Shown here: positions 1-64,000 of the stretch, piece by piece
Numbering within the stretch: position 1 is the stretch's first letter
How the letters are laid out: each line of letters begins with the position of its first letter
From: Candidatus Omnitrophota bacterium
GTDB taxonomy: Bacteria > Omnitrophota > Omnitrophia > Omnitrophales > JACROU01
Length of the DNA stretch: 64,000 bases
Direction of reading: 5' to 3'
Assembly (NCBI GenBank): GCA_029261035.1
Contig: JAJDCD010000012.1
Coordinates: 6,958-70,957, forward strand
Notes under the pieces: model-generated
Told to the model about the DNA's origin: nothing
What the model saw: only the letters and a program-made list of their open reading frames with translations
Database searches by the model: none
Position numbers and translations under genes: made by a program

Positions 1-2
1 AG

Positions 3-176
3 AAAGTTAAAAGACATATATACGAGCCTTTTCAATCCACTAAAAAAGGTGGGACAGGACTAGGATTAGCTATTGTTTATAAAATTGTTCAAAGTCATGA
101 TGGAACTATTGAAATGAAGAGTCAGGAAAATATTGGAACAGAATTTAACATACGTTTTCCAATCTATGCGGAGTAG
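3..176 (+). CDS. sensor histidine kinase, C-terminal fragment (5' end lies outside the window)
   Basis: Frame 3 reads ...IYEPFQSTKKGGTGLGLAIVYKIVQSHDGTIEMKSQENIGTEFNIRFPIYAE*. This contains the GxGLGL G2 box of the HATPase_c domain. The stop TAG is at 174-176, 4 nt before the response-regulator ATG. Confidence 0.8.
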   Translation, partial: KVKRHIYEPFQSTKKGGTGLGLAIVYKIVQSHDGTIEMKSQENIGTEFNIRFPIYAE

Positions 177-180
177 TTGA

Positions 181-1563
181 ATGGATAAACTAAAAACACC
201 TATTATGGTTATCGATGATGAAGAAGGTATCTTGAGCTTCTTAAGCAAAGCATTAAAGAGAGAGGGGTATGATGTCCATTGCTATGACAACCCTCAGATT
301 GCTGTTGCGAAACTGGAAAGCATTCAACCTAAGATTGTAATATCTGATATTGTAATGCAGCCCATGAGTGGGCTTGAGGTTTTGAGTAGAATCAAGGGTT
401 TTGATTTAGAGATAAATGTTATTTTGATTACAGCACATGCATCAGTCGATAGTGCTGTCTCTGCTGTTAGAGGAGGTGCTTTTGATTATCTAACCAAGCC
501 TTTTGATGTGGATGACGTCTTATTAACTGTAAAACGAGCTTTGAGTGCAAAACGTCTTCAAACGACAAATATTGATTTGGAAAAGAAAACTCAAAATAAA
601 TACCAATTTTCTAACTTGGTGGGTAAGAGCAGCAAAATTAAGGAAATTTACTCCATGTTAGAAAAAATTTCTAAAACCGAAAGCACTGTTTTGATTGCGG
701 GTGAGAGTGGCACAGGGAAAGAGTTGGTTGCTCGTGCTATACATTTTAATTCAAAGAGAAAGTCAGAATCTTTTGTCAGCGTTAATTGTGCATCTTTACC
801 GGATCAGTTATTAGAGAGTGAATTGTTTGGACATGAAAAAGGTTCTTTTACTGGGGCAATAGAAACTAAGCCTGGCTTATTAGAAGTAGCAAATAAAGGC
901 ACATTTTTATTAGATGAAATTGGAGACACTTCTCTAAATGTTCAAGCTAAATTGCTTCGAGTTTTACAAGAGAGAGAAATTAAAAGAATTGGAGGCGTTA
1001 AAAACATTCCTGTCGATGTTAGGGTAATAGCTGCGACAAGTAAAAATTTACCTGCAGAAATTGAAAATAAATTATTTAGAGAGGATTTGTTTTATCGGTT
1101 GAATGTTATCCCAATTTTTATGCCTGCACTAAGAGAACGAAAAGAAGATATTCCTCTTTTGATACAGCATTTTATTACATCTCTTAAATATAAATACCAG
1201 ATGGAAAAGGAGCTTATATTTTCTGAGGAGACTTTAGCTTATCTTGGTGAATATAATTGGCCTGGAAACATTCGCGAATTAGAGAATATTGTAGAAAGAA
1301 TTTATATGCTTTCGGAGGATAAAAATATAAATAAGGAATGTATTAATGATTTATTAGGTAAAGAGTTAAAGCCTGTTAAAGATATGACTAAGGGTGGGAC
1401 AATGCTTATTGAGTTAAAAAATGAAACGGAACGATTCGAAAGACAAATGATTGGTGAGGCTTTAGATAAAGCAAAAGGAAACAAGCTTCAAGCAGCAAAG
1501 AGACTTCATATAAGTAGACAAACTCTTCAATATAAGATCAAAAAGTACAATTTAGATGAATAA
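181..1563 (+). CDS. sigma-54-dependent response regulator (NtrC family, PilR-like by context)
   Basis: Receiver domain (ISDIVMQPMSG). AAA+ activator core with Walker A GESGTGKE, a GAFTGA-type loop ELFGHEKGSFTGA, and REDLFYRLNV. C-terminal Fis-type HTH AAKRLHISRQTLQYKIKKY. It lies between a kinase tail and a pilin gene. Confidence 0.9.
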   Translation: MDKLKTPIMVIDDEEGILSFLSKALKREGYDVHCYDNPQIAVAKLESIQPKIVISDIVMQPMSGLEVLSRIKGFDLEINVILITAHASVDSAVSAVRGGAFDYLTKPFDVDDVLLTVKRALSAKRLQTTNIDLEKKTQNKYQFSNLVGKSSKIKEIYSMLEKISKTESTVLIAGESGTGKELVARAIHFNSKRKSESFVSVNCASLPDQLLESELFGHEKGSFTGAIETKPGLLEVANKGTFLLDEIGDTSLNVQAKLLRVLQEREIKRIGGVKNIPVDVRVIAATSKNLPAEIENKLFREDLFYRLNVIPIFMPALRERKEDIPLLIQHFITSLKYKYQMEKELIFSEETLAYLGEYNWPGNIRELENIVERIYMLSEDKNINKECINDLLGKELKPVKDMTKGGTMLIELKNETERFERQMIGEALDKAKGNKLQAAKRLHISRQTLQYKIKKYNLDE

Positions 1564-1672
1564 TATTTTTACAGACTGACAAGTTTTTTTACAAAAAGTA
1601 CCCTGTGTGTCATAAGTAAACAAAAAAAGGCTTTAGTCTAGGTAATAAAATACCGTATTAAAGATTAACGTT

Positions 1673-1688
1673 TGGCATTCTATTTGTA
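1673..1688 (+). promoter_or_regulatory. putative sigma-54 (-24/-12) promoter of the pilin gene
   Basis: TGGCAT-TCTAT-TTGTA compared with the consensus TGGCAC-N5-TTGCW. The GG and the -12 G have the correct spacing, and the last -12 base is T instead of C. It is about 45 nt upstream of the pilin ATG, and a sigma-54 activator is encoded next door. Confidence 0.5.
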
Positions 1689-1733
1689 TGTATTATACGT
1701 AGTATTGTTAACTTTTTAAAAGGAGGCGTCATC

Positions 1734-2171
1734 ATGTTATGTAAATTAAATTCAAAAAAAGGTTTTACGCTTGTCGAAATTATGATTGTTGTTGCTATTA
1801 TTGCTCTACTTGCTGCTATTGCTATTCCTAACTTATTGCGAGCTCGATTAAACGCTAATGAGTCTGCTGCTAAGGCTTCATTAAGAACTGTTAGTAGCGC
1901 TTGTGAAAGTTTTCGTGCAGCACAGAATCCACCAAGCTATCCTGCGAATTTGGCAGCTCTTTCGGCTGCAAATCCACCTTATATTGATAACACGTTAGCC
2001 GCTGGAGCGAAACAAGGTTATACCTTTACTTATGCTCTAGTAAATGCCAATCAATATACGGTTACAGGAGCTCCAACAACAGCTAATATTACAGGTGTGA
2101 ATACATTTTTTGTTGATGAAACAGGTGTTATTCGATTCACCAATGCTGCGGGTAACCCGATTGAGGGATAA
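1734..2171 (+). CDS. type IV prepilin / pseudopilin with N-terminal cleavage-methylation motif
   Basis: Leader plus KKGFTLVEIMIVVAIIALLAAIAIPNLLRAR (G|FTLxE class). 145 aa. Strong RBS AAGGAGG at 1720-1726. Confidence 0.9.
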   Translation: MLCKLNSKKGFTLVEIMIVVAIIALLAAIAIPNLLRARLNANESAAKASLRTVSSACESFRAAQNPPSYPANLAALSAANPPYIDNTLAAGAKQGYTFTYALVNANQYTVTGAPTTANITGVNTFFVDETGVIRFTNAAGNPIEG

Positions 2172-2198
2172 ATTGCCTCTGTTATAAAAAACATCTTT

Positions 2199-2235
2199 CC
2201 AGGGATATCTTCAGGTATCCCTGGGATAGTATTTT
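2199..2235 (+). terminator. hairpin after the pilin gene (terminator or attenuator before pilM)
   Basis: CCAGGGATA (2199-2207) pairs perfectly with TATCCCTGG (2216-2224) across an 8-nt loop. A partly T-rich stretch GATAGTATTTT follows. Confidence 0.5.
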
Positions 2236-2251
2236 AAAAGAAAGAGATGTT

Positions 2252-3304
2252 ATGAATCTTAACAGCTGGCAAAAAAAAACATTAGAATGGATAAGACCTG
2301 TTCCTATTGAGTATTATTTGTCTTTACATTTAGGGAATAGCAATTTAGTTTTATCTGAGTTTGAAAAAAATCAAGACACGTTTAAGTTAATACGCTTGTC
2401 TCATCACCCTCTTTCTAATCAACAAGATAAAAGAGAAGATTCATTTAAAACTCTTTTGGATAAAGAGGTTTTAGCTAATAAAAAAATTTTTATTTCTGTT
2501 CCTTGTGAATCAGGTATTTCTCGTATTATTCAATACCCTATTATGGACACAAAGCAGCTTAAAGATTCTCTAAACTTTCAAGCTGAAAAATATTTACCCT
2601 TTTCCTTATCTGAAATTTATTTTGATTGCCTGCCTATAAACCAATTTCAGAAAAAATCAAACTTAAATCAAATGGATGTTCTTCTCGTAGCTTGTAGAAG
2701 AGACGTTGTTATGAAAGCAATACAATCTATTCAAAAACATAATGGAGAACTATCTGGTATTAATTTGGATTCTATAGCGTCTCTTAATTCGTTTTTAAGA
2801 TGGGCTCCTTCAGAAAGTAAATCAATTTATCTTTATCTAGATGTTGGATATCACGTTACAAATATTAGTTTTGTACAGGGCGGAAAGCTTTTGTTTGTAA
2901 GAACGGTTTCTTATGGTGGTATGGATTTAATAGAATATTTAGCTAAAAACTTAAATATACCTGTTGCTGAAGCTGAAAGTGTACTGGTGAATGAAAATGA
3001 TTACAACGTTTCGACTAAAACGGTCTTTAAAAAAGCTATAGAGAAAATGATGAATGAAGTTAAGGTAACTATAAATTATATGGAAAGTCAAAGTGATCAA
3101 CCTTTAAGTTTGGAGAATATCTATTTATCAGGAGGCATTAGTCAAAATTTAATATTTAGAGAAGGTGTTGAAAGCAATCTTTCAGTTCAAGTCTACGATT
3201 GGGACCCATTAAAGGGAATCGACATTGACCCTTTAATTGATGGGGAATTGTTAAAAAAAATACGGGGGATTTTGCCAGTGTCTAGCGGTTTGGCTCTAGC
3301 ATAA
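2252..3304 (+). CDS. pilM: type IV pilus assembly protein PilM (actin-like ATPase fold)
   Basis: 350 aa. FtsA/PilM-like phosphate motif LDVGYHVTNISFVQGGKLLFVRTVSYGG. It is the first gene of a conserved M-N-O-P-Q order. Confidence 0.75.
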   Translation: MNLNSWQKKTLEWIRPVPIEYYLSLHLGNSNLVLSEFEKNQDTFKLIRLSHHPLSNQQDKREDSFKTLLDKEVLANKKIFISVPCESGISRIIQYPIMDTKQLKDSLNFQAEKYLPFSLSEIYFDCLPINQFQKKSNLNQMDVLLVACRRDVVMKAIQSIQKHNGELSGINLDSIASLNSFLRWAPSESKSIYLYLDVGYHVTNISFVQGGKLLFVRTVSYGGMDLIEYLAKNLNIPVAEAESVLVNENDYNVSTKTVFKKAIEKMMNEVKVTINYMESQSDQPLSLENIYLSGGISQNLIFREGVESNLSVQVYDWDPLKGIDIDPLIDGELLKKIRGILPVSSGLALA

Positions 3305-3311
3305 TAAAAAT

Positions 3312-3977
3312 ATGTTTGAAATAAACTTATTACCGGAAGAATTTAAAAAAATTGATGAAAAACCCAGAGTCGTTTCTTTCCGATTTGCCATGATTGTCAC
3401 TTCGGTATTAGGCATACTACTATGGTCATCCCTTTCTTTTATGGTTGGAACCATTAAAGTGGATCTTAATAACCTTTCTTTGCAAAACCAAAGTTTGCAA
3501 ACGAAATCAGTTGAAGCCGACAAAATTATAAGTGAAATAAACCAAAATTATTTAGAACGAAACAAAGTAATATTTAGTATAAATCGATTTAATCAGTTGT
3601 GGGCTTTTGTTTTTAGCGGAATCAGCAATCAGTTGCCGGAGACAATATGGTTTGAAAAAATCAAATTGCAAATGAAAGGCCCTAATACATGGGAGTTCAT
3701 GCTAAGAGGTATGGCTCAAGCAAGTACGGATGAACCTGCAATTAAAATTGTTGGGAAATACATTAGTTCTATAAAAAAAGTCTTAGAAAGTTCTATTAGA
3801 TTGAGTTATGTGTATGAAGGAAATGATCTGGGTGAGTTAAATAATTTAAGTGAGAAGATTTCTTTAGAAACATCTACAAATCAAAAGAATGTTGAAGATG
3901 TTACTGTAACAGAGTTCAAGAGCTGGTATTTAATGCTTGAGAATGAGGGGAGTCAGGATGAAACTCGGAAAAGGTGA
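3312..3977 (+). CDS. pilN: type IV pilus assembly protein PilN
   Basis: N-terminal INLLPEE motif followed by a single TM helix (FAMIVTSVLGILLWSSLSF). The position after pilM fits. Confidence 0.7.
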   Translation: MFEINLLPEEFKKIDEKPRVVSFRFAMIVTSVLGILLWSSLSFMVGTIKVDLNNLSLQNQSLQTKSVEADKIISEINQNYLERNKVIFSINRFNQLWAFVFSGISNQLPETIWFEKIKLQMKGPNTWEFMLRGMAQASTDEPAIKIVGKYISSIKKVLESSIRLSYVYEGNDLGELNNLSEKISLETSTNQKNVEDVTVTEFKSWYLMLENEGSQDETRKR

Positions 3978-4548
3978 TCTTAAGAAGAAGTCTTTCAAAA
4001 TCCCTGATTTGAAGAGGAATAAATCCTCTTTTATTGGTGCTGCTTGTGTTCTTTTTATTTTTGCTGCAGGAATACTGCCAAGTAGTATCCAGTTTGTAAC
4101 TTTGAAATCTCAATCTGATAATGTAAAAAAACAGATCCTTCAATCACAGGAAAAAATTAGAAACCTTCCTCGTTTAGTTCAAAAGAAAGAAGAATACACA
4201 AAGAATATACGAAAATTAGAAAAACAATTTTTTGACGCTGTATTTTTACCTAATTTGATTGGTTTAATTTCCGAAGTAGCAAGTCAGGCCGATGTGAGAA
4301 TTTTATCTTCTAAACCAATGGAATTTGAGGGGGATGAAATGCTAGAAGAGAATAAATTCTACAAGCCTTTTATTATCAATTTAGAGTTAGAAAGTGGTTT
4401 TCATGAGTTGGGAAAATTCATTAATATTTTAGAGACGAATGAAAAGTGGTTTCGTATTAGTGAACTTAGTGTGACTAAGAAGAATGATGTTAAAGAGCAT
4501 AAACTGATTATTAATATGAGTATTTTGACTTTTTTGAAGAAAATTTAG
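3958..4548 (+). CDS. pilO: type IV pilus assembly protein PilO-like
   Basis: Single TM helix, then a coiled coil and a C-terminal alpha/beta region. The ATG at 3958 is preceded by GAGGGGAG. The ORF-track start at 3937 is an in-frame alternative. The gene overlaps the pilN 3' end. Confidence 0.55.
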   Translation: MKLGKGDLKKKSFKIPDLKRNKSSFIGAACVLFIFAAGILPSSIQFVTLKSQSDNVKKQILQSQEKIRNLPRLVQKKEEYTKNIRKLEKQFFDAVFLPNLIGLISEVASQADVRILSSKPMEFEGDEMLEENKFYKPFIINLELESGFHELGKFINILETNEKWFRISELSVTKKNDVKEHKLIINMSILTFLKKI

Positions 4549-4564
4549 TTAAAAGAGGTCTCGT

Positions 4565-4948
4565 ATGAAACATAGAATAAAGTTGAGTATTTGTCGTTTA
4601 TTTAAGGGAATAATTGGTGTAAGTCTCTTTTTTTTATGTATTTGTGAGATTTCATTTGGCGAGGAGGCAAAATTTTTGTATGATACCCATAGTCAAAGAG
4701 ATCCATTTATGCCTCTGATACAAAAAGTGGACCTTGAGAAGGATGCTGAGGATCCTAATTTTTCATGGGATCAGGTTAAACTACAAGGAATTGTGGTCGA
4801 TCCAATAGATGGTTCCTTCGTGATGATAAACGACGAGATATACCAAGAAGGCTCTCAAGTTGGGCCATATACAATTGAGCAAATATCAGATATGTTTGTT
4901 GTTTTTGCTTTTAACGATAAAAAATATCGTTTAGATATTGAGAGCTAA
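4565..4948 (+). CDS. small secreted or anchored protein, PilP-like by position
   Basis: N-terminal hydrophobic segment. The beta-rich C-terminus VKLQGIVVDPIDGSFVMINDEIYQEGSQVGPYTIEQI resembles the PilP/GspC HR-domain pattern. It lies between pilO and pilQ. Confidence 0.4.
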   Translation: MKHRIKLSICRLFKGIIGVSLFFLCICEISFGEEAKFLYDTHSQRDPFMPLIQKVDLEKDAEDPNFSWDQVKLQGIVVDPIDGSFVMINDEIYQEGSQVGPYTIEQISDMFVVFAFNDKKYRLDIES

Positions 4949-4970
4949 TTTAAAAAACAAGGCCAATTAA

Positions 4971-6407
4971 TTGAAAAAAATCATATTCGTATTTCTTTTC
5001 CTATTCTTCATATCTTCATTCACGGTGTATGCACAGCCCGTTTTACTTGCAGAAACGAATGATTTAGTAGCTCAAGAAACTCAAGTTTCTCAGAGCGCTC
5101 CCGAACTCCCTGACGGTTATGTCAGTTTGGATTTTAAAGACGCTGAAATTCAGAGTGTTCTTAGAGTAATTGCATTGAAGAGTGGAGTAAACATTGTTGC
5201 CGGCCCTGAAGTTGAAGGCCGCGTTACTATGAGGCTGAAAGATGTGCCTTGGGAAAAGGCCTTAGCTGTTTTGCTTAAGACTTATGGATATGTATTTGAG
5301 AAAGATCAAAATATAGTAAGAGTAACAACTTCGGAAAACCTTCAGAAGGAACCTTTGGAAACAGAGGCTTATATACTGAACTATTCAAAAGCAGCAGAAA
5401 TTGCAAGTGCTGTTTCTGAACTTCTTAGTGAAAGAGGTCGGGTTAAAGCTGTTAATAGAACCAATACCATCATTGTGACGGACATGGCTTCTAATTTGTA
5501 CAATATTAGAAAGATTGTCAGAAATTTAGATAAGAGAACGCCACAAGCTGCGATTGATTCTAAAATAGTTAACACTCAACTTACAGACACTGAAAACTTG
5601 GGGATTGATTGGAATATTCTCGGAACTTTATCGGGTTCTAGTATTCCCACAACGTTCCCATTTAAAACTTCTACAGGAAGTGCTCTTCCTGATTCTTCCG
5701 CATTGAGTGGTTTTTTTCCAGTTCTAAACGCAGCGGGTGCAGGACCAATTCCAAATGCTTTAAACCCTAGAAATTTCCCATCCTTAGATGCCGCAGCAGC
5801 TACGATTGTAGGGGATACCTACACGTTGGGTGCTTTGAACTTTTCTCAGCTTACAGCTGTTTTTCAATTTTTAAAATCAAGAACAAACACAAAGATTGTT
5901 TCAAACCCACGTATCGTTGTTTTGAATAACGAAACAGCGAAGATTCAAGTGGGGCAAGAAATTTATATTCCCAAATTTGAACTTAATGAACAAACAGGAG
6001 CTTATGTAGTAAATGATTTTGAAGTAAGAGATACAGGGGTAATTATGAATGTTACCCCGCATATTAATTCAGCAGATGAAATTTTAGTAGAGGTACGACC
6101 AGAGGTTGTAAACTTTATCGGAGATCGTGTAGTTATACCTGGTGTTTTAACAGCCCCTCAGTTTGGAACAACTGAAGCTGAAACACAAGTGTTGATAAAA
6201 GATGGTGAAACAATTGCTATTGGCGGTTTATTAACTGACAATAGAGCTACAACTTATAATCGAGTCCCACTTCTTTCTAACATTCCTTATTTAGGAAAAG
6301 TATTTCGTTCCAAGAGAGAGACTGCGGGAACTGGGATCAAAGTTGAAACCATTTTCTTTATAACCGTAGACATTGTTGATACAGAAGGTCAAGATACTCG
6401 ACAATAG
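4971..6407 (+). CDS. pilQ: type IV pilus secretin PilQ
   Basis: TTG start and a signal peptide. Secretin N-domain DFKDAEIQSVLRVIALKSGVNIV. Secretin core IVSNPRIVVLNNETAKIQVG and the C-terminal motif VPLLSNIPYLGKVFRS. Confidence 0.85.
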   Translation: MKKIIFVFLFLFFISSFTVYAQPVLLAETNDLVAQETQVSQSAPELPDGYVSLDFKDAEIQSVLRVIALKSGVNIVAGPEVEGRVTMRLKDVPWEKALAVLLKTYGYVFEKDQNIVRVTTSENLQKEPLETEAYILNYSKAAEIASAVSELLSERGRVKAVNRTNTIIVTDMASNLYNIRKIVRNLDKRTPQAAIDSKIVNTQLTDTENLGIDWNILGTLSGSSIPTTFPFKTSTGSALPDSSALSGFFPVLNAAGAGPIPNALNPRNFPSLDAAAATIVGDTYTLGALNFSQLTAVFQFLKSRTNTKIVSNPRIVVLNNETAKIQVGQEIYIPKFELNEQTGAYVVNDFEVRDTGVIMNVTPHINSADEILVEVRPEVVNFIGDRVVIPGVLTAPQFGTTEAETQVLIKDGETIAIGGLLTDNRATTYNRVPLLSNIPYLGKVFRSKRETAGTGIKVETIFFITVDIVDTEGQDTRQ

Positions 6408-6531
6408 TTATACAGAGTTGACATTGTAAGCACGGGTGCGTCCTCCTAAATAAAGTGAAAGTTACTTTATCTTCTAAAAGTTCATTCTGCCATATAAAAC
6501 ATAATATATTAAATGGAGAGAGTGAATTACC

Positions 6532-8079
6532 ATGGATAGAAAAATTCTAATTAGTTTAGAAGCAAATGAAAAAAGGGTGGCAATCCTTGAAAAAGGCCAT
6601 ATTGATGACTATTTTATCGAACGTCATGATAAACAGTATATGCTTGGTAATATCTACAAAGGTAAAGTAAGAACCATCATACCTGGTATTGAGGCCGCTT
6701 TTATTAATGTGGGCTCTGAGAAAGATGGGTTTTTATATGTTACCGATGCTGTTAGAAACCCTTTGGACGCGGAAGAGGAGCCAGAAATCGGTGGTACTGT
6801 AGCCGACGAAGAATGGGTTCCCAAGAAATTCAACAAGAATAAAGTGAAAATTAACGAGTTGTTGAAAGAAGGCCAGGAATTAATTGTTCAAGTTGTTAAA
6901 GAACCGATTAGAACTAAAGGCCCACGTTTAACGACATTCTTTTCTTTTCCAGCACGTTATTTAGTAATGATGCCCGGAGAAAATAAATTAGGAATTAGTC
7001 GAAAGTTAGACAACCCTAAAGAACGTGAAAGAATTAGAGAAATATTTAAGAGGTTAGATTACCCTTCAGACGTTGGTTTTATTGTAAGAACGGCTGGAAT
7101 GGGAAAGAGCGAGAAAGAGTTTAAGCGAGATGTTGATTATCTAGTTAGCATTTGGTCTCAAATTAAAAAAGATATTAATGTAAAGACTTCACCTTCTGTT
7201 ATTCATAAAGAATTAAGTCTTGTTGAAAGAATTATAAGAGATACCTTTTCAGAAGAATCAGATACGATCATTGTAGACGATCCTGCAACATTTAAAACAA
7301 TACAAGAATTTCTAAAAGAATATATGAAAGGGGAGAAGGTTAATCTTAAGCTTTACAAAGACACCGTCCCTTTATTTGAGAAATTTAATGTAGAGAAAGA
7401 AATTGAAAAATCTTTTCAGAAGAATGTGTATCTGAAGTCTGGTGGCCATATTGTAATTGAACAAACAGAAAGTTTGGTTGCTATCGATGTAAATACTGGG
7501 AAATTTACAGGGAGTCGAAATTTAGAAGAAACAGTTTACCGTACTAACTGTGAAGCTGCTAAAGAGATTGCTAAACAAATGAAGCTTCGAGACGTTGGCG
7601 GAATCATTATTATCGATTTCATTGACATGGAAGAAGAGGATCATAAAAAAAGCGTAATTAGAATTCTTAAAGAATCCGTTCGAAGAGATAGAGCTAAGAC
7701 AAATATTTTAAGAATTTCTGATTTAGGGTTAGTTGAAATGACACGTCAAAGAGTCCGCCCTTCCATTGAAAGTGCTTTATATCGTAATTGTAGTTATTGT
7801 AATGGAAAGGGTCTTGTAAAGTCAGAAACAACGATGGTGATACAAACGATAAAACAAATTCGACGTTCGTTTAGAGATGGCAAAAGAAAAACTCTAGAGG
7901 TCAATCTTAATCCAGATGTAGCGCAAAAGTTGCTACTTCAAGAAGCTAAGATGATTAAAACATTAGAACGCCAATATAAAAGTAAAATTATTGTAATTGC
8001 TAATCCATCTCTTCATATTGAAGAAGTGAAAATTGCTATAGTAAAGGCTCCTTCAAGATTGCGTATGTTTTCTAAGTAG
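6532..8079 (+). CDS. rng: ribonuclease E/G family protein (RNase G-sized)
   Basis: S1 domain GNIYKGKVRTIIPGIEAAFINVG. Catalytic-core motifs LVAIDVNTGKF and GGIIIIDFIDM. Zn-link-like CSYCNGKG. 515 aa. Confidence 0.9.
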   Translation: MDRKILISLEANEKRVAILEKGHIDDYFIERHDKQYMLGNIYKGKVRTIIPGIEAAFINVGSEKDGFLYVTDAVRNPLDAEEEPEIGGTVADEEWVPKKFNKNKVKINELLKEGQELIVQVVKEPIRTKGPRLTTFFSFPARYLVMMPGENKLGISRKLDNPKERERIREIFKRLDYPSDVGFIVRTAGMGKSEKEFKRDVDYLVSIWSQIKKDINVKTSPSVIHKELSLVERIIRDTFSEESDTIIVDDPATFKTIQEFLKEYMKGEKVNLKLYKDTVPLFEKFNVEKEIEKSFQKNVYLKSGGHIVIEQTESLVAIDVNTGKFTGSRNLEETVYRTNCEAAKEIAKQMKLRDVGGIIIIDFIDMEEEDHKKSVIRILKESVRRDRAKTNILRISDLGLVEMTRQRVRPSIESALYRNCSYCNGKGLVKSETTMVIQTIKQIRRSFRDGKRKTLEVNLNPDVAQKLLLQEAKMIKTLERQYKSKIIVIANPSLHIEEVKIAIVKAPSRLRMFSK

Positions 8080-8092
8080 GTTTAAGTCTTAT

Positions 8093-8479
8093 TTAAGATT
8101 TGAAATTTTGAATGAATGAGATGAGCTTTTGTGAGAAATTTGGGTCGTTGCGCAGATTGGCAAGATCAGAGTCTTGTTTTAAGTGATCTATATCGTTATA
8201 GCCTAAGTTGAAGGCTTCCTTTATTGCACTCAAACTTTTTTCTAGTTCTCCTAGTAAACTATAGCTACAGCTTAAATTATAAAAGACAGTATCATCTGTT
8301 GGTAAAAGCAAAGATAGCTTTTTGTCCAGTATTAAACCTTCTTGAACTCTTCCTGATTTAGTATATATTTCAGCTAATGCGGATAAAGCTTCTATATGAT
8401 CAGGTTTTGAGGAAATGAGCTGTTCAAAAAAAGCTGTTTCATATTCCAATTGGGCTTTGTTTTCAGTAGAATCCTTCAT
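8093..8479 (-). CDS. TPR-repeat protein
   Basis: 128 aa with helical repeats of TPR character (ALSALAEIYTKSGRVQEGLILDKK, VFYNLSCSYSLLGELEKSLSAIKEA). Confidence 0.5.
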   Translation of the reverse strand: MKDSTENKAQLEYETAFFEQLISSKPDHIEALSALAEIYTKSGRVQEGLILDKKLSLLLPTDDTVFYNLSCSYSLLGELEKSLSAIKEAFNLGYNDIDHLKQDSDLANLRNDPNFSQKLISFIQNFKS

Positions 8480-8569
8480 AGGGTATATAGTAGCAGATTT
8501 TTGAGTATTAGAAAATCATGTTTCAATTCTGTTTTAAGCGTCATATAATAAGGTTCAAAGGAGAAATAA

Positions 8570-9682
8570 GTGGATATTAGTATTCTGTTTGCATTACTGC
8601 TTTTGCTGGTTTGCGGCTTTGCCTTATTTGTATTTTTTAGTCGTGAATTCAAAAGAGATCTATCTAACACACAAAATCGTGTTGAGGATTTTGTTTTAAA
8701 CCAAAACAAAGCCCTCCAACAAGAAGTTAAATTTTTATCTTCAGAGATATCAGATAAGCTTAAAGATCAAAACTCGGTTCTTAACCTAACTCAAAAAACT
8801 GTTGGAGAACGTTTAGAAGGTGCTAATAAAGTTGTTTCTGAGGTTCAACACCGTTTAGGACGATTAGAAGCAGCTTCTCAAAAAATATTTGATTTAGGAC
8901 AAGACATTAAAGATTTAGAACATACGTTAAAGGCTCCTAAATTAAGAGGTGTTTGGAGCGAGCTCTATTTAGAGGAAATTCTAGAGCAGATGATTCCAAA
9001 AGCACATTTTAAAATGCAATACACTTTCAAATCGGGTAAAACGGTAGATGCTGTTATTCAACTACAAGATGGGTTAATTCCTGTTGATGCTAAGTTTCCA
9101 TTAGAAAATTTCAAAAAAATTACTCTTGCTGAAACGGATACACTCAAAAAACAGACAAAGACTTTATTTGCTAATAACGTTAAAAAACATATTGATGATA
9201 TTCACGATAAGTATATTTTACCCAATGAAAATACTTTTGACTTCGCTATGATGTACATCCCCTCAGAAAGCATCTATTATGAATTGTCTACAGGAAGAGA
9301 TGAGTTCTTACGGGATAAAGAAATTTTTGAGTATGCCCGTAAAAAAAATGTGATTCCAGTTTCACCTAATACGTTTTATTCTTACTTACAAACTATAATG
9401 CTAGGGCTTAAAGGTTTAACGATAGAACAGAGTGCCAAAGAAGTTCTAGAACAATTATCTCGTTTAAAGCATGATTTTGATCGCTTCAAAGGAGATTTTA
9501 AACTTCTAGGAACTCATATTAAAAATGTAAAACAAACTCAAGAAAAATGCGAAAAATCATTAGGTAGATTTGAGGACGAGTTATTACAAGTTGAAAAAGA
9601 GTCTGACGAACCCCAAGCTTTAGAATCCTTGAATTTGGACTCTGAGAATGCTGAAAAGGAAAAATATGAAAAAATTGGCTGA
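8570..9682 (+). CDS. rmuC: DNA recombination protein RmuC
   Basis: GTG start after AAGGAG. N-terminal TM helix, a coiled coil, and an RmuC core (LRGVWSELYLEEILEQ, IPVDAKFP, MMYIPSESIYYE). Confidence 0.8.
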   Translation: MDISILFALLLLLVCGFALFVFFSREFKRDLSNTQNRVEDFVLNQNKALQQEVKFLSSEISDKLKDQNSVLNLTQKTVGERLEGANKVVSEVQHRLGRLEAASQKIFDLGQDIKDLEHTLKAPKLRGVWSELYLEEILEQMIPKAHFKMQYTFKSGKTVDAVIQLQDGLIPVDAKFPLENFKKITLAETDTLKKQTKTLFANNVKKHIDDIHDKYILPNENTFDFAMMYIPSESIYYELSTGRDEFLRDKEIFEYARKKNVIPVSPNTFYSYLQTIMLGLKGLTIEQSAKEVLEQLSRLKHDFDRFKGDFKLLGTHIKNVKQTQEKCEKSLGRFEDELLQVEKESDEPQALESLNLDSENAEKEKYEKIG

Positions 9683-10016
9683 TTTGAATCATAAAAAAAT
9701 TGCTCGAATCTTATTTGGTATCTTACTCTTGTCCGTAATTTTTATCACACCGTTAGAGGCCCAGACTAAGAGCCCCATACCAGCATCCCTTTCAGATCTT
9801 ACAATTGTAAATGCAAGTAATGATGAAGTCATTGAAACAGGGGACGAGTTTACGGTTCTTGACATCCCTGAAAACTTCTTCTACTTTTCTCTTAAATCTC
9901 TTTCGGATTGCATAGCAAAATCCTGTGATATGACATTAAAAGGCGTTGACGCTTTTACTGGGTTGTTATTTAAACCCTTTAATCGTTCGGAAAAAGTAAA
10001 ACAATCTTCCTACTAA
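9666..10016 (+). CDS. hypothetical secreted protein
   Basis: The ATG at 9666 follows AAGGA. Signal-like N-terminus MKKLADLNHKKIARILFGILLLSVIFITPLEAQ. No family was recognised. Confidence 0.45.
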   Translation: MKKLADLNHKKIARILFGILLLSVIFITPLEAQTKSPIPASLSDLTIVNASNDEVIETGDEFTVLDIPENFFYFSLKSLSDCIAKSCDMTLKGVDAFTGLLFKPFNRSEKVKQSSY

Positions 10017-10038
10017 TCCATAAGATAATTTCTCGAGT

Positions 10039-10671
10039 GTGACAACCATGGATTTACTCTCAATTACGGACTATCCCCAATTTAAAAACAAATTACAAAA
10101 GTCGAATTGCCAAAAATGCACTTTGTCTTCAAAACGAAATCATATTGTGGTCGATAGGGGAAACTTTGATTCAAAGATTCTTTTTATAGGGGAAGCCCCA
10201 GGAGCAAAAGAGGATGATTCTGGTCTTTGTTTTGTCGGAAGAGCTGGGAAGATGTTGGACCTTATGTTTTCTGAAATTAACATTGATACGAATCAAGACA
10301 CTTTAATAGCTAATATTGCTAAATGTCGACCTCCTAAAAATCGTGTTCCTAATAAAATAGAAGCCGCAGCTTGCTTTCCTTTTTTACTTCATCAAATTTT
10401 GTTAGTTAAACCACAGGTCATTATCTTATTAGGAGCATCTGCTTTAAAATATTTAGATAAATCAAAAACATCTTTTGAGATGATTAATGAAGTTGGACGT
10501 TTTTTTAGATTGAAGGAGTTTGACGAAATTGACTTTTTTCCTATCTTTCACCCTGCTTATCTTTTATACAACCCAGGGAAAAAAAATCTATTTAAAGAAC
10601 ACCTACAAATTTTGAATCAATATTTAATTAAACAAAAGATTCATCCAAAAATAAACAAGGTCTCTAAGTGA
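10039..10671 (+). CDS. uracil-DNA glycosylase, family 4
   Basis: Motifs FIGEAPGAKEDDSGLCFVGRAGKMLD and HPAYLL. Cysteines are positioned as in the Fe-S family-4 UDGs. The start could be GTG 10039 or ATG 10048. Confidence 0.8.
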   Translation: MTTMDLLSITDYPQFKNKLQKSNCQKCTLSSKRNHIVVDRGNFDSKILFIGEAPGAKEDDSGLCFVGRAGKMLDLMFSEINIDTNQDTLIANIAKCRPPKNRVPNKIEAAACFPFLLHQILLVKPQVIILLGASALKYLDKSKTSFEMINEVGRFFRLKEFDEIDFFPIFHPAYLLYNPGKKNLFKEHLQILNQYLIKQKIHPKINKVSK

Positions 10672-10943
10672 AGAAGAAGAGAATTCATATTATTGTTTCG
10701 GGTCTTGTTCAGGGCGTTTTTTTTAGAGCTTCTACTTTGGATAAAGCTCGAAATTTAATAGTGGTAGGTTGGGTTCGGAATTTGCCAGATGGTACCGTTG
10801 AGATAAATGCAGAAGGCGAGGATGGGAAGCTTAGCCAGCTTTTAGACTGGGCTAGGAAGGGGCCGGTAGGGGCACGTGTTGATCATATTGATTATTTTTG
10901 GGATGATTATAGAGGTGAGTTTGAAAGCTTCTTTGTTAGATAA
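10668..10943 (+). CDS. acyP: acylphosphatase
   Basis: 91 aa. VSGLVQGVFFRASTLDKARNLIVVGWVRNLPDGTVEINAEG matches the acylphosphatase signature V-x-G-x-V-Q-G-V-x-F-R. Confidence 0.85.
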   Translation: MKKKRIHIIVSGLVQGVFFRASTLDKARNLIVVGWVRNLPDGTVEINAEGEDGKLSQLLDWARKGPVGARVDHIDYFWDDYRGEFESFFVR

Positions 10944-10958
10944 TTATAGGACTTAAAT

Positions 10959-12248
10959 ATGAACACAAAAATAAACCTCAAATATGAGGCTATAAGCATA
11001 GTAAAAACACTCAAAAAGGCTGGTTTTGAGGCTTTTTGGGCTGGAGGAGTGGTGAGAGACCTATTATTAAGAAAAAAGCCTCATGACTACGATATAGCCA
11101 CTTCTGCCCTTCCTAAAGATATTGAGAAGTTATTTAAGAAAGTTGTTCCAGTCGGTAGACAATTTGGCGTTATGATTGTGAATAAGGGAACTTATAATTT
11201 TGAGGTAACAACCTTTAGAGGAGAAGGTGCTTATTTAGATAACAGACACCCCACTAAAATATATTTCACTACGGCTAAAGAGGATTCAAAAAGAAGGGAT
11301 TTTACGATTAATGCCTTATTTTATGATCCTATTGAAAAAAAAGTGATTGATTTCGTTAAAGGGAAGAAAGACTTAGAGAAAAAAATAATTCGAACCGTAG
11401 GGGATCCTAAAGAACGTTTTACTGAAGATCATTTAAGAATCATCCGCGCAGTCCGTTTTGCTGCAAATTTGGGATTTGAAATTCATCCTAAAACTTGGAA
11501 ATTCGTTAAGGAAATGTCTCCTTTAATTAATAAAATGAGTCAAGAACGTATTAGAGATGAACTCATTAAAATGTTTACACGACCTAATCCAGGGGAAGCT
11601 CTTCATTTATTAAACGTCTCGGGATTACTTAAAGAAATTCTTCCAGAGATTGCTTTGATGAAGGGAATTAAAGAATCTAACAAAGATTTGTTGTTTTATA
11701 CTCAGCTCGTTTTAGAGTCTCTAAAGGAACCCAATCTAACAACAGTATTTTCTGCTTTATTTCTAGACTTGGGCAAAGCTTCTGCGAAACAGGTAAAAAA
11801 CATTCCCCATAGCTCTTCTGAATCTAGTGTTAAAATTGGAAATCGTATTTTAAAACGTTTAAAATTTTCAAATAAAACTACGAGCAGAATTATTTCTTGT
11901 ATAAGAAATCAAATCTTATTTGATGAAGTAAGGAGCATGAAAGAATCTCAATTAAAAAAACTAGCGGCTTCTGGTACCTTTGAGGATGCTCTAGAGCTCT
12001 TTCATGCAATCTGTTTGACGGGTAAGGGAGATTTGAGAAATTACCGTTTTATTAAAAATAAAATGAAGACGTTTCAAAAAATTAATATTAAACCAAAAGC
12101 TATTCTTTCCGGCTCGGACTTAATTGAATACGGATTGAAACCCTCAGCAGTTTTTAAGGACCTCTTATCAAGACTATACGATCTGCAATTAGAGGGTAAG
12201 GTTGAAACGAGGTCAGAAGCTTTAAAATGGCTCAAAAAACAACTTTAG
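10959..12248 (+). CDS. cca: CCA-adding enzyme / poly(A) polymerase-family tRNA nucleotidyltransferase
   Basis: Head-domain motifs GGVVRDLLLRKKPHDYDIAT and RRDFTINALFYD. Confidence 0.85.
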   Translation: MNTKINLKYEAISIVKTLKKAGFEAFWAGGVVRDLLLRKKPHDYDIATSALPKDIEKLFKKVVPVGRQFGVMIVNKGTYNFEVTTFRGEGAYLDNRHPTKIYFTTAKEDSKRRDFTINALFYDPIEKKVIDFVKGKKDLEKKIIRTVGDPKERFTEDHLRIIRAVRFAANLGFEIHPKTWKFVKEMSPLINKMSQERIRDELIKMFTRPNPGEALHLLNVSGLLKEILPEIALMKGIKESNKDLLFYTQLVLESLKEPNLTTVFSALFLDLGKASAKQVKNIPHSSSESSVKIGNRILKRLKFSNKTTSRIISCIRNQILFDEVRSMKESQLKKLAASGTFEDALELFHAICLTGKGDLRNYRFIKNKMKTFQKINIKPKAILSGSDLIEYGLKPSAVFKDLLSRLYDLQLEGKVETRSEALKWLKKQL

Positions 12249-12276
12249 GGGCTTTTCATGAGCCCCTATTTTCTTC
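12248..12276 (+). terminator. Rho-independent terminator after cca
   Basis: GGGGCT (12248-12253) pairs with AGCCCC (12261-12266) across a 7-nt loop, followed by TATTTTCTT. Confidence 0.7.
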
Positions 12277-12365
12277 CTTGAAAAGAGTTCTATATATGAG
12301 AGAATTAGAGAAGAAGAGTATTATCAAATCTTAGATTTAGAGTAAAAAGGGAAGGGGATAATAAA

Positions 12366-12830
12366 ATGAGTGTTCCTAAGAATTTAAAAAAATTTCTAGA
12401 TAAAAATCACGCATCTTACCAACCTTTGACTCATGAACGTGTCATCACGACATCCGAAGTGGCAGAAGTTCATCATACGCCAGGAAGAGAAGTGATAAAA
12501 TCTGTTGTCATTAAAGATAATGAGAATTATTATTTGTTTATTTTACCTTCTTCAAAGGAAGTAGATTTTTCGCGTATAAGAAAGATTTTGAATTCAAAGT
12601 CTGTTGATTTAGCTAGTGAAGAAGATTTTAAAGAGATATTTTCTGACTGTGAATTAGGGGCCATGCCACCCTTTGGAGAGCTTTATGGTCTTAAGACCTA
12701 TGCAGATGAAATGTTAAAAGAAGATGCTAATGTGCTTTTTAACGCAGGGACTCACGAAGATACAGTTAAAATGAGTTTTGAAGATTTTAACAAATGTGGG
12801 CATCCTATTTATGCTAACTTTGCAGCTTAG
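12366..12830 (+). CDS. YbaK/ProX-type aminoacyl-tRNA deacylase domain protein
   Basis: 154 aa. The pattern HTPGREVIKSVVIKD...LFILPSSKEVDF...GAMPPFG is typical of the YbaK/aaRS-associated editing domain. Confidence 0.55.
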   Translation: MSVPKNLKKFLDKNHASYQPLTHERVITTSEVAEVHHTPGREVIKSVVIKDNENYYLFILPSSKEVDFSRIRKILNSKSVDLASEEDFKEIFSDCELGAMPPFGELYGLKTYADEMLKEDANVLFNAGTHEDTVKMSFEDFNKCGHPIYANFAA

Positions 12831-12841
12831 AAAATTAAAAT

Positions 12842-13240
12842 ATGGATAAACCCGAATTACAATTTTCAGTCATCTGTGATGACATCCGTCGAGAAGATAA
12901 TGGTAAGTTTATGCTTATCGGCTTATTTGAAGCTATAGGAAGCGCAGTGTTTCCAGCTGTTCATTCTAAATTATTTATAGCTAATCGATGGTGTAAATGG
13001 GATGGGGAGTTTAAAGAAAGAACCCGAATCATCTTTTCTGAGACAAAAGAAATTATTGCTGAGAGCGCAGAAGTAGCCGTAAGTTTAAAGGATTTTTCGA
13101 CTCATCATACCGTTATATCTCAATTTAATAACATTCGCTTTCCTGAAGCGGGTAAATACTTTGTCGAAATTCTTTTCAATGATGATTTATTCCGATATTA
13201 CCCAATTAACCTCTCAAAGATTGAAAATGAAACATCTTAA
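12842..13240 (+). CDS. hypothetical protein
   Basis: 132-aa ORF in the co-directional gene array. No family was recognised. Confidence 0.4.
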   Translation: MDKPELQFSVICDDIRREDNGKFMLIGLFEAIGSAVFPAVHSKLFIANRWCKWDGEFKERTRIIFSETKEIIAESAEVAVSLKDFSTHHTVISQFNNIRFPEAGKYFVEILFNDDLFRYYPINLSKIENETS

Positions 13241-14012
13241 ACTTATAACTACCGTCATAATTATAATCTTATGTCCCGGCCTTTCGTATGGGGATATCTA
13301 TTACAAAACTGAAATTCAATCCTCCTTTGAAACAGATAAACGAATAGAAGAAACTTTTATTTCTGGAACAAAAATGAAAACCTTAATTAATGGCACCTAT
13401 GGCTGGCTTATTGATTTAAAAGAAGGAACCATTCTAGATTATGATTTAAAAGAGGGTACTTATACCGAGTTAACAATAGAAAAGTTTAAAGAAAATTTAA
13501 ATTCACTGGGTGAGGATATGTTAGGGATGAGTGAACTGTATCAAAATGAAGAAGACCTTGTCGAAGAAAAAAAAGTGTTAGAGAAAACATCCGGACCTGT
13601 AGATTCGGCTCCCATAGGAAAACTTATGAGTCGAGATTTTCAACCTTTGCTTAAAAAAGTTAGAAAGAAAAAAGAAATAAATGGAGAAGAATGCTATTTG
13701 ATTAATGTCGATATTAGCAGAACTCAACAACAAGAAATGTGGGTTACGGAAGACTTACCTTATACTCAGGAAGTTATTAATTTTTGGAAGGCTTTCTACC
13801 GTCTATCAAGTGATACTTTAAAATCTTTTCCTGAACTCAAAAATCACTTTCAGGTTTTGTCGCAAATTGATGGATTCGTTATGTCTAGGAATATCACTAT
13901 GCAGATGGGGGTAGATCAGACCTATAAAGAATCAGAGCTTGTAAAAGAAGTGTCTCAGCAAAGTTTTGATGAAGATATGTTTGTGTTGCCAAAAAATCTT
14001 CGAAAAGTTTAA
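13227..14012 (+). CDS. hypothetical secreted protein
   Basis: The internal ATG at 13227 gives a signal peptide MKHLKLITTVIIIILCPGLSYG. The track start at 13161 would overlap the previous gene by 80 nt. Confidence 0.45.
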   Translation: MKHLKLITTVIIIILCPGLSYGDIYYKTEIQSSFETDKRIEETFISGTKMKTLINGTYGWLIDLKEGTILDYDLKEGTYTELTIEKFKENLNSLGEDMLGMSELYQNEEDLVEEKKVLEKTSGPVDSAPIGKLMSRDFQPLLKKVRKKKEINGEECYLINVDISRTQQQEMWVTEDLPYTQEVINFWKAFYRLSSDTLKSFPELKNHFQVLSQIDGFVMSRNITMQMGVDQTYKESELVKEVSQQSFDEDMFVLPKNLRKV

Positions 14013-14032
14013 TTATAAGAAAAGGTGAAATT

Positions 14033-14572
14033 ATGGAAAAGGTAATCGTAACAGTCTTAGGAAAAGATCAGCCGGGCATTGTTGCTCAAGTAACACAAGT
14101 TCTACTTGATAACGGTTGCAACCTTGAAGATTCAAGTATGACGATTTTAGAAGGCGACTTTGCAATGTTAGTGATTGCATCTCTTCCAGAATCTATGAAT
14201 TTGCAAGAAATTAAAGAAAAGTTTAATGTCATGAACGACGCTATGAATTTGTGTGTAGAGGTGAGACCTTTTACAGAAAATAAAAGCCCTTCAAAACAAA
14301 ACGGCAAAAATTACATTCTTTCTGTCATTGGTGCTGACAAACCTGGCATTGTACAAAATATTTCACAATTATTAGCAGATAACAAAGTTAACATTACGGA
14401 TGTTGAGACGAAAAGAATAGGGACTGAAGGGAAAAGAGTTTACGCCATGATTATCGAAGTCTTTATTGATGAAAGCATGAATGTTAAAAGTTTAGAAGAG
14501 AAAATTTCTAATTTGTGTAAGAGCTTATCCGTTGATATGACTTTTAAACCTATAGATTCTCTAACTTTTTAA
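14033..14572 (+). CDS. tandem ACT-domain protein (GcvR-like)
   Basis: Two ACT-type repeats starting VIVTVLGKDQPGIVAQVTQVLLDNGCNL and ILSVIGADKPGIVQNISQLLADNKVNI. Confidence 0.6.
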   Translation: MEKVIVTVLGKDQPGIVAQVTQVLLDNGCNLEDSSMTILEGDFAMLVIASLPESMNLQEIKEKFNVMNDAMNLCVEVRPFTENKSPSKQNGKNYILSVIGADKPGIVQNISQLLADNKVNITDVETKRIGTEGKRVYAMIIEVFIDESMNVKSLEEKISNLCKSLSVDMTFKPIDSLTF

Positions 14573-14573
14573 G

Positions 14574-15071
14574 ATGCCGATACAGTCAGTCATTGAATAC
14601 CCCAATCCTATTTTAAGAAATCTCTCAGAGCCTGTAGAAAGCATAAACGACTCTTGTTTGAAGCTAATATTGGACTTAAAGGATACAATGTTCTCTTTTC
14701 CTGGTTGTGTCGGATTAGCCGCTAATCAGATAGGAAGTAAAGAGAGGGTTGCTGTTGTTGATGTTTCTAGTAAAATAGAAGGTTCAGAGTTACGGGTCCT
14801 TATTAACCCTAGAATTTTGCATCAGAGTAAACATAAGATTTTAAGAGAAGGCTGTTTAAGTATTCAAAATTTAACAGCTAATGTTAAAAGAGCAGAACAA
14901 GTTGAAATTGAATACATGGATGTTTCAGGTGAAATAATAAAATATCAAGCACAAGGTCTCGAAGCTATTTGCATTCAACATGAAATTGATCATCTGGATG
15001 GAAATCTTTTTATTGATCATGTGATATCTGCAAAAACGGATATTTTTCGGAGAAAAAGATATTTACATTAG
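14574..15071 (+). CDS. def: peptide deformylase
   Basis: All three PDF motifs are present: GLAANQIG, EGCLS and QHEIDHLDG. Confidence 0.9.
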   Translation: MPIQSVIEYPNPILRNLSEPVESINDSCLKLILDLKDTMFSFPGCVGLAANQIGSKERVAVVDVSSKIEGSELRVLINPRILHQSKHKILREGCLSIQNLTANVKRAEQVEIEYMDVSGEIIKYQAQGLEAICIQHEIDHLDGNLFIDHVISAKTDIFRRKRYLH

Positions 15072-15097
15072 AAATCTAGAATGGAGAAGGATGAAAA

Positions 15098-15916
15098 ATG
15101 GAAACGATGAATAAAATTCAATCTGTAATTGAAAAAATAATTAGAATATTTGAGGTTAATAATTCAGGCTCTAGTTTTAATGCGATAGAAAAAAAAGCTC
15201 ATAAAATTTTAGGGGTTATTATTATTCTAACTCTTATTCAGTTTTTTTTATTTATCATGACTCTAAATTTATTTTCAAAAATAAAAACGAATTTTCCTTC
15301 TGAGCCTATTGGAACCCAGGAATCAACGATCTCTGAAATTCAAACGCCACCAGAAACTCAGCGTAATCCAAAGGAGATCTTAAAGGAAGCTGTTCCAGCA
15401 TTTTCTCTTTCCTTCGATACAAAGTCTGAAATGCCTGTCATAGGGCAAGGGCTTAAGCTAGTTCAAACAAACCCTAATGAACTTATGAGTGCCGTCGATT
15501 TAGAATATGAAGAAAGCGCTGCTCTTGGGGATGATGGTTTTGGGTTGAAATTCAGTTATTATTTTGCTGAGACCTTGGATGTAACTGAGGGGAGTGAGGA
15601 TTGGTTAGGAGCTATTTTTACAATTCCAACAATTGAAGTCAGTGAAGAGATGAATATTAGCTTTTGGTTAAAGGGAAATCTTGATGATGGTTATAACTCT
15701 ACAATTACAGTAGCAATCGTCGATGACAAAGACAAAAATATAAAAATACCTGTTCATAAAATATCAAATCTATGGACAAAGAAAACATTACCTTTATCTC
15801 AATTGAAAACTTATTTAGATATAGAGAATATTAAATTTATTACCTTTTTTATTGGAGGAAAAGATCTCACTACAAAAAAAGGTTCTTACAGTATTGATCA
15901 AATAGAAATTAAATAA
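15098..15916 (+). CDS. hypothetical membrane-anchored protein
   Basis: One TM helix (ILGVIIILTLIQFFLFIMTLNLF) followed by a beta-rich C-terminal domain. Its stop overlaps the next ATG (TAATG). Confidence 0.4.
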   Translation: METMNKIQSVIEKIIRIFEVNNSGSSFNAIEKKAHKILGVIIILTLIQFFLFIMTLNLFSKIKTNFPSEPIGTQESTISEIQTPPETQRNPKEILKEAVPAFSLSFDTKSEMPVIGQGLKLVQTNPNELMSAVDLEYEESAALGDDGFGLKFSYYFAETLDVTEGSEDWLGAIFTIPTIEVSEEMNISFWLKGNLDDGYNSTITVAIVDDKDKNIKIPVHKISNLWTKKTLPLSQLKTYLDIENIKFITFFIGGKDLTTKKGSYSIDQIEIK

Positions 15917-16851
15917 TGATCACGACACTAACTTTAAATCCTGCCATTGATTTAACGATGGAAGTCAATGGAATTACGATTGAAGATGTAAATAGAGTAC
16001 AAACTTTTACAGAAGTTCCTGGTGGCAAAGGTGTTAATGTCTCCATAGTTTTAAATCGATTTGGATACAAACCTTTAAACACTTTAGTTGCCTTGGGTGG
16101 CTTGAGGGGAGAAAGGTTTAAAGAGGATTTAAGAGAAATCAATTTAAAATTCAGATCAATTGATATTAAAAACGAAACTAGAGTTAATTTAGTCTTATTC
16201 GATCGTGTGTCAAAAAAAACGACAAAGCTAAATCAACTTGGTCCTCATATATCCTCCAAAGAGCTTAATCAGCTGATTGATATTTGCAAGAAAAACGCTA
16301 AAAAAAGTCATTACTTTGTTCTTTCAGGGTCTTTGTTGCCTAATATGAGAAAAGGCTGGTACGCGCAATTAATCGCTAAAATTCAACGTTCAGGATTAAA
16401 TATTGTTGTCGATGCTGATGGGGATGTTCTTAAAAATGTCCTTAAGATGCGTCCATTTTTAATTAAGCCCAATATTCATGAAGCAGAAAGAGTTTTGGGA
16501 GCAAAGTTTCGAACCGAATCCTCTTATTGGAATGCCGCGAAATGGCTCCAAAAAAAAGGTGCTCAAAATGTTCTCTTGTCATTAGGCTCCAAAGGGGCTT
16601 GTTTTTTAGATGCTCAAGGAAATCAATATAGAGCTCATACGATACCTATAAATGTAAAATCGACAACAGGTGCAGGAGATTCTTTTCTTGCAGGGTTTTT
16701 ATACCAACTTAGTAATAAAAAATCTATTTCTGAATCATTAAAATATGGAATGGCCTGTGGCACTCACACAGCAATGACAGCCGCAAATGATTTATGCCAA
16801 AAGTCTTCAGTGGAAAAAATAGTCAAAAAAATTAAAATTAAAAAAATTTAA
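15916..16851 (+). CDS. PfkB-family sugar-phosphate kinase (1-phosphofructokinase-like)
   Basis: N-terminal TLNPAIDLT, GGKGVNV, and the C-terminal ATP-site motif TTGAGDSFLAGF. Confidence 0.8.
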   Translation: MITTLTLNPAIDLTMEVNGITIEDVNRVQTFTEVPGGKGVNVSIVLNRFGYKPLNTLVALGGLRGERFKEDLREINLKFRSIDIKNETRVNLVLFDRVSKKTTKLNQLGPHISSKELNQLIDICKKNAKKSHYFVLSGSLLPNMRKGWYAQLIAKIQRSGLNIVVDADGDVLKNVLKMRPFLIKPNIHEAERVLGAKFRTESSYWNAAKWLQKKGAQNVLLSLGSKGACFLDAQGNQYRAHTIPINVKSTTGAGDSFLAGFLYQLSNKKSISESLKYGMACGTHTAMTAANDLCQKSSVEKIVKKIKIKKI

Positions 16852-16876
16852 GTCACAAATAATTAAGGGGAGTGTA

Positions 16877-18535
16877 ATGGGAGCGAGTCCAATCATATCT
16901 AAAATGAGACAATTACTAACTTCAAACGACAAAGATCTAGTTATTTCAACAATAAAAGTTACAAGAGCTCTTAAATTAAAAGATGCTGGAATTATTAAAG
17001 CGCTCAAAAAGCACCTTGAATCAGAAGATCATCAACTGCAATTATTAGCCATAGATTCCATCGGAGATCTCGGAGGTAAAGAAGCGGGGCAACTCCTTTT
17101 TGATATCTTCAAAAAAAAGATTAATCTTCGATTACAAATTGGTAAGTCCTTGTCTCAAATTGGAGATCCAATTATTCCATTATTAAAAAAAGAATACAAA
17201 GAGCATAAAAATGATCGGATGTATAAGAAATCACTTATAAGTATTATTTCAAAAATAAAAACATTTAAATCTATTCAATTCTTACTCAATTGTCTTTATG
17301 AAACAGATTTGGAAATTTTAAAGCATGTTTGTTATGAGATAAGAAACCCATTAAGTGCTATTGATAAAAAAGGAATGCCCGCCTTAGTTAAAGAATTGAA
17401 TGCTCACTTAAAAGAGGCTAAAACTAAAAAACTTTCTAATGCTTTAGTTTCCTTAGTCATTATTATTGGGTATACCAAAGATCCTAAATTCGAAAAACCT
17501 CTTTTGACTTACTTAGACCCTAAGTTTCCCTTTGTTTTAAGAAGAAATACCCTCTTCGCAATAGAAAGACTGGGATTGACAGGGAAGGGGCATGAGACCC
17601 TTGTTAAGGCTTTATTACCCCTGTTAGAAGATCATCATTTTAGTGCAGTTACTCGCTCTATATCAGCTATATTAGAGAAAGTTAGCTTTGGTAAAATCTA
17701 TCAGAAAAAGATGATTAAATTAGTAGAATCCAGAAACTTTGAAGTTAAGAAACTGGCCATGAGTAAGATTGCTCAAATTGAATCTAAAGAAGTTGTAACT
17801 CTGTTATTAAATCATCTCTTTGACAAAAATTACGATATTAGAACAGCTGCTGAAAAGGCCCTCCAAAAAATGCCATCAAGCACAACATATCTATTTCCAT
17901 TACTCATAAAAAAAGACAAACCTGAAGAAATTAACGCCATAGGCAAAATCTTAGCTTACCACAAAGGAAAAGTAACCCCTTTAAGACTTAAAGAAATATT
18001 CAAATTAATGAATAAATCAATGGCCAAATGGGAAGATGAAAAAACTCAGAGTTATTTCAATATATTAAGACAAATTAATCCTGACTTTATCCATTCAACA
18101 TTCATTAAAGAATCCGCCTCATACAGAAAGAAGAAGAAATACAAACAAGCCATTCAGCTTTTAGAACTCTTATCCAAAACCACGGTTTACACAAAAGAAG
18201 TAAAGTGGGAATTAATGCTTAATTATTTACTTAGCTCAGAATTACAACTATCATCCGTTGAACGTAATCGCGATAAAGCACTTTTTATCATCCAAGGATG
18301 CTTAAAATCGGGTGATAAAGACGTGTTAAAAAAGATAAAAAAGGAAAAAGCCTTATCCATGGAACACCTATACTATATAGGATTCCATTTCTCAGAAAAA
18401 TTATTTGAATTGAAGGAATTTGGAGTTAGTCTTTTAAAGAGTATGATTAAAAAATCCCCAAGAAATAAATATTCCATTAATGCAAAAAAACGATTGCAGT
18501 CTGTTGGAGAAGCCTCAAAAATATTGAGTAAATAA
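16877..18535 (+). CDS. HEAT/ARM-like repeat protein
   Basis: 552 aa, all-helical and repetitive (e.g. DHQLQLLAIDSIGDLGGKEA, NYDIRTAAEKALQKM). No enzymatic motif was seen. Confidence 0.45.
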   Translation: MGASPIISKMRQLLTSNDKDLVISTIKVTRALKLKDAGIIKALKKHLESEDHQLQLLAIDSIGDLGGKEAGQLLFDIFKKKINLRLQIGKSLSQIGDPIIPLLKKEYKEHKNDRMYKKSLISIISKIKTFKSIQFLLNCLYETDLEILKHVCYEIRNPLSAIDKKGMPALVKELNAHLKEAKTKKLSNALVSLVIIIGYTKDPKFEKPLLTYLDPKFPFVLRRNTLFAIERLGLTGKGHETLVKALLPLLEDHHFSAVTRSISAILEKVSFGKIYQKKMIKLVESRNFEVKKLAMSKIAQIESKEVVTLLLNHLFDKNYDIRTAAEKALQKMPSSTTYLFPLLIKKDKPEEINAIGKILAYHKGKVTPLRLKEIFKLMNKSMAKWEDEKTQSYFNILRQINPDFIHSTFIKESASYRKKKKYKQAIQLLELLSKTTVYTKEVKWELMLNYLLSSELQLSSVERNRDKALFIIQGCLKSGDKDVLKKIKKEKALSMEHLYYIGFHFSEKLFELKEFGVSLLKSMIKKSPRNKYSINAKKRLQSVGEASKILSK

Positions 18536-18644
18536 TTCGGAAATAACGACAACTTAGAAGATCCATTCGAACGCCTAATCAGCCAAAAAGAAATGACAGA
18601 CCTCCAAGAAAAACACCCAAACAAAAACTATTGATTCTGACGTA

Positions 18645-18695
18645 CTGTGGTAATGCTGGATAATCTAAGCTCTAACTTATCCAATATTACCACAG
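18645..18695. repeat. 51-nt bipartite hairpin in the convergent intergenic region
   Basis: CTGTGGTAAT (18645-18654) pairs with ATTACCACAG (18686-18695). TGGATAA (18657-18663) pairs with TTATCCA (18677-18683). There is a 2x2 internal loop and a 13-nt apical loop. Confidence 0.6.
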
Positions 18696-18756
18696 CACTT
18701 GGACAACTCTAAAGAGTTGACCACAGACTCAACAGTACTACGACTATATTTTAGTT

Positions 18757-18826
18757 AAGAAAAGAAAAGCTTTGATTATGGGCCTAATTTAAATAGACAT
18801 AGGATTAAATGGACCATAATCAAAGC
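18757..18826 (-). terminator. putative terminator of the ykgJ-yqeY-yfcE-like unit
   Basis: A perfect 13-bp inverted repeat, GCTTTGATTATGG (18769-18781) with CCATAATCAAAGC (18814-18826). On the minus strand it is followed by TTTTCTTTTCTT. The 32-nt loop is large. Confidence 0.45.
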
Positions 18827-18958
18827 CATATTACAGGATTTATATAGCTATTTGAGGATAGAGGAAAAATAAGTATATAGTCCTATAATGTATCTTATGT
18901 TAACTTTACCATATAGTAAATGCATAAATAACGTAAAAACAGCCTTTAATACAAATCC

Positions 18959-19315
18959 CTAAACTTCATACTGCTTTTGAAGCTTTTTTAACCCTTCGCA
19001 ATAATCCAAGGAATCCTTAGTCCGCCAGGCAAACGGAAATTCTTTACACTGTTTTGGTTTAACTTCTTGAATCATGCATTGATTATCTTTCAAGAATATA
19101 CAACTATCATCTTCATTAGTTTTTAATGTTAATCGCGGTTTCATGATCAAATCGCAATAATGATCTAAGAAGAACTTATGATCTAAATTCAGATGTTTTG
19201 ATATGGTTTCAGACTCATCCAAACCTATGTAAACATAGCCTGGATTTCGACAACAATTACCACATTTCTGACACTCAAATTTATCAATATGCTTAAGGTA
19301 ACCGTACTTATCCAT
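18959..19315 (-). CDS. YkgJ-family cysteine-cluster protein
   Basis: CQKCGNCCRNPGYVYI plus downstream Cys residues, a CxxCxxCC pattern. Confidence 0.7.
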   Translation of the reverse strand: MDKYGYLKHIDKFECQKCGNCCRNPGYVYIGLDESETISKHLNLDHKFFLDHYCDLIMKPRLTLKTNEDDSCIFLKDNQCMIQEVKPKQCKEFPFAWRTKDSLDYCEGLKKLQKQYEV

Positions 19316-19761
19316 TAAGCCAATAAAGATGCTACGATCTGGTTAATAGCCTTTCCATCCGCTTTACCGCCAACTTCAGCCATAATCAGCTTCATAGCCT
19401 GTCCCATTTGAGCTTTAGTTTCTATATTATTGTCTTTTAGCACCTTTTCTACGATAGGTTTTAACTCATCATTAGACATTTGTTCCGGTTGATATACCTT
19501 TAAAATATCTAACTCATCTTGTTCTTTTTTAGCCAAGTCCTCACGGTTGGCCTTATTGTATTCTTCAATACTGTCTTTACGTTGTTTTATCTGCTTCACA
19601 ATCATTCTTAACACATCTTCATCTGAAGCTTTATCAAGCTTATTGTCAATAAGATGAGATTTTATTGCGGATTTCAACATTCTTAAGGTCTGTAATTTTA
19701 ATTCTGATTTAGCTTTCATTGCGTCGATCACATCTTTATTTATAAGTTCTTCTAATGTCAC
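19315..19761 (-). CDS. GatB/YqeY domain protein
   Basis: 148 aa. The N-terminus LEELINKDVIDAMKAKSELKLQTLRMLKSAIK and the C-terminal GGKADGKAINQIV are typical of YqeY. Confidence 0.85.
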   Translation of the reverse strand: MTLEELINKDVIDAMKAKSELKLQTLRMLKSAIKSHLIDNKLDKASDEDVLRMIVKQIKQRKDSIEEYNKANREDLAKKEQDELDILKVYQPEQMSNDELKPIVEKVLKDNNIETKAQMGQAMKLIMAEVGGKADGKAINQIVASLLA

Positions 19762-19782
19762 AGGATGCTCCTTTTGTTATAT

Positions 19783-20274
19783 TTAATAAACTTCTCCTAA
19801 TTCATGAATATCTGCATTACTTGTTTCTAAATCCAACAAAGCTACCGTTGGTTTTCCTGTATTCGTACCACAACCTTCGCCAGGATTAATAATTACAGCA
19901 CGGTTCATTTTCTCTATTCTTGGCTTATGCGTATTACCGCAAATGATGTAATCCACAACTTGACTTTCTTTATCCATATTAACCGTAGATTCATCGTGAA
20001 TAATGAGAAAAGATTTTTCTTCTAGAATTAAATAATACGGAGGTTCTTTGATAGATCCTCCAGAGATTTCACGGGGTCCCTTTGTCAAAGAATCCATATT
20101 ACCCAAAACAGCATAAAATAAAATTCCAGAATTAATAAATTCTTTAGCTGCTTCCTGTGTTGTAAAATCACCCGCATGAATAATTGCTTTCACATCATTC
20201 TTTTTGAAAAATTCTATCGCACTGTGTATTTCCAAAAATGCATCATGTGTGTCTGAGATAATTCCAATTTTCAT
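19783..20274 (-). CDS. YfcE/MJ0936-family metallophosphoesterase
   Basis: MKIGIISDTHD, HAGDF, GNMD and GNTHKP metal-binding motifs. Confidence 0.8.
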   Translation of the reverse strand: MKIGIISDTHDAFLEIHSAIEFFKKNDVKAIIHAGDFTTQEAAKEFINSGILFYAVLGNMDSLTKGPREISGGSIKEPPYYLILEEKSFLIIHDESTVNMDKESQVVDYIICGNTHKPRIEKMNRAVIINPGEGCGTNTGKPTVALLDLETSNADIHELGEVY

Positions 20275-20330
20275 TTTAAACTTTCTGGTAATTCATTTTG
20301 TTTTCTTTTAAATAAATCTTCGCTTTCAAA

Positions 20331-23057
20331 CTACCAATCTTTAGCAACTTCTAGGTTCCTTGATTGCTCAGGAGGACGTCTAAGATATAACAAATCTTTC
20401 TCTGCTTCTTGTAAGGCATTTAGTATGCGCATAGCGCTATCTTTAGATATCTTACTTCCTTTTTGCTGATATCCACCCTGACCTATAGACTGCGGCAAAT
20501 TCTGCTCTCCTGGCTCACCTCCCCCACCTCCATTCATACCCTCTTCCAGTTCCTTTCTAAGCTCTTCTGTTGACTGTGGCCCCATAGAAGAACCTGCTCC
20601 TTCTTGCTCATTTTTCTCATCTAAAGTAGGGTCGTCTTCAGGGAATGGAATTGTTTCATCTTCTAAAGAATCTTCTTCTGGAGTTGGTATTTCAGCCTTC
20701 CCTTCTTCATCATCCTTCTCTTGATTAGAACCGTCTTTTTTCTCTTCATCTTCAGCCCCTTCACCCTCAGACTTCTTTTCCTCAGACTCTTCTTCGCCCT
20801 CATTTTTATCTGACTGATTCGACTCTGATTCCTCTCCCTTTTGCTGAGATTTTTCTTGTTCTTTTTGCTGCTGATTCCGTTGGTTGGTACCAGATTGAGA
20901 TTTTTGTTCCGACTGACTCTGTTGCCCATTCGACTGCTGGTCCTGGCTTTGAGATTGATTATTTTCTGAGTCTTCTCCCTGATCTTTCTCTTCTAACTTT
21001 TCTTGCTCTGATTTTTGTTCTTCTTCAGATTCACCTTTTTCTTTATCAGACTCCCCTTTACTTTCTTCTAATTCATTTTTGTCTTTGTCACTTTTCTCTT
21101 TACTGGATTGAGCGCTTTGATTATTGCTTTGTTGAGACTGCTCATTTTCATTTTGTTTCTCTTGCTCAGATTGCTGATTTTTAGATTGGGATTTCTGCTG
21201 CTCATTACCTTGCTCCTGAGAAGACTCAGACTGCTGTTGCTGATTTTCTTGACCTTCCCTGTTCTGCTGCTCTTGATTTTGCTGCTGAGATTGGCTTTGA
21301 GATTGTTGTGACTGTTGATCCTGGTTTTGTTGTTGTTGATTTTCTTGGCTTTGCTGCTGCTGAGACTGACTCTGGCTTTGTTGTGACTGTTGCTGTTGTG
21401 ATTGTTGATCCTGGTTTTGTTGTTGATCTTGCTGCTGACTCTGAGATTGCTGCTGAGATTGGCTTTGGTTCTGCTGGGACTGTTGTTGTTGATCTTGATT
21501 TTGCTGCTGATCCTGTTGCTGGTCTTTGTTTTGTTGGTCCTTTTGGTCTTTTTCTTTCTGTTGTTTTTCGTAATCTTCGTTTTCTTTCTTTTCCTCTGGA
21601 GACCTTCTCTCATCCTGCTCTTTTTCGTAATCTTCTTTTTTCTTTAACAAGAACTCTAAATTGTATTTAGCGTCTTTATCCTTCGGATTCAGGTCCAACA
21701 CTTTTTTATAAGCTGAGATAGCTTTATCAAAATTCCCTAAACGATATTGAGCATTTCCATAATTATACAAGCTTTTACCTATCAATTTTCCTTCTTCAGT
21801 CTTGTCTAAACCCTTTAGAGAAGTTTCAAAAGCGTTATTCGCTTCCTTAAATTGTTTTAACTGATACAAGGAACTCCCCATGTTATATAAAATTTTAGGG
21901 TTATCCTTATCTTTCTTAGCCGCTTCCCTATAAGTTTCCAAGGCTTGTCGGTACCTTTTTTCTTGGAAGAGTTCATTAGCCTTATTATTCAAAGCTGTTT
22001 TTGTTTCAATAAAACCCGTTAACATAGGGTACATAAGAAGTAAGAAAACAAAAGCTTTCATTTTTTTTCTATCCGTTAAAAGAAGTTCTGCTATAAACAG
22101 CAGAAAAGCCACAAAAAGAAAAAGTTGAAAATGATCTTCCTTCTCTGTAATTTCTCTTTCTTTAAAGGTTTTCTTTCCTAATCCTTGGATATGTTTGTAG
22201 ATAATATCTATTTCCTTTTCTCCAGGAGTTGAAGGAAAATATAGCCCCCCTGTTTCTTTCGCTATTTCCTCTAATTTAGAGCCATTTAATTTAGAGATGA
22301 CCACTTGCCCTAAACGATCCTTTTTAAAGCCTGTAATACTGTTTCTACCCCCTTTTAAGGGTATAGGGGCACCTTTTCTAGTCCCTACCCCCACGGAATA
22401 GATTCGAATATTGGATTCTTGCGCTTTTTTAACAATCCCCTCCAAACCTCCACTATGCTCTTCCCCATCCGAAAACACGATCATAGCCTTGTGCTTCCCC
22501 TTAGTATCAGGAAATGCTTTCAAGCCCGTCTTTAAGGCATTAGAAAGAGAAGATCCTGGGTCTGGAATATACCCAACCTTCACCGTATCTAAAAAGAGAT
22601 AAAAGGCTGAGTAATCAATCGTAAGAGGCGTTTGAAGAAAAGAGCTTCCGGCAAAGGCAACTAATGCAATTCTATCTCCTTTAATTCTACGAACAAAATT
22701 TCTGATTTCAAGTCTCGCTTTTTCAATTCGATTTGGTTTTATATCTTCAGCCAGCATGCTCAGTGAAGTATCTAACAAAAAGACAATATCCACTCCTTTC
22801 CTCTGAATTTTTCTTTTCTCCTCTCCCCATTGCGGTTGTGCTAAAGCTAAAATCAGAAAGAGAAAAGCCCCCAAAATTAGAGCGATTTTTATTTGAGCTT
22901 TCTTTTCTGAAGTAAATGGGGATAGTTTAGGAATTAATTTTAGAGAAGCAAATTGAGACAGAATACTTTCCTTTCGCTTCTTTCTCCAAAAAAAGAGTAA
23001 AGCAACTAAAGGAATTCCTAAAATAAAAAAAAGTATTGTTTCATTATAAAATTGCAT
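20331..23057 (-). CDS. BatB-like VWA protein fused to a TPR (BatC-like) module and a long Gln/Ser/Glu-rich low-complexity tail
   Basis: N-terminal TM helices. VWA domain with MIDAS DIVFLLDTSLSM. Two further TM helices (aa ~310-350). TPR repeats (aa ~355-470). Low-complexity region aa ~475-845. Conserved-looking C-terminal ~60 aa. Confidence 0.8.
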   Translation of the reverse strand: MQFYNETILFFILGIPLVALLFFWRKKRKESILSQFASLKLIPKLSPFTSEKKAQIKIALILGAFLFLILALAQPQWGEEKRKIQRKGVDIVFLLDTSLSMLAEDIKPNRIEKARLEIRNFVRRIKGDRIALVAFAGSSFLQTPLTIDYSAFYLFLDTVKVGYIPDPGSSLSNALKTGLKAFPDTKGKHKAMIVFSDGEEHSGGLEGIVKKAQESNIRIYSVGVGTRKGAPIPLKGGRNSITGFKKDRLGQVVISKLNGSKLEEIAKETGGLYFPSTPGEKEIDIIYKHIQGLGKKTFKEREITEKEDHFQLFLFVAFLLFIAELLLTDRKKMKAFVFLLLMYPMLTGFIETKTALNNKANELFQEKRYRQALETYREAAKKDKDNPKILYNMGSSLYQLKQFKEANNAFETSLKGLDKTEEGKLIGKSLYNYGNAQYRLGNFDKAISAYKKVLDLNPKDKDAKYNLEFLLKKKEDYEKEQDERRSPEEKKENEDYEKQQKEKDQKDQQNKDQQQDQQQNQDQQQQSQQNQSQSQQQSQSQQQDQQQNQDQQSQQQQSQQSQSQSQQQQSQENQQQQNQDQQSQQSQSQSQQQNQEQQNREGQENQQQQSESSQEQGNEQQKSQSKNQQSEQEKQNENEQSQQSNNQSAQSSKEKSDKDKNELEESKGESDKEKGESEEEQKSEQEKLEEKDQGEDSENNQSQSQDQQSNGQQSQSEQKSQSGTNQRNQQQKEQEKSQQKGEESESNQSDKNEGEEESEEKKSEGEGAEDEEKKDGSNQEKDDEEGKAEIPTPEEDSLEDETIPFPEDDPTLDEKNEQEGAGSSMGPQSTEELRKELEEGMNGGGGGEPGEQNLPQSIGQGGYQQKGSKISKDSAMRILNALQEAEKDLLYLRRPPEQSRNLEVAKDW
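21300..21480. repeat. about 90-nt (30-codon) imperfect tandem duplication inside the Gln-rich region
   Basis: The 23-nt string TGTTGATCCTGGTTTTGTTGTTG occurs exactly at 21313-21335 and again at 21403-21425, with similar flanks. Confidence 0.7.
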
Positions 23058-23072
23058 TCTTTATCACCTGTT

Positions 23073-24053
23073 TTAAGGAAGCTTTAAAAGAATCGTACTT
23101 CCTAACAATATTTCCAAAATCAAAAGCAGAATCGCTGGCCACAATAAATAAGGAAAGAGCTCGTTATAATTTGCATACTCCTTAACCTTAACTTCTGTTT
23201 TTTCTAATTCATCAATCTTTTTATAGATCTGTTCTAAACTACGCTCATCTCTTGCTCTAAAAAAAACTCCTCCTGTCATATCTGCTATTTGTTTTAACAT
23301 CTTTTCATCAATATCTACTTTTGCTTGAACATAACGTCTTCCGAAAAGAGGATCGTCCACAGGAAAAGGAACAAGACCTCCCCTGCCAATTCCAATAGTA
23401 TATATTTTAATGCCAAAACCTTTGGCTAGCTCAGCCGCCGTAACGGGATCAATGTTTCCAGAATTATTTTCACCGTCGGTAATTAATATGACAACCTTAC
23501 TTTTAGCATCGCTTTCCCTCAATCTATTGATTGCATTAGCTATAGAAAGGCCCACAGCTGTGCCATCTTTGATCATCCCAATCTTAACTTCGTCCATTAA
23601 AGAAACTAAAACATCATAATCTAATGTTAAAGGACATTGAGTGTAGCTTTGCCTTGCAAAAACAACTAAACCAATACGGTCATTCTTCCTTCCTTTTACA
23701 AATTTCTTAGCTTCTTCCTTTGCTACATAAAGACGGTTTTCAGGGGCAAAATCTTCAGCCTGCATTGAACCCGAAACATCCAGAGCTATAACAATATCAA
23801 TACCTTTTGTACTTAATTCTTTTTCACTTTCAATGGCCTGAGGACGAGATAAAGCGAGCACAATTAAAATCAACGTAATTATCCTCAACATCGAAAGAGC
23901 TCTTATAGGGTTCTGAGAACCGGCAATTTTAATCTTCTTGATCTCATTCAGAGTCGGAAACCTCAAACTACTACTTTTCTTTCGTATCGAAATAAAGTAC
24001 AAGAAAGGCAAAACGATTAAAAATATTAAAAATAAAGGCGATTCAAAATGCAT
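23073..24053 (-). CDS. BatA-like VWA-domain membrane protein
   Basis: Two N-terminal TM helices. MIDAS DIVIALDVSGSM. ILITDGENNSG. C-terminal TM helix. Confidence 0.85.
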   Translation of the reverse strand: MHFESPLFLIFLIVLPFLYFISIRKKSSSLRFPTLNEIKKIKIAGSQNPIRALSMLRIITLILIVLALSRPQAIESEKELSTKGIDIVIALDVSGSMQAEDFAPENRLYVAKEEAKKFVKGRKNDRIGLVVFARQSYTQCPLTLDYDVLVSLMDEVKIGMIKDGTAVGLSIANAINRLRESDAKSKVVILITDGENNSGNIDPVTAAELAKGFGIKIYTIGIGRGGLVPFPVDDPLFGRRYVQAKVDIDEKMLKQIADMTGGVFFRARDERSLEQIYKKIDELEKTEVKVKEYANYNELFPYLLWPAILLLILEILLGSTILLKLP

Positions 24054-25036
24054 TATCCAATCTCCTTTTCATTAATAACTTTCATTTTTTCTTCCCCATC
24101 TTTTTCTAAAGGCTCAGCTTCTCTCTCATATGTGTTTTCAATGATTTTCCAGGCCATCTTAAAGTCTTTTTGTATTTCTTCTGTTTGAGGGGTGTGTTTT
24201 GCGTATTTAACCATTTCCAAGGAATTAAAATATTCCATAATTAAACGGACATCTTCCTCAGATAAATTTAATCTCTTTATAGATTTAAATATTTCTAATT
24301 TCGTTTCCTCGATAGCATTAAATTTATATCTTTTTGAGAGGTACAATTTAATCACTTCGGATAAACCATAGTAGTAAGCCTTATGTTCTCCTCTAACCAA
24401 CATCCCACTATCTTTTATTCGATTGAGTGACTGAAAGGCTGCTTCATGAATCTTTAAAGGGGGTGTCTTAAAACGATCTAGAAGGTGAGGGTTTTTCCTT
24501 AAGAAAAAGAAAAGAAATATAAGGAAGAGAAAAAAAACAGCTCCGAAAATTATAAAAAAGAACTTCCAAAATTGAGAAGGTATTTCTGTAACCCCTTTAA
24601 TCCCTCGTATATCCTTCTTAACGGCACCCTTTTTATCAATGGAATGTACCGTGATATATAGTTTATTTGTTTTAATCTCTTTTTCTTTTCCGTCAATATC
24701 CTTAAAGCGAAGAGTTATTGGATCGATTACGTATTCACCCAACGTATAACTTGTTATTTCATAAGTTTTACCTTCAATGACCTGAGCTCCTTCTTTTCGA
24801 GGGGTAATATCAAGGGAAGACTTTATTTCAAAATTTTTTAACTTTTTTTGATCTAAAGAACTTAAAATCTCAATTTGCGGGTTTCTTTTAATTTCAATTC
24901 GATATTCTACTTTATCTCCTACGGTAATAAATGCTTTATTCACCGAAGCTTTAACAGAAATATCACCCACATCTTGAGAGTAAATTAATGGAGTCATTAG
25001 GGAAAACAATATTAAAAATAAAATCGACCGTCTCAA
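24053..25036 (-). CDS. BatD-like membrane protein (signal peptide, beta-rich ectodomain, TM helix, helical tail)
   Basis: Architecture only: signal peptide MRRSILFLILFSLMTPLIYSQ, a TM helix FFFIIFGAVFFLFLIFLFFFL, then a basic stretch. It lies inside the Bat-type operon. Confidence 0.5.
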   Translation of the reverse strand: MRRSILFLILFSLMTPLIYSQDVGDISVKASVNKAFITVGDKVEYRIEIKRNPQIEILSSLDQKKLKNFEIKSSLDITPRKEGAQVIEGKTYEITSYTLGEYVIDPITLRFKDIDGKEKEIKTNKLYITVHSIDKKGAVKKDIRGIKGVTEIPSQFWKFFFIIFGAVFFLFLIFLFFFLRKNPHLLDRFKTPPLKIHEAAFQSLNRIKDSGMLVRGEHKAYYYGLSEVIKLYLSKRYKFNAIEETKLEIFKSIKRLNLSEEDVRLIMEYFNSLEMVKYAKHTPQTEEIQKDFKMAWKIIENTYEREAEPLEKDGEEKMKVINEKEIG

Positions 25037-25074
25037 ATTATATCCTCTTCCTCATATAAGCTAACTCTAACAAT

Positions 25075-25959
25075 CTACTGCCTTCTTTTGCGAGCGTCTC
25101 TTTCTTTGAAAAATTTCATCAATGGATCTACATAAGATTCAGTAATATCTATTTCTATCTTATCCAATCCCGTCTTCTTAAATAGCTCGTCTATTTGGTC
25201 TAGATTTGCTTGAGTTTTCATGCAAAATTGTTTTTGAAATTTTTTACTTTGTGTATTTACAATTACCTCATCCCCTGTCTCCAAATCCTCTAATGCGAGA
25301 TAACCTATCTTAGGAATATCTCTTTCTCTTGGATCAAAAAGATGGACCCCAATAATGTCATGCTCTTTCCCTAAAATTTTTAGAGGCTTTTCGTAGTTTG
25401 AGTCTATGAAATCTGAAATTAAAAAGATAACTGCTTTTCGGGTTAGCACCTTATGCATGTATTCCAACACCATAGAAAGATCGGTTTTGTTATACTTAGG
25501 TTCATATGAGAGAATTTCTCGGACTACACGCAAAGCATGTTTTCGACCCTTCTTAATAGGAATGTATTTCTCAACTTGATCTGTAAAAAATATAAGTCCC
25601 ACTTTGTCGTTATTCTTCACAGCTGAAAAAGCGAGAAGCGCTGTGATCTCTGCTGCTATTTCAGATTTAAGCTTTTCACCCGAACCAAAAAAACAAGAGT
25701 ATGAAGCGTCAACAACAAAAAAAACAGTAAGTTCCCGTTCTTCAACAAACTGTTTTATATAAGCAGTTTCACTTCGCGCTGTTACATTCCAATCAATAGA
25801 ACGGATATCATCGCCAGGGACATATTCTCTAACGTCTGAGAATTCAATCCCCTGCCCCTTAAAAACAGACTCATATTCTCCTCCAAACAAATCATTAACT
25901 AAACGATTTGTTTTTATTTCAATGAGTTTTACTTTGCTTAATAGTTCTTTTGGTAACAA
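25075..25959 (-). CDS. DUF58-family protein (MoxR-associated)
   Basis: Motif DDIRSIDWNVTARS and a VWA-like core FFVVDASYS. It lies downstream of the MoxR ATPase, as in Bat operons. Confidence 0.85.
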   Translation of the reverse strand: MLPKELLSKVKLIEIKTNRLVNDLFGGEYESVFKGQGIEFSDVREYVPGDDIRSIDWNVTARSETAYIKQFVEERELTVFFVVDASYSCFFGSGEKLKSEIAAEITALLAFSAVKNNDKVGLIFFTDQVEKYIPIKKGRKHALRVVREILSYEPKYNKTDLSMVLEYMHKVLTRKAVIFLISDFIDSNYEKPLKILGKEHDIIGVHLFDPRERDIPKIGYLALEDLETGDEVIVNTQSKKFQKQFCMKTQANLDQIDELFKKTGLDKIEIDITESYVDPLMKFFKERDARKRRQ

Positions 25960-26074
25960 TTTAAGCTCCTTAAGGGACTGTCACTCATCTCCATTCAAAA
26001 TTTTAGCAATTAAGTTCTTAAAGTAAATTAATTTATATTTTGCATCTTCACTTTTTTGGCCCTGCCCTTTACCT

Positions 26075-26211
26075 AGGGGACACGCACTTTTGCCACAATT
26101 GCTGTCGCAATGGTTACAAAAGTCCATGTCCCCAACTTCGAGCTGTGCTAATTTGGGGACATGGATTTTTGATACTGTTGCTTGCAACTGTGTCAAAAAT
26201 GCGTGTCCCCT
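26075..26211. repeat. 137-nt nested inverted repeat (long imperfect hairpin) in the MoxR-DUF58 gap
   Basis: The outer arms AGGGGACACGCA (26075-26086) and TGCGTGTCCCCT (26200-26211) are perfect. The inner arms TCCATGTCCCCAA (26123-26135) and TTGGGGACATGGA (26153-26165) are perfect. The segments between them are largely complementary. Confidence 0.8.
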
Positions 26212-26231
26212 TCCTCAATATTAACCTTCTA

Positions 26232-27233
26232 CTACGGAACTTCTATTTGGTCGAATATTTTCTTAACAATATCTTCGGAAGTCATGTCTTCAGCTTCCGC
26301 CTCATACGTAATTAGGATACGGTGTCTTAGCACGTCCAATCCAATTTGCTTCACGTCTTCAGGTGTAACATAAGCTCTTCCTTTTAGAAAAGCATGAGCC
26401 TTTGAAGCTTTCGTTAACATAATACTTGCCCGAGGAGACCCTCCAACTGAGATTAAATTCTTTAATTCTTCCAATTTATATAATTCTGGATTACGCGTAG
26501 CAAAAACAATATCCAGAATATAATCTTTTATTTTTTCATCGATATAAATATCATTAACCAAACCTCTTAATCGAAGAATGTCTTTAGGATTAATCACTGC
26601 ATTTACATCAATTTCATCGCTTTTAGTAACTTTTTCAAGAATTAATTTTTCTTCTCTTTTATTGGGATAAGTAACGTTAAGTTTAAGCATAAATCGATCT
26701 ACTTGAGCTTCAGGTAGCGGATAGGTCCCCTCTTGCTCAATTGGATTTTGAGTTGCCAAAACTAAAAAAGGTTCTTCAAGCTTATATGTATTTTCACCAA
26801 TAGTAACTTGTCTTTCTTGCATCGCTTCCAGCAAAGCACTTTGCACTTTTGATGGAGCACGGTTAATTTCGTCAGCCAGAATGATATTGGAAAAAATAGG
26901 TCCCTTTTTAGTCGTAAAATTACCGTCTTTTGGGTTATAGACAAGAGTACCAATTAAATCTGCCGGCAAAAGATCTGGCGTAAACTGAATTCTTTGAAAT
27001 TTAGTGTCGATGGCTTGAGCCAAGGTATGAACAGATTTTGTTTTAGCAAGGCCCGGAAGACCTTCAATCAACACATGACCATTTGCCAAGATGCTGATAA
27101 GAAGTCTTTCTATCAGATACTCCTGCCCCACAATCACTTTATGAATCTCAGTGATGAGAGCTTCCACCAATTTGTGTTCATTTTTTACTTTTTCTGTAAT
27201 TTCTTTTATTACTGCTTCCATGACTACCTCCAT
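26232..27233 (-). CDS. MoxR-family AAA+ ATPase
   Basis: Walker A GLPGLAKT, Walker B and sensor region ILADEINRAPSKVQSALLEAMQERQVT, and ATQNPIEQEGTYPLPEAQVDRF. Confidence 0.92.
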   Translation of the reverse strand: MEVVMEAVIKEITEKVKNEHKLVEALITEIHKVIVGQEYLIERLLISILANGHVLIEGLPGLAKTKSVHTLAQAIDTKFQRIQFTPDLLPADLIGTLVYNPKDGNFTTKKGPIFSNIILADEINRAPSKVQSALLEAMQERQVTIGENTYKLEEPFLVLATQNPIEQEGTYPLPEAQVDRFMLKLNVTYPNKREEKLILEKVTKSDEIDVNAVINPKDILRLRGLVNDIYIDEKIKDYILDIVFATRNPELYKLEELKNLISVGGSPRASIMLTKASKAHAFLKGRAYVTPEDVKQIGLDVLRHRILITYEAEAEDMTSEDIVKKIFDQIEVP

Positions 27234-27264
27234 ATTCTATAGTTATTACGAATGAAAATTCATT

Positions 27265-28164
27265 TTAGTTTCTTGGTTCAAACTCACCTTTGGGTTCGTT
27301 AACCAGTTTTGATTCAAAAAATCGTTCTGACAATCTTTTAACTTCAGTGCTTTGTGCATATGTTAATTTAGTTTGAGAGTACTTACAGGATTCTAATTTT
27401 AATATTATTTCTAATAAAATATTTTTATCTTCGTCTGTCAAAGATTCACAGGACTGTATGTTGTTTTCATCCAAAACAATTAACTGATAGGTGTCACTCA
27501 GATATTTACTTATTTTTTTGGACAACAATTCCATAAACTCTGAAAATTGTCCATCTTCAAGCAAGCTACCCAATCTATTAATTTCATTTAAAACCTCTTG
27601 CTCTATACTAGGTTTTGAATCTTCAATTATCTTCTTCTTTTTTTTCTGTTCTTTAATAAAAAAAACGAGCATCAAAAGAAAAACCACAATTCCAGCAGAG
27701 GTTATCCATTTCCAAGGAATAACTAAGGGTGGTTTTCTAATAGATACATTTTGACCTGGGACTTCAATTTGACTCATAGAGCTCTTCCCCGTCTCTATGT
27801 ATTGAATAGGAAAGGAAGGAATAGTCACTTTGCCAGCTCTTGCTGCAATAAGTGTGAAATTAAAAATTCTTCTTTGAATTAACCAACCATTTTCAGTTTG
27901 AGCAGATTCAGACGATACCCCTGTGTTTTCAATTGTAAAACCTTCTATTTCTAATACGGGTGGAATAAATTTGACCTGATCTTCATTTCCTAACCATTCG
28001 ATGGAAACCTCTAAAATAGCCTTAGAACCAATAGTTGGCTCTTCGTCTTGAAACGTTATACTCTTATTAATGGTTAAGGATATAGGAGAATCTTCTTGAG
28101 CATATAAAGCATTGGCGGGTAATACAAAAAGGACAAGAACTGTAAAAATATAAATCCATTTCAT
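27265..28164 (-). CDS. BatD-like membrane protein (first gene of the Bat-type operon)
   Basis: Signal peptide MKWIYIFTVLVLFVLPANALYA, a beta-rich ectodomain, a TM helix AGIVVFLLMLVFFI followed by KEQKKKKK, and a helical tail. The architecture matches 24053-25036. Confidence 0.5.
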   Translation of the reverse strand: MKWIYIFTVLVLFVLPANALYAQEDSPISLTINKSITFQDEEPTIGSKAILEVSIEWLGNEDQVKFIPPVLEIEGFTIENTGVSSESAQTENGWLIQRRIFNFTLIAARAGKVTIPSFPIQYIETGKSSMSQIEVPGQNVSIRKPPLVIPWKWITSAGIVVFLLMLVFFIKEQKKKKKIIEDSKPSIEQEVLNEINRLGSLLEDGQFSEFMELLSKKISKYLSDTYQLIVLDENNIQSCESLTDEDKNILLEIILKLESCKYSQTKLTYAQSTEVKRLSERFFESKLVNEPKGEFEPRN

Positions 28165-28219
28165 ATTTAAACACTTTACTGTTAATAGGTTAGTAAAATT
28201 ACTTCAAAAGAGAATCCTT

Positions 28220-28247
28220 ATTATAGCAAGAAGGAATGAAGAGTAAA
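28220..28247 (-). promoter_or_regulatory. putative sigma-70 promoter of the Bat-type operon
   Basis: The minus strand reads TTTACT-16 nt-TATAAT (-10 at 28225-28220, -35 at 28247-28242), about 55 nt upstream of the ATG at 28164. Confidence 0.3.
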
Positions 28248-28384
28248 AGCAGGGATTTTTGGATCGGCACCAGATCTCAACACTTGGCACTGTTTCAGCT
28301 AATGCAAAATAGGGTTTTTCAATGGTTTAGAGGTTTGAGTGCCTGATCTTTAGACCTGACATTGTTGGGGCTTAAAGGTTTGTG

Positions 28385-28410
28385 TGTGCCAGACCTGAAG
28401 GCCTGGCACA
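28385..28410 (-). other. stable hairpin 73 nt downstream of the giant-ORF stop
   Basis: On the minus-strand RNA, UGUGCCAGGCC-UUCA-GGUCUGGCACA forms 11 bp including one G-U pair. The same position is an A-C mismatch on the plus strand. No U tract follows. Confidence 0.55.
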
Positions 28411-28482
28411 TTCGGTACGAAACTTGGTACACCCAACAAAAGTGATTGAGTTTGAATCAAACCTTTATTTTGAGATCAAACG

Positions 28483-31400
28483 TTAGGCAGCTGCTTGAAT
28501 GGCTTTCCAAGCATTGATGTCAGCAAGTAATGTATCCCAAAGAGCGGCTCCACCTGCTAATTCAATACCGGTATATATCTTGGTATCAAATTGCTTACGA
28601 CTGAAGTCCAGAAGTTTCTTAGCAAGCAAGGTAGCTGTTAAGTTGTGTTGTGTTGTATCGCCAGAAGAGACTTTAGCTAATAACAGTCCTCTTTGAGCCG
28701 TTACATCTCCAACAACCTCTTCAACACCCACAAGACCTGTCGGAACTTTCTGCAATTTAATTGTTTCATTTAGACTACGATCGAGATTCTCTGGAGCAGA
28801 AACAATCACTAAGTTATCTGGATAGAGACCATATTCAGCAATAGCCAGATCTCGAACCTCCGTTTTTAAGGCTGCTATTCGTTCAGCATTACCAGAAAAC
28901 CACAAGGTCAACTTTAATGCTTTATCCATACCTGCAAGCAAGACAAGTTCTTGTAAATCAGTAGCCACTGTCTTGTCTGTCACTTCTCTATGCACAAACA
29001 AGGCTCGTGATGTACTTGTATTTGCATCTGGAAGTACATTAAAGATTCGCCCCAATTCCTGAGTTGCCGTTGGTGTTAAGCGAATAACATCCGCACTCAA
29101 GATCGTATTATCTGCGATTTGAGCCAACTCAGCTGGAAGAGCAATATCGAAAGAAGTTAATACTTGTTCTTGAAGTTCTCTTCCGTACTCTTCTAAGACC
29201 AATGGTAGAGTTAAATCTCTTGGTCCTGTAAAAATTGTTTTAAACTCAGGAGTAACAAAGCTTGCAACCTGAGCTCCTAAACTTTTTGCTGCTGTTTGAG
29301 CTTCAACAATTACTCTTGTTTTATCGAGTACCTTAGAAGCATTCTCGATTATAGCTTCAGTTGCTATTGGTGTAACCACTTCAAGAGGTGAACTATTTTG
29401 TCTTATAGATTCCCCCACAAGAAAACCAACACGTTCACCTATGGATTCAACAATACTTGGCATATCTAATCCAAGTATCGTCGTAAATACACCAGAAACA
29501 CCACCCCCATTAATAACGTAGTCTACAGCCCACAGAATACCTGTGTCGAATAATTGCGCAGATAATTGACGTGCTTTATTAGCAACAAATTGTTCATTTG
29601 CAGCACCTGCAACAATTTTAATTCCAGCTTCACTCAATCTTGCAATAGTATCCTGATCCAAAATATATTTAATTGCTGTTGGACTAAATACAGATGCCGG
29701 AACATCATAAATCTGATCTGATTTTGCAAGCAAAGCAACACTTCCATTCTCAAGACTACCAAAATTAAATGTTGAAACATCTGGAATTGTAGGAACGTTG
29801 GAATAAGTTTCTTTGACAATAGCATGTTGACTATCAAGTTCACTCATAACGACAATAGCTCCCTCTTCTATCAAAGCTTTAACTAAAGGAGTTCCAACAC
29901 CACCCTGTCCGCCTTGAACAGCTATTATTTTACCTTCAAGAGTTACATCTTCACCAAATACTTTTTGAATAGAAGCCTTAATCCCATTAAAAACACCTCT
30001 TGCTGTCCAAGGAGATGCATTATCACCCCCAAGAGCAAGATCTTTGTGCCCTACAACGTGACTTGGGGAAGTTTCCCCTATCGTCAACAATAAGGGTAAT
30101 GGTGTATTCATGTCTTGTCCCACAAATGTCACTGGTATATTCTCTAAAACTCTACCAAGACTGAGATATGCATCTCTTAATTTTCCTCTTTCAACCTGAG
30201 AAAGGTTCTCAATTTTTTTATTTGGATCAAGACCATCTACCTGAATCATTGTCTTTGACCCGCCTAAAGGTAATAAATCGAGACCAATCATGGCATTCTT
30301 ACTTGTCATAGCTCGAGATAAAGTCAAAGCTGAAATCATTTGAGCTTCTCTAGAATCCCATTTTAATCGGCGAACACCTCCAATAGCACCAGACATCAAC
30401 CATTGTTCTGTTCCATATTTCTTATAAGGAAGTAAATGATGTAAACCAATAATAGCTGTATAACCAACACTCTCATTTCTAGCAATAACAAGTCCCACAT
30501 GACCTTCCCAAACATCACTTACATGAGAAGGTAAACTAGAAGGATCTGTTATTCTGGTTACCTTTGTTCCATCATTTAATGTCAGACCTTCTTCAGGAAT
30601 CAAATTCTCAACCCATTGACGTCCTAGTATTTGCATTTCCTTGAATGCTCCATCCCCCAAAGAATTTGCTATAGCAGATTCTAATTTAGATTGTTCATCA
30701 ATAATAAACGAAGGAACATTTTTAAGCTTTCCTAGAAAATCTCTTCTACCAGAAACTTCTTGTTCCCAATAACCAGAATCAACTGTAGTTGTAATGCTTA
30801 AAAGATCTGATGGATCAATATCCACCCCATCAAAATGAACACTCCCCTTTTTAGGGACAAGACCAACAGAAGTTTCAGTATAGTTATCAGCTCCACTAGC
30901 TCTCTCTAACGCCCAAAGAATAACTCGAAAGTTTTCCATAAACCCAGGCCAAATATAACTACCATCTTCGTTTTGTCTAAACCAATTAACATGAAAGAAA
31001 GCTGGAGCTTGCTCTCCAAGAGAACCAATCACTCTTAATTTATTTTCCATATCTGCTGCTTCTGTTTGAGAAAAGAAAGGACGATTTGCAAAAGGATCTC
31101 TTTTCATAACACCTTCTTCTCCAGCTGCTGCTGCTGTACCCATAACACCCATAACAGCACCATCATAGATACCTGATTCTATCGTAGGAAGCTGACGTAC
31201 TAAAAGTTCTCCTTCAGGAATACGACCACCCCAGAAGATTGCGCTAATACGAACACCCTTAGGATCTCTCCAGTGTTCTGACATGATTTCATCTTGAACA
31301 CGTTCTGCAGATGCTGCATAGCGTGCATTTGGATGAGCCCATTCTCTTGGCTCTAGCTTTTTGGACACTTTATTCTTTTGAAGTCGTTCTCCAGAAGACC

Positions 31401-34400
31401 AGTCAGCAATCTTTTCTCCGGTCCAATCTTCCCAACCTTCTAGATCTGGAGTTCCAACTTTAAGGGTTTCAGACCCTTCTATATATGTTTCTTCTCCAAA
31501 TGCCCATGCTTTGTAATGAGCTTTACTTTTAAATCCTGGAGGGAATTTGGTTTTATCTGTCCACCATACTTCATTTGTAATTGTGTTAATTGCAACATTG
31601 GTAAATATTGTCCCCGTGTTTGGACCAATGGCTACCATTGCTTTTGGTGTTTGCTCCGCATTCGTACCTTTTGCAACACCAAAATAACCATTCTCAGCAT
31701 TGGTTGCATAAAGCCCTTCACCTTCACGAGCACGTGCGAAAATAATGTCATCACTGACAACACGAACTTCGTACTTACCTTTAAGAGCATCTGGAACTTC
31801 GATCATAGCAAAATTCGTTTTCCCAGAAGCACTTGGCGCTGCATATGCTACATAATCAAGTTTTCCTGTTTCAAGATTCTTGATTTCAACCACAGCCATA
31901 TGCTCTGCTAACCAACCTTCTTTAATTGCACTCCAAGTTGCATAACGAAGTGCATGAAACTTTTTGTTTAATAGAGCATTCCCACCATAATTAGAGCCGT
32001 AAGACATAATCAACATTTCATCAGGAAAAATACCGTAATTCCTTAAATCGACACCATCTTCAGCTTCTTCAATAAACTCTTTTCTAGCATCGCCTTCAAG
32101 ACCCAACTCATTCGCTTCTTGTGTTGCTTTCTCATTCGCTTCTGCAATAAGAGAGTATATTTTATCTATATCACCAGGTTCATGAACACCACGAACAAAT
32201 TTTTCTTCATCACCTAGTTCTGCCAGAGCTACATTACCTACCTTAGCAAGTCTGAACATATTTAAAGCCACATATCGACTTGATGTTACCTGAACACCCA
32301 CCTGAGAAAGGTCAGAGCCAGCAGTTCCCATTAGATATGGAAGAACATACATTGTTTTGCCAGCCATAGAACCTTTTAACAGACCTTCCATAACTTCTTT
32401 CTTTTCTGCTGTTGGACTCCAGTTGTTATAGTGCCCTGCATCCTCTGGGTTTTCTGTTGCGACAAACGTCTTTTTAACAGAACGCGCCGTATCTTTTTTA
32501 TGAGAACGTGTGTAATAGTTACCATCTGCGAGTTTTGTTAATTCTCCTGCGGCAACAGCTTGCTCAAGTAAAGCAGCGTCATCTGATTCGTCTACAATCT
32601 GAATATCCGCAGCCCCTGTAAACTCAACCATTTCACGAATCCAGCTTTGCAACGCAACATTAGATAAAGTTGAAATCTTATCTTCAATTGCTGCACCTAA
32701 ACTAGAAGCTTCTGTTGTTGTTTGAGTCCAATCGTATACGCTCAAAGGAAAAGTATCATAAACAAAGTCATGAGCCTCCAAAGCTTTCTGAGCTAAAGTC
32801 AATCGACTTATATTTTGAATTGTTGCTTTTTCTGATACTTTCGCTTTGGCATTACTAAGTTTTTTAGTAACATTTTCACGAGAATCAAAAATTGCATCCA
32901 ACAAAGCATCTCTCTCAGAAGCATTCGATTCAATTACAGCTAGCAGCACACGCGAACCATAAGTAATCCATTCATCGTGAGTCAATTTTCTTTTTAATAT
33001 TTCCATAATGACAGGAGATTTGCTTTTATCAAAAGCCCCACCTGGATTATCATTAAAGTATTCAGTTACCGTCAAATCTCTTTCTTGTAACATTTCAAGA
33101 ATAAGTTCTTTAGTAACTTTTTCGCCATTTTTAACTTCTCTACCATCATGAAGAATTTGTCCACCTTCATCCAACTCGATACCATGAATTTCTAACAACT
33201 TAACCCAATGCCAGAAAATTTCATAAGTAGCAAAGTCGTTCATTAAACGTTTACCTGTAAATACGTGTTTACCCGCATCATTGGTAAGACGTTCTTTTTC
33301 CGTTTTATAATCATCAACAGCGGCTGCATTATTTCCATTCAACTGTTGGAACCCATACTCTGAAGCCATAAAAATTGCATAACGAATTCCATCTAGTGTT
33401 ACTTTACCAGTTGGAGTTGTGAATATTTTCGCATAAGCTTCTTCAGAGAATAACTCATCTAAATCTTTTTGAGTAACGATATAAGGAGTAATTCCTCCTG
33501 CATCAGAAACAAGTCCTAAGTTAATGAATTTTTGTCTTTCTTCTACAGATAAACCATCTACTAAAGCTTGCAAGTCTTCTCTAGTTGCTTGTAACGGTTT
33601 AGCGCCTGCCTCTACATATTTCGTGGATACAGTAGCAACCCAACTTTGACGATAGGCATCAAACTCAACTCCATCTATAACAAGAAGACCTGTTAATCGT
33701 TCACGGAGTTTATCTAAAAACATTGCTTGAACAGCACCGTCATTAGTAGCTTTCTTAGCCGCAGCAATCTCTTCCGTGTCTGTTGCTTTAATTGGAGTTT
33801 CCATTACAGCAGACATTCCACCGATCGGCATACCATTCTCCAGAGCACCCGTTTCACGATTTCCTGTTACTAGTACTGTAATTAAAGCATTCCTACGCGT
33901 GTATTCCGTCATAGAGGCTTCTGTCATACCAACGCTATTAGGATCAGGAAATACTTTTGAAGGGTCATCTTTAACCATCTCAAAACGCCCATTAATATAA
34001 TCCCAACGACCTACATTAGGTCCAATTAAGTTTTCTCTTAAAATCCAAAGAATTACTTCTTGCTGAGCAGCATAAGTCCCTCTTTCATTCAACATTTCTA
34101 TTTTTATAGAACCCCTTTCAAGACCTAGAGTTTCTTCAAATCGCTTAAGAATCTTAGAAATAATCAAAGCTTCTTCAGGAGATTCAATTTTAGGGACATA
34201 AAAGTAAACATTACTCTCATTTTCTTTTTGAGCATCATAGTTATTCAATAAATGGATTGTAAATGCTGCAATCGTCGCAGGAATATTTCTACCATCTAAA
34301 GTAATTTGTCTGTTTTTTAGATGAAGCCCAGGAACACGATGAAAAATGGTTGGCCATTGATCACGATCCACTTTGATACTATATTCTTTAGGTTCACCTT

Positions 34401-37400
34401 CTTTATTTTTCTTTGTAGGATGTTTGAACGCACGTCCTATCCAGGTACCCGATATCACTTCCTTAATATAAGTCCATGCTTGATAGAGTTTTTGTTGATA
34501 GTCATTACCCGCGTCCTCCCAGTCAAACATCCAAGACACAGCGCCTTTTAACCCTGCGTTAATAGCTCCCATCAACATACCCATATCATCGGCTGGCCCC
34601 GTTCCTTGCAGACCGGCTTTTAGAACTTCTGCTGGGACTGGCACTGTTGAGTTCATAACCCAACGATACTGAGAGTCTTTATTTATTAAACCTTCACGAA
34701 TTTGTTCAACCGTTAAAGTGTTTCCATCCGCGTCGGTCAATTCTTTTGAAGGGTCCGCAAAACCATAACCTTCACCCGAATCTCGTCGAGCTTTTCTAGC
34801 GTGTAGTTGCTTTCCAATTTCTAAACCAAATTCACGCGTCAACGATTCAATCGTTCCTTCTACATTTACCGTTCTGCCATTTACTTCTTTATCACCGAAA
34901 AGACCTGAAAAATCTTCAGCCAAATCTTCGCGAACTACAAGCCCTTCTGTTGTGGTATTTACATCAACATCAGATTTAGCAGAAAGATTAAATTGATTAG
35001 ATGTATCAACATCATTACCTTTTTCTCTTGAAGAGGCTGTTCCATTTGCTATTCTGTTAATAGATGCTAATTGAGCACCTCTCACTTCAGCACCTGCAGA
35101 ATTTTGATGTCTATTGGTGAAAGGAGATCCTATTTTCTGACCCACCTGCTGAACCATAGACACAAATGCATAAGCACCCACTTTAACTAATTCTCTCATT
35201 ACTCGATAAACGTTTAAATGAGCAACATGATCTTGAAAAATGGTTACGAATTGGAATGCAAAACCTTGCTTACCCATATCCGTACTAAAAGTTCTTAAAG
35301 CATCAACCATCGCCTGAACATCTTCAGGGTTGTCACCCCATGTATCCGGTTGACCCCAATCAAAATCTTTTGATTGCATTGCTTTTTTAATATTAGCTCT
35401 TTGCTCTAAGCTCAAAGCAGCATGCCAGTTATCAGGGTTATTCCAGTTAAAAGATGGAGATAAATTCACTGCCTTAAGTGGTTTAAAACCTAACTCTGGA
35501 TCATTGTCTACAATATCAGCAAACGCTTTTGCATTTTTTAAATCGGGTTCTTTTTGTTCCATCCACAAAATATCTGCTGCACGAGCTGCCATTCTCAAAC
35601 GGATCCCTGCATTTGTAACACCCAACGAGTTATCAATTTGAAAAAAACCTTCACTTGTTTGAGCTAACGTGTGATCCCAATAAATTTCAATATTAAAACT
35701 ATTTATTGCTAACTCTCTTAAATCCTGAAAATCCAAAGTAATCTCTAAAGGATTAGTAGCTTCGTTCCATGCCTCGACTTCACCGCTACGGCCAGCTTCC
35801 ACCAAAGCTCTTTCAACAGCTTGAGGATAAGTCATAACATCTGCTTCTTGAGCCCAAACATTAGTCAACCTAGAAGATGCCGCAACCTCCTCTTCCCAGC
35901 CGGAGACTTCCGCATCTAAGACTTCTTGAATTGTCCACTCTTTACCAGAAGCATCAACAACAACGTTATTTAAACGCACTCTAAAGTTCGGATCTTCTAG
36001 CTCAATAGCAAGTCTATTCGACCAAAGTTCATCCACATAAACAGGGTTTCCACCATACTTTGGAGTCAAACTTTCATTATGCTCTAAAAGCCTCTCTTTT
36101 TCTTCTCCTCTAATATTCCAAACCTCTCTAATAGAAGCCGCAATTTTGGGAAAATTAGCTTCGATTTCCGAAAGCCTAACTTCAGGGTCAACACCTCTGT
36201 TATATTCTTTTTTATGAGATAAACGAATCACATCTTTTAAAGAAGGTATTCCTTCAACTGTAGCACCTTTAATAAAGTAATGATCTTCAGCTGAATTATC
36301 ATCTTCAAGTAACTTTGCTCCTTCAGCATCACTGCGTGCAATAATTACCAAAGTTGAGCTTCGACGAATGGCTTCATAACGAATATCCCATAGACGCTTC
36401 ATAAACTCACCTAAAGAAGTCAACACTTTACCAGCCATATGACCACATTTTTTTTGTCCATGTGCTTGGTCTTCAATATGAATCGATGCTGATTTTGCAG
36501 CAATAAACAAAGAAGCTAATTGAGTCGGAGATTTATGAGCAGTATCTCCATCAGCGTAAATAGGAATTAATGCATTTAATAAAACATCATTCAAATTTTC
36601 AAGAACTCCAGCCACTGCTTTCTCTCTATTTGCCTTTAAGTTGTCACTAGAAAAGCCTACATAATTTTCTCGATTACTAATTAATTCAGAAATAAAGCCA
36701 TCCCCTAATTCTGTAGCAAAGTTTTCAAAATCTTCTCTAACTTCTATTGTAAATATATACTGTCTTGCTCTAACAGAATCGACAAACGAGCGAATCAATG
36801 CTGGCTTCATTTGCTCTAAAGATGCTTTGTTAGGAGCCCTTCTTAATATTTGGAATAAATTGGGAAAGAACTTTTTAGTTAGATCTCTAGACAAAGTTCT
36901 GAATTGATATTGTAAGTTTTTGTCCAAGTTAACTAAACCCGTGTAAATTTCTTTAACTTCATTTGGAACACTATCCAATTGGTACTGAGCTAAATCTGGC
37001 TCCCCCATATGATGCGATGTTTGCCAACCACTTAAATACAAAGCTTCTGCCCCTGCCTCAACAGCTGCTTTAGCTGTTACAGAATCCATCACACCACCGG
37101 TCGCTGCAAAAGTACCTTGCTCCGCATGCTTCATAACAAGATAATACAAAGAATCTGCTAATGCATTAGCTGTTTCTGGCACATCTAAAACGCTCCCTGC
37201 CAATCTGTGAAACTCTTCAGCAGTCCATTTCTTATCCTCTCTCATAAATTTAGCAATTCGACTAAATCGATCTTGAGCTAAGAATTTTTTAAAATGTGCT
37301 ACTGTGGGTTCAATTCTTTTAGCCTCTGGCAAAGCACCCAAACTATTGGCAGATACATTAACCACTTCATTAAAAACTGGAAATTCCGCCAACAGATCCT

Positions 37401-39195
37401 GCCCCTCAACAGAAAGTTGAATTCCAACTCTGTTATTCCAGGAAGAAAATTGTTTTCCCCAAGGACTTTCGTTAAGCGTAGTCTGAAGCCCTAAAATATC
37501 CCCAGCTTCTATAACTCCGCTACCAACCAAAGCTCTTCTAGCAGAAATGATGAATTCAGGAGCAACACCACCAAAGTAATCAACACCTAAAGCAACCAAT
37601 GCTTCTACAGAAGTTCCTCCAAAGAAAGGTGTTTCAATTGTTGAGTCCTTTAAACCATGGCTACTTGTCTTAAGGAATGAATGAACGTAAGTTTCTTGCC
37701 CTTCAACAGAATCAATTTGAGGAGCAATTAAAGAATAGTTCGATTTGTCTTCATAATAATTCTTAAAAGATTCAGAGTGAAACCCCCCTGTAATAATGGC
37801 TACATTCTTAGCTCTTCTAGATTCAATTAAAGAAGTAGCTTTATCAAACATACCTGAATCACGCTGAATAGCACCTTCGTAAAATTGCACCGATTTCCCG
37901 AATAGAGCTTTCACTTCTTCTAAATTCTCAATTTGTGTTTTCTTGACACGAGACAATGTATTGATTTCATGAATAATTCGACTAGGGTCTAAAGTGTTTC
38001 CTTTAGACTTCAATGCCTTATAGTCTTTTGGTGTTAACTGTAGCTCAAATAACCGGCTCAATAGTTCAAAGTTTAAAATCAGTTCCAACACCCTCTTCTG
38101 TTCTTTAGACTCTGTTAATTTATCTAAGATCTGAGCATTTAACTTCTCAGATTCATTAAACAACCTATCTCCAACCAACTCATTTTTCAAAAGAAAGTTT
38201 CCAACAAAAAATGAAACATTAGGATATACATCAAAATTAAAATTTGCTGGCAATTTCCTAACCACAGATTCCATCAACAGCGCAAGAGCACCCTCAGCAT
38301 CAGAATCAACAGAGTTAAAAAATGCTTTCAACTGTTTGTGCTCTTTAGCAGAAACAGTTTTGCGTGCAAGTTTTAAAAAAGCATTTTTTTCTTTGTGAAA
38401 CTGTTCTAAATTAAATTGATCTTGAAACTTTTGGAGTTTAAAAACTCTAAAAAGCATTGGCCAATCCAATTGCTGACCCGGTTGATCAAAATCAATATTT
38501 AAGATTTGATTCGCTTGTTTTTTTAAATTTTCTAATCTCTGAATAAATGTGATTTTCTTCTGGTCAAAGTCTTTTTTGTTTTTTAAACTAAGTCGAATAT
38601 CTGCATTCAACAAAGAAGACTTGAGGCCTTCTACCTTAGCTTTTATATTGGATAAAAACAAACTCGTCTTCTCTCTTTGAGATAATACAGCTACAAAGTC
38701 TTTTGAGTTACTCATATAAGATGCTTCATCTTCTATACCATAAGCTTTAACTTTAGGATTATTCATTAAGAATAATTCTGCTCCCTTAAGATAAGCTTTG
38801 CGAGTTAAATCATCTGCAATTTGTGCGTTGATTTTTTTATCACGAACAAACTGAAGCAGTTCAGGTTCTAACTCCGAAACGGAGCCTTCTAAAAGAAGTA
38901 AGTCTATTTTTTTGTTTTGATTTAAATAATTAAGAATGGATTCTATATTTTTTTGGGCTTGATAATTACCATGAGCTGTTTGAATATGAAATACATTTGT
39001 TTCATGTATTTTGGGTGTTTGATGCTGAATAACACCAAGCTCACGAGGTAATGTAAAATTTGAATTGTTAAGTGATACGGATGAAACTGTATTTAATTGC
39101 GTTAAACCTTGCGAATATCCAGTCCCTGAGAAAATAAAAGTTAATGCAACGAACAAGTTTATTGCCTTTAATCTAGCGAAGTAATTAAGAAACAT
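28483..39195 (-). CDS. giant multi-enzyme fusion protein: leader + TraB/GumN-like domain + isocitrate lyase + malate synthase + GTP-PEP carboxykinase + ELFV-type dehydrogenase + unknown C-terminal domain
   Basis: Uninterrupted 3,570-codon ORF in an AT-rich genome. AAGGAG lies 9 nt upstream of the ATG (39193-39195). Hallmark motifs of four enzyme families occur in series (see the domain entries). Confidence 0.9.
   Translation of the reverse strand: [3570 protein letters not shown]
28486..29274 (-). other. domain (aa ~3308-3570): C-terminal region of unknown function
   Basis: About 260 aa of non-low-complexity sequence after the dehydrogenase module. I recognised no motif. Confidence 0.5.
29311..30618 (-). 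other. domain (aa ~2860-3295): Glu/Leu/Phe/Val-dehydrogenase-like NAD(P) oxidoreductase
   Basis: [21 protein letters not shown] (Lys2981), [16 protein letters not shown], Rossmann motif [12 protein letters not shown] (aa 3090-3101), VAGAANEQ and [10 protein letters not shown]. The classical ELFV signature is only partly matched. Confidence 0.7.
30691..32667 (-). other. domain (aa ~2177-2835): GTP-dependent phosphoenolpyruvate carboxykinase
   Basis: [47 protein letters not shown], P-loop APSASGKTN (Lys2459), [20 protein letters not shown], and [25 protein letters not shown] (aa 2734-2758). Confidence 0.9.
32971..34878 (-). other. domain (aa ~1440-2075): malate synthase (A-type-like)
   Basis: FDWEDAG (aa 1557-1563), [32 protein letters not shown] (aa 1725-1733), and [13 protein letters not shown], where Asp1987 sits at the position of the catalytic base. 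Confidence 0.85.
35011..37278 (-). other. domain (aa ~640-1395): isocitrate lyase, long form with insertions
   Basis: YLSGWQ (aa 720-725), IYADGDTAH, the ICL signature KKCGHMAGK (aa 915-923, nt 36427-36453), [38 protein letters not shown] and [10 protein letters not shown] (aa 1362-1371). Confidence 0.9.
37711..39018 (-). other. domain (aa ~60-495): TraB/GumN/ChaN (Tiki-superfamily)-like, tentative
   Basis: [37 protein letters not shown] (TAH aa 73-75, Glu103) resembles the GTxH...E motif of this superfamily. [33 protein letters not shown]...YSLIAP (GGFH aa 470-473) resembles its C-terminal R-[ND]-x2-[MW]...VGxxH motif. This rests on pattern recall only. Confidence 0.35.
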
Positions 39196-39689
39196 ATGAT
39201 GAATCTCCTTTTCGAGGATTATTTTTTTGAAAGCAAAACAAGTTTGCTAGGGTATTTCTTTTGCTAAATTTAAATACATGTTTTGAAAGAACAAAACGAT
39301 AATTACGTTTTCCGCAATCCGTTGATTTTTTTCGAATTCATCCGTGAAGAGAGATCAAAATATAATAGAATTTCAGATAAAAGTCAATTTAATGTTGAAT
39401 GAAAAGAAAAAAAAATAATTAAAAAAGTAGTGTTAAAAACATTTAAGAATTTACTTTTCGATTCATTTCTCTCTTATTTTGAATATTGCTAAATTATTTA
39501 CATTAAAAAAATACTTATTAAATTTATTTATAATATTATTTATTAAGCTGATTTTAAAATACTTACATCATCCCCTATTATTTATAAGGAAGAAGTTCAA
39601 TAATTGATTGTAAAAATAGCATATCTATCATGAATATTAATTATAATAATAGAGGTAATTCAATATAGGATATATTTCTTAGGCAGGAA

Positions 39690-39726
39690 TAAAAAAATAA
39701 GGGAGCAGTGCAATAACCGCTCCCTT
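39690..39726 (-). terminator. Rho-independent terminator of dnaK
   Basis: The minus strand reads AAGGGAGC-GGTTATTGCACT-GCTCCCTT followed by ATTTTTTTT. It starts 21 nt after the dnaK stop. Confidence 0.8.
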
Positions 39727-39746
39727 ACCTTAAGCATTACTTAATA

Positions 39747-41690
39747 CTATTTAGTTTCTTTATCTTTGTCTTTATCTTCGTCAACAACTTCGAAATCAGC
39801 ATCAACAACATCTTCTTTTTTTTCTTCTGGTTGTTCTTTGCTATCACCTGTTGCTTCCTGATTTTTAGCAGCTTCTTCTTGCTGTTTTTTAGCGGCTTCT
39901 TCATACATTCTCTGAGCCAACCCTTGAGAAGCTTGCCCTAACTTTTCAGAAGCTTTATCTAAAGTTTCTTTGTCTTCAGTTTTCAAAGCTTCTTTAGCTT
40001 TCTTAATGGCATCTTCAATACTCTTTTTCTCTTCGTCCGTTGCTTTGTCTCCACTTTCTTTCAAGGTTTTTTCAACAGAATAAACAAGAGTATCCAAGTT
40101 GTTACGTGATTGAATCAGTTCATGCTTTTTCTTATCTTCTTCTGCATGAGCTTCCGCTTCTTTCACTAGCTTTTCAACATCATCTTTAGACATTCCAGCA
40201 GAAGACTCAATACGAATTTTTTGTTCTTTTCCAGTAGCTAAATCTTTAGCGTGAACATGAACAATACCATTCGCATCAATATCAAACGTAACTTCGATCT
40301 GAGGAACACCTCTAGGAGCTGCTGGAACACCTACAAGATCAAACCGGCCTAGCGTTCTGTTATCCGTAGAGATTTCTCTTTCTCCTTGAAGAACATGAAT
40401 GCTTACAGCTGTTTGATTATCTGCAGCTGTAGAAAAAATTTCTGATTTTCTGATAGGAATAGTGCTATTTCTATCAATTAAGCGAGTCATAACACCCCCT
40501 AAGGTTTCAATACCCAAAGACAAAGGTGTAACATCCAACAAAAGAACGTCTTTAACGTCCCCTTGAAGAACTCCTGCTTGAATTGCAGCACCGATAGCAA
40601 CCACTTCATCCGGATTCACCCCTTGGTGAGGATCTTTTCCAAACAATTTTTTTACTCTTTCTTGAACAGCAGGCATACGACTTTGTCCGCCTACCAAAAT
40701 TACTTCATCAATCTCAGAGGCACTAAACCCTGAGTCTTTTAATGCTTTTTCACAAGGCGAAATAGAACGATCTACTAAATCACTTACTAATTGCTCTAAC
40801 TTTGAACGTGTAAGCGTCATTACTAAATGCTTTGGCCCAGATGCATCGGCTGTAATGAATGGAAGATTAATTTCTGTTTCCATAGAGGTTGAAAGTTCAC
40901 ACTTTGCTTTTTCAGAAGCTTCTTTTAAACGTTGAAGAGCTGTTTTGTCTTTAGACAAATCCACACCTTCTTGTTTTTTGAATTCTTCCATAATATGTTC
41001 TGTTACTGCATGGTCAAAGTCATCTCCACCTAGATGAGTATCTCCATTAGTTGCTTTTACTTCAAAAACCCCATCTCCAATTTCTAAAATAGAGATATCA
41101 AAAGTACCTCCGCCTAAATCGTAAACAGCAATTTTCTCATCCTTCTTCTTATCTAAACCATAAGCAAGAGAAGCCGCTGTTGGCTCATTAATAATACGAA
41201 GTACTTCTAAGCCAGCAATTTGCCCAGCATCTTTAGTTGCCTGTCTTTGACTGTCATTAAAATAAGCAGGAACAGTAATAACAGCTTGAGTAACAGGCTC
41301 ACCTAAATAAGCTTCTGCATCTTGTTTTATTTTTTGAAGTATGATGGCTGAAATTTCTTGAGGCGTTTGATCTTTACCATTAGCTTCAATAAGCACATCC
41401 GAATTTTTTCCTTCTTTTACTTTAAAAGGAACAAGCTCAGCTTCCCTACCAATTTCATTGAAATTTCTTCCAATAAATCTTTTGGCGCTAAAAATAGTAT
41501 TTTCAGAATTGGTTACCCCTTGTCTTTTTGCGGGCAAACCAACAAGTCTTTCCCCAGCTTTTGTAAAAGCAACAATAGAGGGCGTTGTTCTATTACCTTC
41601 TTTATTTGCAATAACCTTTGGTTCTCCACCTTCCATGATTGCAAAACATGAATTCGTTGTTCCTAAATCGATTCCGATAACTTTTCCCAT
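39747..41690 (-). CDS. dnaK: molecular chaperone DnaK (Hsp70)
   Basis: [28 protein letters not shown], and an acidic C-terminal tail. 647 aa. AAGGAG RBS. Confidence 0.98.
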
Positions 41691-41741
41691 GACATTTCTC
41701 CTTCTTTTGATTAATAGCTAAATTTAGCTTACCCTATTACT

Positions 41742-41757
41742 ATCAAGTAGCATGCCA
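41742..41757 (-). promoter_or_regulatory. sigma-54-like -24/-12 element upstream of dnaK
   Basis: The minus strand reads TGGCAT-GCTAC-TTGAT, with the same TGGCAT-N5-TTG geometry as the pilin promoter at 1673-1688. The -12 GC is GA. It lies ~50 nt upstream of the dnaK ATG. Confidence 0.3.
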
Positions 41758-41858
41758 AAGACCTATTCTCTGATAGTTTCTTTAACTTATTGATATATAA
41801 TCATTTAGGATTTTTTAGTATTTTGATTATTGAGTCAGAAGTGTAACCCTGTAACGGG

Positions 41859-41879
41859 ATGGCACAAATAGTGTGCCAT
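41859..41879. promoter_or_regulatory. perfect palindrome between the sigma-54 activator gene and dnaK (candidate activator-binding site, terminator stem or alternative -24/-12 element)
   Basis: ATGGCACA-AATAG-TGTGCCAT (8-bp arms). On the minus strand it also reads TGGCAC-ACTAT-TTGTG. It lies ~110 nt upstream of the element at 41742-41757 and 21 nt downstream of the regulator stop. Confidence 0.4.
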
Positions 41880-41899
41880 TTTTAATAAAAATAGCTCTA

Positions 41900-43270
41900 C
41901 TACAGTTCGTATTCGTCAATTTTTCTATATAACGTTCTACGAGATATTCCTAATATCTTTGCGGCTTTAGATTTATTACCATCTGCCTCAACGAGTTTCT
42001 GACGAATCATTTCTTTTTCCATATCATGAATATTACCTTGGGTCCTGTTATCCCCAGAAAAAGCTAAACTATTATCAGAAGAAATGTTCTCTCCCCTTAT
42101 ATCATTTGGAAGATCAAATAGCTCTAAAACAGACTCATTAGCAAGAACGATCAATCTTTCTATTACATTTTTTAGTTCTCTAATATTACCAGGCCAATTA
42201 TAATGTTTCATTGCCTCTAAAGCATTATCTGCAATGCCTGTAATTGTCTTGTGATTGATCGCCGCAAAATGCTTAATGTAATGCTCGACCAACGGCTTTA
42301 TATCTTCTAGTCTTTCTCTTAAAGGAGGGGCTTCCAACAAAATAACATTAACCCTGTAAAATAAATCTTCTCGAAAAGTTCCTTTCCTTACCTCATCTAG
42401 AAGGTTTCTATTAGTAGCAGCAATAAGTCGGACATTAACCTTTATTGTTTTCGTACCTCCAACTCGTTCAAACTCTCCTTCTTGAAGCACCCGAAGAAGC
42501 TTTACCTGCATTGACTCTGGAATTTCCCCAATTTCATCCAAAAACAATGTTCCATTATGAGCTCTCTCAAATCTACCGATCTTTCTCTCTGTAGCTCCAG
42601 TAAAAGAACCTTTTTCATGTCCGAACAACTCACTTGCTAATAAGGTCTCTGTTAAAGATGCACAGTGGACTGCGATAAAAGAATTATCTTTTCTAGGACT
42701 CATATTATGGATTAAATGAGCAATCAGCTCTTTTCCTGTTCCGGTTTCACCTTGTATTAATACGGAGGAATCGGATTGAGCCACTTTTGTTGCCATATCA
42801 ATAGCTTCTTTCATCTTTTGAGATTCACTGATTACCTCAAAAGCTTCGTATTTATCTTTAATAATATCTTTTTTTAATTCCTTATTCTCCAATTCTAATT
42901 TTTGACTTGATAATGCTTTCTTAACCATAAACTCTAACTCATCTAAATTAACAGGTTTAGTCAGGTAGTGAAACGCCCCTGCCTTAATAGCTTTTACCGC
43001 ATTTTCTACAGAACCATAAGCAGTCAGTAATATTACCGGAATTTGAGCATCAAGGGCTTTAATTTGGTGAAGTAAGGACATCCCATCAACATCTGGCATT
43101 CTTATATCCGAGAGAACTACATTTGGAGCTTCGCTTTTTACTATGGCTAGAGCTTCTTCAGCTGAAGAAGCTAAAGAAATATCGTAGCCCAAAGAACCTA
43201 AGAATTTACCCAAACCTTCTCTCGTGTTCTTTTCATCATCAACAATTAAAATGGTTTCCCAATGCGACAT
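41900..43270 (-). CDS. sigma-54-dependent response regulator (NtrC family)
   Basis: Receiver domain (LSDIRMPDVDG). Walker A GETGTGKE. GAFTGA-type ELFGHEKGSFTGA. REDLFYRVNV. C-terminal HTH AAKILGISRRTLYRKI. Confidence 0.92.
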   Translation of the reverse strand: MSHWETILIVDDEKNTREGLGKFLGSLGYDISLASSAEEALAIVKSEAPNVVLSDIRMPDVDGMSLLHQIKALDAQIPVILLTAYGSVENAVKAIKAGAFHYLTKPVNLDELEFMVKKALSSQKLELENKELKKDIIKDKYEAFEVISESQKMKEAIDMATKVAQSDSSVLIQGETGTGKELIAHLIHNMSPRKDNSFIAVHCASLTETLLASELFGHEKGSFTGATERKIGRFERAHNGTLFLDEIGEIPESMQVKLLRVLQEGEFERVGGTKTIKVNVRLIAATNRNLLDEVRKGTFREDLFYRVNVILLEAPPLRERLEDIKPLVEHYIKHFAAINHKTITGIADNALEAMKHYNWPGNIRELKNVIERLIVLANESVLELFDLPNDIRGENISSDNSLAFSGDNRTQGNIHDMEKEMIRQKLVEADGNKSKAAKILGISRRTLYRKIDEYEL

Positions 43271-43299
43271 TTCAAGCTCCTTTTTTACAAAATTCAGAA

Positions 43300-44466
43300 T
43301 TACTTATCATTGAAAGACAATTGCTTCTTCTCATTTCTCATAGGTAATAACAAAATGAATTCCGTTCCTTTATCATTCAAATTCTTAACCTCTATCTTTC
43401 CACCATGAAGAAGAACAACACTGTATACAATAGTCAAGCCTAACCCAGAACCTTCTTCCTTTGTTGTAAAGTATTCTTCAAAAATATGCTCAACCTTATC
43501 CTCCGATATTCCGACTCCAGAATCTGCGAAAGAAATAGAACAAACCTGATCCTTAAAACTTGTTTCAACAGATAAAGACCCTCCTTTAGGCATTGCTTCC
43601 ATCGCATTTTTTATAAGATTAACAGAAAGCTGATAAATTTTATTTCGATCAAATAAAAAGTCAGGAAGTTTTTTATCTAGTTTCAAACTAATCTTAATCT
43701 TCATTTCATTCAATTCGGGCTCAAAGAAACGAACAGCCTCTTCTATGGGTTCATTTATAGCTCCTAACTCAAAGTCCGCAGGCGTTTGCCGTGTTGTCTT
43801 TAGAAAATTTTTAATTATTTGATCCATTCTAGAAGTCTCCTCCAACAAAACCTGTATGGACTGGTTAAATTCATTTTGATCTTTCTCAGGAAGGGTTTCT
43901 GATTTTTGAGAAAGAAGCTTTAAATGAATTAAAATAGAATTAAGAGGATTTCCAAGTTCATGAGCAATTCCTTGCGATAGCTTAACTAGGGATGAGATTC
44001 TTTCTAACTGTCCTAACTCCTTATCTTTTATTCGAATGGATGTAATATCCATAAGAACAAATAGAAAATAATCCACATTGCCTTCATTATTATAAAAAGG
44101 TTTTATGCTTAATATCAGAAAACGAGGCTTTGGATAAAACACTTCCTTTTCTTCACTCAATATCCCATCTTGTTTATCCATTTTATCTTCAGCCCAATGA
44201 AGCAAATCTGCATCAAAAATCATTTCTGAGAGGACTGTACTCTTATTAGGGTCAAATGAGACCCCTAAAGTACTTTGCGCAATTTTATTTGCCCATAAAA
44301 TCTTTTGATTGGGTTCTACAGCCATAAGACCTATAGGCAAATCCACCAATAATTCCTTTAGATCTTGTCTCTCTTCTTCAATCTGTAGGATATATTTCTG
44401 AACCGCTTCTTTGTCTATCTTTTCTAAACGTTCTAATAATTTATTTGTAAATAATGATTTAGACAT
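43300..44466 (-). CDS. cytoplasmic PAS-domain sensor histidine kinase
   Basis: No TM helix. PAS-like N-half. H-box GIAHELGNPLNSI. N-box LIKNAMEAM. G-boxes DSGVGI and GSGLGLTIV. The ATG overlaps the trpC stop by 8 nt. Confidence 0.88.
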   Translation of the reverse strand: MSKSLFTNKLLERLEKIDKEAVQKYILQIEEERQDLKELLVDLPIGLMAVEPNQKILWANKIAQSTLGVSFDPNKSTVLSEMIFDADLLHWAEDKMDKQDGILSEEKEVFYPKPRFLILSIKPFYNNEGNVDYFLFVLMDITSIRIKDKELGQLERISSLVKLSQGIAHELGNPLNSILIHLKLLSQKSETLPEKDQNEFNQSIQVLLEETSRMDQIIKNFLKTTRQTPADFELGAINEPIEEAVRFFEPELNEMKIKISLKLDKKLPDFLFDRNKIYQLSVNLIKNAMEAMPKGGSLSVETSFKDQVCSISFADSGVGISEDKVEHIFEEYFTTKEEGSGLGLTIVYSVVLLHGGKIEVKNLNDKGTEFILLLPMRNEKKQLSFNDK

Positions 44467-45250
44467 TTTTCCCTACCAATTCTTTTGTTTTCTCCAGTAT
44501 TTTTTTTGACTTAAGCAAACTTGTCCCAATTAAGAAGGCATGTACTCCTTTTGATAAAAAAGTTTCAATCTCTTCTCGAGTAGACAGGCCACTTTCAACC
44601 ACAACTGTTTTGTTTTTAGGAACTCTGGACAACAATCTTTCTGAAACCCCTAGATTTGTAGACAATGTACTTAAGTTCCTATTATTTATTCCTATTATAT
44701 CGCAATCAATTTTCAACACTTTATCCATATCCTCTTCAGAATGAACTTCTACAAGAACATCTAGGTTTAGAGATTGTGCTAATTGATAAAACTCTCTCAA
44801 TTCTTCCTCCGTCAAAAACATAGCAATAAGAAGGATCGCATCTGCAGACAATACTTTTGATTCATATATTTGATAAGTATCCAGAATAAAATCTTTTCTT
44901 AGAATGGGGAGCTTTGTTACTTTTCGAATGGTTTTTAAATAACTAGGTCTTCCTAAAAAATATTTCGTCTCCGTTAAAACCGACAACGCTTTTGCACCAC
45001 CCTGTTCGTACCACTCTGCTATCTTAAGAGGATTAAAATCCTCAACGATAATCCCATTTGATGGACTCGCCTTTTTTATTTCCGCAATAATATGAGTTCC
45101 CTTATTAGAAGAAATTGCTTTTTTAAATGAAAAAGAATCTGGCTTAAAGCTATTTTCCTCAATAGATTTAATTAATCTTTTTTCAGGAAAACGGAGTTTT
45201 AGCTCCTCAACTTCCCTTTTTTTGTTCTTTATAATTTCATCTAGAATCAT
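44459..45250 (-). CDS. trpC: indole-3-glycerol phosphate synthase
   Basis: IAEIKKASPSNG, LSVLTETKYFLG, LRKDFILD and INNRNL motifs. Confidence 0.9.
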   Translation of the reverse strand: MILDEIIKNKKREVEELKLRFPEKRLIKSIEENSFKPDSFSFKKAISSNKGTHIIAEIKKASPSNGIIVEDFNPLKIAEWYEQGGAKALSVLTETKYFLGRPSYLKTIRKVTKLPILRKDFILDTYQIYESKVLSADAILLIAMFLTEEELREFYQLAQSLNLDVLVEVHSEEDMDKVLKIDCDIIGINNRNLSTLSTNLGVSERLLSRVPKNKTVVVESGLSTREEIETFLSKGVHAFLIGTSLLKSKKILEKTKELVGKNV

Positions 45251-45282
45251 TTCTTCACACCTTGATTAGTTAGAAAAATCAA

Positions 45283-46308
45283 TCAACTTGGCAACACAAT
45301 TCCATTAGATATTTCTATCGCTTTTTTAAGTTGAGCATAAGCTCTGCCGGTTTCTATAGAATACAATCCTAGCGCAACTCCCTCTTTAATGCTAGAGGCT
45401 CTTCCAGAGGCAAACAACCCCAAAGCCGCATTCGCAAGAACAACATTTCTTCTTGGACCCTTTTCCTTTCCTTGCAATATATCTAAAGCTATTCTTTTAT
45501 TTTCTTTAAGGTTCTTAGTATTCAAATCCTTAGGGTTTATCTTTTTCATTCCAAAATCAGAGGGCGACAATGTATGTTTTTGGATTTTGCGTTTATATAA
45601 TTGAGTCCCATGAGCATCTCCTGTTAGAGAAATTTCATCATATCCCCCCTCACTCATAAATACCCACACATGTTTAGAACCTAGTTTTTTTAATATATCT
45701 ATATACACACCCACCAAAGAAGGTTCTGAAACACCTATAATTTGATTTTTAACTTTAGCAGGGTTTAGTAAAGGACCTAAAAAATTAAAGATAGATTTGA
45801 TTTTCAGTTTCTGACGAATGGGTTGAATCTTAGCAAATGCTGGATGATAAAATGGAGCATGCAAATAAGTGAAATTGCTTTTTTTAACTAATTTAGTAAG
45901 ATCAGACTTCTTAAGTTCTAAGGAGTACCCAAAAGCCTCCAACAGATCTGAGCTGCCACACTGAGAAGAAATAGATCTATTTCCATGCTTAATTATCTGA
46001 GCTCCAGCTCCAGCAGCAATCAGAGCGGCAATCGTAGAAATATTAAATGTGTTTTTCCCATCCCCTCCGGTACCACAAAAATCAACTGCAAAAGGTTGAT
46101 TATGATGAACAACATTCATTTTCTTTCTCAACAATTGGACGGCAGACAATAGTTCTACAGCAGATTCTCCTTTTTTTCTTAATAAAAGAAGAGAAAGTAA
46201 GTTAGAATACATAGAATTAGAACTATTGAAGTAACTCTGAATAAGCTCCAGAGCTTCTTTCGAGTTTAAATCCGTATTATTTAATAGCTTTTGTATAATA
46301 GCATCCAT
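45283..46308 (-). CDS. trpD: anthranilate phosphoribosyltransferase
   Basis: FCGTGGDGKNTFNISTIAALIAAGAG and KHGNRSISSQCGSSDLLEA. Confidence 0.9.
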   Translation of the reverse strand: MDAIIQKLLNNTDLNSKEALELIQSYFNSSNSMYSNLLSLLLLRKKGESAVELLSAVQLLRKKMNVVHHNQPFAVDFCGTGGDGKNTFNISTIAALIAAGAGAQIIKHGNRSISSQCGSSDLLEAFGYSLELKKSDLTKLVKKSNFTYLHAPFYHPAFAKIQPIRQKLKIKSIFNFLGPLLNPAKVKNQIIGVSEPSLVGVYIDILKKLGSKHVWVFMSEGGYDEISLTGDAHGTQLYKRKIQKHTLSPSDFGMKKINPKDLNTKNLKENKRIALDILQGKEKGPRRNVVLANAALGLFASGRASSIKEGVALGLYSIETGRAYAQLKKAIEISNGIVLPS

Positions 46309-46323
46309 ATAAGGCCCATCTAA

Positions 46324-47085
46324 ATGAAAATAAAATATTTAAAATTACTTCTAATTTATTCTTTCTTACTCTGTTTACCCTTAAGTTCCTGCAGTAAACT
46401 TTTTCCGCCAAAAGAGATTACAGTTCAAATAATACCTCAGGAAAAAGGCTTCATTGCTCATTTAAACATTTCAAGAAAAGGTCAGGTTCTAATTATACAA
46501 ACTGAGGAAATCAACCCCTCTCATCCAGAACTTAAAAAAATATTAGAGACTCCAAACACTTCTTTTACGCTTATTCTTCCATTAATAAATGAAACTTTAA
46601 TCAAAACAATTTCTCAACCCTTATGGATTGAGAAAATGAATGAATTTCACTATATCGATCTTAACTCAGTACCTGAATATCTTAAAAAGTATTTGTTAGA
46701 GCTTAAATCAAAAAAAATATTTTCCAAACCAACACGTCAAAACAGATACGTCCCTCTTAAAGACGCCGTTCTTATCTCTGTCTCACCTCACGAAAGCCTC
46801 GAATATAAAGAATCAACTAAAATTTGCTTTAAATTAATTCGAGGAAAAACTTCCTTTGTATTCACCCCAGAACTTACCCTGAAACTGATTGCGGATATGA
46901 AGAAAACATTTGGCAAACGTGGCATGAGAACAGACTTACTTGTCTCCAGCTCCATAACAGACGTTCCAGATATACTTTTGAATGAGTTCTTTGGAACACC
47001 TCATGTTATCAACATATCTCAAAGCGATTATACAGAAACTCCTATTTTTGAATCACAGGGTAAAGTAATAAAACAAATAAACTAG
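46324..47085 (+). CDS. hypothetical lipoprotein, opposite strand to the surrounding trp genes
   Basis: Lipobox LPLSSC after a hydrophobic leader. It is the only long ORF in this interval on either strand. There are 15 nt to the trpD start and 3 nt to the trpG stop. Confidence 0.55.
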   Translation: MKIKYLKLLLIYSFLLCLPLSSCSKLFPPKEITVQIIPQEKGFIAHLNISRKGQVLIIQTEEINPSHPELKKILETPNTSFTLILPLINETLIKTISQPLWIEKMNEFHYIDLNSVPEYLKKYLLELKSKKIFSKPTRQNRYVPLKDAVLISVSPHESLEYKESTKICFKLIRGKTSFVFTPELTLKLIADMKKTFGKRGMRTDLLVSSSITDVPDILLNEFFGTPHVINISQSDYTETPIFESQGKVIKQIN

Positions 47086-47088
47086 CTT

Positions 47089-47661
47089 TTACTTCACACT
47101 CAAAAAATTCTTAAGCAAGATCTTGCCTTCTTTAGTCATAATCGATTCTGGATGGAATTGAACACCCCATGTAGGATAATTTTTGTGTTTAATACCCATA
47201 ATTTCTTGACTGCTCGTCCATGCATTGACAATAAAATCCTTAGGCAAGGTGTTTTTGTCAATCAATAAGGAATGATAACGTGTTGCAATAAAAGGATTAC
47301 TCATAGATTTATAGATTGGATCATTCTTATGTTTAACCTCAGAGGTTTTTCCATGCATAATCTTTTTAGCACGAACAATTTTAGCTCCGTAACTATAGCC
47401 TATACATTGATGCCCTAAACAAATTCCTAATATGGGTATTTTTCCATTAAACTCTCTTATGACATCATTAGAAATCCCTGCTTCTTTTGGGGTACAAGGA
47501 CCTGGAGATATTACTATTTTATCTGGTTTCATCCGTTTAATTTGCTGAATACTCGTTTCATTGTTACGAAACACCTTCAATTTACCTCCGAGTTCACCTA
47601 GGTACTGTACGACGTTATAAGTAAATGAATCAAAGTTATCTATCATAATAATTCTATTCAT
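47089..47661 (-). CDS. trpG: anthranilate synthase component II (glutamine amidotransferase; TrpG/PabA type)
   Basis: Class-I GATase triad motifs GICLGHQ and QFHPES. It overlaps trpE by 4 nt. Confidence 0.88.
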   Translation of the reverse strand: MNRIIMIDNFDSFTYNVVQYLGELGGKLKVFRNNETSIQQIKRMKPDKIVISPGPCTPKEAGISNDVIREFNGKIPILGICLGHQCIGYSYGAKIVRAKKIMHGKTSEVKHKNDPIYKSMSNPFIATRYHSLLIDKNTLPKDFIVNAWTSSQEIMGIKHKNYPTWGVQFHPESIMTKEGKILLKNFLSVK

Positions 47662-49094
47662 AACAAATCATTTCCTTCTGATATCTGTATCGCATGAATC
47701 AATGCTTTTGCTTTATTAACAGTCTCTTCATACTCTTTTTCTGGATTAGAATCATAAACAATTCCTGCTCCTGCTTGAACATAAGCGTGATCTTTATCTA
47801 CAACCACTGTCCTTATAGCAATACACATATCCATATCTCCCGTTAAACTAAAATAACCTACAGCACCCGCGTAAGGGCCTCTTTTATCCTTCTCAAGCTC
47901 GTCAATAATTTCCATTGCTCTAATTTTAGGAGCTCCAGACACCGTCCCCGCAGGAAATGTAGCTTTCAATAGATCAAAATCTGTTTTGTTTGACTGTAAT
48001 GTTCCCGTTACATCCGTAACTAAATGCATCACATGAGAATAACGTTCAACCCGGGCGTAATCATCCACTTCCACAGTATTCGTTTTTGAAACACGCCCCA
48101 AATCATTACGCCCCAAGTCAACTAGCATTAAATGTTCTGCCATTTCTTTCTTCGAATTCTTAAGGTCTTGTTCTAATTTCTTGTCTTCTTTCTCAGTCTT
48201 CCCTCTGGGTCTTGTTCCAGCAATCGGACGAACCTCTGCCGTCGTTCCTGTTTTCTTAACTAGAAGCTCGGGACTAGAACCAATAAGTTTCAAGTTATTG
48301 TGTCTAAAGTAAAACATATAAGGAGATGGATTCAAGGATCTTAAAACGCGATAAATAGAAAAATCATCTTGAACTTTTCCCAAATCAAAACGTTGACTCA
48401 TTACAACCTGAATACAATCTCCTTGGCGAATATAGTTCTTAATTTTCTTAACTTTACTCGTAAAACTTTGCTTAGATAAATTAGATTTTAATTTAAAAGC
48501 TGAAGGTCGAGTAGCTCTTTTCTTAACAACAACTTTCGTATCTAAAAGTTTGTGGTATTTATTTAGGTCGACCTGCACTTTCTTATAGTTACTTTCTAAG
48601 TTCTTATCACACTCTATAAGTTGAACAATACGCATCTTTTTTTCTAAATGGTCAAAAAGAATAAAGTGATCAACCCAATAAAAAACACTTTCAGCAATGG
48701 GAAGACTTGGTTTTTTATTTTGAATTGATACCGATTCAAAATAACGAACATTTTCATAGGACAAGTACCCAACAAGCCCACCTTGAAAATCAGGCAAATA
48801 TTCTGATTTTTGAAATTTCTTTCTTTTGGGTTCAATCTCTTTTTCCAAAGTTTCTAATACACTTTTATCTTGATTAAATACAAACTCTTTCTTTGGAGAT
48901 GGGCAAATAAAAGAGTATCTACCTAGTTGAGCCCCTAATTCTACCGACTCTAAGAGAATGGCGGGATTGTCTTCCTTATTTAATTTAAGAAAAACAGACA
49001 CAGGAGTCTCTAGATCAGCCATAATCTCCTTGAAAACTGGAGTAATTGTTCCTTTTTTATATTTTTTCAACTCGCTCAATGAGGGTGATATCAT
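47658..49094 (-). CDS. trpE: anthranilate synthase component I
   Basis: LLESVE N-terminal motif. The chorismate-binding core has GAPKIRAMEIIDELE, RGPYAGAVGYF and IAIRT. Confidence 0.9.
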   Translation of the reverse strand: MISPSLSELKKYKKGTITPVFKEIMADLETPVSVFLKLNKEDNPAILLESVELGAQLGRYSFICPSPKKEFVFNQDKSVLETLEKEIEPKRKKFQKSEYLPDFQGGLVGYLSYENVRYFESVSIQNKKPSLPIAESVFYWVDHFILFDHLEKKMRIVQLIECDKNLESNYKKVQVDLNKYHKLLDTKVVVKKRATRPSAFKLKSNLSKQSFTSKVKKIKNYIRQGDCIQVVMSQRFDLGKVQDDFSIYRVLRSLNPSPYMFYFRHNNLKLIGSSPELLVKKTGTTAEVRPIAGTRPRGKTEKEDKKLEQDLKNSKKEMAEHLMLVDLGRNDLGRVSKTNTVEVDDYARVERYSHVMHLVTDVTGTLQSNKTDFDLLKATFPAGTVSGAPKIRAMEIIDELEKDKRGPYAGAVGYFSLTGDMDMCIAIRTVVVDKDHAYVQAGAGIVYDSNPEKEYEETVNKAKALIHAIQISEGNDLL

Positions 49095-49097
49095 AAT

Positions 49098-49856
49098 TTA
49101 CCTTCTTACAGGAACGTCCTTATTCATTAAATACTCTTTTACTTGCGTTACTGTTAATTCGCCAAAATGAAATAAACTTGCAGCCAAAGCAGCGTCTGCC
49201 TTTCCTTCTTTAAAAGCTTCTTCAAAATGCTCCAATTTCCCAGCCCCACCCGAAGCTATCACAGGTACAGAAACGGCATCAGATACTTTTTTTGTCAGGT
49301 CTAAATCATAACCTTCCTTAGTGCCATCACAATCCATACTTGTTAATAAAATTTCTCCTCCTCCAAGACTTACAACTTCTTTTGCCCATTCGACAACATC
49401 TCTACCTGTATCTATTCTCCCACCATGAGTAAAAACATTCCAACTACCTTCGGAATTTCTTTTAGCATCTATGGCAACAACAATACATTGAGAACCAAAT
49501 TGGTCTGAAGCTTTTTTTACGAGCTCGGGCTTTTCGACTGCTCTTGTGTTCAAGGACACTTTATCGCATCCTGCTTTAAGCAAATCTCGAATATCTCCAA
49601 CCCCTTGAATTCCTCCACCTACCGTAAAGGGGATATAAATAGATTCCGCTACTTTCTCAACGATCTTTAGTAAAATAGGTCTTTCCTCATGAGAAGCTGT
49701 AATATCCAAAAAAACAAGCTCATCCGCATTCTGCTTATCATAGGCAATAGCACACTCAACAGGATCTCCAGCGTCTACAAGGTCAACAAATTGAACCCCT
49801 TTAACAACACGGCCTTCATGAACATCTAAACACGGTATAATTCTTTTTGTTAACAT
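49098..49856 (-). CDS. hisF: imidazole glycerol phosphate synthase cyclase subunit
   Basis: [20 protein letters not shown] and ASGGAG motifs. Confidence 0.95.
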
Positions 49857-49874
49857 TCAATAATCTCCAGCGAG

Positions 49875-50600
49875 TTACTTTTTAACCAACTCAACGGCTT
49901 CTTTTAAATTAATTTTATCTTCATATAAAGCACGGCCAATAATAGTTCCATTAAAATTAGGTTCTTTAATTTCCAAAACTTTTTTTACATCCTCAATATT
50001 TGCCATGCCTCCAGACAATATAAACTCAATGGATGGTTGCAAGTTCAAAACCTCTTTCAAACCTTCTATATTAGGCCCTTGCAGCATTCCATCTTTAGAA
50101 ATATCCGTCCAAACACCGTAAGAAGCTCCCATCTCCGCAATATGATTTAAGAAATCTTCTTGGTTAACTCCGCTCCCTTTCTTCCAACCATGCGTTTGAA
50201 CTAACCCGTCACGCACATCCATACCAATTGCAATCTGACTAGAAAATTCAGAAAGAATCTCTTTAACAAATCCTTTATCAACAGCACGAGTTCCAACAAT
50301 AACTCTGGAAACACCTATATCTAAAGCCGTCTTAATTTGCTCAATTGTTCTTACACCTCCACCAAGCTGAACTGGGGTATGAGTCTCATCAATGATCTTT
50401 CTTACGTATTCAAAATTTTTAAATTCACCATGAACTGCTCCATCTAAATCAACTACATGTATAAAATCTGCTCCCGCTTCTTGCCACCGCCTAGCATAAT
50501 CCACAGGTTCTCCTGGATACTCTGCCACCTGAGCAAAATCACCTCTTCGAAGTCGTACTACTTTTCCGTCCAAAATGTCAATAGAGGGGTATAACAACAT
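49875..50600 (-). CDS. hisA: ProFAR isomerase (1-(5-phosphoribosyl)-5-[(5-phosphoribosylamino)methylideneamino]imidazole-4-carboxamide isomerase)
   Basis: LYPSIDILDGKVVRL, HVVDLDGA and GGGVRT. Confidence 0.93.
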   Translation of the reverse strand: MLLYPSIDILDGKVVRLRRGDFAQVAEYPGEPVDYARRWQEAGADFIHVVDLDGAVHGEFKNFEYVRKIIDETHTPVQLGGGVRTIEQIKTALDIGVSRVIVGTRAVDKGFVKEILSEFSSQIAIGMDVRDGLVQTHGWKKGSGVNQEDFLNHIAEMGASYGVWTDISKDGMLQGPNIEGLKEVLNLQPSIEFILSGGMANIEDVKKVLEIKEPNFNGTIIGRALYEDKINLKEAVELVKK

Positions 50601-50613
50601 AACTTTTTCTCCT

Positions 50614-51219
50614 TTAATAATTAATAAAGTTTTCTAAAATTTTAAGTCCTTCCGATTGGCTTTTCTCAGGGTGAAACTGAGTCGCCCAAACATTCTCTTT
50701 TTCAATAATTGCAGGAAAATCCACACCGTAAGACGCCTTACCAACAACAATGGAGGGGTCTTCTGGAATGGCATAAAAAGAATGCACAAAATAGAAATAG
50801 GTATCTTTTTTTGTATCCTTAAAAATACCGCTCTGACCTTCATTTGGAACAATCGAGTTCCATCCCATATGAGGTACTTTTAAATCCCGGTTTTGAAATC
50901 GAGCTATTTTCCCCTTAAATATATTCAACCCCGGAATATCTGGATTTTCATCGCTAGATGAAAATAAAACTTGTAATCCTATGCATATGCCCAAAAAAGG
51001 TTTGTTATTCTGAATCACTTTTTTAATCGGAGAAATTAAATTTCTTTTTCTCAGTTCACACATCGCGTCTCCAAAAGCACCCACTCCCGGAAGAATAACC
51101 TTATCCGCCTGAAGAACGACATCCTTATCTGATGTCACAACAACACTCGCTCCCAATTTTTCTAACGCCTTGGATACACTTCGAAGATTTCCTGAGCCAT
51201 AATCAATAACTGCTATCAT
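50614..51219 (-). CDS. hisH: imidazole glycerol phosphate synthase glutamine amidotransferase subunit
   Basis: IAVIDYGSGNLRSV, GICIGLQ and QFHPEKS. The ATG at 51219 is preceded by AAGGGAG. The track start at 51258 is an upstream in-frame alternative. Confidence 0.93.
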   Translation of the reverse strand: MIAVIDYGSGNLRSVSKALEKLGASVVVTSDKDVVLQADKVILPGVGAFGDAMCELRKRNLISPIKKVIQNNKPFLGICIGLQVLFSSSDENPDIPGLNIFKGKIARFQNRDLKVPHMGWNSIVPNEGQSGIFKDTKKDTYFYFVHSFYAIPEDPSIVVGKASYGVDFPAIIEKENVWATQFHPEKSQSEGLKILENFINY

Positions 51220-51306
51220 TAAAAAAACTCCCTTAAAGATTGCATCAAATTTACACACTTTATAAGCAAAACATGCCCTATTATAAATTAACAGAATTGC
51301 CTTAAG

Positions 51307-51960
51307 TTATTCTTTTAACTTTCCCTTAGTAGAAGGAATGCCTTTGCTACGGGGATCAATTTGAGTGGCCATATCTAAAGCCTTAGAGACACACTTAAAG
51401 AGCGCCTCTATGACATGGTGAGGATCTGTACCAAACTGAATAATCACATTCATATTAATTCCAGCGTGTTGGACAAAAGTCTTAAAGAATTCTCTAGCAT
51501 CATTTAAAAGATAAGAATTCTTGCGCTCAGTAATTTTCACCTTACGGTCTACTGTGTAATGAAATGAAGGTCGATCTGATATGTCTAGTGCTACTTGAAC
51601 TAAAGCCTCATCCATTGGAAGTATAAAAAAACCATAACGCTTAATTCCTTTTTTCGTACCCAAACACTCGCTAAAAGCTTTCCCCAAACAAATGGCCGTA
51701 TCTTCATTAGTATGGTGTATATCAATGTGAATATCTCCAACAGCCTTAACTTCTATATCGAATAAACCATGCTTTGCGAATCCTTCTAACATATGATCCA
51801 GAAAAGCAACGTCGGTCTTTACTTTTGATTTTCCACTTCCATCAATTTTTACTTTAACTTGAATATCTGTTTCGCTTGTCTTTCTCTTAAAACTTGCGGA
51901 TCTCTTATTAGATTTAACTGACTTTGTATTCATTCGATTCTCTTTTCTTATGCCTAACAT
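51307..51960 (-). CDS. hisB: imidazoleglycerol-phosphate dehydratase
   Basis: RKTSETDIQVKVKIDGSG, and the His-rich metal motifs DIHHTNEDTAI and DPHHVIEALFK. The real start may be the internal ATG at 51933. Confidence 0.92.
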   Translation of the reverse strand: MLGIRKENRMNTKSVKSNKRSASFKRKTSETDIQVKVKIDGSGKSKVKTDVAFLDHMLEGFAKHGLFDIEVKAVGDIHIDIHHTNEDTAICLGKAFSECLGTKKGIKRYGFFILPMDEALVQVALDISDRPSFHYTVDRKVKITERKNSYLLNDAREFFKTFVQHAGINMNVIIQFGTDPHHVIEALFKCVSKALDMATQIDPRSKGIPSTKGKLKE

Positions 51961-51980
51961 TTAGGGACTACTATAAAACG

Positions 51981-53225
51981 TCATTTTTTCTTAGTATCTA
52001 CAAAACGTGCTTCCATTGAAATTTTGTGCAAAATAAGACCCTCAATATCTGTTAACACCTTTACAAATTCTCGTCCTTTATTCAACGCATCTTTAGTATA
52101 ATGAATCACTTGAAAGCTCTTTATAAAGCTTGAAGAGCTTAAGGGTGAAAAAAAGCGTGCTGTCCCTGCTGTCGGTAGGACATGACTAGGCCCTGCGATG
52201 TAGTCTCCAATAACTGTCGGAGAATAAGGTCCTATAAAAACTGTCCCTGCATGTTTTATCTTTTTTAGATAAATATTAGGAGATTTAGTGATAATCTCCA
52301 AATGTTCCGGAGCCATCTCATTTACAACCTCACAACCCTCTTCTAAAGAAGATACCATAATAATATAGCCCGGTTCGACTCTTTTTCTAATCTGCTCTGC
52401 CAACTTCTTTGAGTTCGTCACCAAAAAGCCAGACCCACCAATATGTTCTGTTTGAGCTAGAAGGTCACAGGTGACAAAATTAGGATCGGCTGACGCATCT
52501 GCTAAAATACAAATTTCACTTGGTCCAGCCACCATGTCAATGTCTACATAACCATACACCTGCCTCTTTGCTTCTGTTACATAGGAGTTTCCAGGCCCAA
52601 CGATTTTATCGACTTTCTTAATTGTTCTTGTTCCAAAAGCCAAAGCAGCAATTGCTTGAGCACCACCACAACGATAAATCTCTTTAATCCCTAACAAATT
52701 AGCCACTACTAATATTTGAGGATTGATATCTTCTGTATCCCTTTGAGGTGGAGTAACCAAAACCAGATCTTTTACCCCTGCAATTTTCGCAGGTAATGCT
52801 GTCATCAAGACAGTAGAAATTAATGGTGCTTGTCCTCCAGGAACATAGATGCCAACACGCTCTAAAGGAGAATAACATTTACTTAATTTCGCTCCATCGC
52901 AGCCCTTTACAGAGTAACTCTTTTTAATATCTTTTTCGTAAAACTGTTTAGCGTTACTCTGAAACTCTTTTATTAAAGGAACAAAATCATACCCTTCTAC
53001 TTTTTCATAAGCCTTGTTAATTTCCCCTTCGGAAACTCTTAATTTTTTCAAAGGTATATCAATACGATCAAACTCCTTAGTAAATCTTCTCAATGCTGCA
53101 TCTCCATGAGTCCGAACTTCTTGAAGAATCTTATGCACTTTTTTAAAAAGTAGCTCATCAAACTCAACTTCTTTGAGACGGCTAATCTTTTTTTGAGTTG
53201 TCTTATCCCATTGCACGACTTGCAT
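51981..53225 (-). CDS. hisD: histidinol dehydrogenase
   Basis: 414 aa. VGIYVPGG, GAQAIAALAFGT, VDMVAGPSE, and QTEH in LAQTEHIGG. Confidence 0.93.
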   Translation of the reverse strand: MQVVQWDKTTQKKISRLKEVEFDELLFKKVHKILQEVRTHGDAALRRFTKEFDRIDIPLKKLRVSEGEINKAYEKVEGYDFVPLIKEFQSNAKQFYEKDIKKSYSVKGCDGAKLSKCYSPLERVGIYVPGGQAPLISTVLMTALPAKIAGVKDLVLVTPPQRDTEDINPQILVVANLLGIKEIYRCGGAQAIAALAFGTRTIKKVDKIVGPGNSYVTEAKRQVYGYVDIDMVAGPSEICILADASADPNFVTCDLLAQTEHIGGSGFLVTNSKKLAEQIRKRVEPGYIIMVSSLEEGCEVVNEMAPEHLEIITKSPNIYLKKIKHAGTVFIGPYSPTVIGDYIAGPSHVLPTAGTARFFSPLSSSSFIKSFQVIHYTKDALNKGREFVKVLTDIEGLILHKISMEARFVDTKKK

Positions 53226-53241
53226 AATAGATTTCCTTTTT

Positions 53242-55845
53242 CTACGATTCTAATATCGTAATAATATTACTCATCAATTCTTTAATTTTCTCGGGGTTTC
53301 TGCCCCCACCCTGAGCCATATCTTTCCGACCTCCTCCAGAACCTTCTAAAGGAATAACAACTTTCTTTAGAATATCGTTGGAGCTTACATTGCTTTCTTT
53401 CATATCTTGACTAAGGGCCACAATCACATTTGATTTTTGCTCTTCAATTGAAAATAAAATTAAAATAGAACTCTTTGTTTTTTGTTTCAAAACATCAATA
53501 GTATGTCTCAATTCAGAAATCGGAATGGAATCAAAACATGCTGCAATCACATTAAAACCATTCCATTTTTTGGCATTTGAAATCAATGAATTTAAATCTA
53601 TCGATTTAGCTTTTGCTCCCCTATTTCCTTTTTCAAGTTCCCTCATCCTAATTTGTAGTTTTTCAATACGTTGAGAAATATCCTCTGGACTCGATTTCAA
53701 CGTATTAGCCACTTCTAAAATCTTAACTCGCTGTTCTTGAATTGCTTTAAGAGCATTTATTCCCGTCAAAGCCTCAATTCTTCGAGTCCCACTTGAAACA
53801 GATGAATCCGAGGTGATTAAAAAAGCTCCAATATCTCCTGTACGAGAAACATGAGTTCCTCCACAAAACTCCAAACTCACTTCACCCACTCGTAGAATAC
53901 GAACCTTATCCCCATACTTATCACCGAAAAAAGCTAATGCACCTTCTTTTCGTGCTTCTTCTAGCGTTTTCACTTCTGCTTCAGCTGGAATATTTTCTAA
54001 AATAATTTCATTAACTCTAGTTTCTAACTTTTCTATTTCACTCCTTGTTAATGCTTGAGAATGGGCGTAATCGAATCGCAACTTATCTTCATTAACCAGA
54101 GACCCCATCTGCCTTACATGAGACCCTAAAACATCTCTCATAACAGCCTGGAGAATATGCGTCGCTGTATGATTTCTTTTCGTAGACGCCCTCAAAGCCC
54201 GATCAATAATTGCATTAACATGATCTCCAACCATAACAGAGCCTTTTTTAATCTCTACATAATGAACAATTCTTTCCCCGTCTTTTTTAGAATCTTTAAC
54301 TACAGCGGAAAAATTAGAGTTCTCTAACTCACCTCGATCTCCTACTTGCCCACCTCCTTCACCGTAAAAAGGAGTCTTATTCAATATCACTACCGCTTCA
54401 GTCCCTGACTGTTCAACGAAAAGAACTTCAGCTTCCTCAAATGAGCATAGATCATATCCCAAAAACTCTGTATCTGGAATATCCGCAATTTTTTTCGAAA
54501 GCTCAGATACAACAAAGATATCCCCAGAGATTCCACTGGACTGCTTTGATCTTTCCTTTTGCTGCCTCATCTCAAGGTCAAACCCTTTTCTATCAATCGT
54601 AAGTCCTTCAGCATCTAAAATCAACTCAGTCAACTCGTCAGGAAATCCAAATGTGTCATAAAGTTTAAACACATTACTGCCTGTAAGCTGCTTTTTCTTA
54701 TCTTTCTTTGCTACGAGAATCATTTTATTTAAAATATCAATTCCCTGCTCCAAAGTATCCCAAAAACGTTCTTCTTCCATTTTCATATTCAGAAAGATAG
54801 AATCTCTATTTGATTTAAGCTCTGGATAAACCCCTGCCATCTCATCAATAATAATATCAACTAACTCATTTATAAAAGGGCCATCGGCACCCAATTGTTT
54901 TCCATACCAAGTCGCACGTCTTATTAACTTCCGAATAACATAACCCCGACCTTCATTTACAGGAACGGCGCCGTCGTTAATAGCAAAAATCGAAGCTCGA
55001 GCATGATCAATAATGGTATAGACAATACTTCTGTTATTTTCTACAGCCTCATTATTTAAACCTAAAACCTTAATCAGCTTTTTAATCATAGGTTGAAATA
55101 AATCTATTTCAAAATTTGTTTTCTTACCTTGAAGAACACACACCAAGCGTTCCAGACCCATACCTGTATCAATATTCTTATTTGATAATGGCTCAAGAAC
55201 TCCTCCGTCTTTCCGATCAAATTGAGTGAATACTAAATTCCAGATTTCAGCAAAGCGCCCACACTCACAATCAATATTACACGCCTCATTACATTTAGGA
55301 TTTTTCCCTTGATCGTAATAAATCTCTGAACAAGGTCCACAGGGTCCGTTAGGACCATCCTTAGGGGCATTAGAAGGCCAGTAATTAGACTTATCTCCCA
55401 GCTTCGTGATGTGAGATTCTTCTATTTTTATTTCATCTTTCCAAATTTTGTAAGCCTCATCATCACTTTCATGCACACTGATCTGAAGTTTTTCAGCTGG
55501 GATTGAAAGTTCCTTTGTTAAAAACTCCCAAGCCCATTCAATAGCTTCACGCTTAAAGTAATCTCCAAAAGAAAAGTTTCCTAGCATTTCAAAGAAAGAA
55601 TGATGATAAGGAGTTTTCCCTACATTCTCCAAATCTCCTGTTCGTATACATTTTTGAGAACTTGTTGCACGGGTCATATCTTTCTTTATACCTAAAAAAT
55701 ATTCTTTAAATTGATTCATTCCAGCACCCGTAAAAAGGAGGGTCGGATCATTTTGAGGAATCAATGAATCAGAAGAGACAATACGATGGCCTTTTGACTC
55801 GAAATATTTTAAATATTTATCTCTAACTTCATTAGTTGTAATCAT
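53242..55845 (-). CDS. alaS: alanine--tRNA ligase
   Basis: 867 aa. Class-II core FTGAGMNQFK and FFEMLGNFSFGDYFK. Editing-domain HTATHIL. C-terminal DHHA1-like region. Confidence 0.97.
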   Translation of the reverse strand: MITTNEVRDKYLKYFESKGHRIVSSDSLIPQNDPTLLFTGAGMNQFKEYFLGIKKDMTRATSSQKCIRTGDLENVGKTPYHHSFFEMLGNFSFGDYFKREAIEWAWEFLTKELSIPAEKLQISVHESDDEAYKIWKDEIKIEESHITKLGDKSNYWPSNAPKDGPNGPCGPCSEIYYDQGKNPKCNEACNIDCECGRFAEIWNLVFTQFDRKDGGVLEPLSNKNIDTGMGLERLVCVLQGKKTNFEIDLFQPMIKKLIKVLGLNNEAVENNRSIVYTIIDHARASIFAINDGAVPVNEGRGYVIRKLIRRATWYGKQLGADGPFINELVDIIIDEMAGVYPELKSNRDSIFLNMKMEEERFWDTLEQGIDILNKMILVAKKDKKKQLTGSNVFKLYDTFGFPDELTELILDAEGLTIDRKGFDLEMRQQKERSKQSSGISGDIFVVSELSKKIADIPDTEFLGYDLCSFEEAEVLFVEQSGTEAVVILNKTPFYGEGGGQVGDRGELENSNFSAVVKDSKKDGERIVHYVEIKKGSVMVGDHVNAIIDRALRASTKRNHTATHILQAVMRDVLGSHVRQMGSLVNEDKLRFDYAHSQALTRSEIEKLETRVNEIILENIPAEAEVKTLEEARKEGALAFFGDKYGDKVRILRVGEVSLEFCGGTHVSRTGDIGAFLITSDSSVSSGTRRIEALTGINALKAIQEQRVKILEVANTLKSSPEDISQRIEKLQIRMRELEKGNRGAKAKSIDLNSLISNAKKWNGFNVIAACFDSIPISELRHTIDVLKQKTKSSILILFSIEEQKSNVIVALSQDMKESNVSSNDILKKVVIPLEGSGGGRKDMAQGGGRNPEKIKELMSNIITILES

Positions 55846-55848
55846 GAC

Positions 55849-56364
55849 CTACCAATCTATGCTACTATTTGAATCCATTTTTTCAACAATCGTTCTACAT
55901 ATTTCAAAATCAAAGCCTTTTCGTGCAAGAAAATTATAAATTCTGTTTTTTACCTTATTATCAAATTCTCCGTTTGATGGCATTCGAGATTGAGCTAACT
56001 CCATAGCTCTTTCCATTTGAGATGTGCTATTTTCAGGTTCAAAATTTTCTTCAATTTGCGTTGTTGTAATTCCTCTTTGTTTTAGCTTATTTACAATCTG
56101 AAGATTCCCAACACCTTTGTCTCTTAGCTCTTCAACATAAACCTCTATAAAACGAACGTCATTAATCAACCGGTTCTTTTTTAATACGTCTAATGTTTCT
56201 TTTATATCAGCAGAAGTGTGTTTCTTTAATACCATTTTCTTAGTTAGCTCTGCTTCCGAATGCATCCGAATGCCTATCACTCTCAAAGCATAAAGAAGCG
56301 CTTTATTCTTTACTGGCTCTTTATTCTCTTTAGATTTATTCTCTTTTAATTGCCTCATAATCAT
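55849..56364 (-). CDS. recX: recombination regulator RecX
   Basis: 171 aa with three-helix repeats (ALLYALRVIGIRMHSEAELTKKM). It occupies the conserved recA-recX-alaS position. Confidence 0.7.
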   Translation of the reverse strand: MIMRQLKENKSKENKEPVKNKALLYALRVIGIRMHSEAELTKKMVLKKHTSADIKETLDVLKKNRLINDVRFIEVYVEELRDKGVGNLQIVNKLKQRGITTTQIEENFEPENSTSQMERAMELAQSRMPSNGEFDNKVKNRIYNFLARKGFDFEICRTIVEKMDSNSSIDW

Positions 56365-56372
56365 GCTTTTCC

Positions 56373-56418
56373 ATAAAAACAGAAACGGCTCCCTGGAATT
56401 CGTAAAGAAGGAGCCGTT
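56373..56418 (-). terminator. hairpin / attenuator between recA and recX
   Basis: AACGGCTCC (56384-56392) pairs with GGAGCCGTT (56410-56418). On the minus strand the stem is followed by TCTGTTTTTATGG. Confidence 0.55.
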
Positions 56419-56437
56419 CTAAGAATAAAGTTATTAA

Positions 56438-57505
56438 TTAAACAGTTACTGGTTGAGCAAATATTTTATCTTTTACTTTTGTTTCGATCTCATCTAAAAC
56501 CTTAGGGTTCTCTTTTAAGAAGGCTCGAACATTCTCTCTTCCTTGACCAATTTTTTCATTCTTATAAGAAAGCCAAGATCCTGATTTTTCAAGAATATCA
56601 TTTTCCACAGCCAGATCAATAATCGTTGCAGAGCGAGAGATTCCTTCATCAAACATAATGTCGAATTCAGCTGTTTTAAATGGAGGAGCCACTTTATTCT
56701 TTACAACCTTAACACGCACTCGGTTTCCAATAATCGAATCACCTTTCTTGATTGACCCAATTCTTCGAATATCCATTCTCAACGATGAAAAGAATTTCAA
56801 AGCCTTTCCACCAGGAGTTGTCTCAGGGTTACCAAACATAACACCAATTTTATCTCGAATTTGGTTAATAAATATAACGCTGGTTTTAGATCGACTAATA
56901 ACAGAGGTTAGTTTTCTTAATGCTTGAGACATCAAACGTGCTTGAGAGCCCATTTGATGATCCCCTATATTGCCTTCAATTTCCGACTTAGGAACCAAAG
57001 CAGCTACCGAGTCTACAACAATCAAATCAACAGACTCTGATTTCACTAACATTTCCACAATCTGAAAAGCCTGTTCTCCATGATCCGGTTGAGAAATTAT
57101 CAAGTCCTCCACTTTTACACCTAGTTTTTCAGCGTAGATAGGATCCAAAGCATATTCCACGTCAATAAAAGCGGCAACGCCACCTTGTTTCTGTAATTGA
57201 GCTATTACTGAAAGAGTTAAAGTTGTTTTTCCACTCGATTCAGGTCCAAAGATTTCCATAACGCGACCTCTTGGAACGCCGCCAATTCCAATAGCCATAT
57301 CTAACGTCATTGCGCCTGTAGGAATGGATTCAATTTGTTCAAGATTGTTTTGGTCTCCACCCATTTTCATGATGGAACCTTTTCCAAACTGTTTTTCAAT
57401 ACTTTGCAATGTTTGCTGGAGCATTTTTTGTTTTTGGTTTTCGCCCCCAGCTGTTCCTGCTTTTTCTTTTGTTTTTGCTGTCTTTTTTTCTGTTTTATCT
57501 GACAT
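56438..57505 (-). CDS. recA: recombinase RecA
   Basis: [10 protein letters not shown] Walker A, VVDSVAAL, and the L2 loop region [22 protein letters not shown]. Confidence 0.98.
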
Positions 57506-57550
57506 TTTTAAGCTCCTATTTACAGTTAAATCGAGTTTTCCCAGTTAAAT

Positions 57551-57579
57551 ATTATAATCCCGAAGCCTCTCAAAGTAAA
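57551..57579 (-). promoter_or_regulatory. putative sigma-70 promoter of recA
   Basis: The minus strand reads TTTACT-17 nt-TATAAT, about 45 nt upstream of the ATG. Confidence 0.3.
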
Positions 57580-57620
57580 GCCTCTGTAAAGGTTCCGGAT
57601 AGAAAGTTACAAAATTGTGG

Positions 57621-58274
57621 TTAAGACCTATTTCTCTTAAAGACCGGGCTTTCAGTCCCCTTAAAAAGCCTTGAAATATTCGTCCGATGCATAACGATAA
57701 TAAGCCCACAAAGCAGCGAAGATAAAGCTATTAAAAATCCAAACTCAGGAATAGCACTATAATACAGGAAAATAAAGCCCACAAAGGCAATACTGGCTAC
57801 TATTGAACCTAAAGCTATGTAGTTAAAGACGAAAACACAAAACACAAATACAACAAATGCACTAAGAGCCGCTAAAGGCAATATAGCCAAAAAGACCCCC
57901 AAAGAGGTGGCTACACCCTTTCCACCCTTGAACCTAAGCCATACTGGCCAATTATGTCCAAAAATAGCTGCAATTCCAAAAACCAAAGATAATGTGATTG
58001 AAGAAAAGGTAAATGGAAATACAGAATTAAGCTTCTCAATAGAAATCAAATGCCAAAACAACAATGCAGGAATAAAACCTTTTAACAAATCTACAAATAA
58101 AACAACCGCCCCCCACTGCTTGCCAATAACACGAAAAACATTGCTCGCACCAACATTACCACTCCCATGCTCTCGAATATCAATTTGCTTTACCCACTTA
58201 CCAATCAAAAATGCTGTTGGGATGGATCCGACCAAATAACTAAAAAATAGCAGCAGAATAAAAAGTATCATCAC
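57621..58274 (-). CDS. plsY: glycerol-3-phosphate acyltransferase PlsY
   Basis: Polytopic membrane protein with GSGNVGASNVFR and KGGKGVAT motifs. Confidence 0.92.
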   Translation of the reverse strand: MMILFILLLFFSYLVGSIPTAFLIGKWVKQIDIREHGSGNVGASNVFRVIGKQWGAVVLFVDLLKGFIPALLFWHLISIEKLNSVFPFTFSSITLSLVFGIAAIFGHNWPVWLRFKGGKGVATSLGVFLAILPLAALSAFVVFVFCVFVFNYIALGSIVASIAFVGFIFLYYSAIPEFGFLIALSSLLCGLIIVMHRTNISRLFKGTESPVFKRNRS

Positions 58275-58281
58275 AGACCCT

Positions 58282-59625
58282 TTATTTTTCCTTTGTTTTT
58301 TCTTCTACCAAATTCATTTTTAAGCCAACTCCACGAACTTTAAAATGGCTCATAAATTGATTTTCTAGAAACCCCCAATAATCTCTAGGGACTCTCTGCT
58401 TTCCTTTAACAAATAAATTAAACCGCAAGGGACGTCGATGTGTTTGAACTAAATACTTTAGCTTCCCACCTTGTGGAGGTTTTTTCTTCTTAAGCATTTC
58501 TAAAAAGTCATTCAATTCTTTAGTACTAAATAACTGATTGTAGTACTCAAAAATTTTAAAAGATTCTTCAATAGGCTGTAAAATATTCTTAGCTTTTAAT
58601 CCTGAAGTAAAAAAAATAGGGAAATGTTTCAAAAAACCATTTGCCTCAACAAGGTCATTTTTATAACGAGCCATTTCTCTCTGACTCGATAGATCCCATT
58701 TATTACCAACCAAAATCAAAGCTTTTCGTTCCTCTAATATTTTTTTTAATATATTTTTAGAATCTCTTTTCAATCCTAAAGTAGCATCAAACAGCAAAAC
58801 AATGACATCCGCTTTTTTAAGAGCCTCTTTAGTTCTAGTAAAACTAAAAAACTCTGTTGCAGACTTCATTTTTTTCTCAGATCTCAACCCAGCAGTGTCT
58901 ACAAGTCGGATTTTTTTACCTTCATATTCAAAAGATTCTTCTACTAGATCTCGAGTTGTCCCAGGAATCTCAGAAACAATAACCCTATCTTTTTCCAACA
59001 AAGCATTTAGATAGGTGGATTTTCCAACATTAGGCTCTCCAATAATAGAGAGATTAAAAAGATAAGGATCTTCTTCAATCAACTCATGCTGTTCTGGGAG
59101 ACTTTTACACATATCAGTTAACAATTCATCAATCCCATGCCCGTGTGCCGCAGAAATTCCTAATACCGTATCAAACCCCAAATGATAAAACTCCCCCAGC
59201 TGTAAAGGCCCACGCTTATCATCCAGCTTATTTACCACAACTCGGACAGGTCTATTAATTTTTCTTAAAATATCGGCAAATCGTTCATCTGTATGCGTAA
59301 TCCCACTTGCTCCATCTACAACAAATAAAATCTCATCTGCTTCTGCAATTGCTTTCTCAACTTCCTGATCAACCATAAATTCCATTGTATTTGATTTTGC
59401 AAACTGAAATCCTCCAGTATCGACAATACGAATAGACTGATTGTCCACTTGAATGGTTTCATAGTTCCGATCTCTCGTAGTGCCGCTTTCTCTTTGAACA
59501 ATAGCCTTTCTTCTTCGGATTAATCGATTAAACAGAGTAGACTTTCCTACATTAGGTCGCCCCACAATAGCAACGAGAGGCAAAGCACTCATTAATGAAT
59601 TTGTCACTGTTAAATTTCCTTCCAA
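58282..59625 (-). CDS. der: ribosome-associated GTPase Der (EngA)
   Basis: Two tandem G domains (GRPNVGKST...DTGG...NKLD and GEPNVGKST...DTAG...NKWD) plus a KH-like C-terminus. The real start may be the internal ATG at 59592. Confidence 0.95.
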   Translation of the reverse strand: MEGNLTVTNSLMSALPLVAIVGRPNVGKSTLFNRLIRRRKAIVQRESGTTRDRNYETIQVDNQSIRIVDTGGFQFAKSNTMEFMVDQEVEKAIAEADEILFVVDGASGITHTDERFADILRKINRPVRVVVNKLDDKRGPLQLGEFYHLGFDTVLGISAAHGHGIDELLTDMCKSLPEQHELIEEDPYLFNLSIIGEPNVGKSTYLNALLEKDRVIVSEIPGTTRDLVEESFEYEGKKIRLVDTAGLRSEKKMKSATEFFSFTRTKEALKKADVIVLLFDATLGLKRDSKNILKKILEERKALILVGNKWDLSSQREMARYKNDLVEANGFLKHFPIFFTSGLKAKNILQPIEESFKIFEYYNQLFSTKELNDFLEMLKKKKPPQGGKLKYLVQTHRRPLRFNLFVKGKQRVPRDYWGFLENQFMSHFKVRGVGLKMNLVEEKTKEK

Positions 59626-59644
59626 ATCAAACTAAAAAAGCTCT

Positions 59645-59699
59645 TAAAAAACAAAAAACCACAGCCATAGAAAATTAAAAAACTCTTCTATAGCTGTGG
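59645..59699 (-). terminator. Rho-independent terminator after the glycine-zipper lipoprotein gene
   Basis: On the minus strand a 14-bp stem, CCACAGCTATAGAA with TTCTATGGCTGTGG (one mismatch), is followed by TTTTTTGTTTTTT. Confidence 0.8.
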
Positions 59700-59707
59700 T
59701 TTGGAAA

Positions 59708-60148
59708 TTACTGTAAAAATTTTAATTCGTCGCCAGATGCAGGGTCGAATTTAAATCGCTCAGGAAATGTTTGACCTGTTTTAGGATTATATTTCGTGTG
59801 AACTTCTTGCACTTGAGACTGAGGCGTAAACGCTTGCTGCTGAGGAGCTGCATACCCCTGTGATGCCAATTGCTCTCTTCTCAACTCTTCCTTAATTTCT
59901 CGTTTAGCTGATTCTTTAGACCTTCTCATCCCTTCTCCAACTAAAGCTCCGAGTAAGGCTCCAGAACCTGCTCCGATAGCAGTACCCGCTCCCGTATGAC
60001 CCGTAGTACTTCCAATAATTGCTCCCAAACCAGCACCCGCAGCAGCACCACCTAAAGCACCTGCAGCTGGTTCATTAAGCGTAGTTTCACAACCTGTCAG
60101 TGAAACCATAATTAATAACAATAAAGCTAAACCTTTGTTAATAGACAT
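59708..60148 (-). CDS. glycine-zipper lipoprotein
   Basis: Lipobox SLTGC. Gly-zipper GALGGAAAGAGLGAIIGSTTGHTGAGTAIGAGSGALLGALVG. 146 aa. Confidence 0.6.
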   Translation of the reverse strand: MSINKGLALLLLIMVSLTGCETTLNEPAAGALGGAAAGAGLGAIIGSTTGHTGAGTAIGAGSGALLGALVGEGMRRSKESAKREIKEELRREQLASQGYAAPQQQAFTPQSQVQEVHTKYNPKTGQTFPERFKFDPASGDELKFLQ

Positions 60149-60153
60149 ATTCT

Positions 60154-63100
60154 TTATTCCTCCTTATTATCTAACATTCCAACTAATTGAGACGACTTTT
60201 CATTGTCTTTATTCACCTTAACAGACACAACCTTAGAAACCCCTGTATCTTCCATTGTTACTCCATACAATGCATCCCCCATAGCAATGGTTTTACGACT
60301 ATGAGTAATGATAATAAATTGAGACTGATCCAAAAAGGTCTGCACTACCTTCAAAAAGCGTTCAATATTAGCCTCATCCAATGGAGCGTCAATTTCGTCC
60401 AAAACACAGAAAGGCGAAGGTTTAATTTTAAATAATGCAAACAACAAAGCTATAGCAGTCATCGCTTTTTCTCCCCCCGAAAGGAGCGTTATATGTTGCA
60501 ACTTTTTCCCAGGAGGTCTCACCATAATTTCTATTCCTGACTCCAAAGGATTAACCTCATCCACCATAGTCAACATAGCTTCACCCCCATTAAATAGGGT
60601 GGAAAAAAATCCTTGAAACTCTCTTTGAACAGCATCAAAAGTATCTTGAAACAACTTCTTAGTTGTTTTATTTATCTTACGAATTGCACTTAACAGAGAC
60701 TCTCTCGCTTCTGTCAAATCATTCTGTTGGCCTGTTAAAAAATCAAACCTCTCTTTAAGTTCGTTGAATTCATCTACCGCCAGCAAATTAACAGCTCCAT
60801 ATTTATCTAATTTTTCTTTTAAATGATCAATTTGAAGAGACAACTCTTCTGTAGACATATCCGTATTTTCTAATGCATCAGAGGTCGCTTCTAATAAATC
60901 AATTTTGTAAGTTTCTTTAATTCTTTCTAGAATAGCTTGCTGAGAATAATTCGCTTCAACTTTTTTCATTTCCAGATGATGTAACTCTTCTTTGAACTGT
61001 TCTAATTCTTTTCTTATATCTTCTACGTCAAGAGCCAATTGTTTGGTTTCCGTTCTTTTCATTTCCAAATCAGCAAGAATACCTCTTAATCGGTGCTCAA
61101 TCTCAGAGTGATTTACTGCCAAGCCTTGGATTTCCGTTTGATGCTGTTCATTCTCAGAAGACAACTGTAGAATCTGCTCTTCTCCGTCAACAATTCCTTT
61201 TTGTTTTACTTGGATTCTCTGACTCTCTTCATGAATTGATTTATTATTTCTTTCCAAATTACTTTTTAGAAAAGTTAACCTTTCATTTAAATTCTTAAAT
61301 TCTGTTTCCAATTCCACCTTTTTAAATCTCTCTGACTCTAAAACTTTAGATTGCTCAGATTCTTTATTTCTAAGTAATAAGATTTTTTGTTTAACATTAT
61401 TTTCTTCATGATTCAAATTTTGTTCTTTTTCTGTATGCTCCAATATCTGAGCTTCCGTTTCTTTCAAGCCTATTTCGGCAGCAGCAATACTTTGCTCTAT
61501 CTGTTCTATCTTTTGATGGAATTGCTTTAAATCTTCGTTAAGACGCTCAAGAAATTGATTTTCCGTTTCTGATTTAATTTGCAATTTAGAATATTGATCT
61601 TTTCTTATCTCAAATTTATTGTCAAAATCAGATTTTTCTTGAATGAATCGCTTCTCCTTTTCTCTGTTTTCAGATAAACGAATCTCTAAGCTCGCTTTTT
61701 CATCCCGTAAACTTTTTAATTTATCCTCAAATTCAACAACTTCAGATTGAGCAGATTGCGGTAATGTAAGTTGGTTACCCGGTCCCAAAAGAATGCCATC
61801 CTGTGTCAAAACTTGATTTTGAAATAAAAAAGAACGCAAATCTTTTTTCAAGAACTCCGAGGCCTTCAAATCAGTCAAGTAGATATGATTTAAAACACTC
61901 ATCAGCTCATGAGGAAACTCACCCTTCAGGTCAAGCATAAAACGCACCGGCTTCAACTCGACGCCATTTAAATTTACAATCTCTGGATTATTTGACTCGT
62001 TGCTTTCTTGAACAAATGTGGTCAAAGACTTATTTCGAGATCTATCTGTAAGCTCAGATAAATCATCAATTAACTCCGATTTACACAACACCAAAACTTC
62101 TTCAGAAAACAAGTGAGCAAGCTTTTCAAAAATCAATTCACAACCTTCTTTAGGAGCTAGAATATCTCTCAAAAAATAAGCTTGATTAAACAAACTTGAG
62201 CTCTCATCGGTCTGCTTTTCTTTTATTGTAGAGAGTAACTTTTGTGTAAACTTCTCAGAACTCTTTTCTAGAATAATCTCAATTTGAGCATCAATTTCGT
62301 TTGATCTAGATTCAGACTTAATCAACCAAGCTCGTAACTCCGAAAGCTCCAATTCCTTTCTCTGTAAAGCCTCTCTGGTTGCTTCTAATTCATTTGAAAG
62401 CGCTCCTCGCTCTTCATTAAGATTTTTCTCCGATTCTCTTCTTTTGCTAGATTCCTCTATGTTTCGATTTAATTCATTTTTAAGCACAACCAAAGATTCT
62501 TCTTGGTGGTTGAATTGTGCTTTAAAAGAAGCTAAGTTACTTTCCAATTGTATCTTTTCATGATGACATTTTGTCTTCTCTTCATGAATTAAGTTTTGTT
62601 GATTAAATAGATTTTGAATATTTGTTTGTACCGAAGAGAACTTAGAAGTTTCTTCAGCAATTTTAGCTTCTAATTGAGCGAATTGTTCATTAAATTGATT
62701 AAAGGTCGTTTCTTTTTCAAGGGTTTCAGTATTATTTTTTTCATTTTCCTGATTGAAGTTACTAATTCGATTCTTACACAGCTGAATTTCGTTCTCAGCT
62801 TCATCCTTTTGATTTTTTAAAGATCCGACTCTTTCTGTATTAAAATATGTTTTATCTTTCAGAGAGTTAATCTTTGAAGAAAGCTCCACCTTCTTAACTT
62901 CCCCTTCGTTATACTCTGTTTCGAGTTTTCTCACGCCTTCTAGCTTCTGATTCAAAAATTCTTCTTTTTCATTAAAAAGCTGCTGCGTTTCTTTTACGTT
63001 ATTATTGGTCTGATTCTTTTTATCTTCAAAGGCCAAAAATTGTTTTTTTAACTCATCCAACTCAAGGCTAGCTTTAGTTAGTTCTAGTTTTTTAAGGGTT

Positions 63101-63759
63101 TCAAATTGTTCTTTGTATTTTTCAGCTTTTTTTGCTTGTCTCTCTGCATATTTAATATTCTTTTCAACTTCAGCAACGATATCCCCAAGTCTTAAAAGGT
63201 TACCTTCCGTTCTCTCTAATTTTCTTATAGCTTCTTCTTTTTTAGATTTAAACTTAGAGATTCCAGCAGCTTCCTCAATGAGATACCTTCTTTTTTCTGG
63301 GTCCGCAGTTAAAATGTAATCAATACGACCTTGCTCAATCATGGAATAAGAACTTGATCCGATTCCCGTATCCATAAGCAAATCTTGAATATCTTTATAA
63401 CGACACTGCGTTTTGTTTATAAAATATTCACTTTCCCCAGAACGATAAAGCTTTCTAGAGATAACAACTTCATCATATTCAATAGGCATGATTTTGTTTT
63501 GATTATCAATGGTGAGGTGAACTTCAGCAAATCCTAGAGGCTTCCTAAAATCAGTTCCATTAAAAATAACATCTTCCATTTTGGAACCACGAAGCATTTT
63601 CGCACTGCGTTCTCCGAGAACCCAGCGAATAGAGTCAGACACATTGCTCTTTCCGCAACCATTAGGACCTACAATACAAGTCACTCCTGGCTCAAAGAAC
63701 ACTTCCGTCTTATCTGCAAATGATTTAAATCCAAAAACTTCAATTTTTTTAAGGCTCAT
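60154..63759 (-). CDS. smc: chromosome segregation protein SMC
   Basis: 1,201 aa. N-terminal Walker A GPNGCGKSN. Long coiled coils with a central hinge. C-terminal signature LSGGEKA and Walker B FCVLDEIDAPLD. Confidence 0.97.
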   Translation of the reverse strand: MSLKKIEVFGFKSFADKTEVFFEPGVTCIVGPNGCGKSNVSDSIRWVLGERSAKMLRGSKMEDVIFNGTDFRKPLGFAEVHLTIDNQNKIMPIEYDEVVISRKLYRSGESEYFINKTQCRYKDIQDLLMDTGIGSSSYSMIEQGRIDYILTADPEKRRYLIEEAAGISKFKSKKEEAIRKLERTEGNLLRLGDIVAEVEKNIKYAERQAKKAEKYKEQFETLKKLELTKASLELDELKKQFLAFEDKKNQTNNNVKETQQLFNEKEEFLNQKLEGVRKLETEYNEGEVKKVELSSKINSLKDKTYFNTERVGSLKNQKDEAENEIQLCKNRISNFNQENEKNNTETLEKETTFNQFNEQFAQLEAKIAEETSKFSSVQTNIQNLFNQQNLIHEEKTKCHHEKIQLESNLASFKAQFNHQEESLVVLKNELNRNIEESSKRRESEKNLNEERGALSNELEATREALQRKELELSELRAWLIKSESRSNEIDAQIEIILEKSSEKFTQKLLSTIKEKQTDESSSLFNQAYFLRDILAPKEGCELIFEKLAHLFSEEVLVLCKSELIDDLSELTDRSRNKSLTTFVQESNESNNPEIVNLNGVELKPVRFMLDLKGEFPHELMSVLNHIYLTDLKASEFLKKDLRSFLFQNQVLTQDGILLGPGNQLTLPQSAQSEVVEFEDKLKSLRDEKASLEIRLSENREKEKRFIQEKSDFDNKFEIRKDQYSKLQIKSETENQFLERLNEDLKQFHQKIEQIEQSIAAAEIGLKETEAQILEHTEKEQNLNHEENNVKQKILLLRNKESEQSKVLESERFKKVELETEFKNLNERLTFLKSNLERNNKSIHEESQRIQVKQKGIVDGEEQILQLSSENEQHQTEIQGLAVNHSEIEHRLRGILADLEMKRTETKQLALDVEDIRKELEQFKEELHHLEMKKVEANYSQQAILERIKETYKIDLLEATSDALENTDMSTEELSLQIDHLKEKLDKYGAVNLLAVDEFNELKERFDFLTGQQNDLTEARESLLSAIRKINKTTKKLFQDTFDAVQREFQGFFSTLFNGGEAMLTMVDEVNPLESGIEIMVRPPGKKLQHITLLSGGEKAMTAIALLFALFKIKPSPFCVLDEIDAPLDEANIERFLKVVQTFLDQSQFIIITHSRKTIAMGDALYGVTMEDTGVSKVVSVKVNKDNEKSSQLVGMLDNKEE

Positions 63760-63881
63760 GAATAGTCTCTATTATCTATAAGAATGTTGAGTGGTGTATC
63801 TAAAAACAGAGCGATTCTAACATTCTACAGAGCGAATCTCAAGATATGTCTTAAATTAGAGGAAAACTTCTAAGTATTGTG

Positions 63882-64000
63882 CTACCCATCAAATCGACCA
63901 AAACACAACGTGGCGTTATGCCCCCCAAATCCTAAAGAGTTAGAAAGGGCAAAATCAACCTTTCTTTCCTTAGCTACGTTTGGAGTATAGTCTAAATCAC
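63882..64000 (-). CDS. fabF: beta-ketoacyl-ACP synthase II, C-terminal fragment (5' part outside the window)
   Basis: The minus-strand frame reads [38 protein letters not shown]. The SNSxGFGGxNA motif marks the KAS C-terminus. Confidence 0.75.

Follow-up and report, generated by a model that had tools for sequence, protein, structure and literature searches.

Omnitrophota may produce housekeeping enzymes as exported and later cleaved polyproteins headed by a signal-peptide-like leader and a TIKI-like domain

Introduction

Why should a chain of central-metabolism enzymes begin with what looks like an export signal? The question is raised by one gene of a Candidatus Omnitrophota bacterium, located in a stretch of 64,000 nucleotides of contig JAJDCD010000012.1 (hereafter the window). 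Translation of positions 28483..39195 of the minus strand, stop codon included, gives a single open reading frame of 3,570 aa, in which a leader and a TIKI-like N-domain are followed by ICL, malate synthase, PEPCK(GTP), an ELFV-type dehydrogenase and a C-terminal module. The protein is thus a fusion of glyoxylate-shunt and gluconeogenic enzymes. The ICL motif KKCGH is intact and PEPCK_GTP is matched with a Pfam score of 306 bits. These cargo enzymes require CoA thioesters, GTP, NAD(P) or ATP. In this work, we examine whether such housekeeping enzymes may be made in Omnitrophota as exported polyproteins that are later cleaved.

Results

A frame of this length, or its N-terminus, could result from misassembly, from read-through of separate genes or from a wrong start codon. 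All that speaks for such an artefact is the somewhat lower GC content of the N-terminal 640 codons (0.339, versus 0.37-0.41 in the remaining frame), whereas GC3 is even over the whole frame. Moreover, a Shine-Dalgarno sequence, AAGGAG (39205..39210, minus strand), precedes the ATG at 39195 by 9 nt, which supports the annotated start and hence the leader. The same architecture is found, in conserved synteny, in an orthologue that was recovered from six independent contigs (JGI, NCBI and Logan), and it is seen again in thousands of relatives; an artefactual origin can be considered effectively refuted. Upstream of the gene lie dnaK and then a terminator-like hairpin. The gene is flanked by ordinary housekeeping genes and no dedicated secretion partner is found among the neighbouring genes, a context that was counted against export.

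The N-terminal module is the signature of a very large protein family in Omnitrophota and not a peculiarity of one gene. In an exhaustive search it matched 5,579 cluster representatives, 640 of them at E<=1e-30. Among the best 150 of the 5,579 the proteins have 388-7,823 aa, and nearly all are matched from a position within their first ~75 residues; in a few the match begins as late as ~350, and some of the 150 are N-truncated fragments. In the matches examined, the N-domain always occupies the N-terminal end of multi-enzyme proteins of several kiloresidues. Named records belong to Candidatus Omnitrophota with a single exception, labelled Elusimicrobia, and many others are just 'uncultured bacterium'. 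A search of GTDB species genomes with a degenerate DNA pattern of the motif gave at least 118 loci, several per genome, and each of these loci contains an ORF that is matched by an N-domain HMM built from alignment A1. The syntenic locus of a relative encodes AceK fused to the same leader and N-domain with an ASLG junction, and aceK lies directly upstream in an aceBAK-like arrangement in a relative. The family-wide module, the AceK fusion and the conserved C-terminal end shared by the family had all escaped the initial annotation.

The leader (aa 1-28; 39112..39195, minus strand) consists of an n-region with R8 and K10, a core from A11 to F22 and a c-region, SGTGYS, with a predicted SPase-I-type site between GYS and QG. 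The layout of a Sec signal peptide had been proposed from its basic residues and small-residue site, which hold and are conserved across the family; the core, given then as ~17 residues, is shorter, with 12-15 uninterrupted apolar residues and Kyte-Doolittle maxima of 2.44 in an 11-residue window and only 1.44 in a 19-residue window. In 117 full-length homologues the n-region has on average 9.6 aa and a net charge of +2.8, the mode of the apolar core is 13 residues, and K+R make up 3.6% of the 20 residues past the core versus 12.7% overall; only 4 of the 117 have a twin-arginine motif. Leaders were called family-wide by a signal-peptide heuristic, which 114 of 146 family members pass, versus 7 of 43 other ORFs of the window. 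Judged by its sequence, the leader shows all the features of a Sec/SPase-I signal peptide, which are conserved across the family.

A second peculiarity is the near-absence of cysteine. The window protein has one Cys in 3,570 residues, the catalytic Cys of ICL (in KKCGH), against 0.69% in the other ORFs of the window (P=5e-10). Family members have 0.07-0.10% Cys, whereas the values at the same loci are 1.11% for flanking ORFs with no leader and 0.84% for other ORFs that bear one. Since the latter are not cysteine-poor, ordinary Sec export alone does not explain the pattern. That exported proteins adapt by excluding cysteine is documented (PMC2823432), and the family-specific form of this exclusion here constitutes new evidence that favours export.

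The N-domain (aa ~46-512; 37660..39060, minus strand) is present as initially annotated, with its end moved from aa 495 to ~512. An AlphaFold model built with the alignment has pLDDT >90 across most of aa 50-510 and shows an alpha/beta core (strands 54-60, 67-73, 99-102, 150-153, 464-470 and 486-492) split by a helical insertion of ~300 aa (aa ~157-460). The motifs that had suggested a TraB/GumN/ChaN relationship were found again in the translation (...LLLLEG at aa 69-104; RDSGMF...YSLIAP at aa 445-491), and the resemblance is borne out by their spacing. H75, in HIQTAHGN (aa 70-77; 38965..38988, minus strand), matches the first catalytic His of TIKI enzymes; E103, in the strand-and-Glu motif LLLLEG (aa 99-104; 38884..38901, minus strand), follows 28 residues later, exactly the spacing of H85-E113 in Bcr135 and H3902-E3930 in RRSP. 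In RDSGM...AIITGGFH (aa 445-473; 37777..37863, minus strand), the conserved R445 is 28 residues ahead of the conserved H473, compared with 29 for R4001-H4030 of RRSP. In a 35-sequence alignment, H70, Q72, A74, H75, E103, G104, R445, G470, G471, F472 and H473 are at least 90% conserved, among them the three residues (His75, Glu103 and His473) whose conservation was in question. ChaN (PF04187) gives sub-threshold Pfam matches in 3 of the 35 members. No Pfam or NCBIfam model exists for the family or reaches threshold, and neither Foldseek (best E 0.23) nor the N-domain sequence profile gave a significant match in the PDB. Thus, the N-domain is hydrolase-like and absent from these domain catalogues, and it is probably a branch of the TIKI superfamily that had not been modelled before and that keeps the H75/E103 pair, H473 and the basic R445.

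Past the N-domain, a low-confidence linker in the AlphaFold model, probably disordered (aa 513-615; 37351..37659, minus strand), leads to the first of four short motifs, all on the minus strand and all at domain boundaries: ANSLGA between N-domain and ICL (aa 616-621; 37333..37350), ASSLGA between malate synthase and PEPCK (aa 2163-2168; 32692..32709), ANSLGD between PEPCK and the ELFV-type dehydrogenase (aa 2843-2848; 30652..30669) and AKSLGA between the dehydrogenase and the C-terminal module (aa 3303-3308; 29272..29289). The four copies of [AS]xSLG compare with 0.25 expected, a count reached in 2 of 20,000 shuffles, and the orthologue P0002 also has four. The linker between ICL and malate synthase carries no junction motif, and therefore these two enzymes may stay fused. 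While the linker motif of the window protein is AxSLG, most relatives have R-[S/P]-E-x-R, chiefly RSExR. RSE is enriched 5.8-fold among family members, 84% of its copies have R at +4, and the first copy comes just past the N-domain; in P0008 the motifs stand on either side of PGI and directly next to the end of FBPase. The chain closes with a conserved C-terminal tail (28486..28620, minus strand) shared across the family. This end is seen in about two thirds of the matches examined, the remainder looking truncated; 100 of 150 members end in [A/S/M]-A, and complete members mostly in -[A/S]-A.

Discussion

We propose, with a probability of roughly 55%, that the Omnitrophota polyprotein is built from a Sec leader, a TIKI-like domain, linker-joined cargo and an -[A/S]-A tail, and that it is exported and then cut at its junctions, with the TIKI-like domain as prime candidate peptidase. 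The leader would take the nascent chain to the translocon, the pre-protein would pass unfolded through Sec, and the leader would then be removed by a Sec-type, SPase-I-type cleavage. The cargo consists of complete enzymes (ICL-malate synthase, PEPCK, the ELFV-type dehydrogenase and the C-terminal module) on disordered linkers with a clade-specific motif, and cleavage at these motifs, possibly by the N-domain, would release the individual enzymes. Once released, these might act in the periplasm, on the cell surface or inside a host cell.

Export is favoured by the hallmarks of the leader together with the family-specific near-absence of Cys. The cofactors that the cargo requires and the AceK fusion stand against it; to our knowledge, the only known substrate of AceK is cytoplasmic isocitrate dehydrogenase. 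The N-terminus could instead be a membrane tether or be unused for translocation, and the polyprotein could serve the glyoxylate shunt and gluconeogenesis of its own cell, fusion and processing ensuring only stoichiometric co-expression. The intact catalytic motifs and strong Pfam scores, the housekeeping genes on the flanks and the aceBAK-like neighbourhood, in which AceK bears the same module, agree with this, and the authors of work on Omnitrophota giant proteins themselves doubted extracellular predictions for glycolytic domains. We nevertheless consider a cytoplasmic role less likely. The positive charge N-terminal to the core and the K/R-poor early mature region are those of a classical cleaved Sec signal, a core of ~13 residues is too short for a transmembrane helix, and even an uncleaved anchor would leave the body outside by the positive-inside rule. 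Moreover, a ten-fold Cys depletion confined to this family is unexplained by the cytoplasmic model.

The identity of the protease is a separate matter, and the N-domain might have another function in either location. It could be a TIKI-fold esterase, a ligand- or haem-binding module or a targeting or anchoring module, while a separate once-per-genome enzyme or machine reads the junctions and perhaps the -[A/S]-A end. In one genome, the N-domains of the AceK fusion and of P0151 are only 27% identical and both proteins have the ASLG junction, whereas the P0151 N-domain is 45% identical to that of the RSE-type P0004 from elsewhere. Junction type thus tracks the genome and not the N-domain lineage, which weakens the simple cis-protease model and suggests one recognition factor shared within a genome instead of self-cleavage by each N-domain. 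Among TIKI proteins, ChaN and PMT are not enzymes and the Ere proteins are esterases, and Gln72 occupies the position of the first, catalytic Glu in the 2His/2Glu motif of RRSP; these facts and the lack of a significant PDB match weaken both the fold assignment and the protease role. On the other hand, the N-domain is the sole module heading every match examined, no further protease-like domain was found in the family members scanned, H75, E103, R445 and H473 are as strongly conserved as in an active hydrolase, and endopeptidases of this fold exist (Tiki and RRSP). A non-protease N-domain therefore seems to us possible rather than probable. The initial suggestion that the N-domain processes the junctions is plausible.

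Parts of this architecture are known from other systems. ICL and malate synthase share one chain in bifunctional enzymes such as the nematode glyoxylate-cycle protein, and aceK directly upstream in a relative matches the aceBAK operon. These systems are cytoplasmic or peroxisomal and, as far as we know, have no leader, TIKI domain or further cargo.

Within the phylum, long proteins have been described, mostly with predicted signal peptides or transmembrane helices, sometimes with sugar-metabolism enzyme domains puzzlingly predicted to be extracellular, and post-translational cleavage was proposed (West-Roberts et al. 2023 preprint; Seymour et al. 2023; 2026 complete-genome preprint). Those giants, of at least 10-30 kaa, contain C39/S8 peptidases, adhesins and glycosidases, whereas the present family spans 0.6-7.8 kaa. 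A search by terms of these three papers, and of a wider literature collection, met neither the word 'polyprotein' nor a paper connecting Omnitrophota with 'Tiki' or 'TraB'.

The TIKI superfamily comprises the Wnt proteases Tiki1/2, TraB/PrgY, GumN, ChaN, the erythromycin esterases EreA-C/Bcr135, RRSP, HopBA1 and PMT C1-C2, many of which are extracytoplasmic or delivered to other cells. Like the N-domain, its members have an alpha/beta core with a parallel sheet, a His past the first core strand and a Glu past the next, 28 residues apart, and an Arg ~28 residues ahead of the second His, after a strand ending GGFH; Ere enzymes also have a helical lid between the two halves. The N-domain differs in its ~300-residue helical insertion, in an additional conserved His70, in Gln72 where RRSP and Ere enzymes have Glu, in matching no Pfam/NCBIfam model at threshold and in always heading multi-enzyme giants. 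A parallel in outline is offered by MARTX and related multi-effector autoprocessing toxins, giant secreted precursors whose independently folding enzymatic cargo is freed by linker cleavage. MARTX toxins, however, depend on type I secretion and contain RTX repeats together with an internal cysteine protease domain; the window polyprotein has none of these and no spare cysteine. They carry the TIKI-fold RRSP as cargo, whereas here the TIKI-like domain is the head and the cargo consists of central-metabolism enzymes instead of toxins.

Results

The polyprotein gene and its surroundings

Positions 28483-39195 of the window (minus strand) form a single ORF of 3,570 codons, in which Pfam recognizes, all on the minus strand, isocitrate lyase (ICL, aa ~640-1500), the TIM barrel of malate synthase (MS, aa 1616-1819), GTP-PEPCK (aa 2185-2839) and an ELFV-type dehydrogenase (aa 2937-3234); residues 1-630 have no Pfam match, even at E ≤ 10. 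The start codon is well supported, with the Shine-Dalgarno sequence AAGGAG located 9 nt 5' of the ATG at 39195. The spacer that separates the gene from the upstream dnaK (39196-39746, 551 bp) has 23.6% GC and a terminator-like hairpin. The initial annotation had described a signal-peptide-like leader followed by a possible Tiki/TraB/GumN-type domain, and this observation is confirmed: translation gives the same N-terminal sequence, both motifs quoted from the N-terminal domain (N-domain) occur at the residues named, and the leader has an apolar core, which measures 12-15 residues and not about 17.

The orthologue, P0002, is encoded in a syntenic locus (trpD, trpC, histidine kinase, sigma-54 regulator, dnaK, polyprotein, Bat/MoxR operon), with an extra gene of 1,165 aa between dnaK and the polyprotein gene (L002:6234-9731, plus strand, contig CCZJPZ010000003.1 of GCA_973787085.1) at the counterpart of the window spacer. 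Its product starts with a leader and the same N-domain (HIQDAHG...LEGG...VTGGFH), to which AceK (isocitrate dehydrogenase kinase/phosphatase) is joined through an F-A-A-S-L-G-G junction. In the window, neither aceK nor a remnant of it was found in the 551-bp spacer. Directly downstream of the window polyprotein (20331-28164, minus strand) lies a Bat/MoxR-type operon coding for a BatD-like protein, a MoxR AAA+ ATPase, DUF58, BatA/VWA and VWA-TPR proteins, in an arrangement kept in the orthologue's locus. About 33 kb from the polyprotein gene (181-6407, plus strand) there is a cluster of type IV pilus / type II secretion-like genes. They encode a sigma-54 response regulator, PilM, a PilO-like protein, a pilin that has an N-methylation motif and a secretin of 478 aa with a signal peptide and no Cys. 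That secretion and pilus genes occur close to giant genes of Omnitrophota has been noted in the literature. The GC skew changes sign at ~17-19 kb of the window, where genes switch from the plus to the minus strand.

Fold and active-site motifs of the N-domain

From the single sequence, AlphaFold modelled the N-terminus of the window protein with a pLDDT of 35; with an alignment of 35 sequences the pTM was 0.71 and the pLDDT exceeded 90 across most of residues ~50-510. In the model, residues 2-25 form a helix, 26-44 and the part past 514 are disordered, and a six-stranded alpha/beta core (strands 54-60, 67-73, 99-102, 150-153, 464-470 and 486-492) is interrupted by a helical insertion of ~300 residues. 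The central parallel beta-sheet with flanking helices, by which the TIKI fold is recognized, is present. In the same alignment H70, Q72, A74, H75, E103, G104, E140, R445, G470, G471, F472 and H473, among others, are at least 90% conserved, and E155 and Y160 are invariant; H75, E103 and H473, the residues singled out in the initial annotation, thus each reach this level. H75 follows strand 67-73, E103 follows strand 99-102 and H473 lies in a G-G-F-H motif after strand 464-470, so that the candidate catalytic residues stand directly past core strands, as in TIKI enzymes.

The TIKI superfamily includes RRSP and its relatives PMT, HopBA1, Bcr135 and ChaN; RRSP has a catalytic 2His/2Glu set (E3900, H3902, E3930 and H4030) plus a conserved Arg-4001, and Bcr135 a catalytic pair His85-Glu113 (PMC6254334). 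The 28 residues between H75 and E103 equal the spacing of H85/E113 in Bcr135 and of H3902/E3930 in RRSP, and R445 and H473 are 28 residues apart, compared with 29 for R4001/H4030. However, the position of the first Glu of RRSP, E3900, is occupied by Gln72 in the H-I-Q-T-A-H motif (≥90% conserved), an equivalence set by motif register and not by inspected structural superposition. The N-domain also has an additional conserved His70.

Sequence profiles gave no significant match of the N-domain to a curated TIKI family (PF04187, PF01963, Ere), PF04187 (ChaN) producing sub-threshold matches in only 3 of the 35 members (best E 0.006). NCBIfam returned no significant match and holds no model for the domain, and a sequence-profile search of the PDB gave no match. 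A Foldseek comparison of the model with the PDB was non-significant, Ere proteins being the top matches; listed beside the model were the Ere-like 'succinoglycan biosynthesis proteins' 2rad and 2qgm, the TraB protein 8bqs_DQ, RRSP 5w6l, EreC 6xcq and ChaN 2g5g. As no curated profile matches, the domain is a TIKI member at the superfamily level only, by fold and motif, and we file it as a putative new family of that superfamily. The relationship proposed in the initial annotation is thus supported for the superfamily and not for any defined family. The N-domain is very probably catalytic, a candidate hydrolase.

Distribution and cargo of the family

An exhaustive phmmer scan of 1.84 billion representatives with the N-terminal module gave 5,579 matching proteins at E ≤ 1e-3, of which 640 reached E ≤ 1e-30. 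A word-indexed search of 5.8 billion proteins with aa 1-640 had found no homologue; given the 5,579 relatives, this negative is a sensitivity artefact and the N-domain is not an orphan. For a divergent, low-complexity-poor domain such a negative is no evidence of orphan status. All named members are Candidatus Omnitrophota MAG proteins, and their annotations follow the recognized cargo (e.g. isocitrate lyase, 6-phosphofructokinase, Glu/Leu/Phe/Val dehydrogenase). The best 150 matches are proteins of 388-7,823 aa, in which the aligned part nearly always sets in no later than about residue 75. The back-translated DNA pattern H-[ILV]-Q-x-A-H-G-x-[YF]-x2-[QE]-x21-E-G matched at least 118 loci in GTDB species genomes, several of them from one genome, and the N-domain HMM (from alignment A1) matched an ORF in 118 of the 118 loci listed, whose titles read Omnitrophota/Omnitrophica, 'uncultured bacterium' or, once, 'Elusimicrobia'. 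The window itself has one copy. As to stand-alone N-domain proteins able to act in trans, nearly all short matches look truncated.

Cargo recognized in the relatives includes PGI, FBPase, CofD, GT2, methyltransferases, HEAT repeats, PHP, ELFV dehydrogenase and histidine kinase/PAS domains; much of the family's cargo matched nothing. Past residue 60, 89 of the 150 proteins have segments with a 19-residue hydropathy of at least 1.6 (279 segments in total), and so some cargo may include membrane-spanning stretches. The window protein has no such segment, its maximum in that region being 1.53 at aa 532.

The leader

The hydropathy of the window leader peaks at 2.44 over 11 residues, versus 1.44 over 19 residues, which is under the usual transmembrane threshold. 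A Sec/SPase-I leader has a positive n-region, an apolar h-region of 7-15 residues and a polar c-region with small residues at -3/-1; the window leader fits, with R8 and K10, a core from A11 to F22 and then G-Y-S|Q-G. Intact N-termini among the first 70 of the 150 best matches virtually all begin with a K/R-rich n-region, and the apolar core is mostly closed by Q/N/P and followed by a short stretch with an AxA-type site (AWA, AFA, AYA) at its end. Over 117 family members the n-region averages 9.6 aa with a net charge of +2.8, the modal core length is 13 residues, and the 20 residues past the core contain 3.6% K+R (12.7% overall), 16% Ala and 12% Pro. A crude signal-peptide heuristic was passed by 114 of 146 family members versus 7 of the 43 other window ORFs, these seven including the secretin and Bat proteins.

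Other leader types do not fit. A Tat leader (S/T-R-R-x-F-L-K) would need an RR pair, which the window leader does not have and of which an RR-type pattern is seen in 4 of 117 family leaders. A lipoprotein (SPase II) leader is excluded because the leader has no cysteine for a lipobox, the sole Cys of the protein being C917, and a prepilin-type leader is ruled out on sequence. These features argue that the leader is quite probably no membrane anchor but a Sec/SPase-I signal peptide, with GYS|QG as the likely site. The first ~35 aa of P0004-P0070, matches from the best 150, are unusually conserved for a signal peptide, with a 13-residue core that has recurrent Thr/Phe positions (e.g. LTALLTVLFFxxTQ) and is closed by Q/N/P; this conservation hints that the leader is recognized by a factor of higher specificity than the general Sec machinery.

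Junction motifs and the C-terminal end

The motif [AS]-x-S-L-G occurs four times in the window protein (aa 616, 2163, 2843 and 3303) versus 0.25 expected, a number reached in 2 of 20,000 shuffles. The sites coincide with domain boundaries, namely those between the N-domain and ICL, between MS and PEPCK, between PEPCK and the dehydrogenase, and between the dehydrogenase and the C-terminal module; past them recognizable enzyme sequence restarts, by eye, within a few tens of residues. P0002 also has four, one of them at ICL|MS, where its linker reads NQFKGAAAHSLGTA; the equivalent in the window (~34900-35000, minus strand, aa ~1400-1430) is NQFNLSAKS, with no A-x-S-L-G. The window protein has lost the motif at this place, so that its ICL and MS may stay fused after processing.

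This junction type is limited to a small clade, namely the window, the genome of the polyproteins P0002 and P0151, and genome JACROU01, with locus L010 and with locus L065 on the contig carrying P0003. Most other members have R-S-E-[LVAM]-R. RSE has 816 occurrences where 141 are expected, 84% of them with R at +4; the first copy is found at about aa 570-650, directly behind the N-domain, and a protein may carry up to 26. In the 118 listed genome loci, the 77,171 residues that follow the N-domain contain 183 copies. P0008 has motifs on either side of PGI and next to the end of FBPase, and P0099 has the variant R-P-E-A-R. The 'QNSHA' of P0041 was rejected as a junction, being a tandem repeat.

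At the C-terminus (28486-28620, minus strand, in the window), the last residues of 100 of the 150 proteins in the family are [A/S/M]-A-COOH (AA 50, SA 37, MA 10; AWKAIQAAA in the window protein), preceded by a loosely conserved helical segment, and most of those without this end look truncated. The end might act as a signal for C-terminal recognition or as a degron. Where it reads RSA/KSA, it resembles the first half, on the upstream side, of RSExR.

Cysteine exclusion

The window protein has one Cys in 3,570 residues, C917, the catalytic Cys of the ICL motif KKCGH, compared with 0.69% Cys in the other 48 window ORFs (binomial P = 5e-10). P0002 has two, the ICL Cys and one in the leader, and the 150 family proteins contain 0.07% Cys over 415,666 residues. 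Neighbouring genes were used as the control because the closest stand-alone PEPCKs, which are actinobacterial, are themselves Cys-poor (0.18%). In a census of the genome loci, this window and two related loci, 117 polyprotein ORFs had 0.10% Cys, versus 1.11% for leaderless ORFs, 0.78% for membrane proteins and 0.84% for other leader-bearing ORFs. Since the latter are not depleted, the depletion is specific to the polyprotein family and not general to exported Omnitrophota proteins. No explanation so far fully accounts for this specificity.

Discussion

Taken together, the best explanation is that of an exported, junction-cleaved polyprotein with a TIKI-like head as candidate peptidase, to which we give a probability of about 0.55. 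The cargo enzymes require acetyl-CoA, GTP, NAD(P) or ATP, which speaks for a cytoplasmic location. To our knowledge, the only known substrate of AceK is isocitrate dehydrogenase, and the arrangement in the orthologue looks like an aceBAK-type unit for the cell's own glyoxylate shunt, yet there is an export-type head on every part. On the side of export stand the leader and the loss of cysteine, for we can name no reason for a cytoplasmic polyprotein to lose this residue. Cysteine exclusion is a known adaptation of exported proteins (PMC2823432). Proteins that have to pass another membrane in the unfolded state, for instance autotransporter passengers and type I substrates, typically show it as well. 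The same puzzle appears in a report on larger Omnitrophota proteins, where glycolytic domains are predicted to be extracellular, with topology error admitted as possible by its authors, and a 2026 preprint places multi-enzyme content outside the inner membrane from DeepTMHMM. On balance we lean towards the polyprotein being really exported.

Complete enzymes are joined here by linkers that are disordered and otherwise variable, and a short motif conserved within them makes little sense unless something recognizes it; cleavage at the junctions, the obvious reading, is probable. The TIKI-like head is the first protease candidate, as it is the only module heading every match examined, keeps a hydrolase-type active site and has endopeptidases such as Tiki and RRSP in its fold (PMC6254334). 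However, junction type tracks the genome and not the N-domain lineage: the N-domains of the AceK fusion and P0151, from one genome, are 27% identical and both proteins have ASLG junctions, whereas the P0151 N-domain is 45% identical to that of the RSE-type P0004. One recognition factor per genome, or promiscuous N-domains acting in trans, would explain this more simply than a private cis specificity for each head. Thus, the N-domain as junction protease is a tentative assignment, with slightly less than even odds.

If these signals mean what they normally do, a phylum sends cofactor-dependent housekeeping enzymes through Sec as processable polyproteins. Metabolic reconstructions of Omnitrophota would then read differently, as an enzyme counted 'present' may not be cytoplasmic; there would be a molecular handle on the suspected parasitic or predatory lifestyle of the phylum, and a polyprotein strategy would be added to bacterial cell biology. 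A conservative reading still gives a large unmodelled family of the TIKI superfamily, with at least 5,579 clusters at 50% identity, candidate cleavage motifs and a striking cysteine-exclusion signature. A term search, Omnitrophota giant-protein papers included, found no description of the head domain or of the polyprotein nature, and nothing relevant on Omnitrophota in connection with polyproteins, Tiki, TraB or enzyme fusions; it covered few subscription journals, and an earlier description is possible.

Omnitrophota are ultra-small and thought to be host-dependent. It is conceivable, though in our judgement unlikely, that they export sets of central-metabolism enzymes and regulators as Cys-free polyproteins, that the TIKI-like head cuts clade-specific junctions and that the enzymes act outside the producer's cytoplasm. 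Such sets would include, in the window protein, ICL-malate synthase-PEPCK-dehydrogenase and, in relatives, AceK, PGI and FBPase. Within a host or prey cell the enzymes would be metabolic effectors; alternatively, they would work in a compartment outside the cytoplasm that receives nucleotides and CoA. AceK, for example, would shut down host isocitrate dehydrogenase, and ICL, MS and PEPCK would divert carbon to C4 acids and PEP. Among known systems, MARTX toxins come to mind. They have RTX repeats, a C-terminal type I secretion signal and a cysteine protease domain, none of which Pfam finds in the window protein, and the latter has no Cys available for a MARTX-like protease domain; what the two would share is function only.

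Follow-up and report, generated by a model that had tools for sequence, protein, structure and literature searches.

A sigma-54-type promoter predicted upstream of dnaK in Omnitrophota and its probable control by an adjacent NtrC-type kinase/activator pair

Bacterial dnaK is usually controlled by HrcA/CIRCE or by sigma-32. At NtrB/NtrC-glnAp2, and likewise at nifH and Pu, inverted-repeat enhancers lie approximately 100–140 bp upstream, with an optional IHF bend. How protein-folding stress is sensed outside the sigma-32 and HrcA paradigms is poorly understood. Chlamydia, a member of the PVC group, uses HrcA (PMC8762339). In Flavobacterium psychrophilum (Bacteroidota), 5'-end RNA-seq mapped the transcription start sites (TSS) of sigma-54 (SM4) promoters at groES-groEL, lon, dnaK, grpE-dnaJ, htpG and clpB (PMC9723704, Table 2A), and sigma-54 promoters were predicted to be enriched at the GroEL, GroES, IbpA, GrpE, DnaJ and DnaK COGs of Planctomycetota and Bacteroidota (PMC12316311). 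In the available parts of these two reports, no activator or sensor was assigned to the flavobacterial and planctomycete chaperone promoters. In Myxococcus xanthus lonD, a heat-shock gene, is activated directly by the HsfB/HsfA phosphorelay (Ueki and Inouye 2002, cited in PMC9109919). An original prediction, which placed dnaK of an Omnitrophota bacterium under sigma-54 through an adjacent kinase/regulator pair, had cited myxobacteria as the precedent for such control; that precedent stands, but it is not restricted to myxobacteria, given the TSS-mapped promoters of Flavobacterium (PMC9723704) and those predicted in Planctomycetota and Bacteroidota (PMC12316311).

The window analyzed here is a 64-kb stretch of DNA from that bacterium, Candidatus Omnitrophota, and carries dnaK (647 aa; 39747-41690, minus strand), the putatively regulated gene. 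The protein matched Pfam HSP70 (1.4e-267) and the NCBIfam DnaK equivalog NF001413, the latter with 1025 bits against a cut-off of 648 bits. The ATG start codon (41690, minus strand) was preceded by the Shine-Dalgarno sequence AAGGAG (41703-41698, minus strand), and an AAGGAG or GGAGG was present 5' of the dnaK ATG in every relative examined. An intrinsic terminator consisting of a 16-bp stem and a T run (39731-39694, minus strand) lay directly 3' of the stop codon, indicating that dnaK is monocistronic in this genome.

A sigma-54-type promoter motif, TGGCAT-GCTAC-TTGAT (TGGCATGCTACTTGAT; 41757-41742, minus strand), ended 51 nt before the dnaK ATG, in agreement with the coordinates and the distance of about 50 nt first reported for it. 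The -24 element TGGCAT occupies 41757-41752, with its GG at 41756-41755, and the -13/-12 pair is G41744/A41743, that is, GA in place of GC. Standard sigma-54 geometry (start approximately 11–13 nt after -12) predicts transcription from 41730-41734 (minus strand), which would leave a dnaK 5' UTR of approximately 41–45 nt. A palindrome within this 5' UTR (AGCTAAATTTAGCT) was considered as an operator and rejected, being unconserved in relatives. The geometry of the dnaK motif had been likened to that of a site 5' of a pilin gene (TGGCATTCTATTTGTA; 1673-1688, plus strand), and TGGCAY-N5-TTG was indeed exact at both. The pilin site follows a PilR-like activator gene, which is a classic sigma-54 arrangement, and has T at -12. 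Across the window TGGCAY-N5-TTG occurred three times compared to 0.8 expected, a count reached by 4 of 100 shuffles, with all three exact matches intergenic, situated after an activator gene and oriented toward the downstream gene. At two mismatches to TGGCAC-N5-TTGCW the count (19 matches, 20.2 expected) was at chance level, and the statistics of the promoter motif are weak when taken from the window only.

The gene upstream of dnaK encodes an NtrC-family response-regulator enhancer-binding protein (456 aa; 41900-43270, minus strand; TAG stop codon at 41902-41900, minus strand) of REC/Sigma54_activat/HTH_8 architecture (Response_reg 1.8e-31, Sigma54_activat 2.3e-72, HTH_8 8.1e-16). Its REC domain has the phospho-acceptor Asp55 within VLSDI, its AAA+ domain contains Walker A and Walker B motifs and a GSFTGA loop at residue 221, and the C-terminus is a Fis-type HTH. 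These parts make up the complete set of an enhancer-binding protein and place it in the NtrC family by domain content; among the regulators of relatives this loop reads GAFTGA in 16 and GSFTGA in six. Against the NCBIfam equivalogs the protein scored 513 for AtoC (cut-off 714) and 445 for NtrC (cut-off 559), and since it fell under every equivalog cut-off no named orthologue can be assigned. A look-up in public assemblies gave no entry with the exact regulator sequence. The protein is probably the activator of the dnaK promoter. The only small ORF in the regulator-dnaK spacer was a 30-aa TTG ORF overlapping the end of the regulator gene. The next gene upstream encodes an NtrB/AtoS-like histidine kinase (388 aa; 43300-44466, minus strand; HisKA/HATPase_c) with a PAS-like N-terminus, a HELGNP H-box containing His169 and a HATPase_c domain. 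No transmembrane segment was found in this kinase, which thus appears soluble and is probably the partner of the adjacent regulator. The kinase gene begins within the end of trpC, with an overlap of 8 nt.

The gene order trpC-(trpF)-kinase-regulator-dnaK was conserved in relatives, and the dnaK-linked regulators formed a single, monophyletic Omnitrophota clade. Regulator and dnaK were linked in 19 of the 20 clade loci with readable downstream sequence; two further loci (L001 and L089), which are truncated, were kept outside the count. Regulator homologues of approximately 50% identity in Verrucomicrobiota, Kiritimatiellia and Lentisphaerae fell outside the dnaK-linked clade. A shared function for these homologues was rejected, as a PMT_2-type membrane protein was encoded next in 65 of their loci and the motifs were missing, and the loci were used as negative controls.

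We compared 20 distinct regulator-dnaK spacers from Omnitrophota relatives, a comparison that the original prediction had proposed as a check, and the promoter motif was kept in all of them. TGG[C/T]AY-N5-TTG was present in 20/20 spacers, 44–79 nt 5' of the dnaK ATG. The T, GG, A and TTG were invariant and the C of TGGCA was kept in 19 of 20, with constant spacing throughout (TTG exactly 5 nt after the hexamer, GG-N10-G). Outside the motif the spacers were unconserved and could not be aligned with each other. A total of 22 matches to this pattern were detected in 274 kb of Omnitrophota DNA (both strands, 549 kb of strand), of which 20 stood before dnaK, one before the pilin gene situated after the other activator and one elsewhere. 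As a negative control, 128 regulator-homologue loci without dnaK as the next gene were searched, with the Omnitrophota-clade loci and L130 set aside. The motif followed the regulator gene in only three of these (L032 and L043/L120), all adjacent to groES-groEL. The sequence at L032 and L043 was TGGTAT-N5-TTGCA, and the same promoter type at the groESL of these homologue loci is a hint as to a possible regulon. L130 retained the dnaK sigma-54 site, lacked the G[G/A]CACA repeat and had an additional intervening gene.

The base at -12 was A in 12, T in six and C in two of the 20 spacers, so that the canonical GC dinucleotide was replaced in the window (A) and in 18 of 20 relatives. Reviews count the -12 C within an element on which recognition of the promoter and the stability of the closed complex largely depend (PMC5095919). 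The GA had been entered as a caveat against the dnaK site; the reading of the base was right, but it is a conserved property of the family (A/T in 18/20) and no defect of a single site. A or T at -12 may reflect what this lineage prefers, or the -12 element may be weak by design. Scans trained on the consensus TGGCAC-N5-TTGC miss real sites where the -12 element of a lineage differs.

A perfect inverted repeat, ATGGCACA-CTATT-TGTGCCAT (41879-41859, minus strand; core TGGCACA-N5-TGTGCCA at 41878-41860), was confirmed shortly after the regulator gene, beginning 20 nt past its TAG stop, with approximately 112 bp between the centre of the repeat and the -24 GG downstream. In 19/20 spacers the upstream part contained the half-site G[G/A]CACA, compared to approximately one expected per hexamer. 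These repeats, of the family TG[G/A]CACA / TGTG[C/T]CA, stood just past the regulator stop. They usually formed inverted pairs, whose centres lay 88–128 bp upstream of the -24 GG in most relatives. Approximately 80–150 bp from the promoter is the distance expected of an enhancer. The suggestion that the palindrome is an enhancer (UAS) is consequently strengthened by a half-site family in 19/20 spacers at enhancer distance, and the palindrome is probably the binding site of the activator. The spacing (1–8 nt) and orientation of the half-sites differed between relatives, a variability not normally seen at a single conserved dimer site. A further suggestion, that the palindrome is itself a second -24/-12 site (TGGCAC-ACTAT-TTGTG), was rejected, as the sequence in many relatives is TGACACA, which lacks the GG, and a TTG at the correct spacing is missing from them as well.

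Between the candidate enhancer and the promoter there was an IHF-like bend site, TATCAATAAGTTA (41795-41783, minus strand), a perfect match to WATCAANNNNTTR. A site with no more than one mismatch, in the same orientation and 35–41 nt before TGGCA, was found in 7/20 spacers, compared to an expectation that we estimated at approximately 0.3–0.6 spacers. TAAGTT/AACTTA was also enriched in the spacers (9/20 compared to 2.8 expected).

Other control signals were searched for in the window and in relatives. CIRCE (TTAGCACTC-N9-GAGTGCTAA) gave zero matches in the window at three or fewer mismatches, and none was detected near dnaK at up to 5/18 mismatches in 22 Omnitrophota sequences, which extends to relatives the original report of a dnaK spacer lacking a CIRCE-like repeat. 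A window scan returned no sigma-70 site at 9/12 or better between 41691 and 41825, and a weak sigma-70-like match (GTTACA-18-AATAAT, 9/12) was found at 41855-41826. With the TTG taken as part of a -35 element, the best TATAAT-like -10 at 16–18 nt in the relatives had a mean of 2.8 compared to 2.85 in the null and none reached 5, and the best -10 partner in a sigma-32 search (CTTGAAA-N13-15-CCCCATNT) had a mean of 2.45/7 compared to 2.85 in the null and none reached 6. No Rfam element was found in the spacer or leader, with sub-threshold chance matches located only outside the spacer. The genes rpoN, rpoH, hrcA, grpE and dnaJ, and the RpoN and RpoH boxes, were not found within the 64-kb window. 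At least two activators of the NtrC-type family, with approximately 45% identity, are encoded in the genome, and the presence of two sigma-54 activator genes implies that rpoN exists there.

Taken together, dnaK is in our judgment probably a single-gene unit with a sigma-54 promoter at 41757-41742 that has the adjacent pair and the upstream repeat as its control, and comparative evidence supports the control of dnaK originally proposed. The soluble PAS/HisKA kinase would phosphorylate the neighboring NtrC-type regulator, which would assemble on TGGCACA-N5-TGTGCCA, with the IHF-type bend at 41795-41783 possibly aiding DNA looping. The AAA+ domain of the regulator, acting via its GSFTGA loop, would then open the closed complex of the sigma-54 holoenzyme. 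Heat or protein-folding stress in the cytoplasm would presumably be the inducing signal. DnaK is normally made constitutively, and a promoter that depends strictly on an activator would be a strange fit for such a chaperone; this counts against the model and means that a basal route has to be proposed. Basal DnaK would probably come from read-through of the trp-kinase-regulator operon, as there is no terminator between the regulator gene and dnaK, and the non-canonical -12 base (A/T for C) may loosen the closed complex.

The regulator might have its targets elsewhere, with the dnaK promoter served by a different activator. In that event the sigma-54 promoter would be real, its activator would be another enhancer-binding protein encoded elsewhere, and the repeats would be bound by some other protein or belong to the control of the regulator operon. 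Adjacency is circumstantial evidence, and this alternative would fit the differing spacing and orientation of the half-sites, the two or more activators of this family in the genome, and L130, where the dnaK site is kept despite the missing repeat and the intervening gene. We nevertheless think it unlikely, given that the linkage holds in 19/20 readable loci of a monophyletic clade, that repeats and promoter co-occur only where a chaperone gene follows the regulator homologue, and that the repeats lie at the canonical enhancer distance. The palindrome at 41879-41859 could instead be mainly a terminator or RNA-stability hairpin of the kinase-regulator operon, with no enhancer involved. Its start so close to the regulator stop codon would suit this, as would its perfect 8-bp stem and 5-nt loop, with the 66-nt region folding at -17.2 kcal/mol (z = -2.3). 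However, as originally noted, the hairpin has no U tract after it on the minus strand (the sequence there is CCCGUUAC), the palindrome was not called in the terminator scan, and no relative has a T run after the repeats. Moreover, relatives keep the G[G/A]CACA sequence beyond what mere pairing requires, and in several either a single good half-site faces a degenerate partner (TGTATC) or the repeats are direct, arrangements that would fold poorly. The terminator that had been offered as an alternative is dropped on these grounds, and the hairpin explanation as a whole is very unlikely.

The identity of the promoter motif itself can also be questioned. TGGCAY-N5-TTGW might serve a different regulator as its operator, or belong to another promoter class with TTGWW as a -35-like element, an explanation to which the missing -12 C in 18/20 spacers, the likeness of TTGAA, TTGAT and TTGTA to the start of sigma-70 and sigma-32 -35 elements, and the lack of rpoN within the window lend something. 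Against it, the sigma-70 and sigma-32 -10 partners were no better than the null, the distance from TTG to ATG in L082 is only 33 nt and too short for a -35 role, an invariant TGGCA exactly 6 nt before TTG is a sigma-54 signature, and the same motif stands 5' of the pilin gene after the PilR-like activator. We give this explanation scarcely any credence. An origin of the window motifs by chance, in intergenic DNA that is rich in AT, would accord with the marginal excess in the window (three against 0.8, with 4/100 shuffles reaching three) and with the chance-level counts at two mismatches, but it is effectively refuted by the shared position and orientation in 20/20 spacers despite flanks that could not be aligned, and by the location of 20 of 22 matches in 549 kb of searched strand at dnaK. 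This conservation and specificity for dnaK settles the question of chance.

A broader version of the preferred sigma-54 model is that Omnitrophota do without sigma-32 and HrcA and that this dedicated cytoplasmic NtrB-like kinase, the NtrC-like activator and sigma-54 serve as the primary protein-folding (heat-shock) sensor, combined with DnaK feedback and a leaky -12 A/T. We regard this version as doubtful. Within it, the kinase or the regulator could be subject to feedback from DnaK, much as sigma-32 is in other bacteria, and the A/T found at -12 throughout the lineage might have evolved to let an essential chaperone gene retain a basal, partly activator-independent output from a sigma-54 promoter. 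If true, it would constitute a third general architecture of bacterial heat-shock control, and one in which the sensor can be identified. A probable sensor kinase, an activator, a DNA site and a promoter all fall within 3 kb, in a cassette conserved across an uncultured phylum. Such a compact cassette is a synthesizable and testable system for the signal sensed by the kinase and for the leakiness of a sigma-54 promoter with A/T at -12.

Compared to the usual HrcA/CIRCE and sigma-32 schemes, the gene and the presumed purpose are the same, whereas control of the Omnitrophota dnaK, if by sigma-54, would be positive activation at a distance rather than repression or the use of a dedicated sigma factor. 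In its components the locus resembles NtrB/NtrC, with a soluble PAS-HisKA kinase, a REC-AAA+-Fis-HTH regulator, an upstream inverted repeat and an IHF-like site. The Omnitrophota pair can be aligned with the full length of the NCBIfam NtrB and NtrC profiles but scores below their cut-offs, and the regulator is not NtrC, AtoC or ZraR proper. Unlike in NtrC systems, the target is a chaperone gene and no nitrogen or catabolic gene, and the half-site is TGRCACA compared to TGCACC for NtrC. The HsfB/HsfA system of M. xanthus resembles the locus in combining a histidine kinase and an NtrC-like regulator at a heat-shock gene. HsfB, however, is a hybrid kinase, and the targets are lonD, secondary-metabolite genes and pilY1, not dnaK. 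The Omnitrophota regulators form a clade of their own.

The predictions in PMC12316311 share the idea put forward here and include Planctomycetota, a phylum of the PVC group related to Omnitrophota. That study relies solely on PSSMs tuned to TGGCAC-N5-7-TTGCT and admits to missing sites that deviate from the consensus; its available part names no activator for the chaperone promoters. Omnitrophota are probably not named in it, as a literature search for Omnitrophota and sigma-54 did not return it. In F. psychrophilum, as here, dnaK itself lies behind a -24/-12-type promoter, in our case one predicted from sequence, and classical sigma-32 or CIRCE signals are not reported at its chaperone genes (PMC9723704). 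The flavobacterial motif is a 'typical -24/-12', whereas in Omnitrophota the -12 C is replaced by A/T. F. psychrophilum belongs to another phylum and has several chaperone genes with mapped TSS, compared to dnaK loci and sequence alone for Omnitrophota. For the flavobacterial promoters three candidate activators are given with none assigned, while in Omnitrophota a kinase/activator pair and a conserved putative enhancer are linked to dnaK. Sigma-54 chaperone promoters are thus already known in Flavobacterium; the comparison of this bacterium with approximately 20 relatives supports Omnitrophota as a new phylum for the sigma-54 scheme of heat-shock control, and the linked kinase/activator pair is its useful addition to the systems described.

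The flanking genes were those named in the original prediction, as established by gene calls and Pfam/NCBIfam matches: dnaK (39747-41690, minus strand; Pfam HSP70, 1.4e-267; NCBIfam DnaK equivalog, 1025 bits, cut-off 648 bits), a response regulator with REC, Sigma54_activat and HTH_8 domains (41900-43270, minus) and a HisKA/HATPase_c kinase (43300-44466, minus). The minus-strand spacer from the regulator stop (TAG, 41902-41900) to the dnaK ATG (41690) is 209 nt, with AAGGAG at 41703-41698 (minus). A terminator with a 16-bp stem and T run lies directly 3' of dnaK (39731-39694, minus), making the gene monocistronic in the window. Upstream of the kinase gene lie trpE, trpG, trpD and trpC, the trpC stop being overlapped by 8 nt by the kinase start (44459-44466). 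In most relatives (loci L002-L096) trpF (~210 aa) lies between trpC and the kinase gene; neither the window nor L081, its closest relative, has it there. The two-component genes thus form the tail of a trp operon throughout the clade. A 253-aa ORF on the opposite strand (46324-47085, plus), with no match in Pfam or NCBIfam, splits the trp run between trpG and trpD.

In L005, L008, L082, L085, L094 and L095, dnaK is followed, within 15-90 nt, by the BatD-like and MoxR AAA+ genes of a Bat/aerotolerance-type operon. In the window, a giant 3570-aa ORF (28483-39195, minus), to which a sigma-70-like TTGACT-17-TATATT (39387-39359) belongs, and a 550-nt AT-rich gap separate dnaK from this operon (BatD-like, 27265-28164; MoxR, 26232-27233; DUF58, 25075-25959; VWA/TPR proteins, 20331-24053). 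At ~18500-19000 the genes turn from plus to minus strand and the GC skew changes sign, with cumulative skew peaking near 18 kb, consistent with convergent replication/transcription in a terminus-like region or with coding-strand bias alone.

The regulator carries Asp55, Walker A (GETGTGK), Walker B, a GSFTGA loop and HTH_8, and the kinase an H-box HELGNP (His169). The kinase has no hydrophobic segment (19-residue hydropathy peak 1.39) and aligned end to end with NtrB and AtoS profiles, identifying it as a predicted soluble PAS-type sensor; its solubility suggests a cytoplasmic cue, e.g., heat or unfolded protein. Both proteins fell under every NCBIfam equivalog cut-off. A neighbour-joining tree built from 144 homologues placed all 19 dnaK-linked regulators inside one 22-member clade, the other three members being two truncated contigs and L007 (Ca. 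Taenariivivens baikalensis; 7371-8600), where an HTH-type gene and a further ORF, as judged from translations, follow the regulator in place of dnaK, an arrangement that may be an insertion. An apparent frameshift lies inside the regulator gene of L072 (6996-7381). The window's PilR-like second activator (181-1563) has 44.6% identity to the regulator.

Both predicted elements, TGGCAT-GCTAC-TTGAT (41757-41742, minus) and the palindrome ATGGCACA-CTATT-TGTGCCAT (41879-41859, minus), were found in the minus-strand sequence. Within the window alone the motif exceeds chance weakly: TGGCAY-N5-TTG has three matches against 0.8 expected (three reached in 4 of 100 shuffles), and sites with at most two mismatches to the full consensus are at chance level (19 vs 20.2 expected). 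All three exact matches (pilin gene site at 1673, dnaK site at 41757, palindrome at 41878) are intergenic, each 3' of a sigma-54 activator gene and facing the next gene.

The comparison with relatives that had been proposed was far more informative. The regulator matched Candidatus Omnitrophota genomes best, at up to 67% identity among genomes of the collection and up to 71% among metagenomes; for DnaK, the nearest match has 88% identity. The order trpC-(trpF)-kinase-regulator-dnaK occurred in 23 loci, from which come 20 distinct spacers 110-526 nt long and one more of 1039 nt. TGG[C/T]AY-N5-TTG lies 44-79 nt 5' of the dnaK ATG in all 20. In an alignment anchored on it, T, GG, A and TTG never vary and 19 of the 20 have the C, and agreement in flanking columns is at most 13/20. 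The pattern TGG[CT]A[CT]-N5-TTG[ACT][ACT] has 22 matches on the two strands of 274 kb of Omnitrophota DNA: 20 before dnaK, one before the window's pilin gene and one elsewhere. As a negative control, 128 regulator-homologue loci (~46-52% identity; Verrucomicrobiota, Kiritimatiellia, Lentisphaerae, Sumerlaeia and others) without dnaK downstream were used, with Omnitrophota-clade loci and L130 set aside. Only three carried the motif 3' of the regulator gene, in canonical form (TGGTAT-N5-TTGCA), and these were exactly those with groES-groEL downstream (L032, L043/L120). The conservation, the dnaK placement of 20 of 22 matches and the control loci together indicate that the motif is real, specific and linked to a chaperone gene.

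The invariant TGGCA 6 nt 5' of the invariant TTG is the -24/-12 signature. Reading TTGWWN instead as a -35 element does not hold up: TATAAT-like partners at 16-18 nt score 2.8 of 6 at best (null 2.85), CCCCATNT-like partners at 12-16 nt reach no more than 2.45 (vs 2.85), and L082 has just 33 nt between TTG and ATG. A consensus scan detected no sigma-70-like site in 41691-41825, the nearest match being a weak GTTACA-18-AATAAT at 41855-41826. The reported lack of a CIRCE-like repeat was upheld in the window and in every relative's leader. No Rfam element was detected in the spacer, and no rpoN, rpoH or hrcA within the 64-kb window. A perfect 14-nt palindrome, AGCTAAATTTAGCT (41716-41729, minus), at the predicted dnaK leader start is not kept in relatives and is probably a chance occurrence in AT-rich DNA.

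The caveat of a -12 GA in place of GC held insofar as the C is missing in the window (A), but this is not a single-site flaw: relatives have A in 12, T in 6 and C in 2 spacers (A or T in 18/20) and the pilin site has T, marking a conserved trait. According to reviews, recognition and stability of the closed complex depend to a major extent on the -12 element, which is also the fork-junction site (PMC5095919), so a weaker one could alter how firmly the promoter is kept off. At the pilin locus, a PilR-like activator gene (181-1563, plus; GSFTGA loop) is followed by TGGCATTCTATTTGTA (1673-1688), 45 nt 5' of a type IV pilin gene (1734-2171, plus) and then PilM, PilO and secretin genes (region 181-8079). 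This is the window's second predicted sigma-54 promoter, and as it also lacks the -12 C (TTGT), TTGW may be a general -12 preference of the lineage.

The palindrome had been read as an enhancer-binding-protein site, a terminator stem of the regulator operon or a second -24/-12 site. Among non-AT hexamers in the spacers' upstream parts, GGCACA, GACACA and their complements show the strongest enrichment: each G[G/A]CACA-type hexamer occurs in 8-10 of 20 (~1 expected), and together they cover 19, the exception being L130. They usually lie 3-60 nt past the regulator stop, commonly in inverted-repeat pairs (TGRCACA ... TGTRYCA) whose centers fall mostly 88-128 bp 5' of the -24 GG, and 112 bp 5' of it in the window; half-site spacer length (1-8 nt) and orientation differ among relatives. 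Relatives keep the bases themselves and not just the capacity to pair, several have a single good half-site, and no T run follows the repeats in any relative, making a terminator unlikely and a putative enhancer for the adjacent Fis-HTH regulator the best reading. A second promoter is also unlikely because TGACACA, with no GG, occurs in many relatives' repeats. Between this candidate enhancer and the promoter lies a perfect IHF consensus, TATCAATAAGTTA (41795-41783, minus). IHF-like sites in the same orientation with 0-1 mismatch lie 35-41 nt 5' of TGGCA in 7 of 20 spacers, compared to ~0.3-0.6 expected by our own estimate, the position range having been picked after seeing the data.

Chaperone linkage was also observed in Auribacterota-type genomes, where a regulator homologue (48-50% identity) precedes groES-groEL (L012, 7362-7723; L032, 7347-7613; L043, 7353-8061, the same locus as L120). 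L032 carries TGACACA ... TGTGTCA followed by TGGTATCATCCTTGCA, and L043 carries TGGTATTTCAATTGCA 5' of a 106-aa ORF that precedes groES. In these genomes a sigma-70-like promoter of groES itself is also present, with a conserved TATAAT-A(A/G)GGGGGTGATTT leader. This suggests that the regulator family's tie to chaperone genes is wider than dnaK. The more distant L130 (5389-6429; regulator 49%, DnaK 68% identity) has a secreted-looking 196-aa ORF between regulator gene and dnaK, an IHF-like TAGCAATAAGTTA, no G[G/A]CACA repeat and a canonical TGGCATAATTCTTGCT 76 nt 5' of dnaK, from which sigma-54 control of dnaK may extend past the studied clade. At 65 loci (L009-L080, L097-L160) with ~50%-identity homologues in Verrucomicrobiota, Kiritimatiellia and Lentisphaerae, the product of the next gene is a polytopic membrane protein of 570-645 aa that weakly matches PMT/PMT_2 (glycosyltransferase), spacers are often overlapping or very short, and no sigma-54 motif was found.

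Strong comparative evidence thus supports the proposed sigma-54 control of dnaK by the linked kinase/activator pair. In the proposed mechanism the kinase would phosphorylate the regulator, which would bind the repeat at 41878-41860; the DNA would bend at the IHF-like site, and the AAA+ ring would remodel sigma-54 holoenzyme at 41757-41742, with a predicted start near 41731-41734 and stop at 39731-39694. No terminator was found between the regulator gene and dnaK, so basal DnaK could come from transcripts that read through from the trp-kinase-regulator operon.

No literature joining Omnitrophota, sigma-54 and dnaK was found. In Flavobacterium psychrophilum, TSS-mapped sigma-54-type promoters occur at groESL, lon, dnaK, grpE-dnaJ, htpG and clpB; the portion of that report drawn on here assigns them no activator (PMC9723704), whereas the Omnitrophota locus has a linked kinase/activator pair. 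For Planctomycetota and Bacteroidota, a 2025 survey predicts sigma-54 promoters to be enriched at GroEL, GroES, IbpA, GrpE, DnaJ and DnaK (PMC12316311). Myxococcus lonD is activated by HsfB/HsfA (cited in PMC9109919), and Chlamydia, another PVC member, uses HrcA (PMC8762339). By its predicted promoter, dnaK here joins the known sigma-54/activator-controlled heat-shock genes, adding to these systems a new phylum, an identified and physically linked kinase/activator pair with a candidate enhancer, and a conserved non-canonical -12 base.
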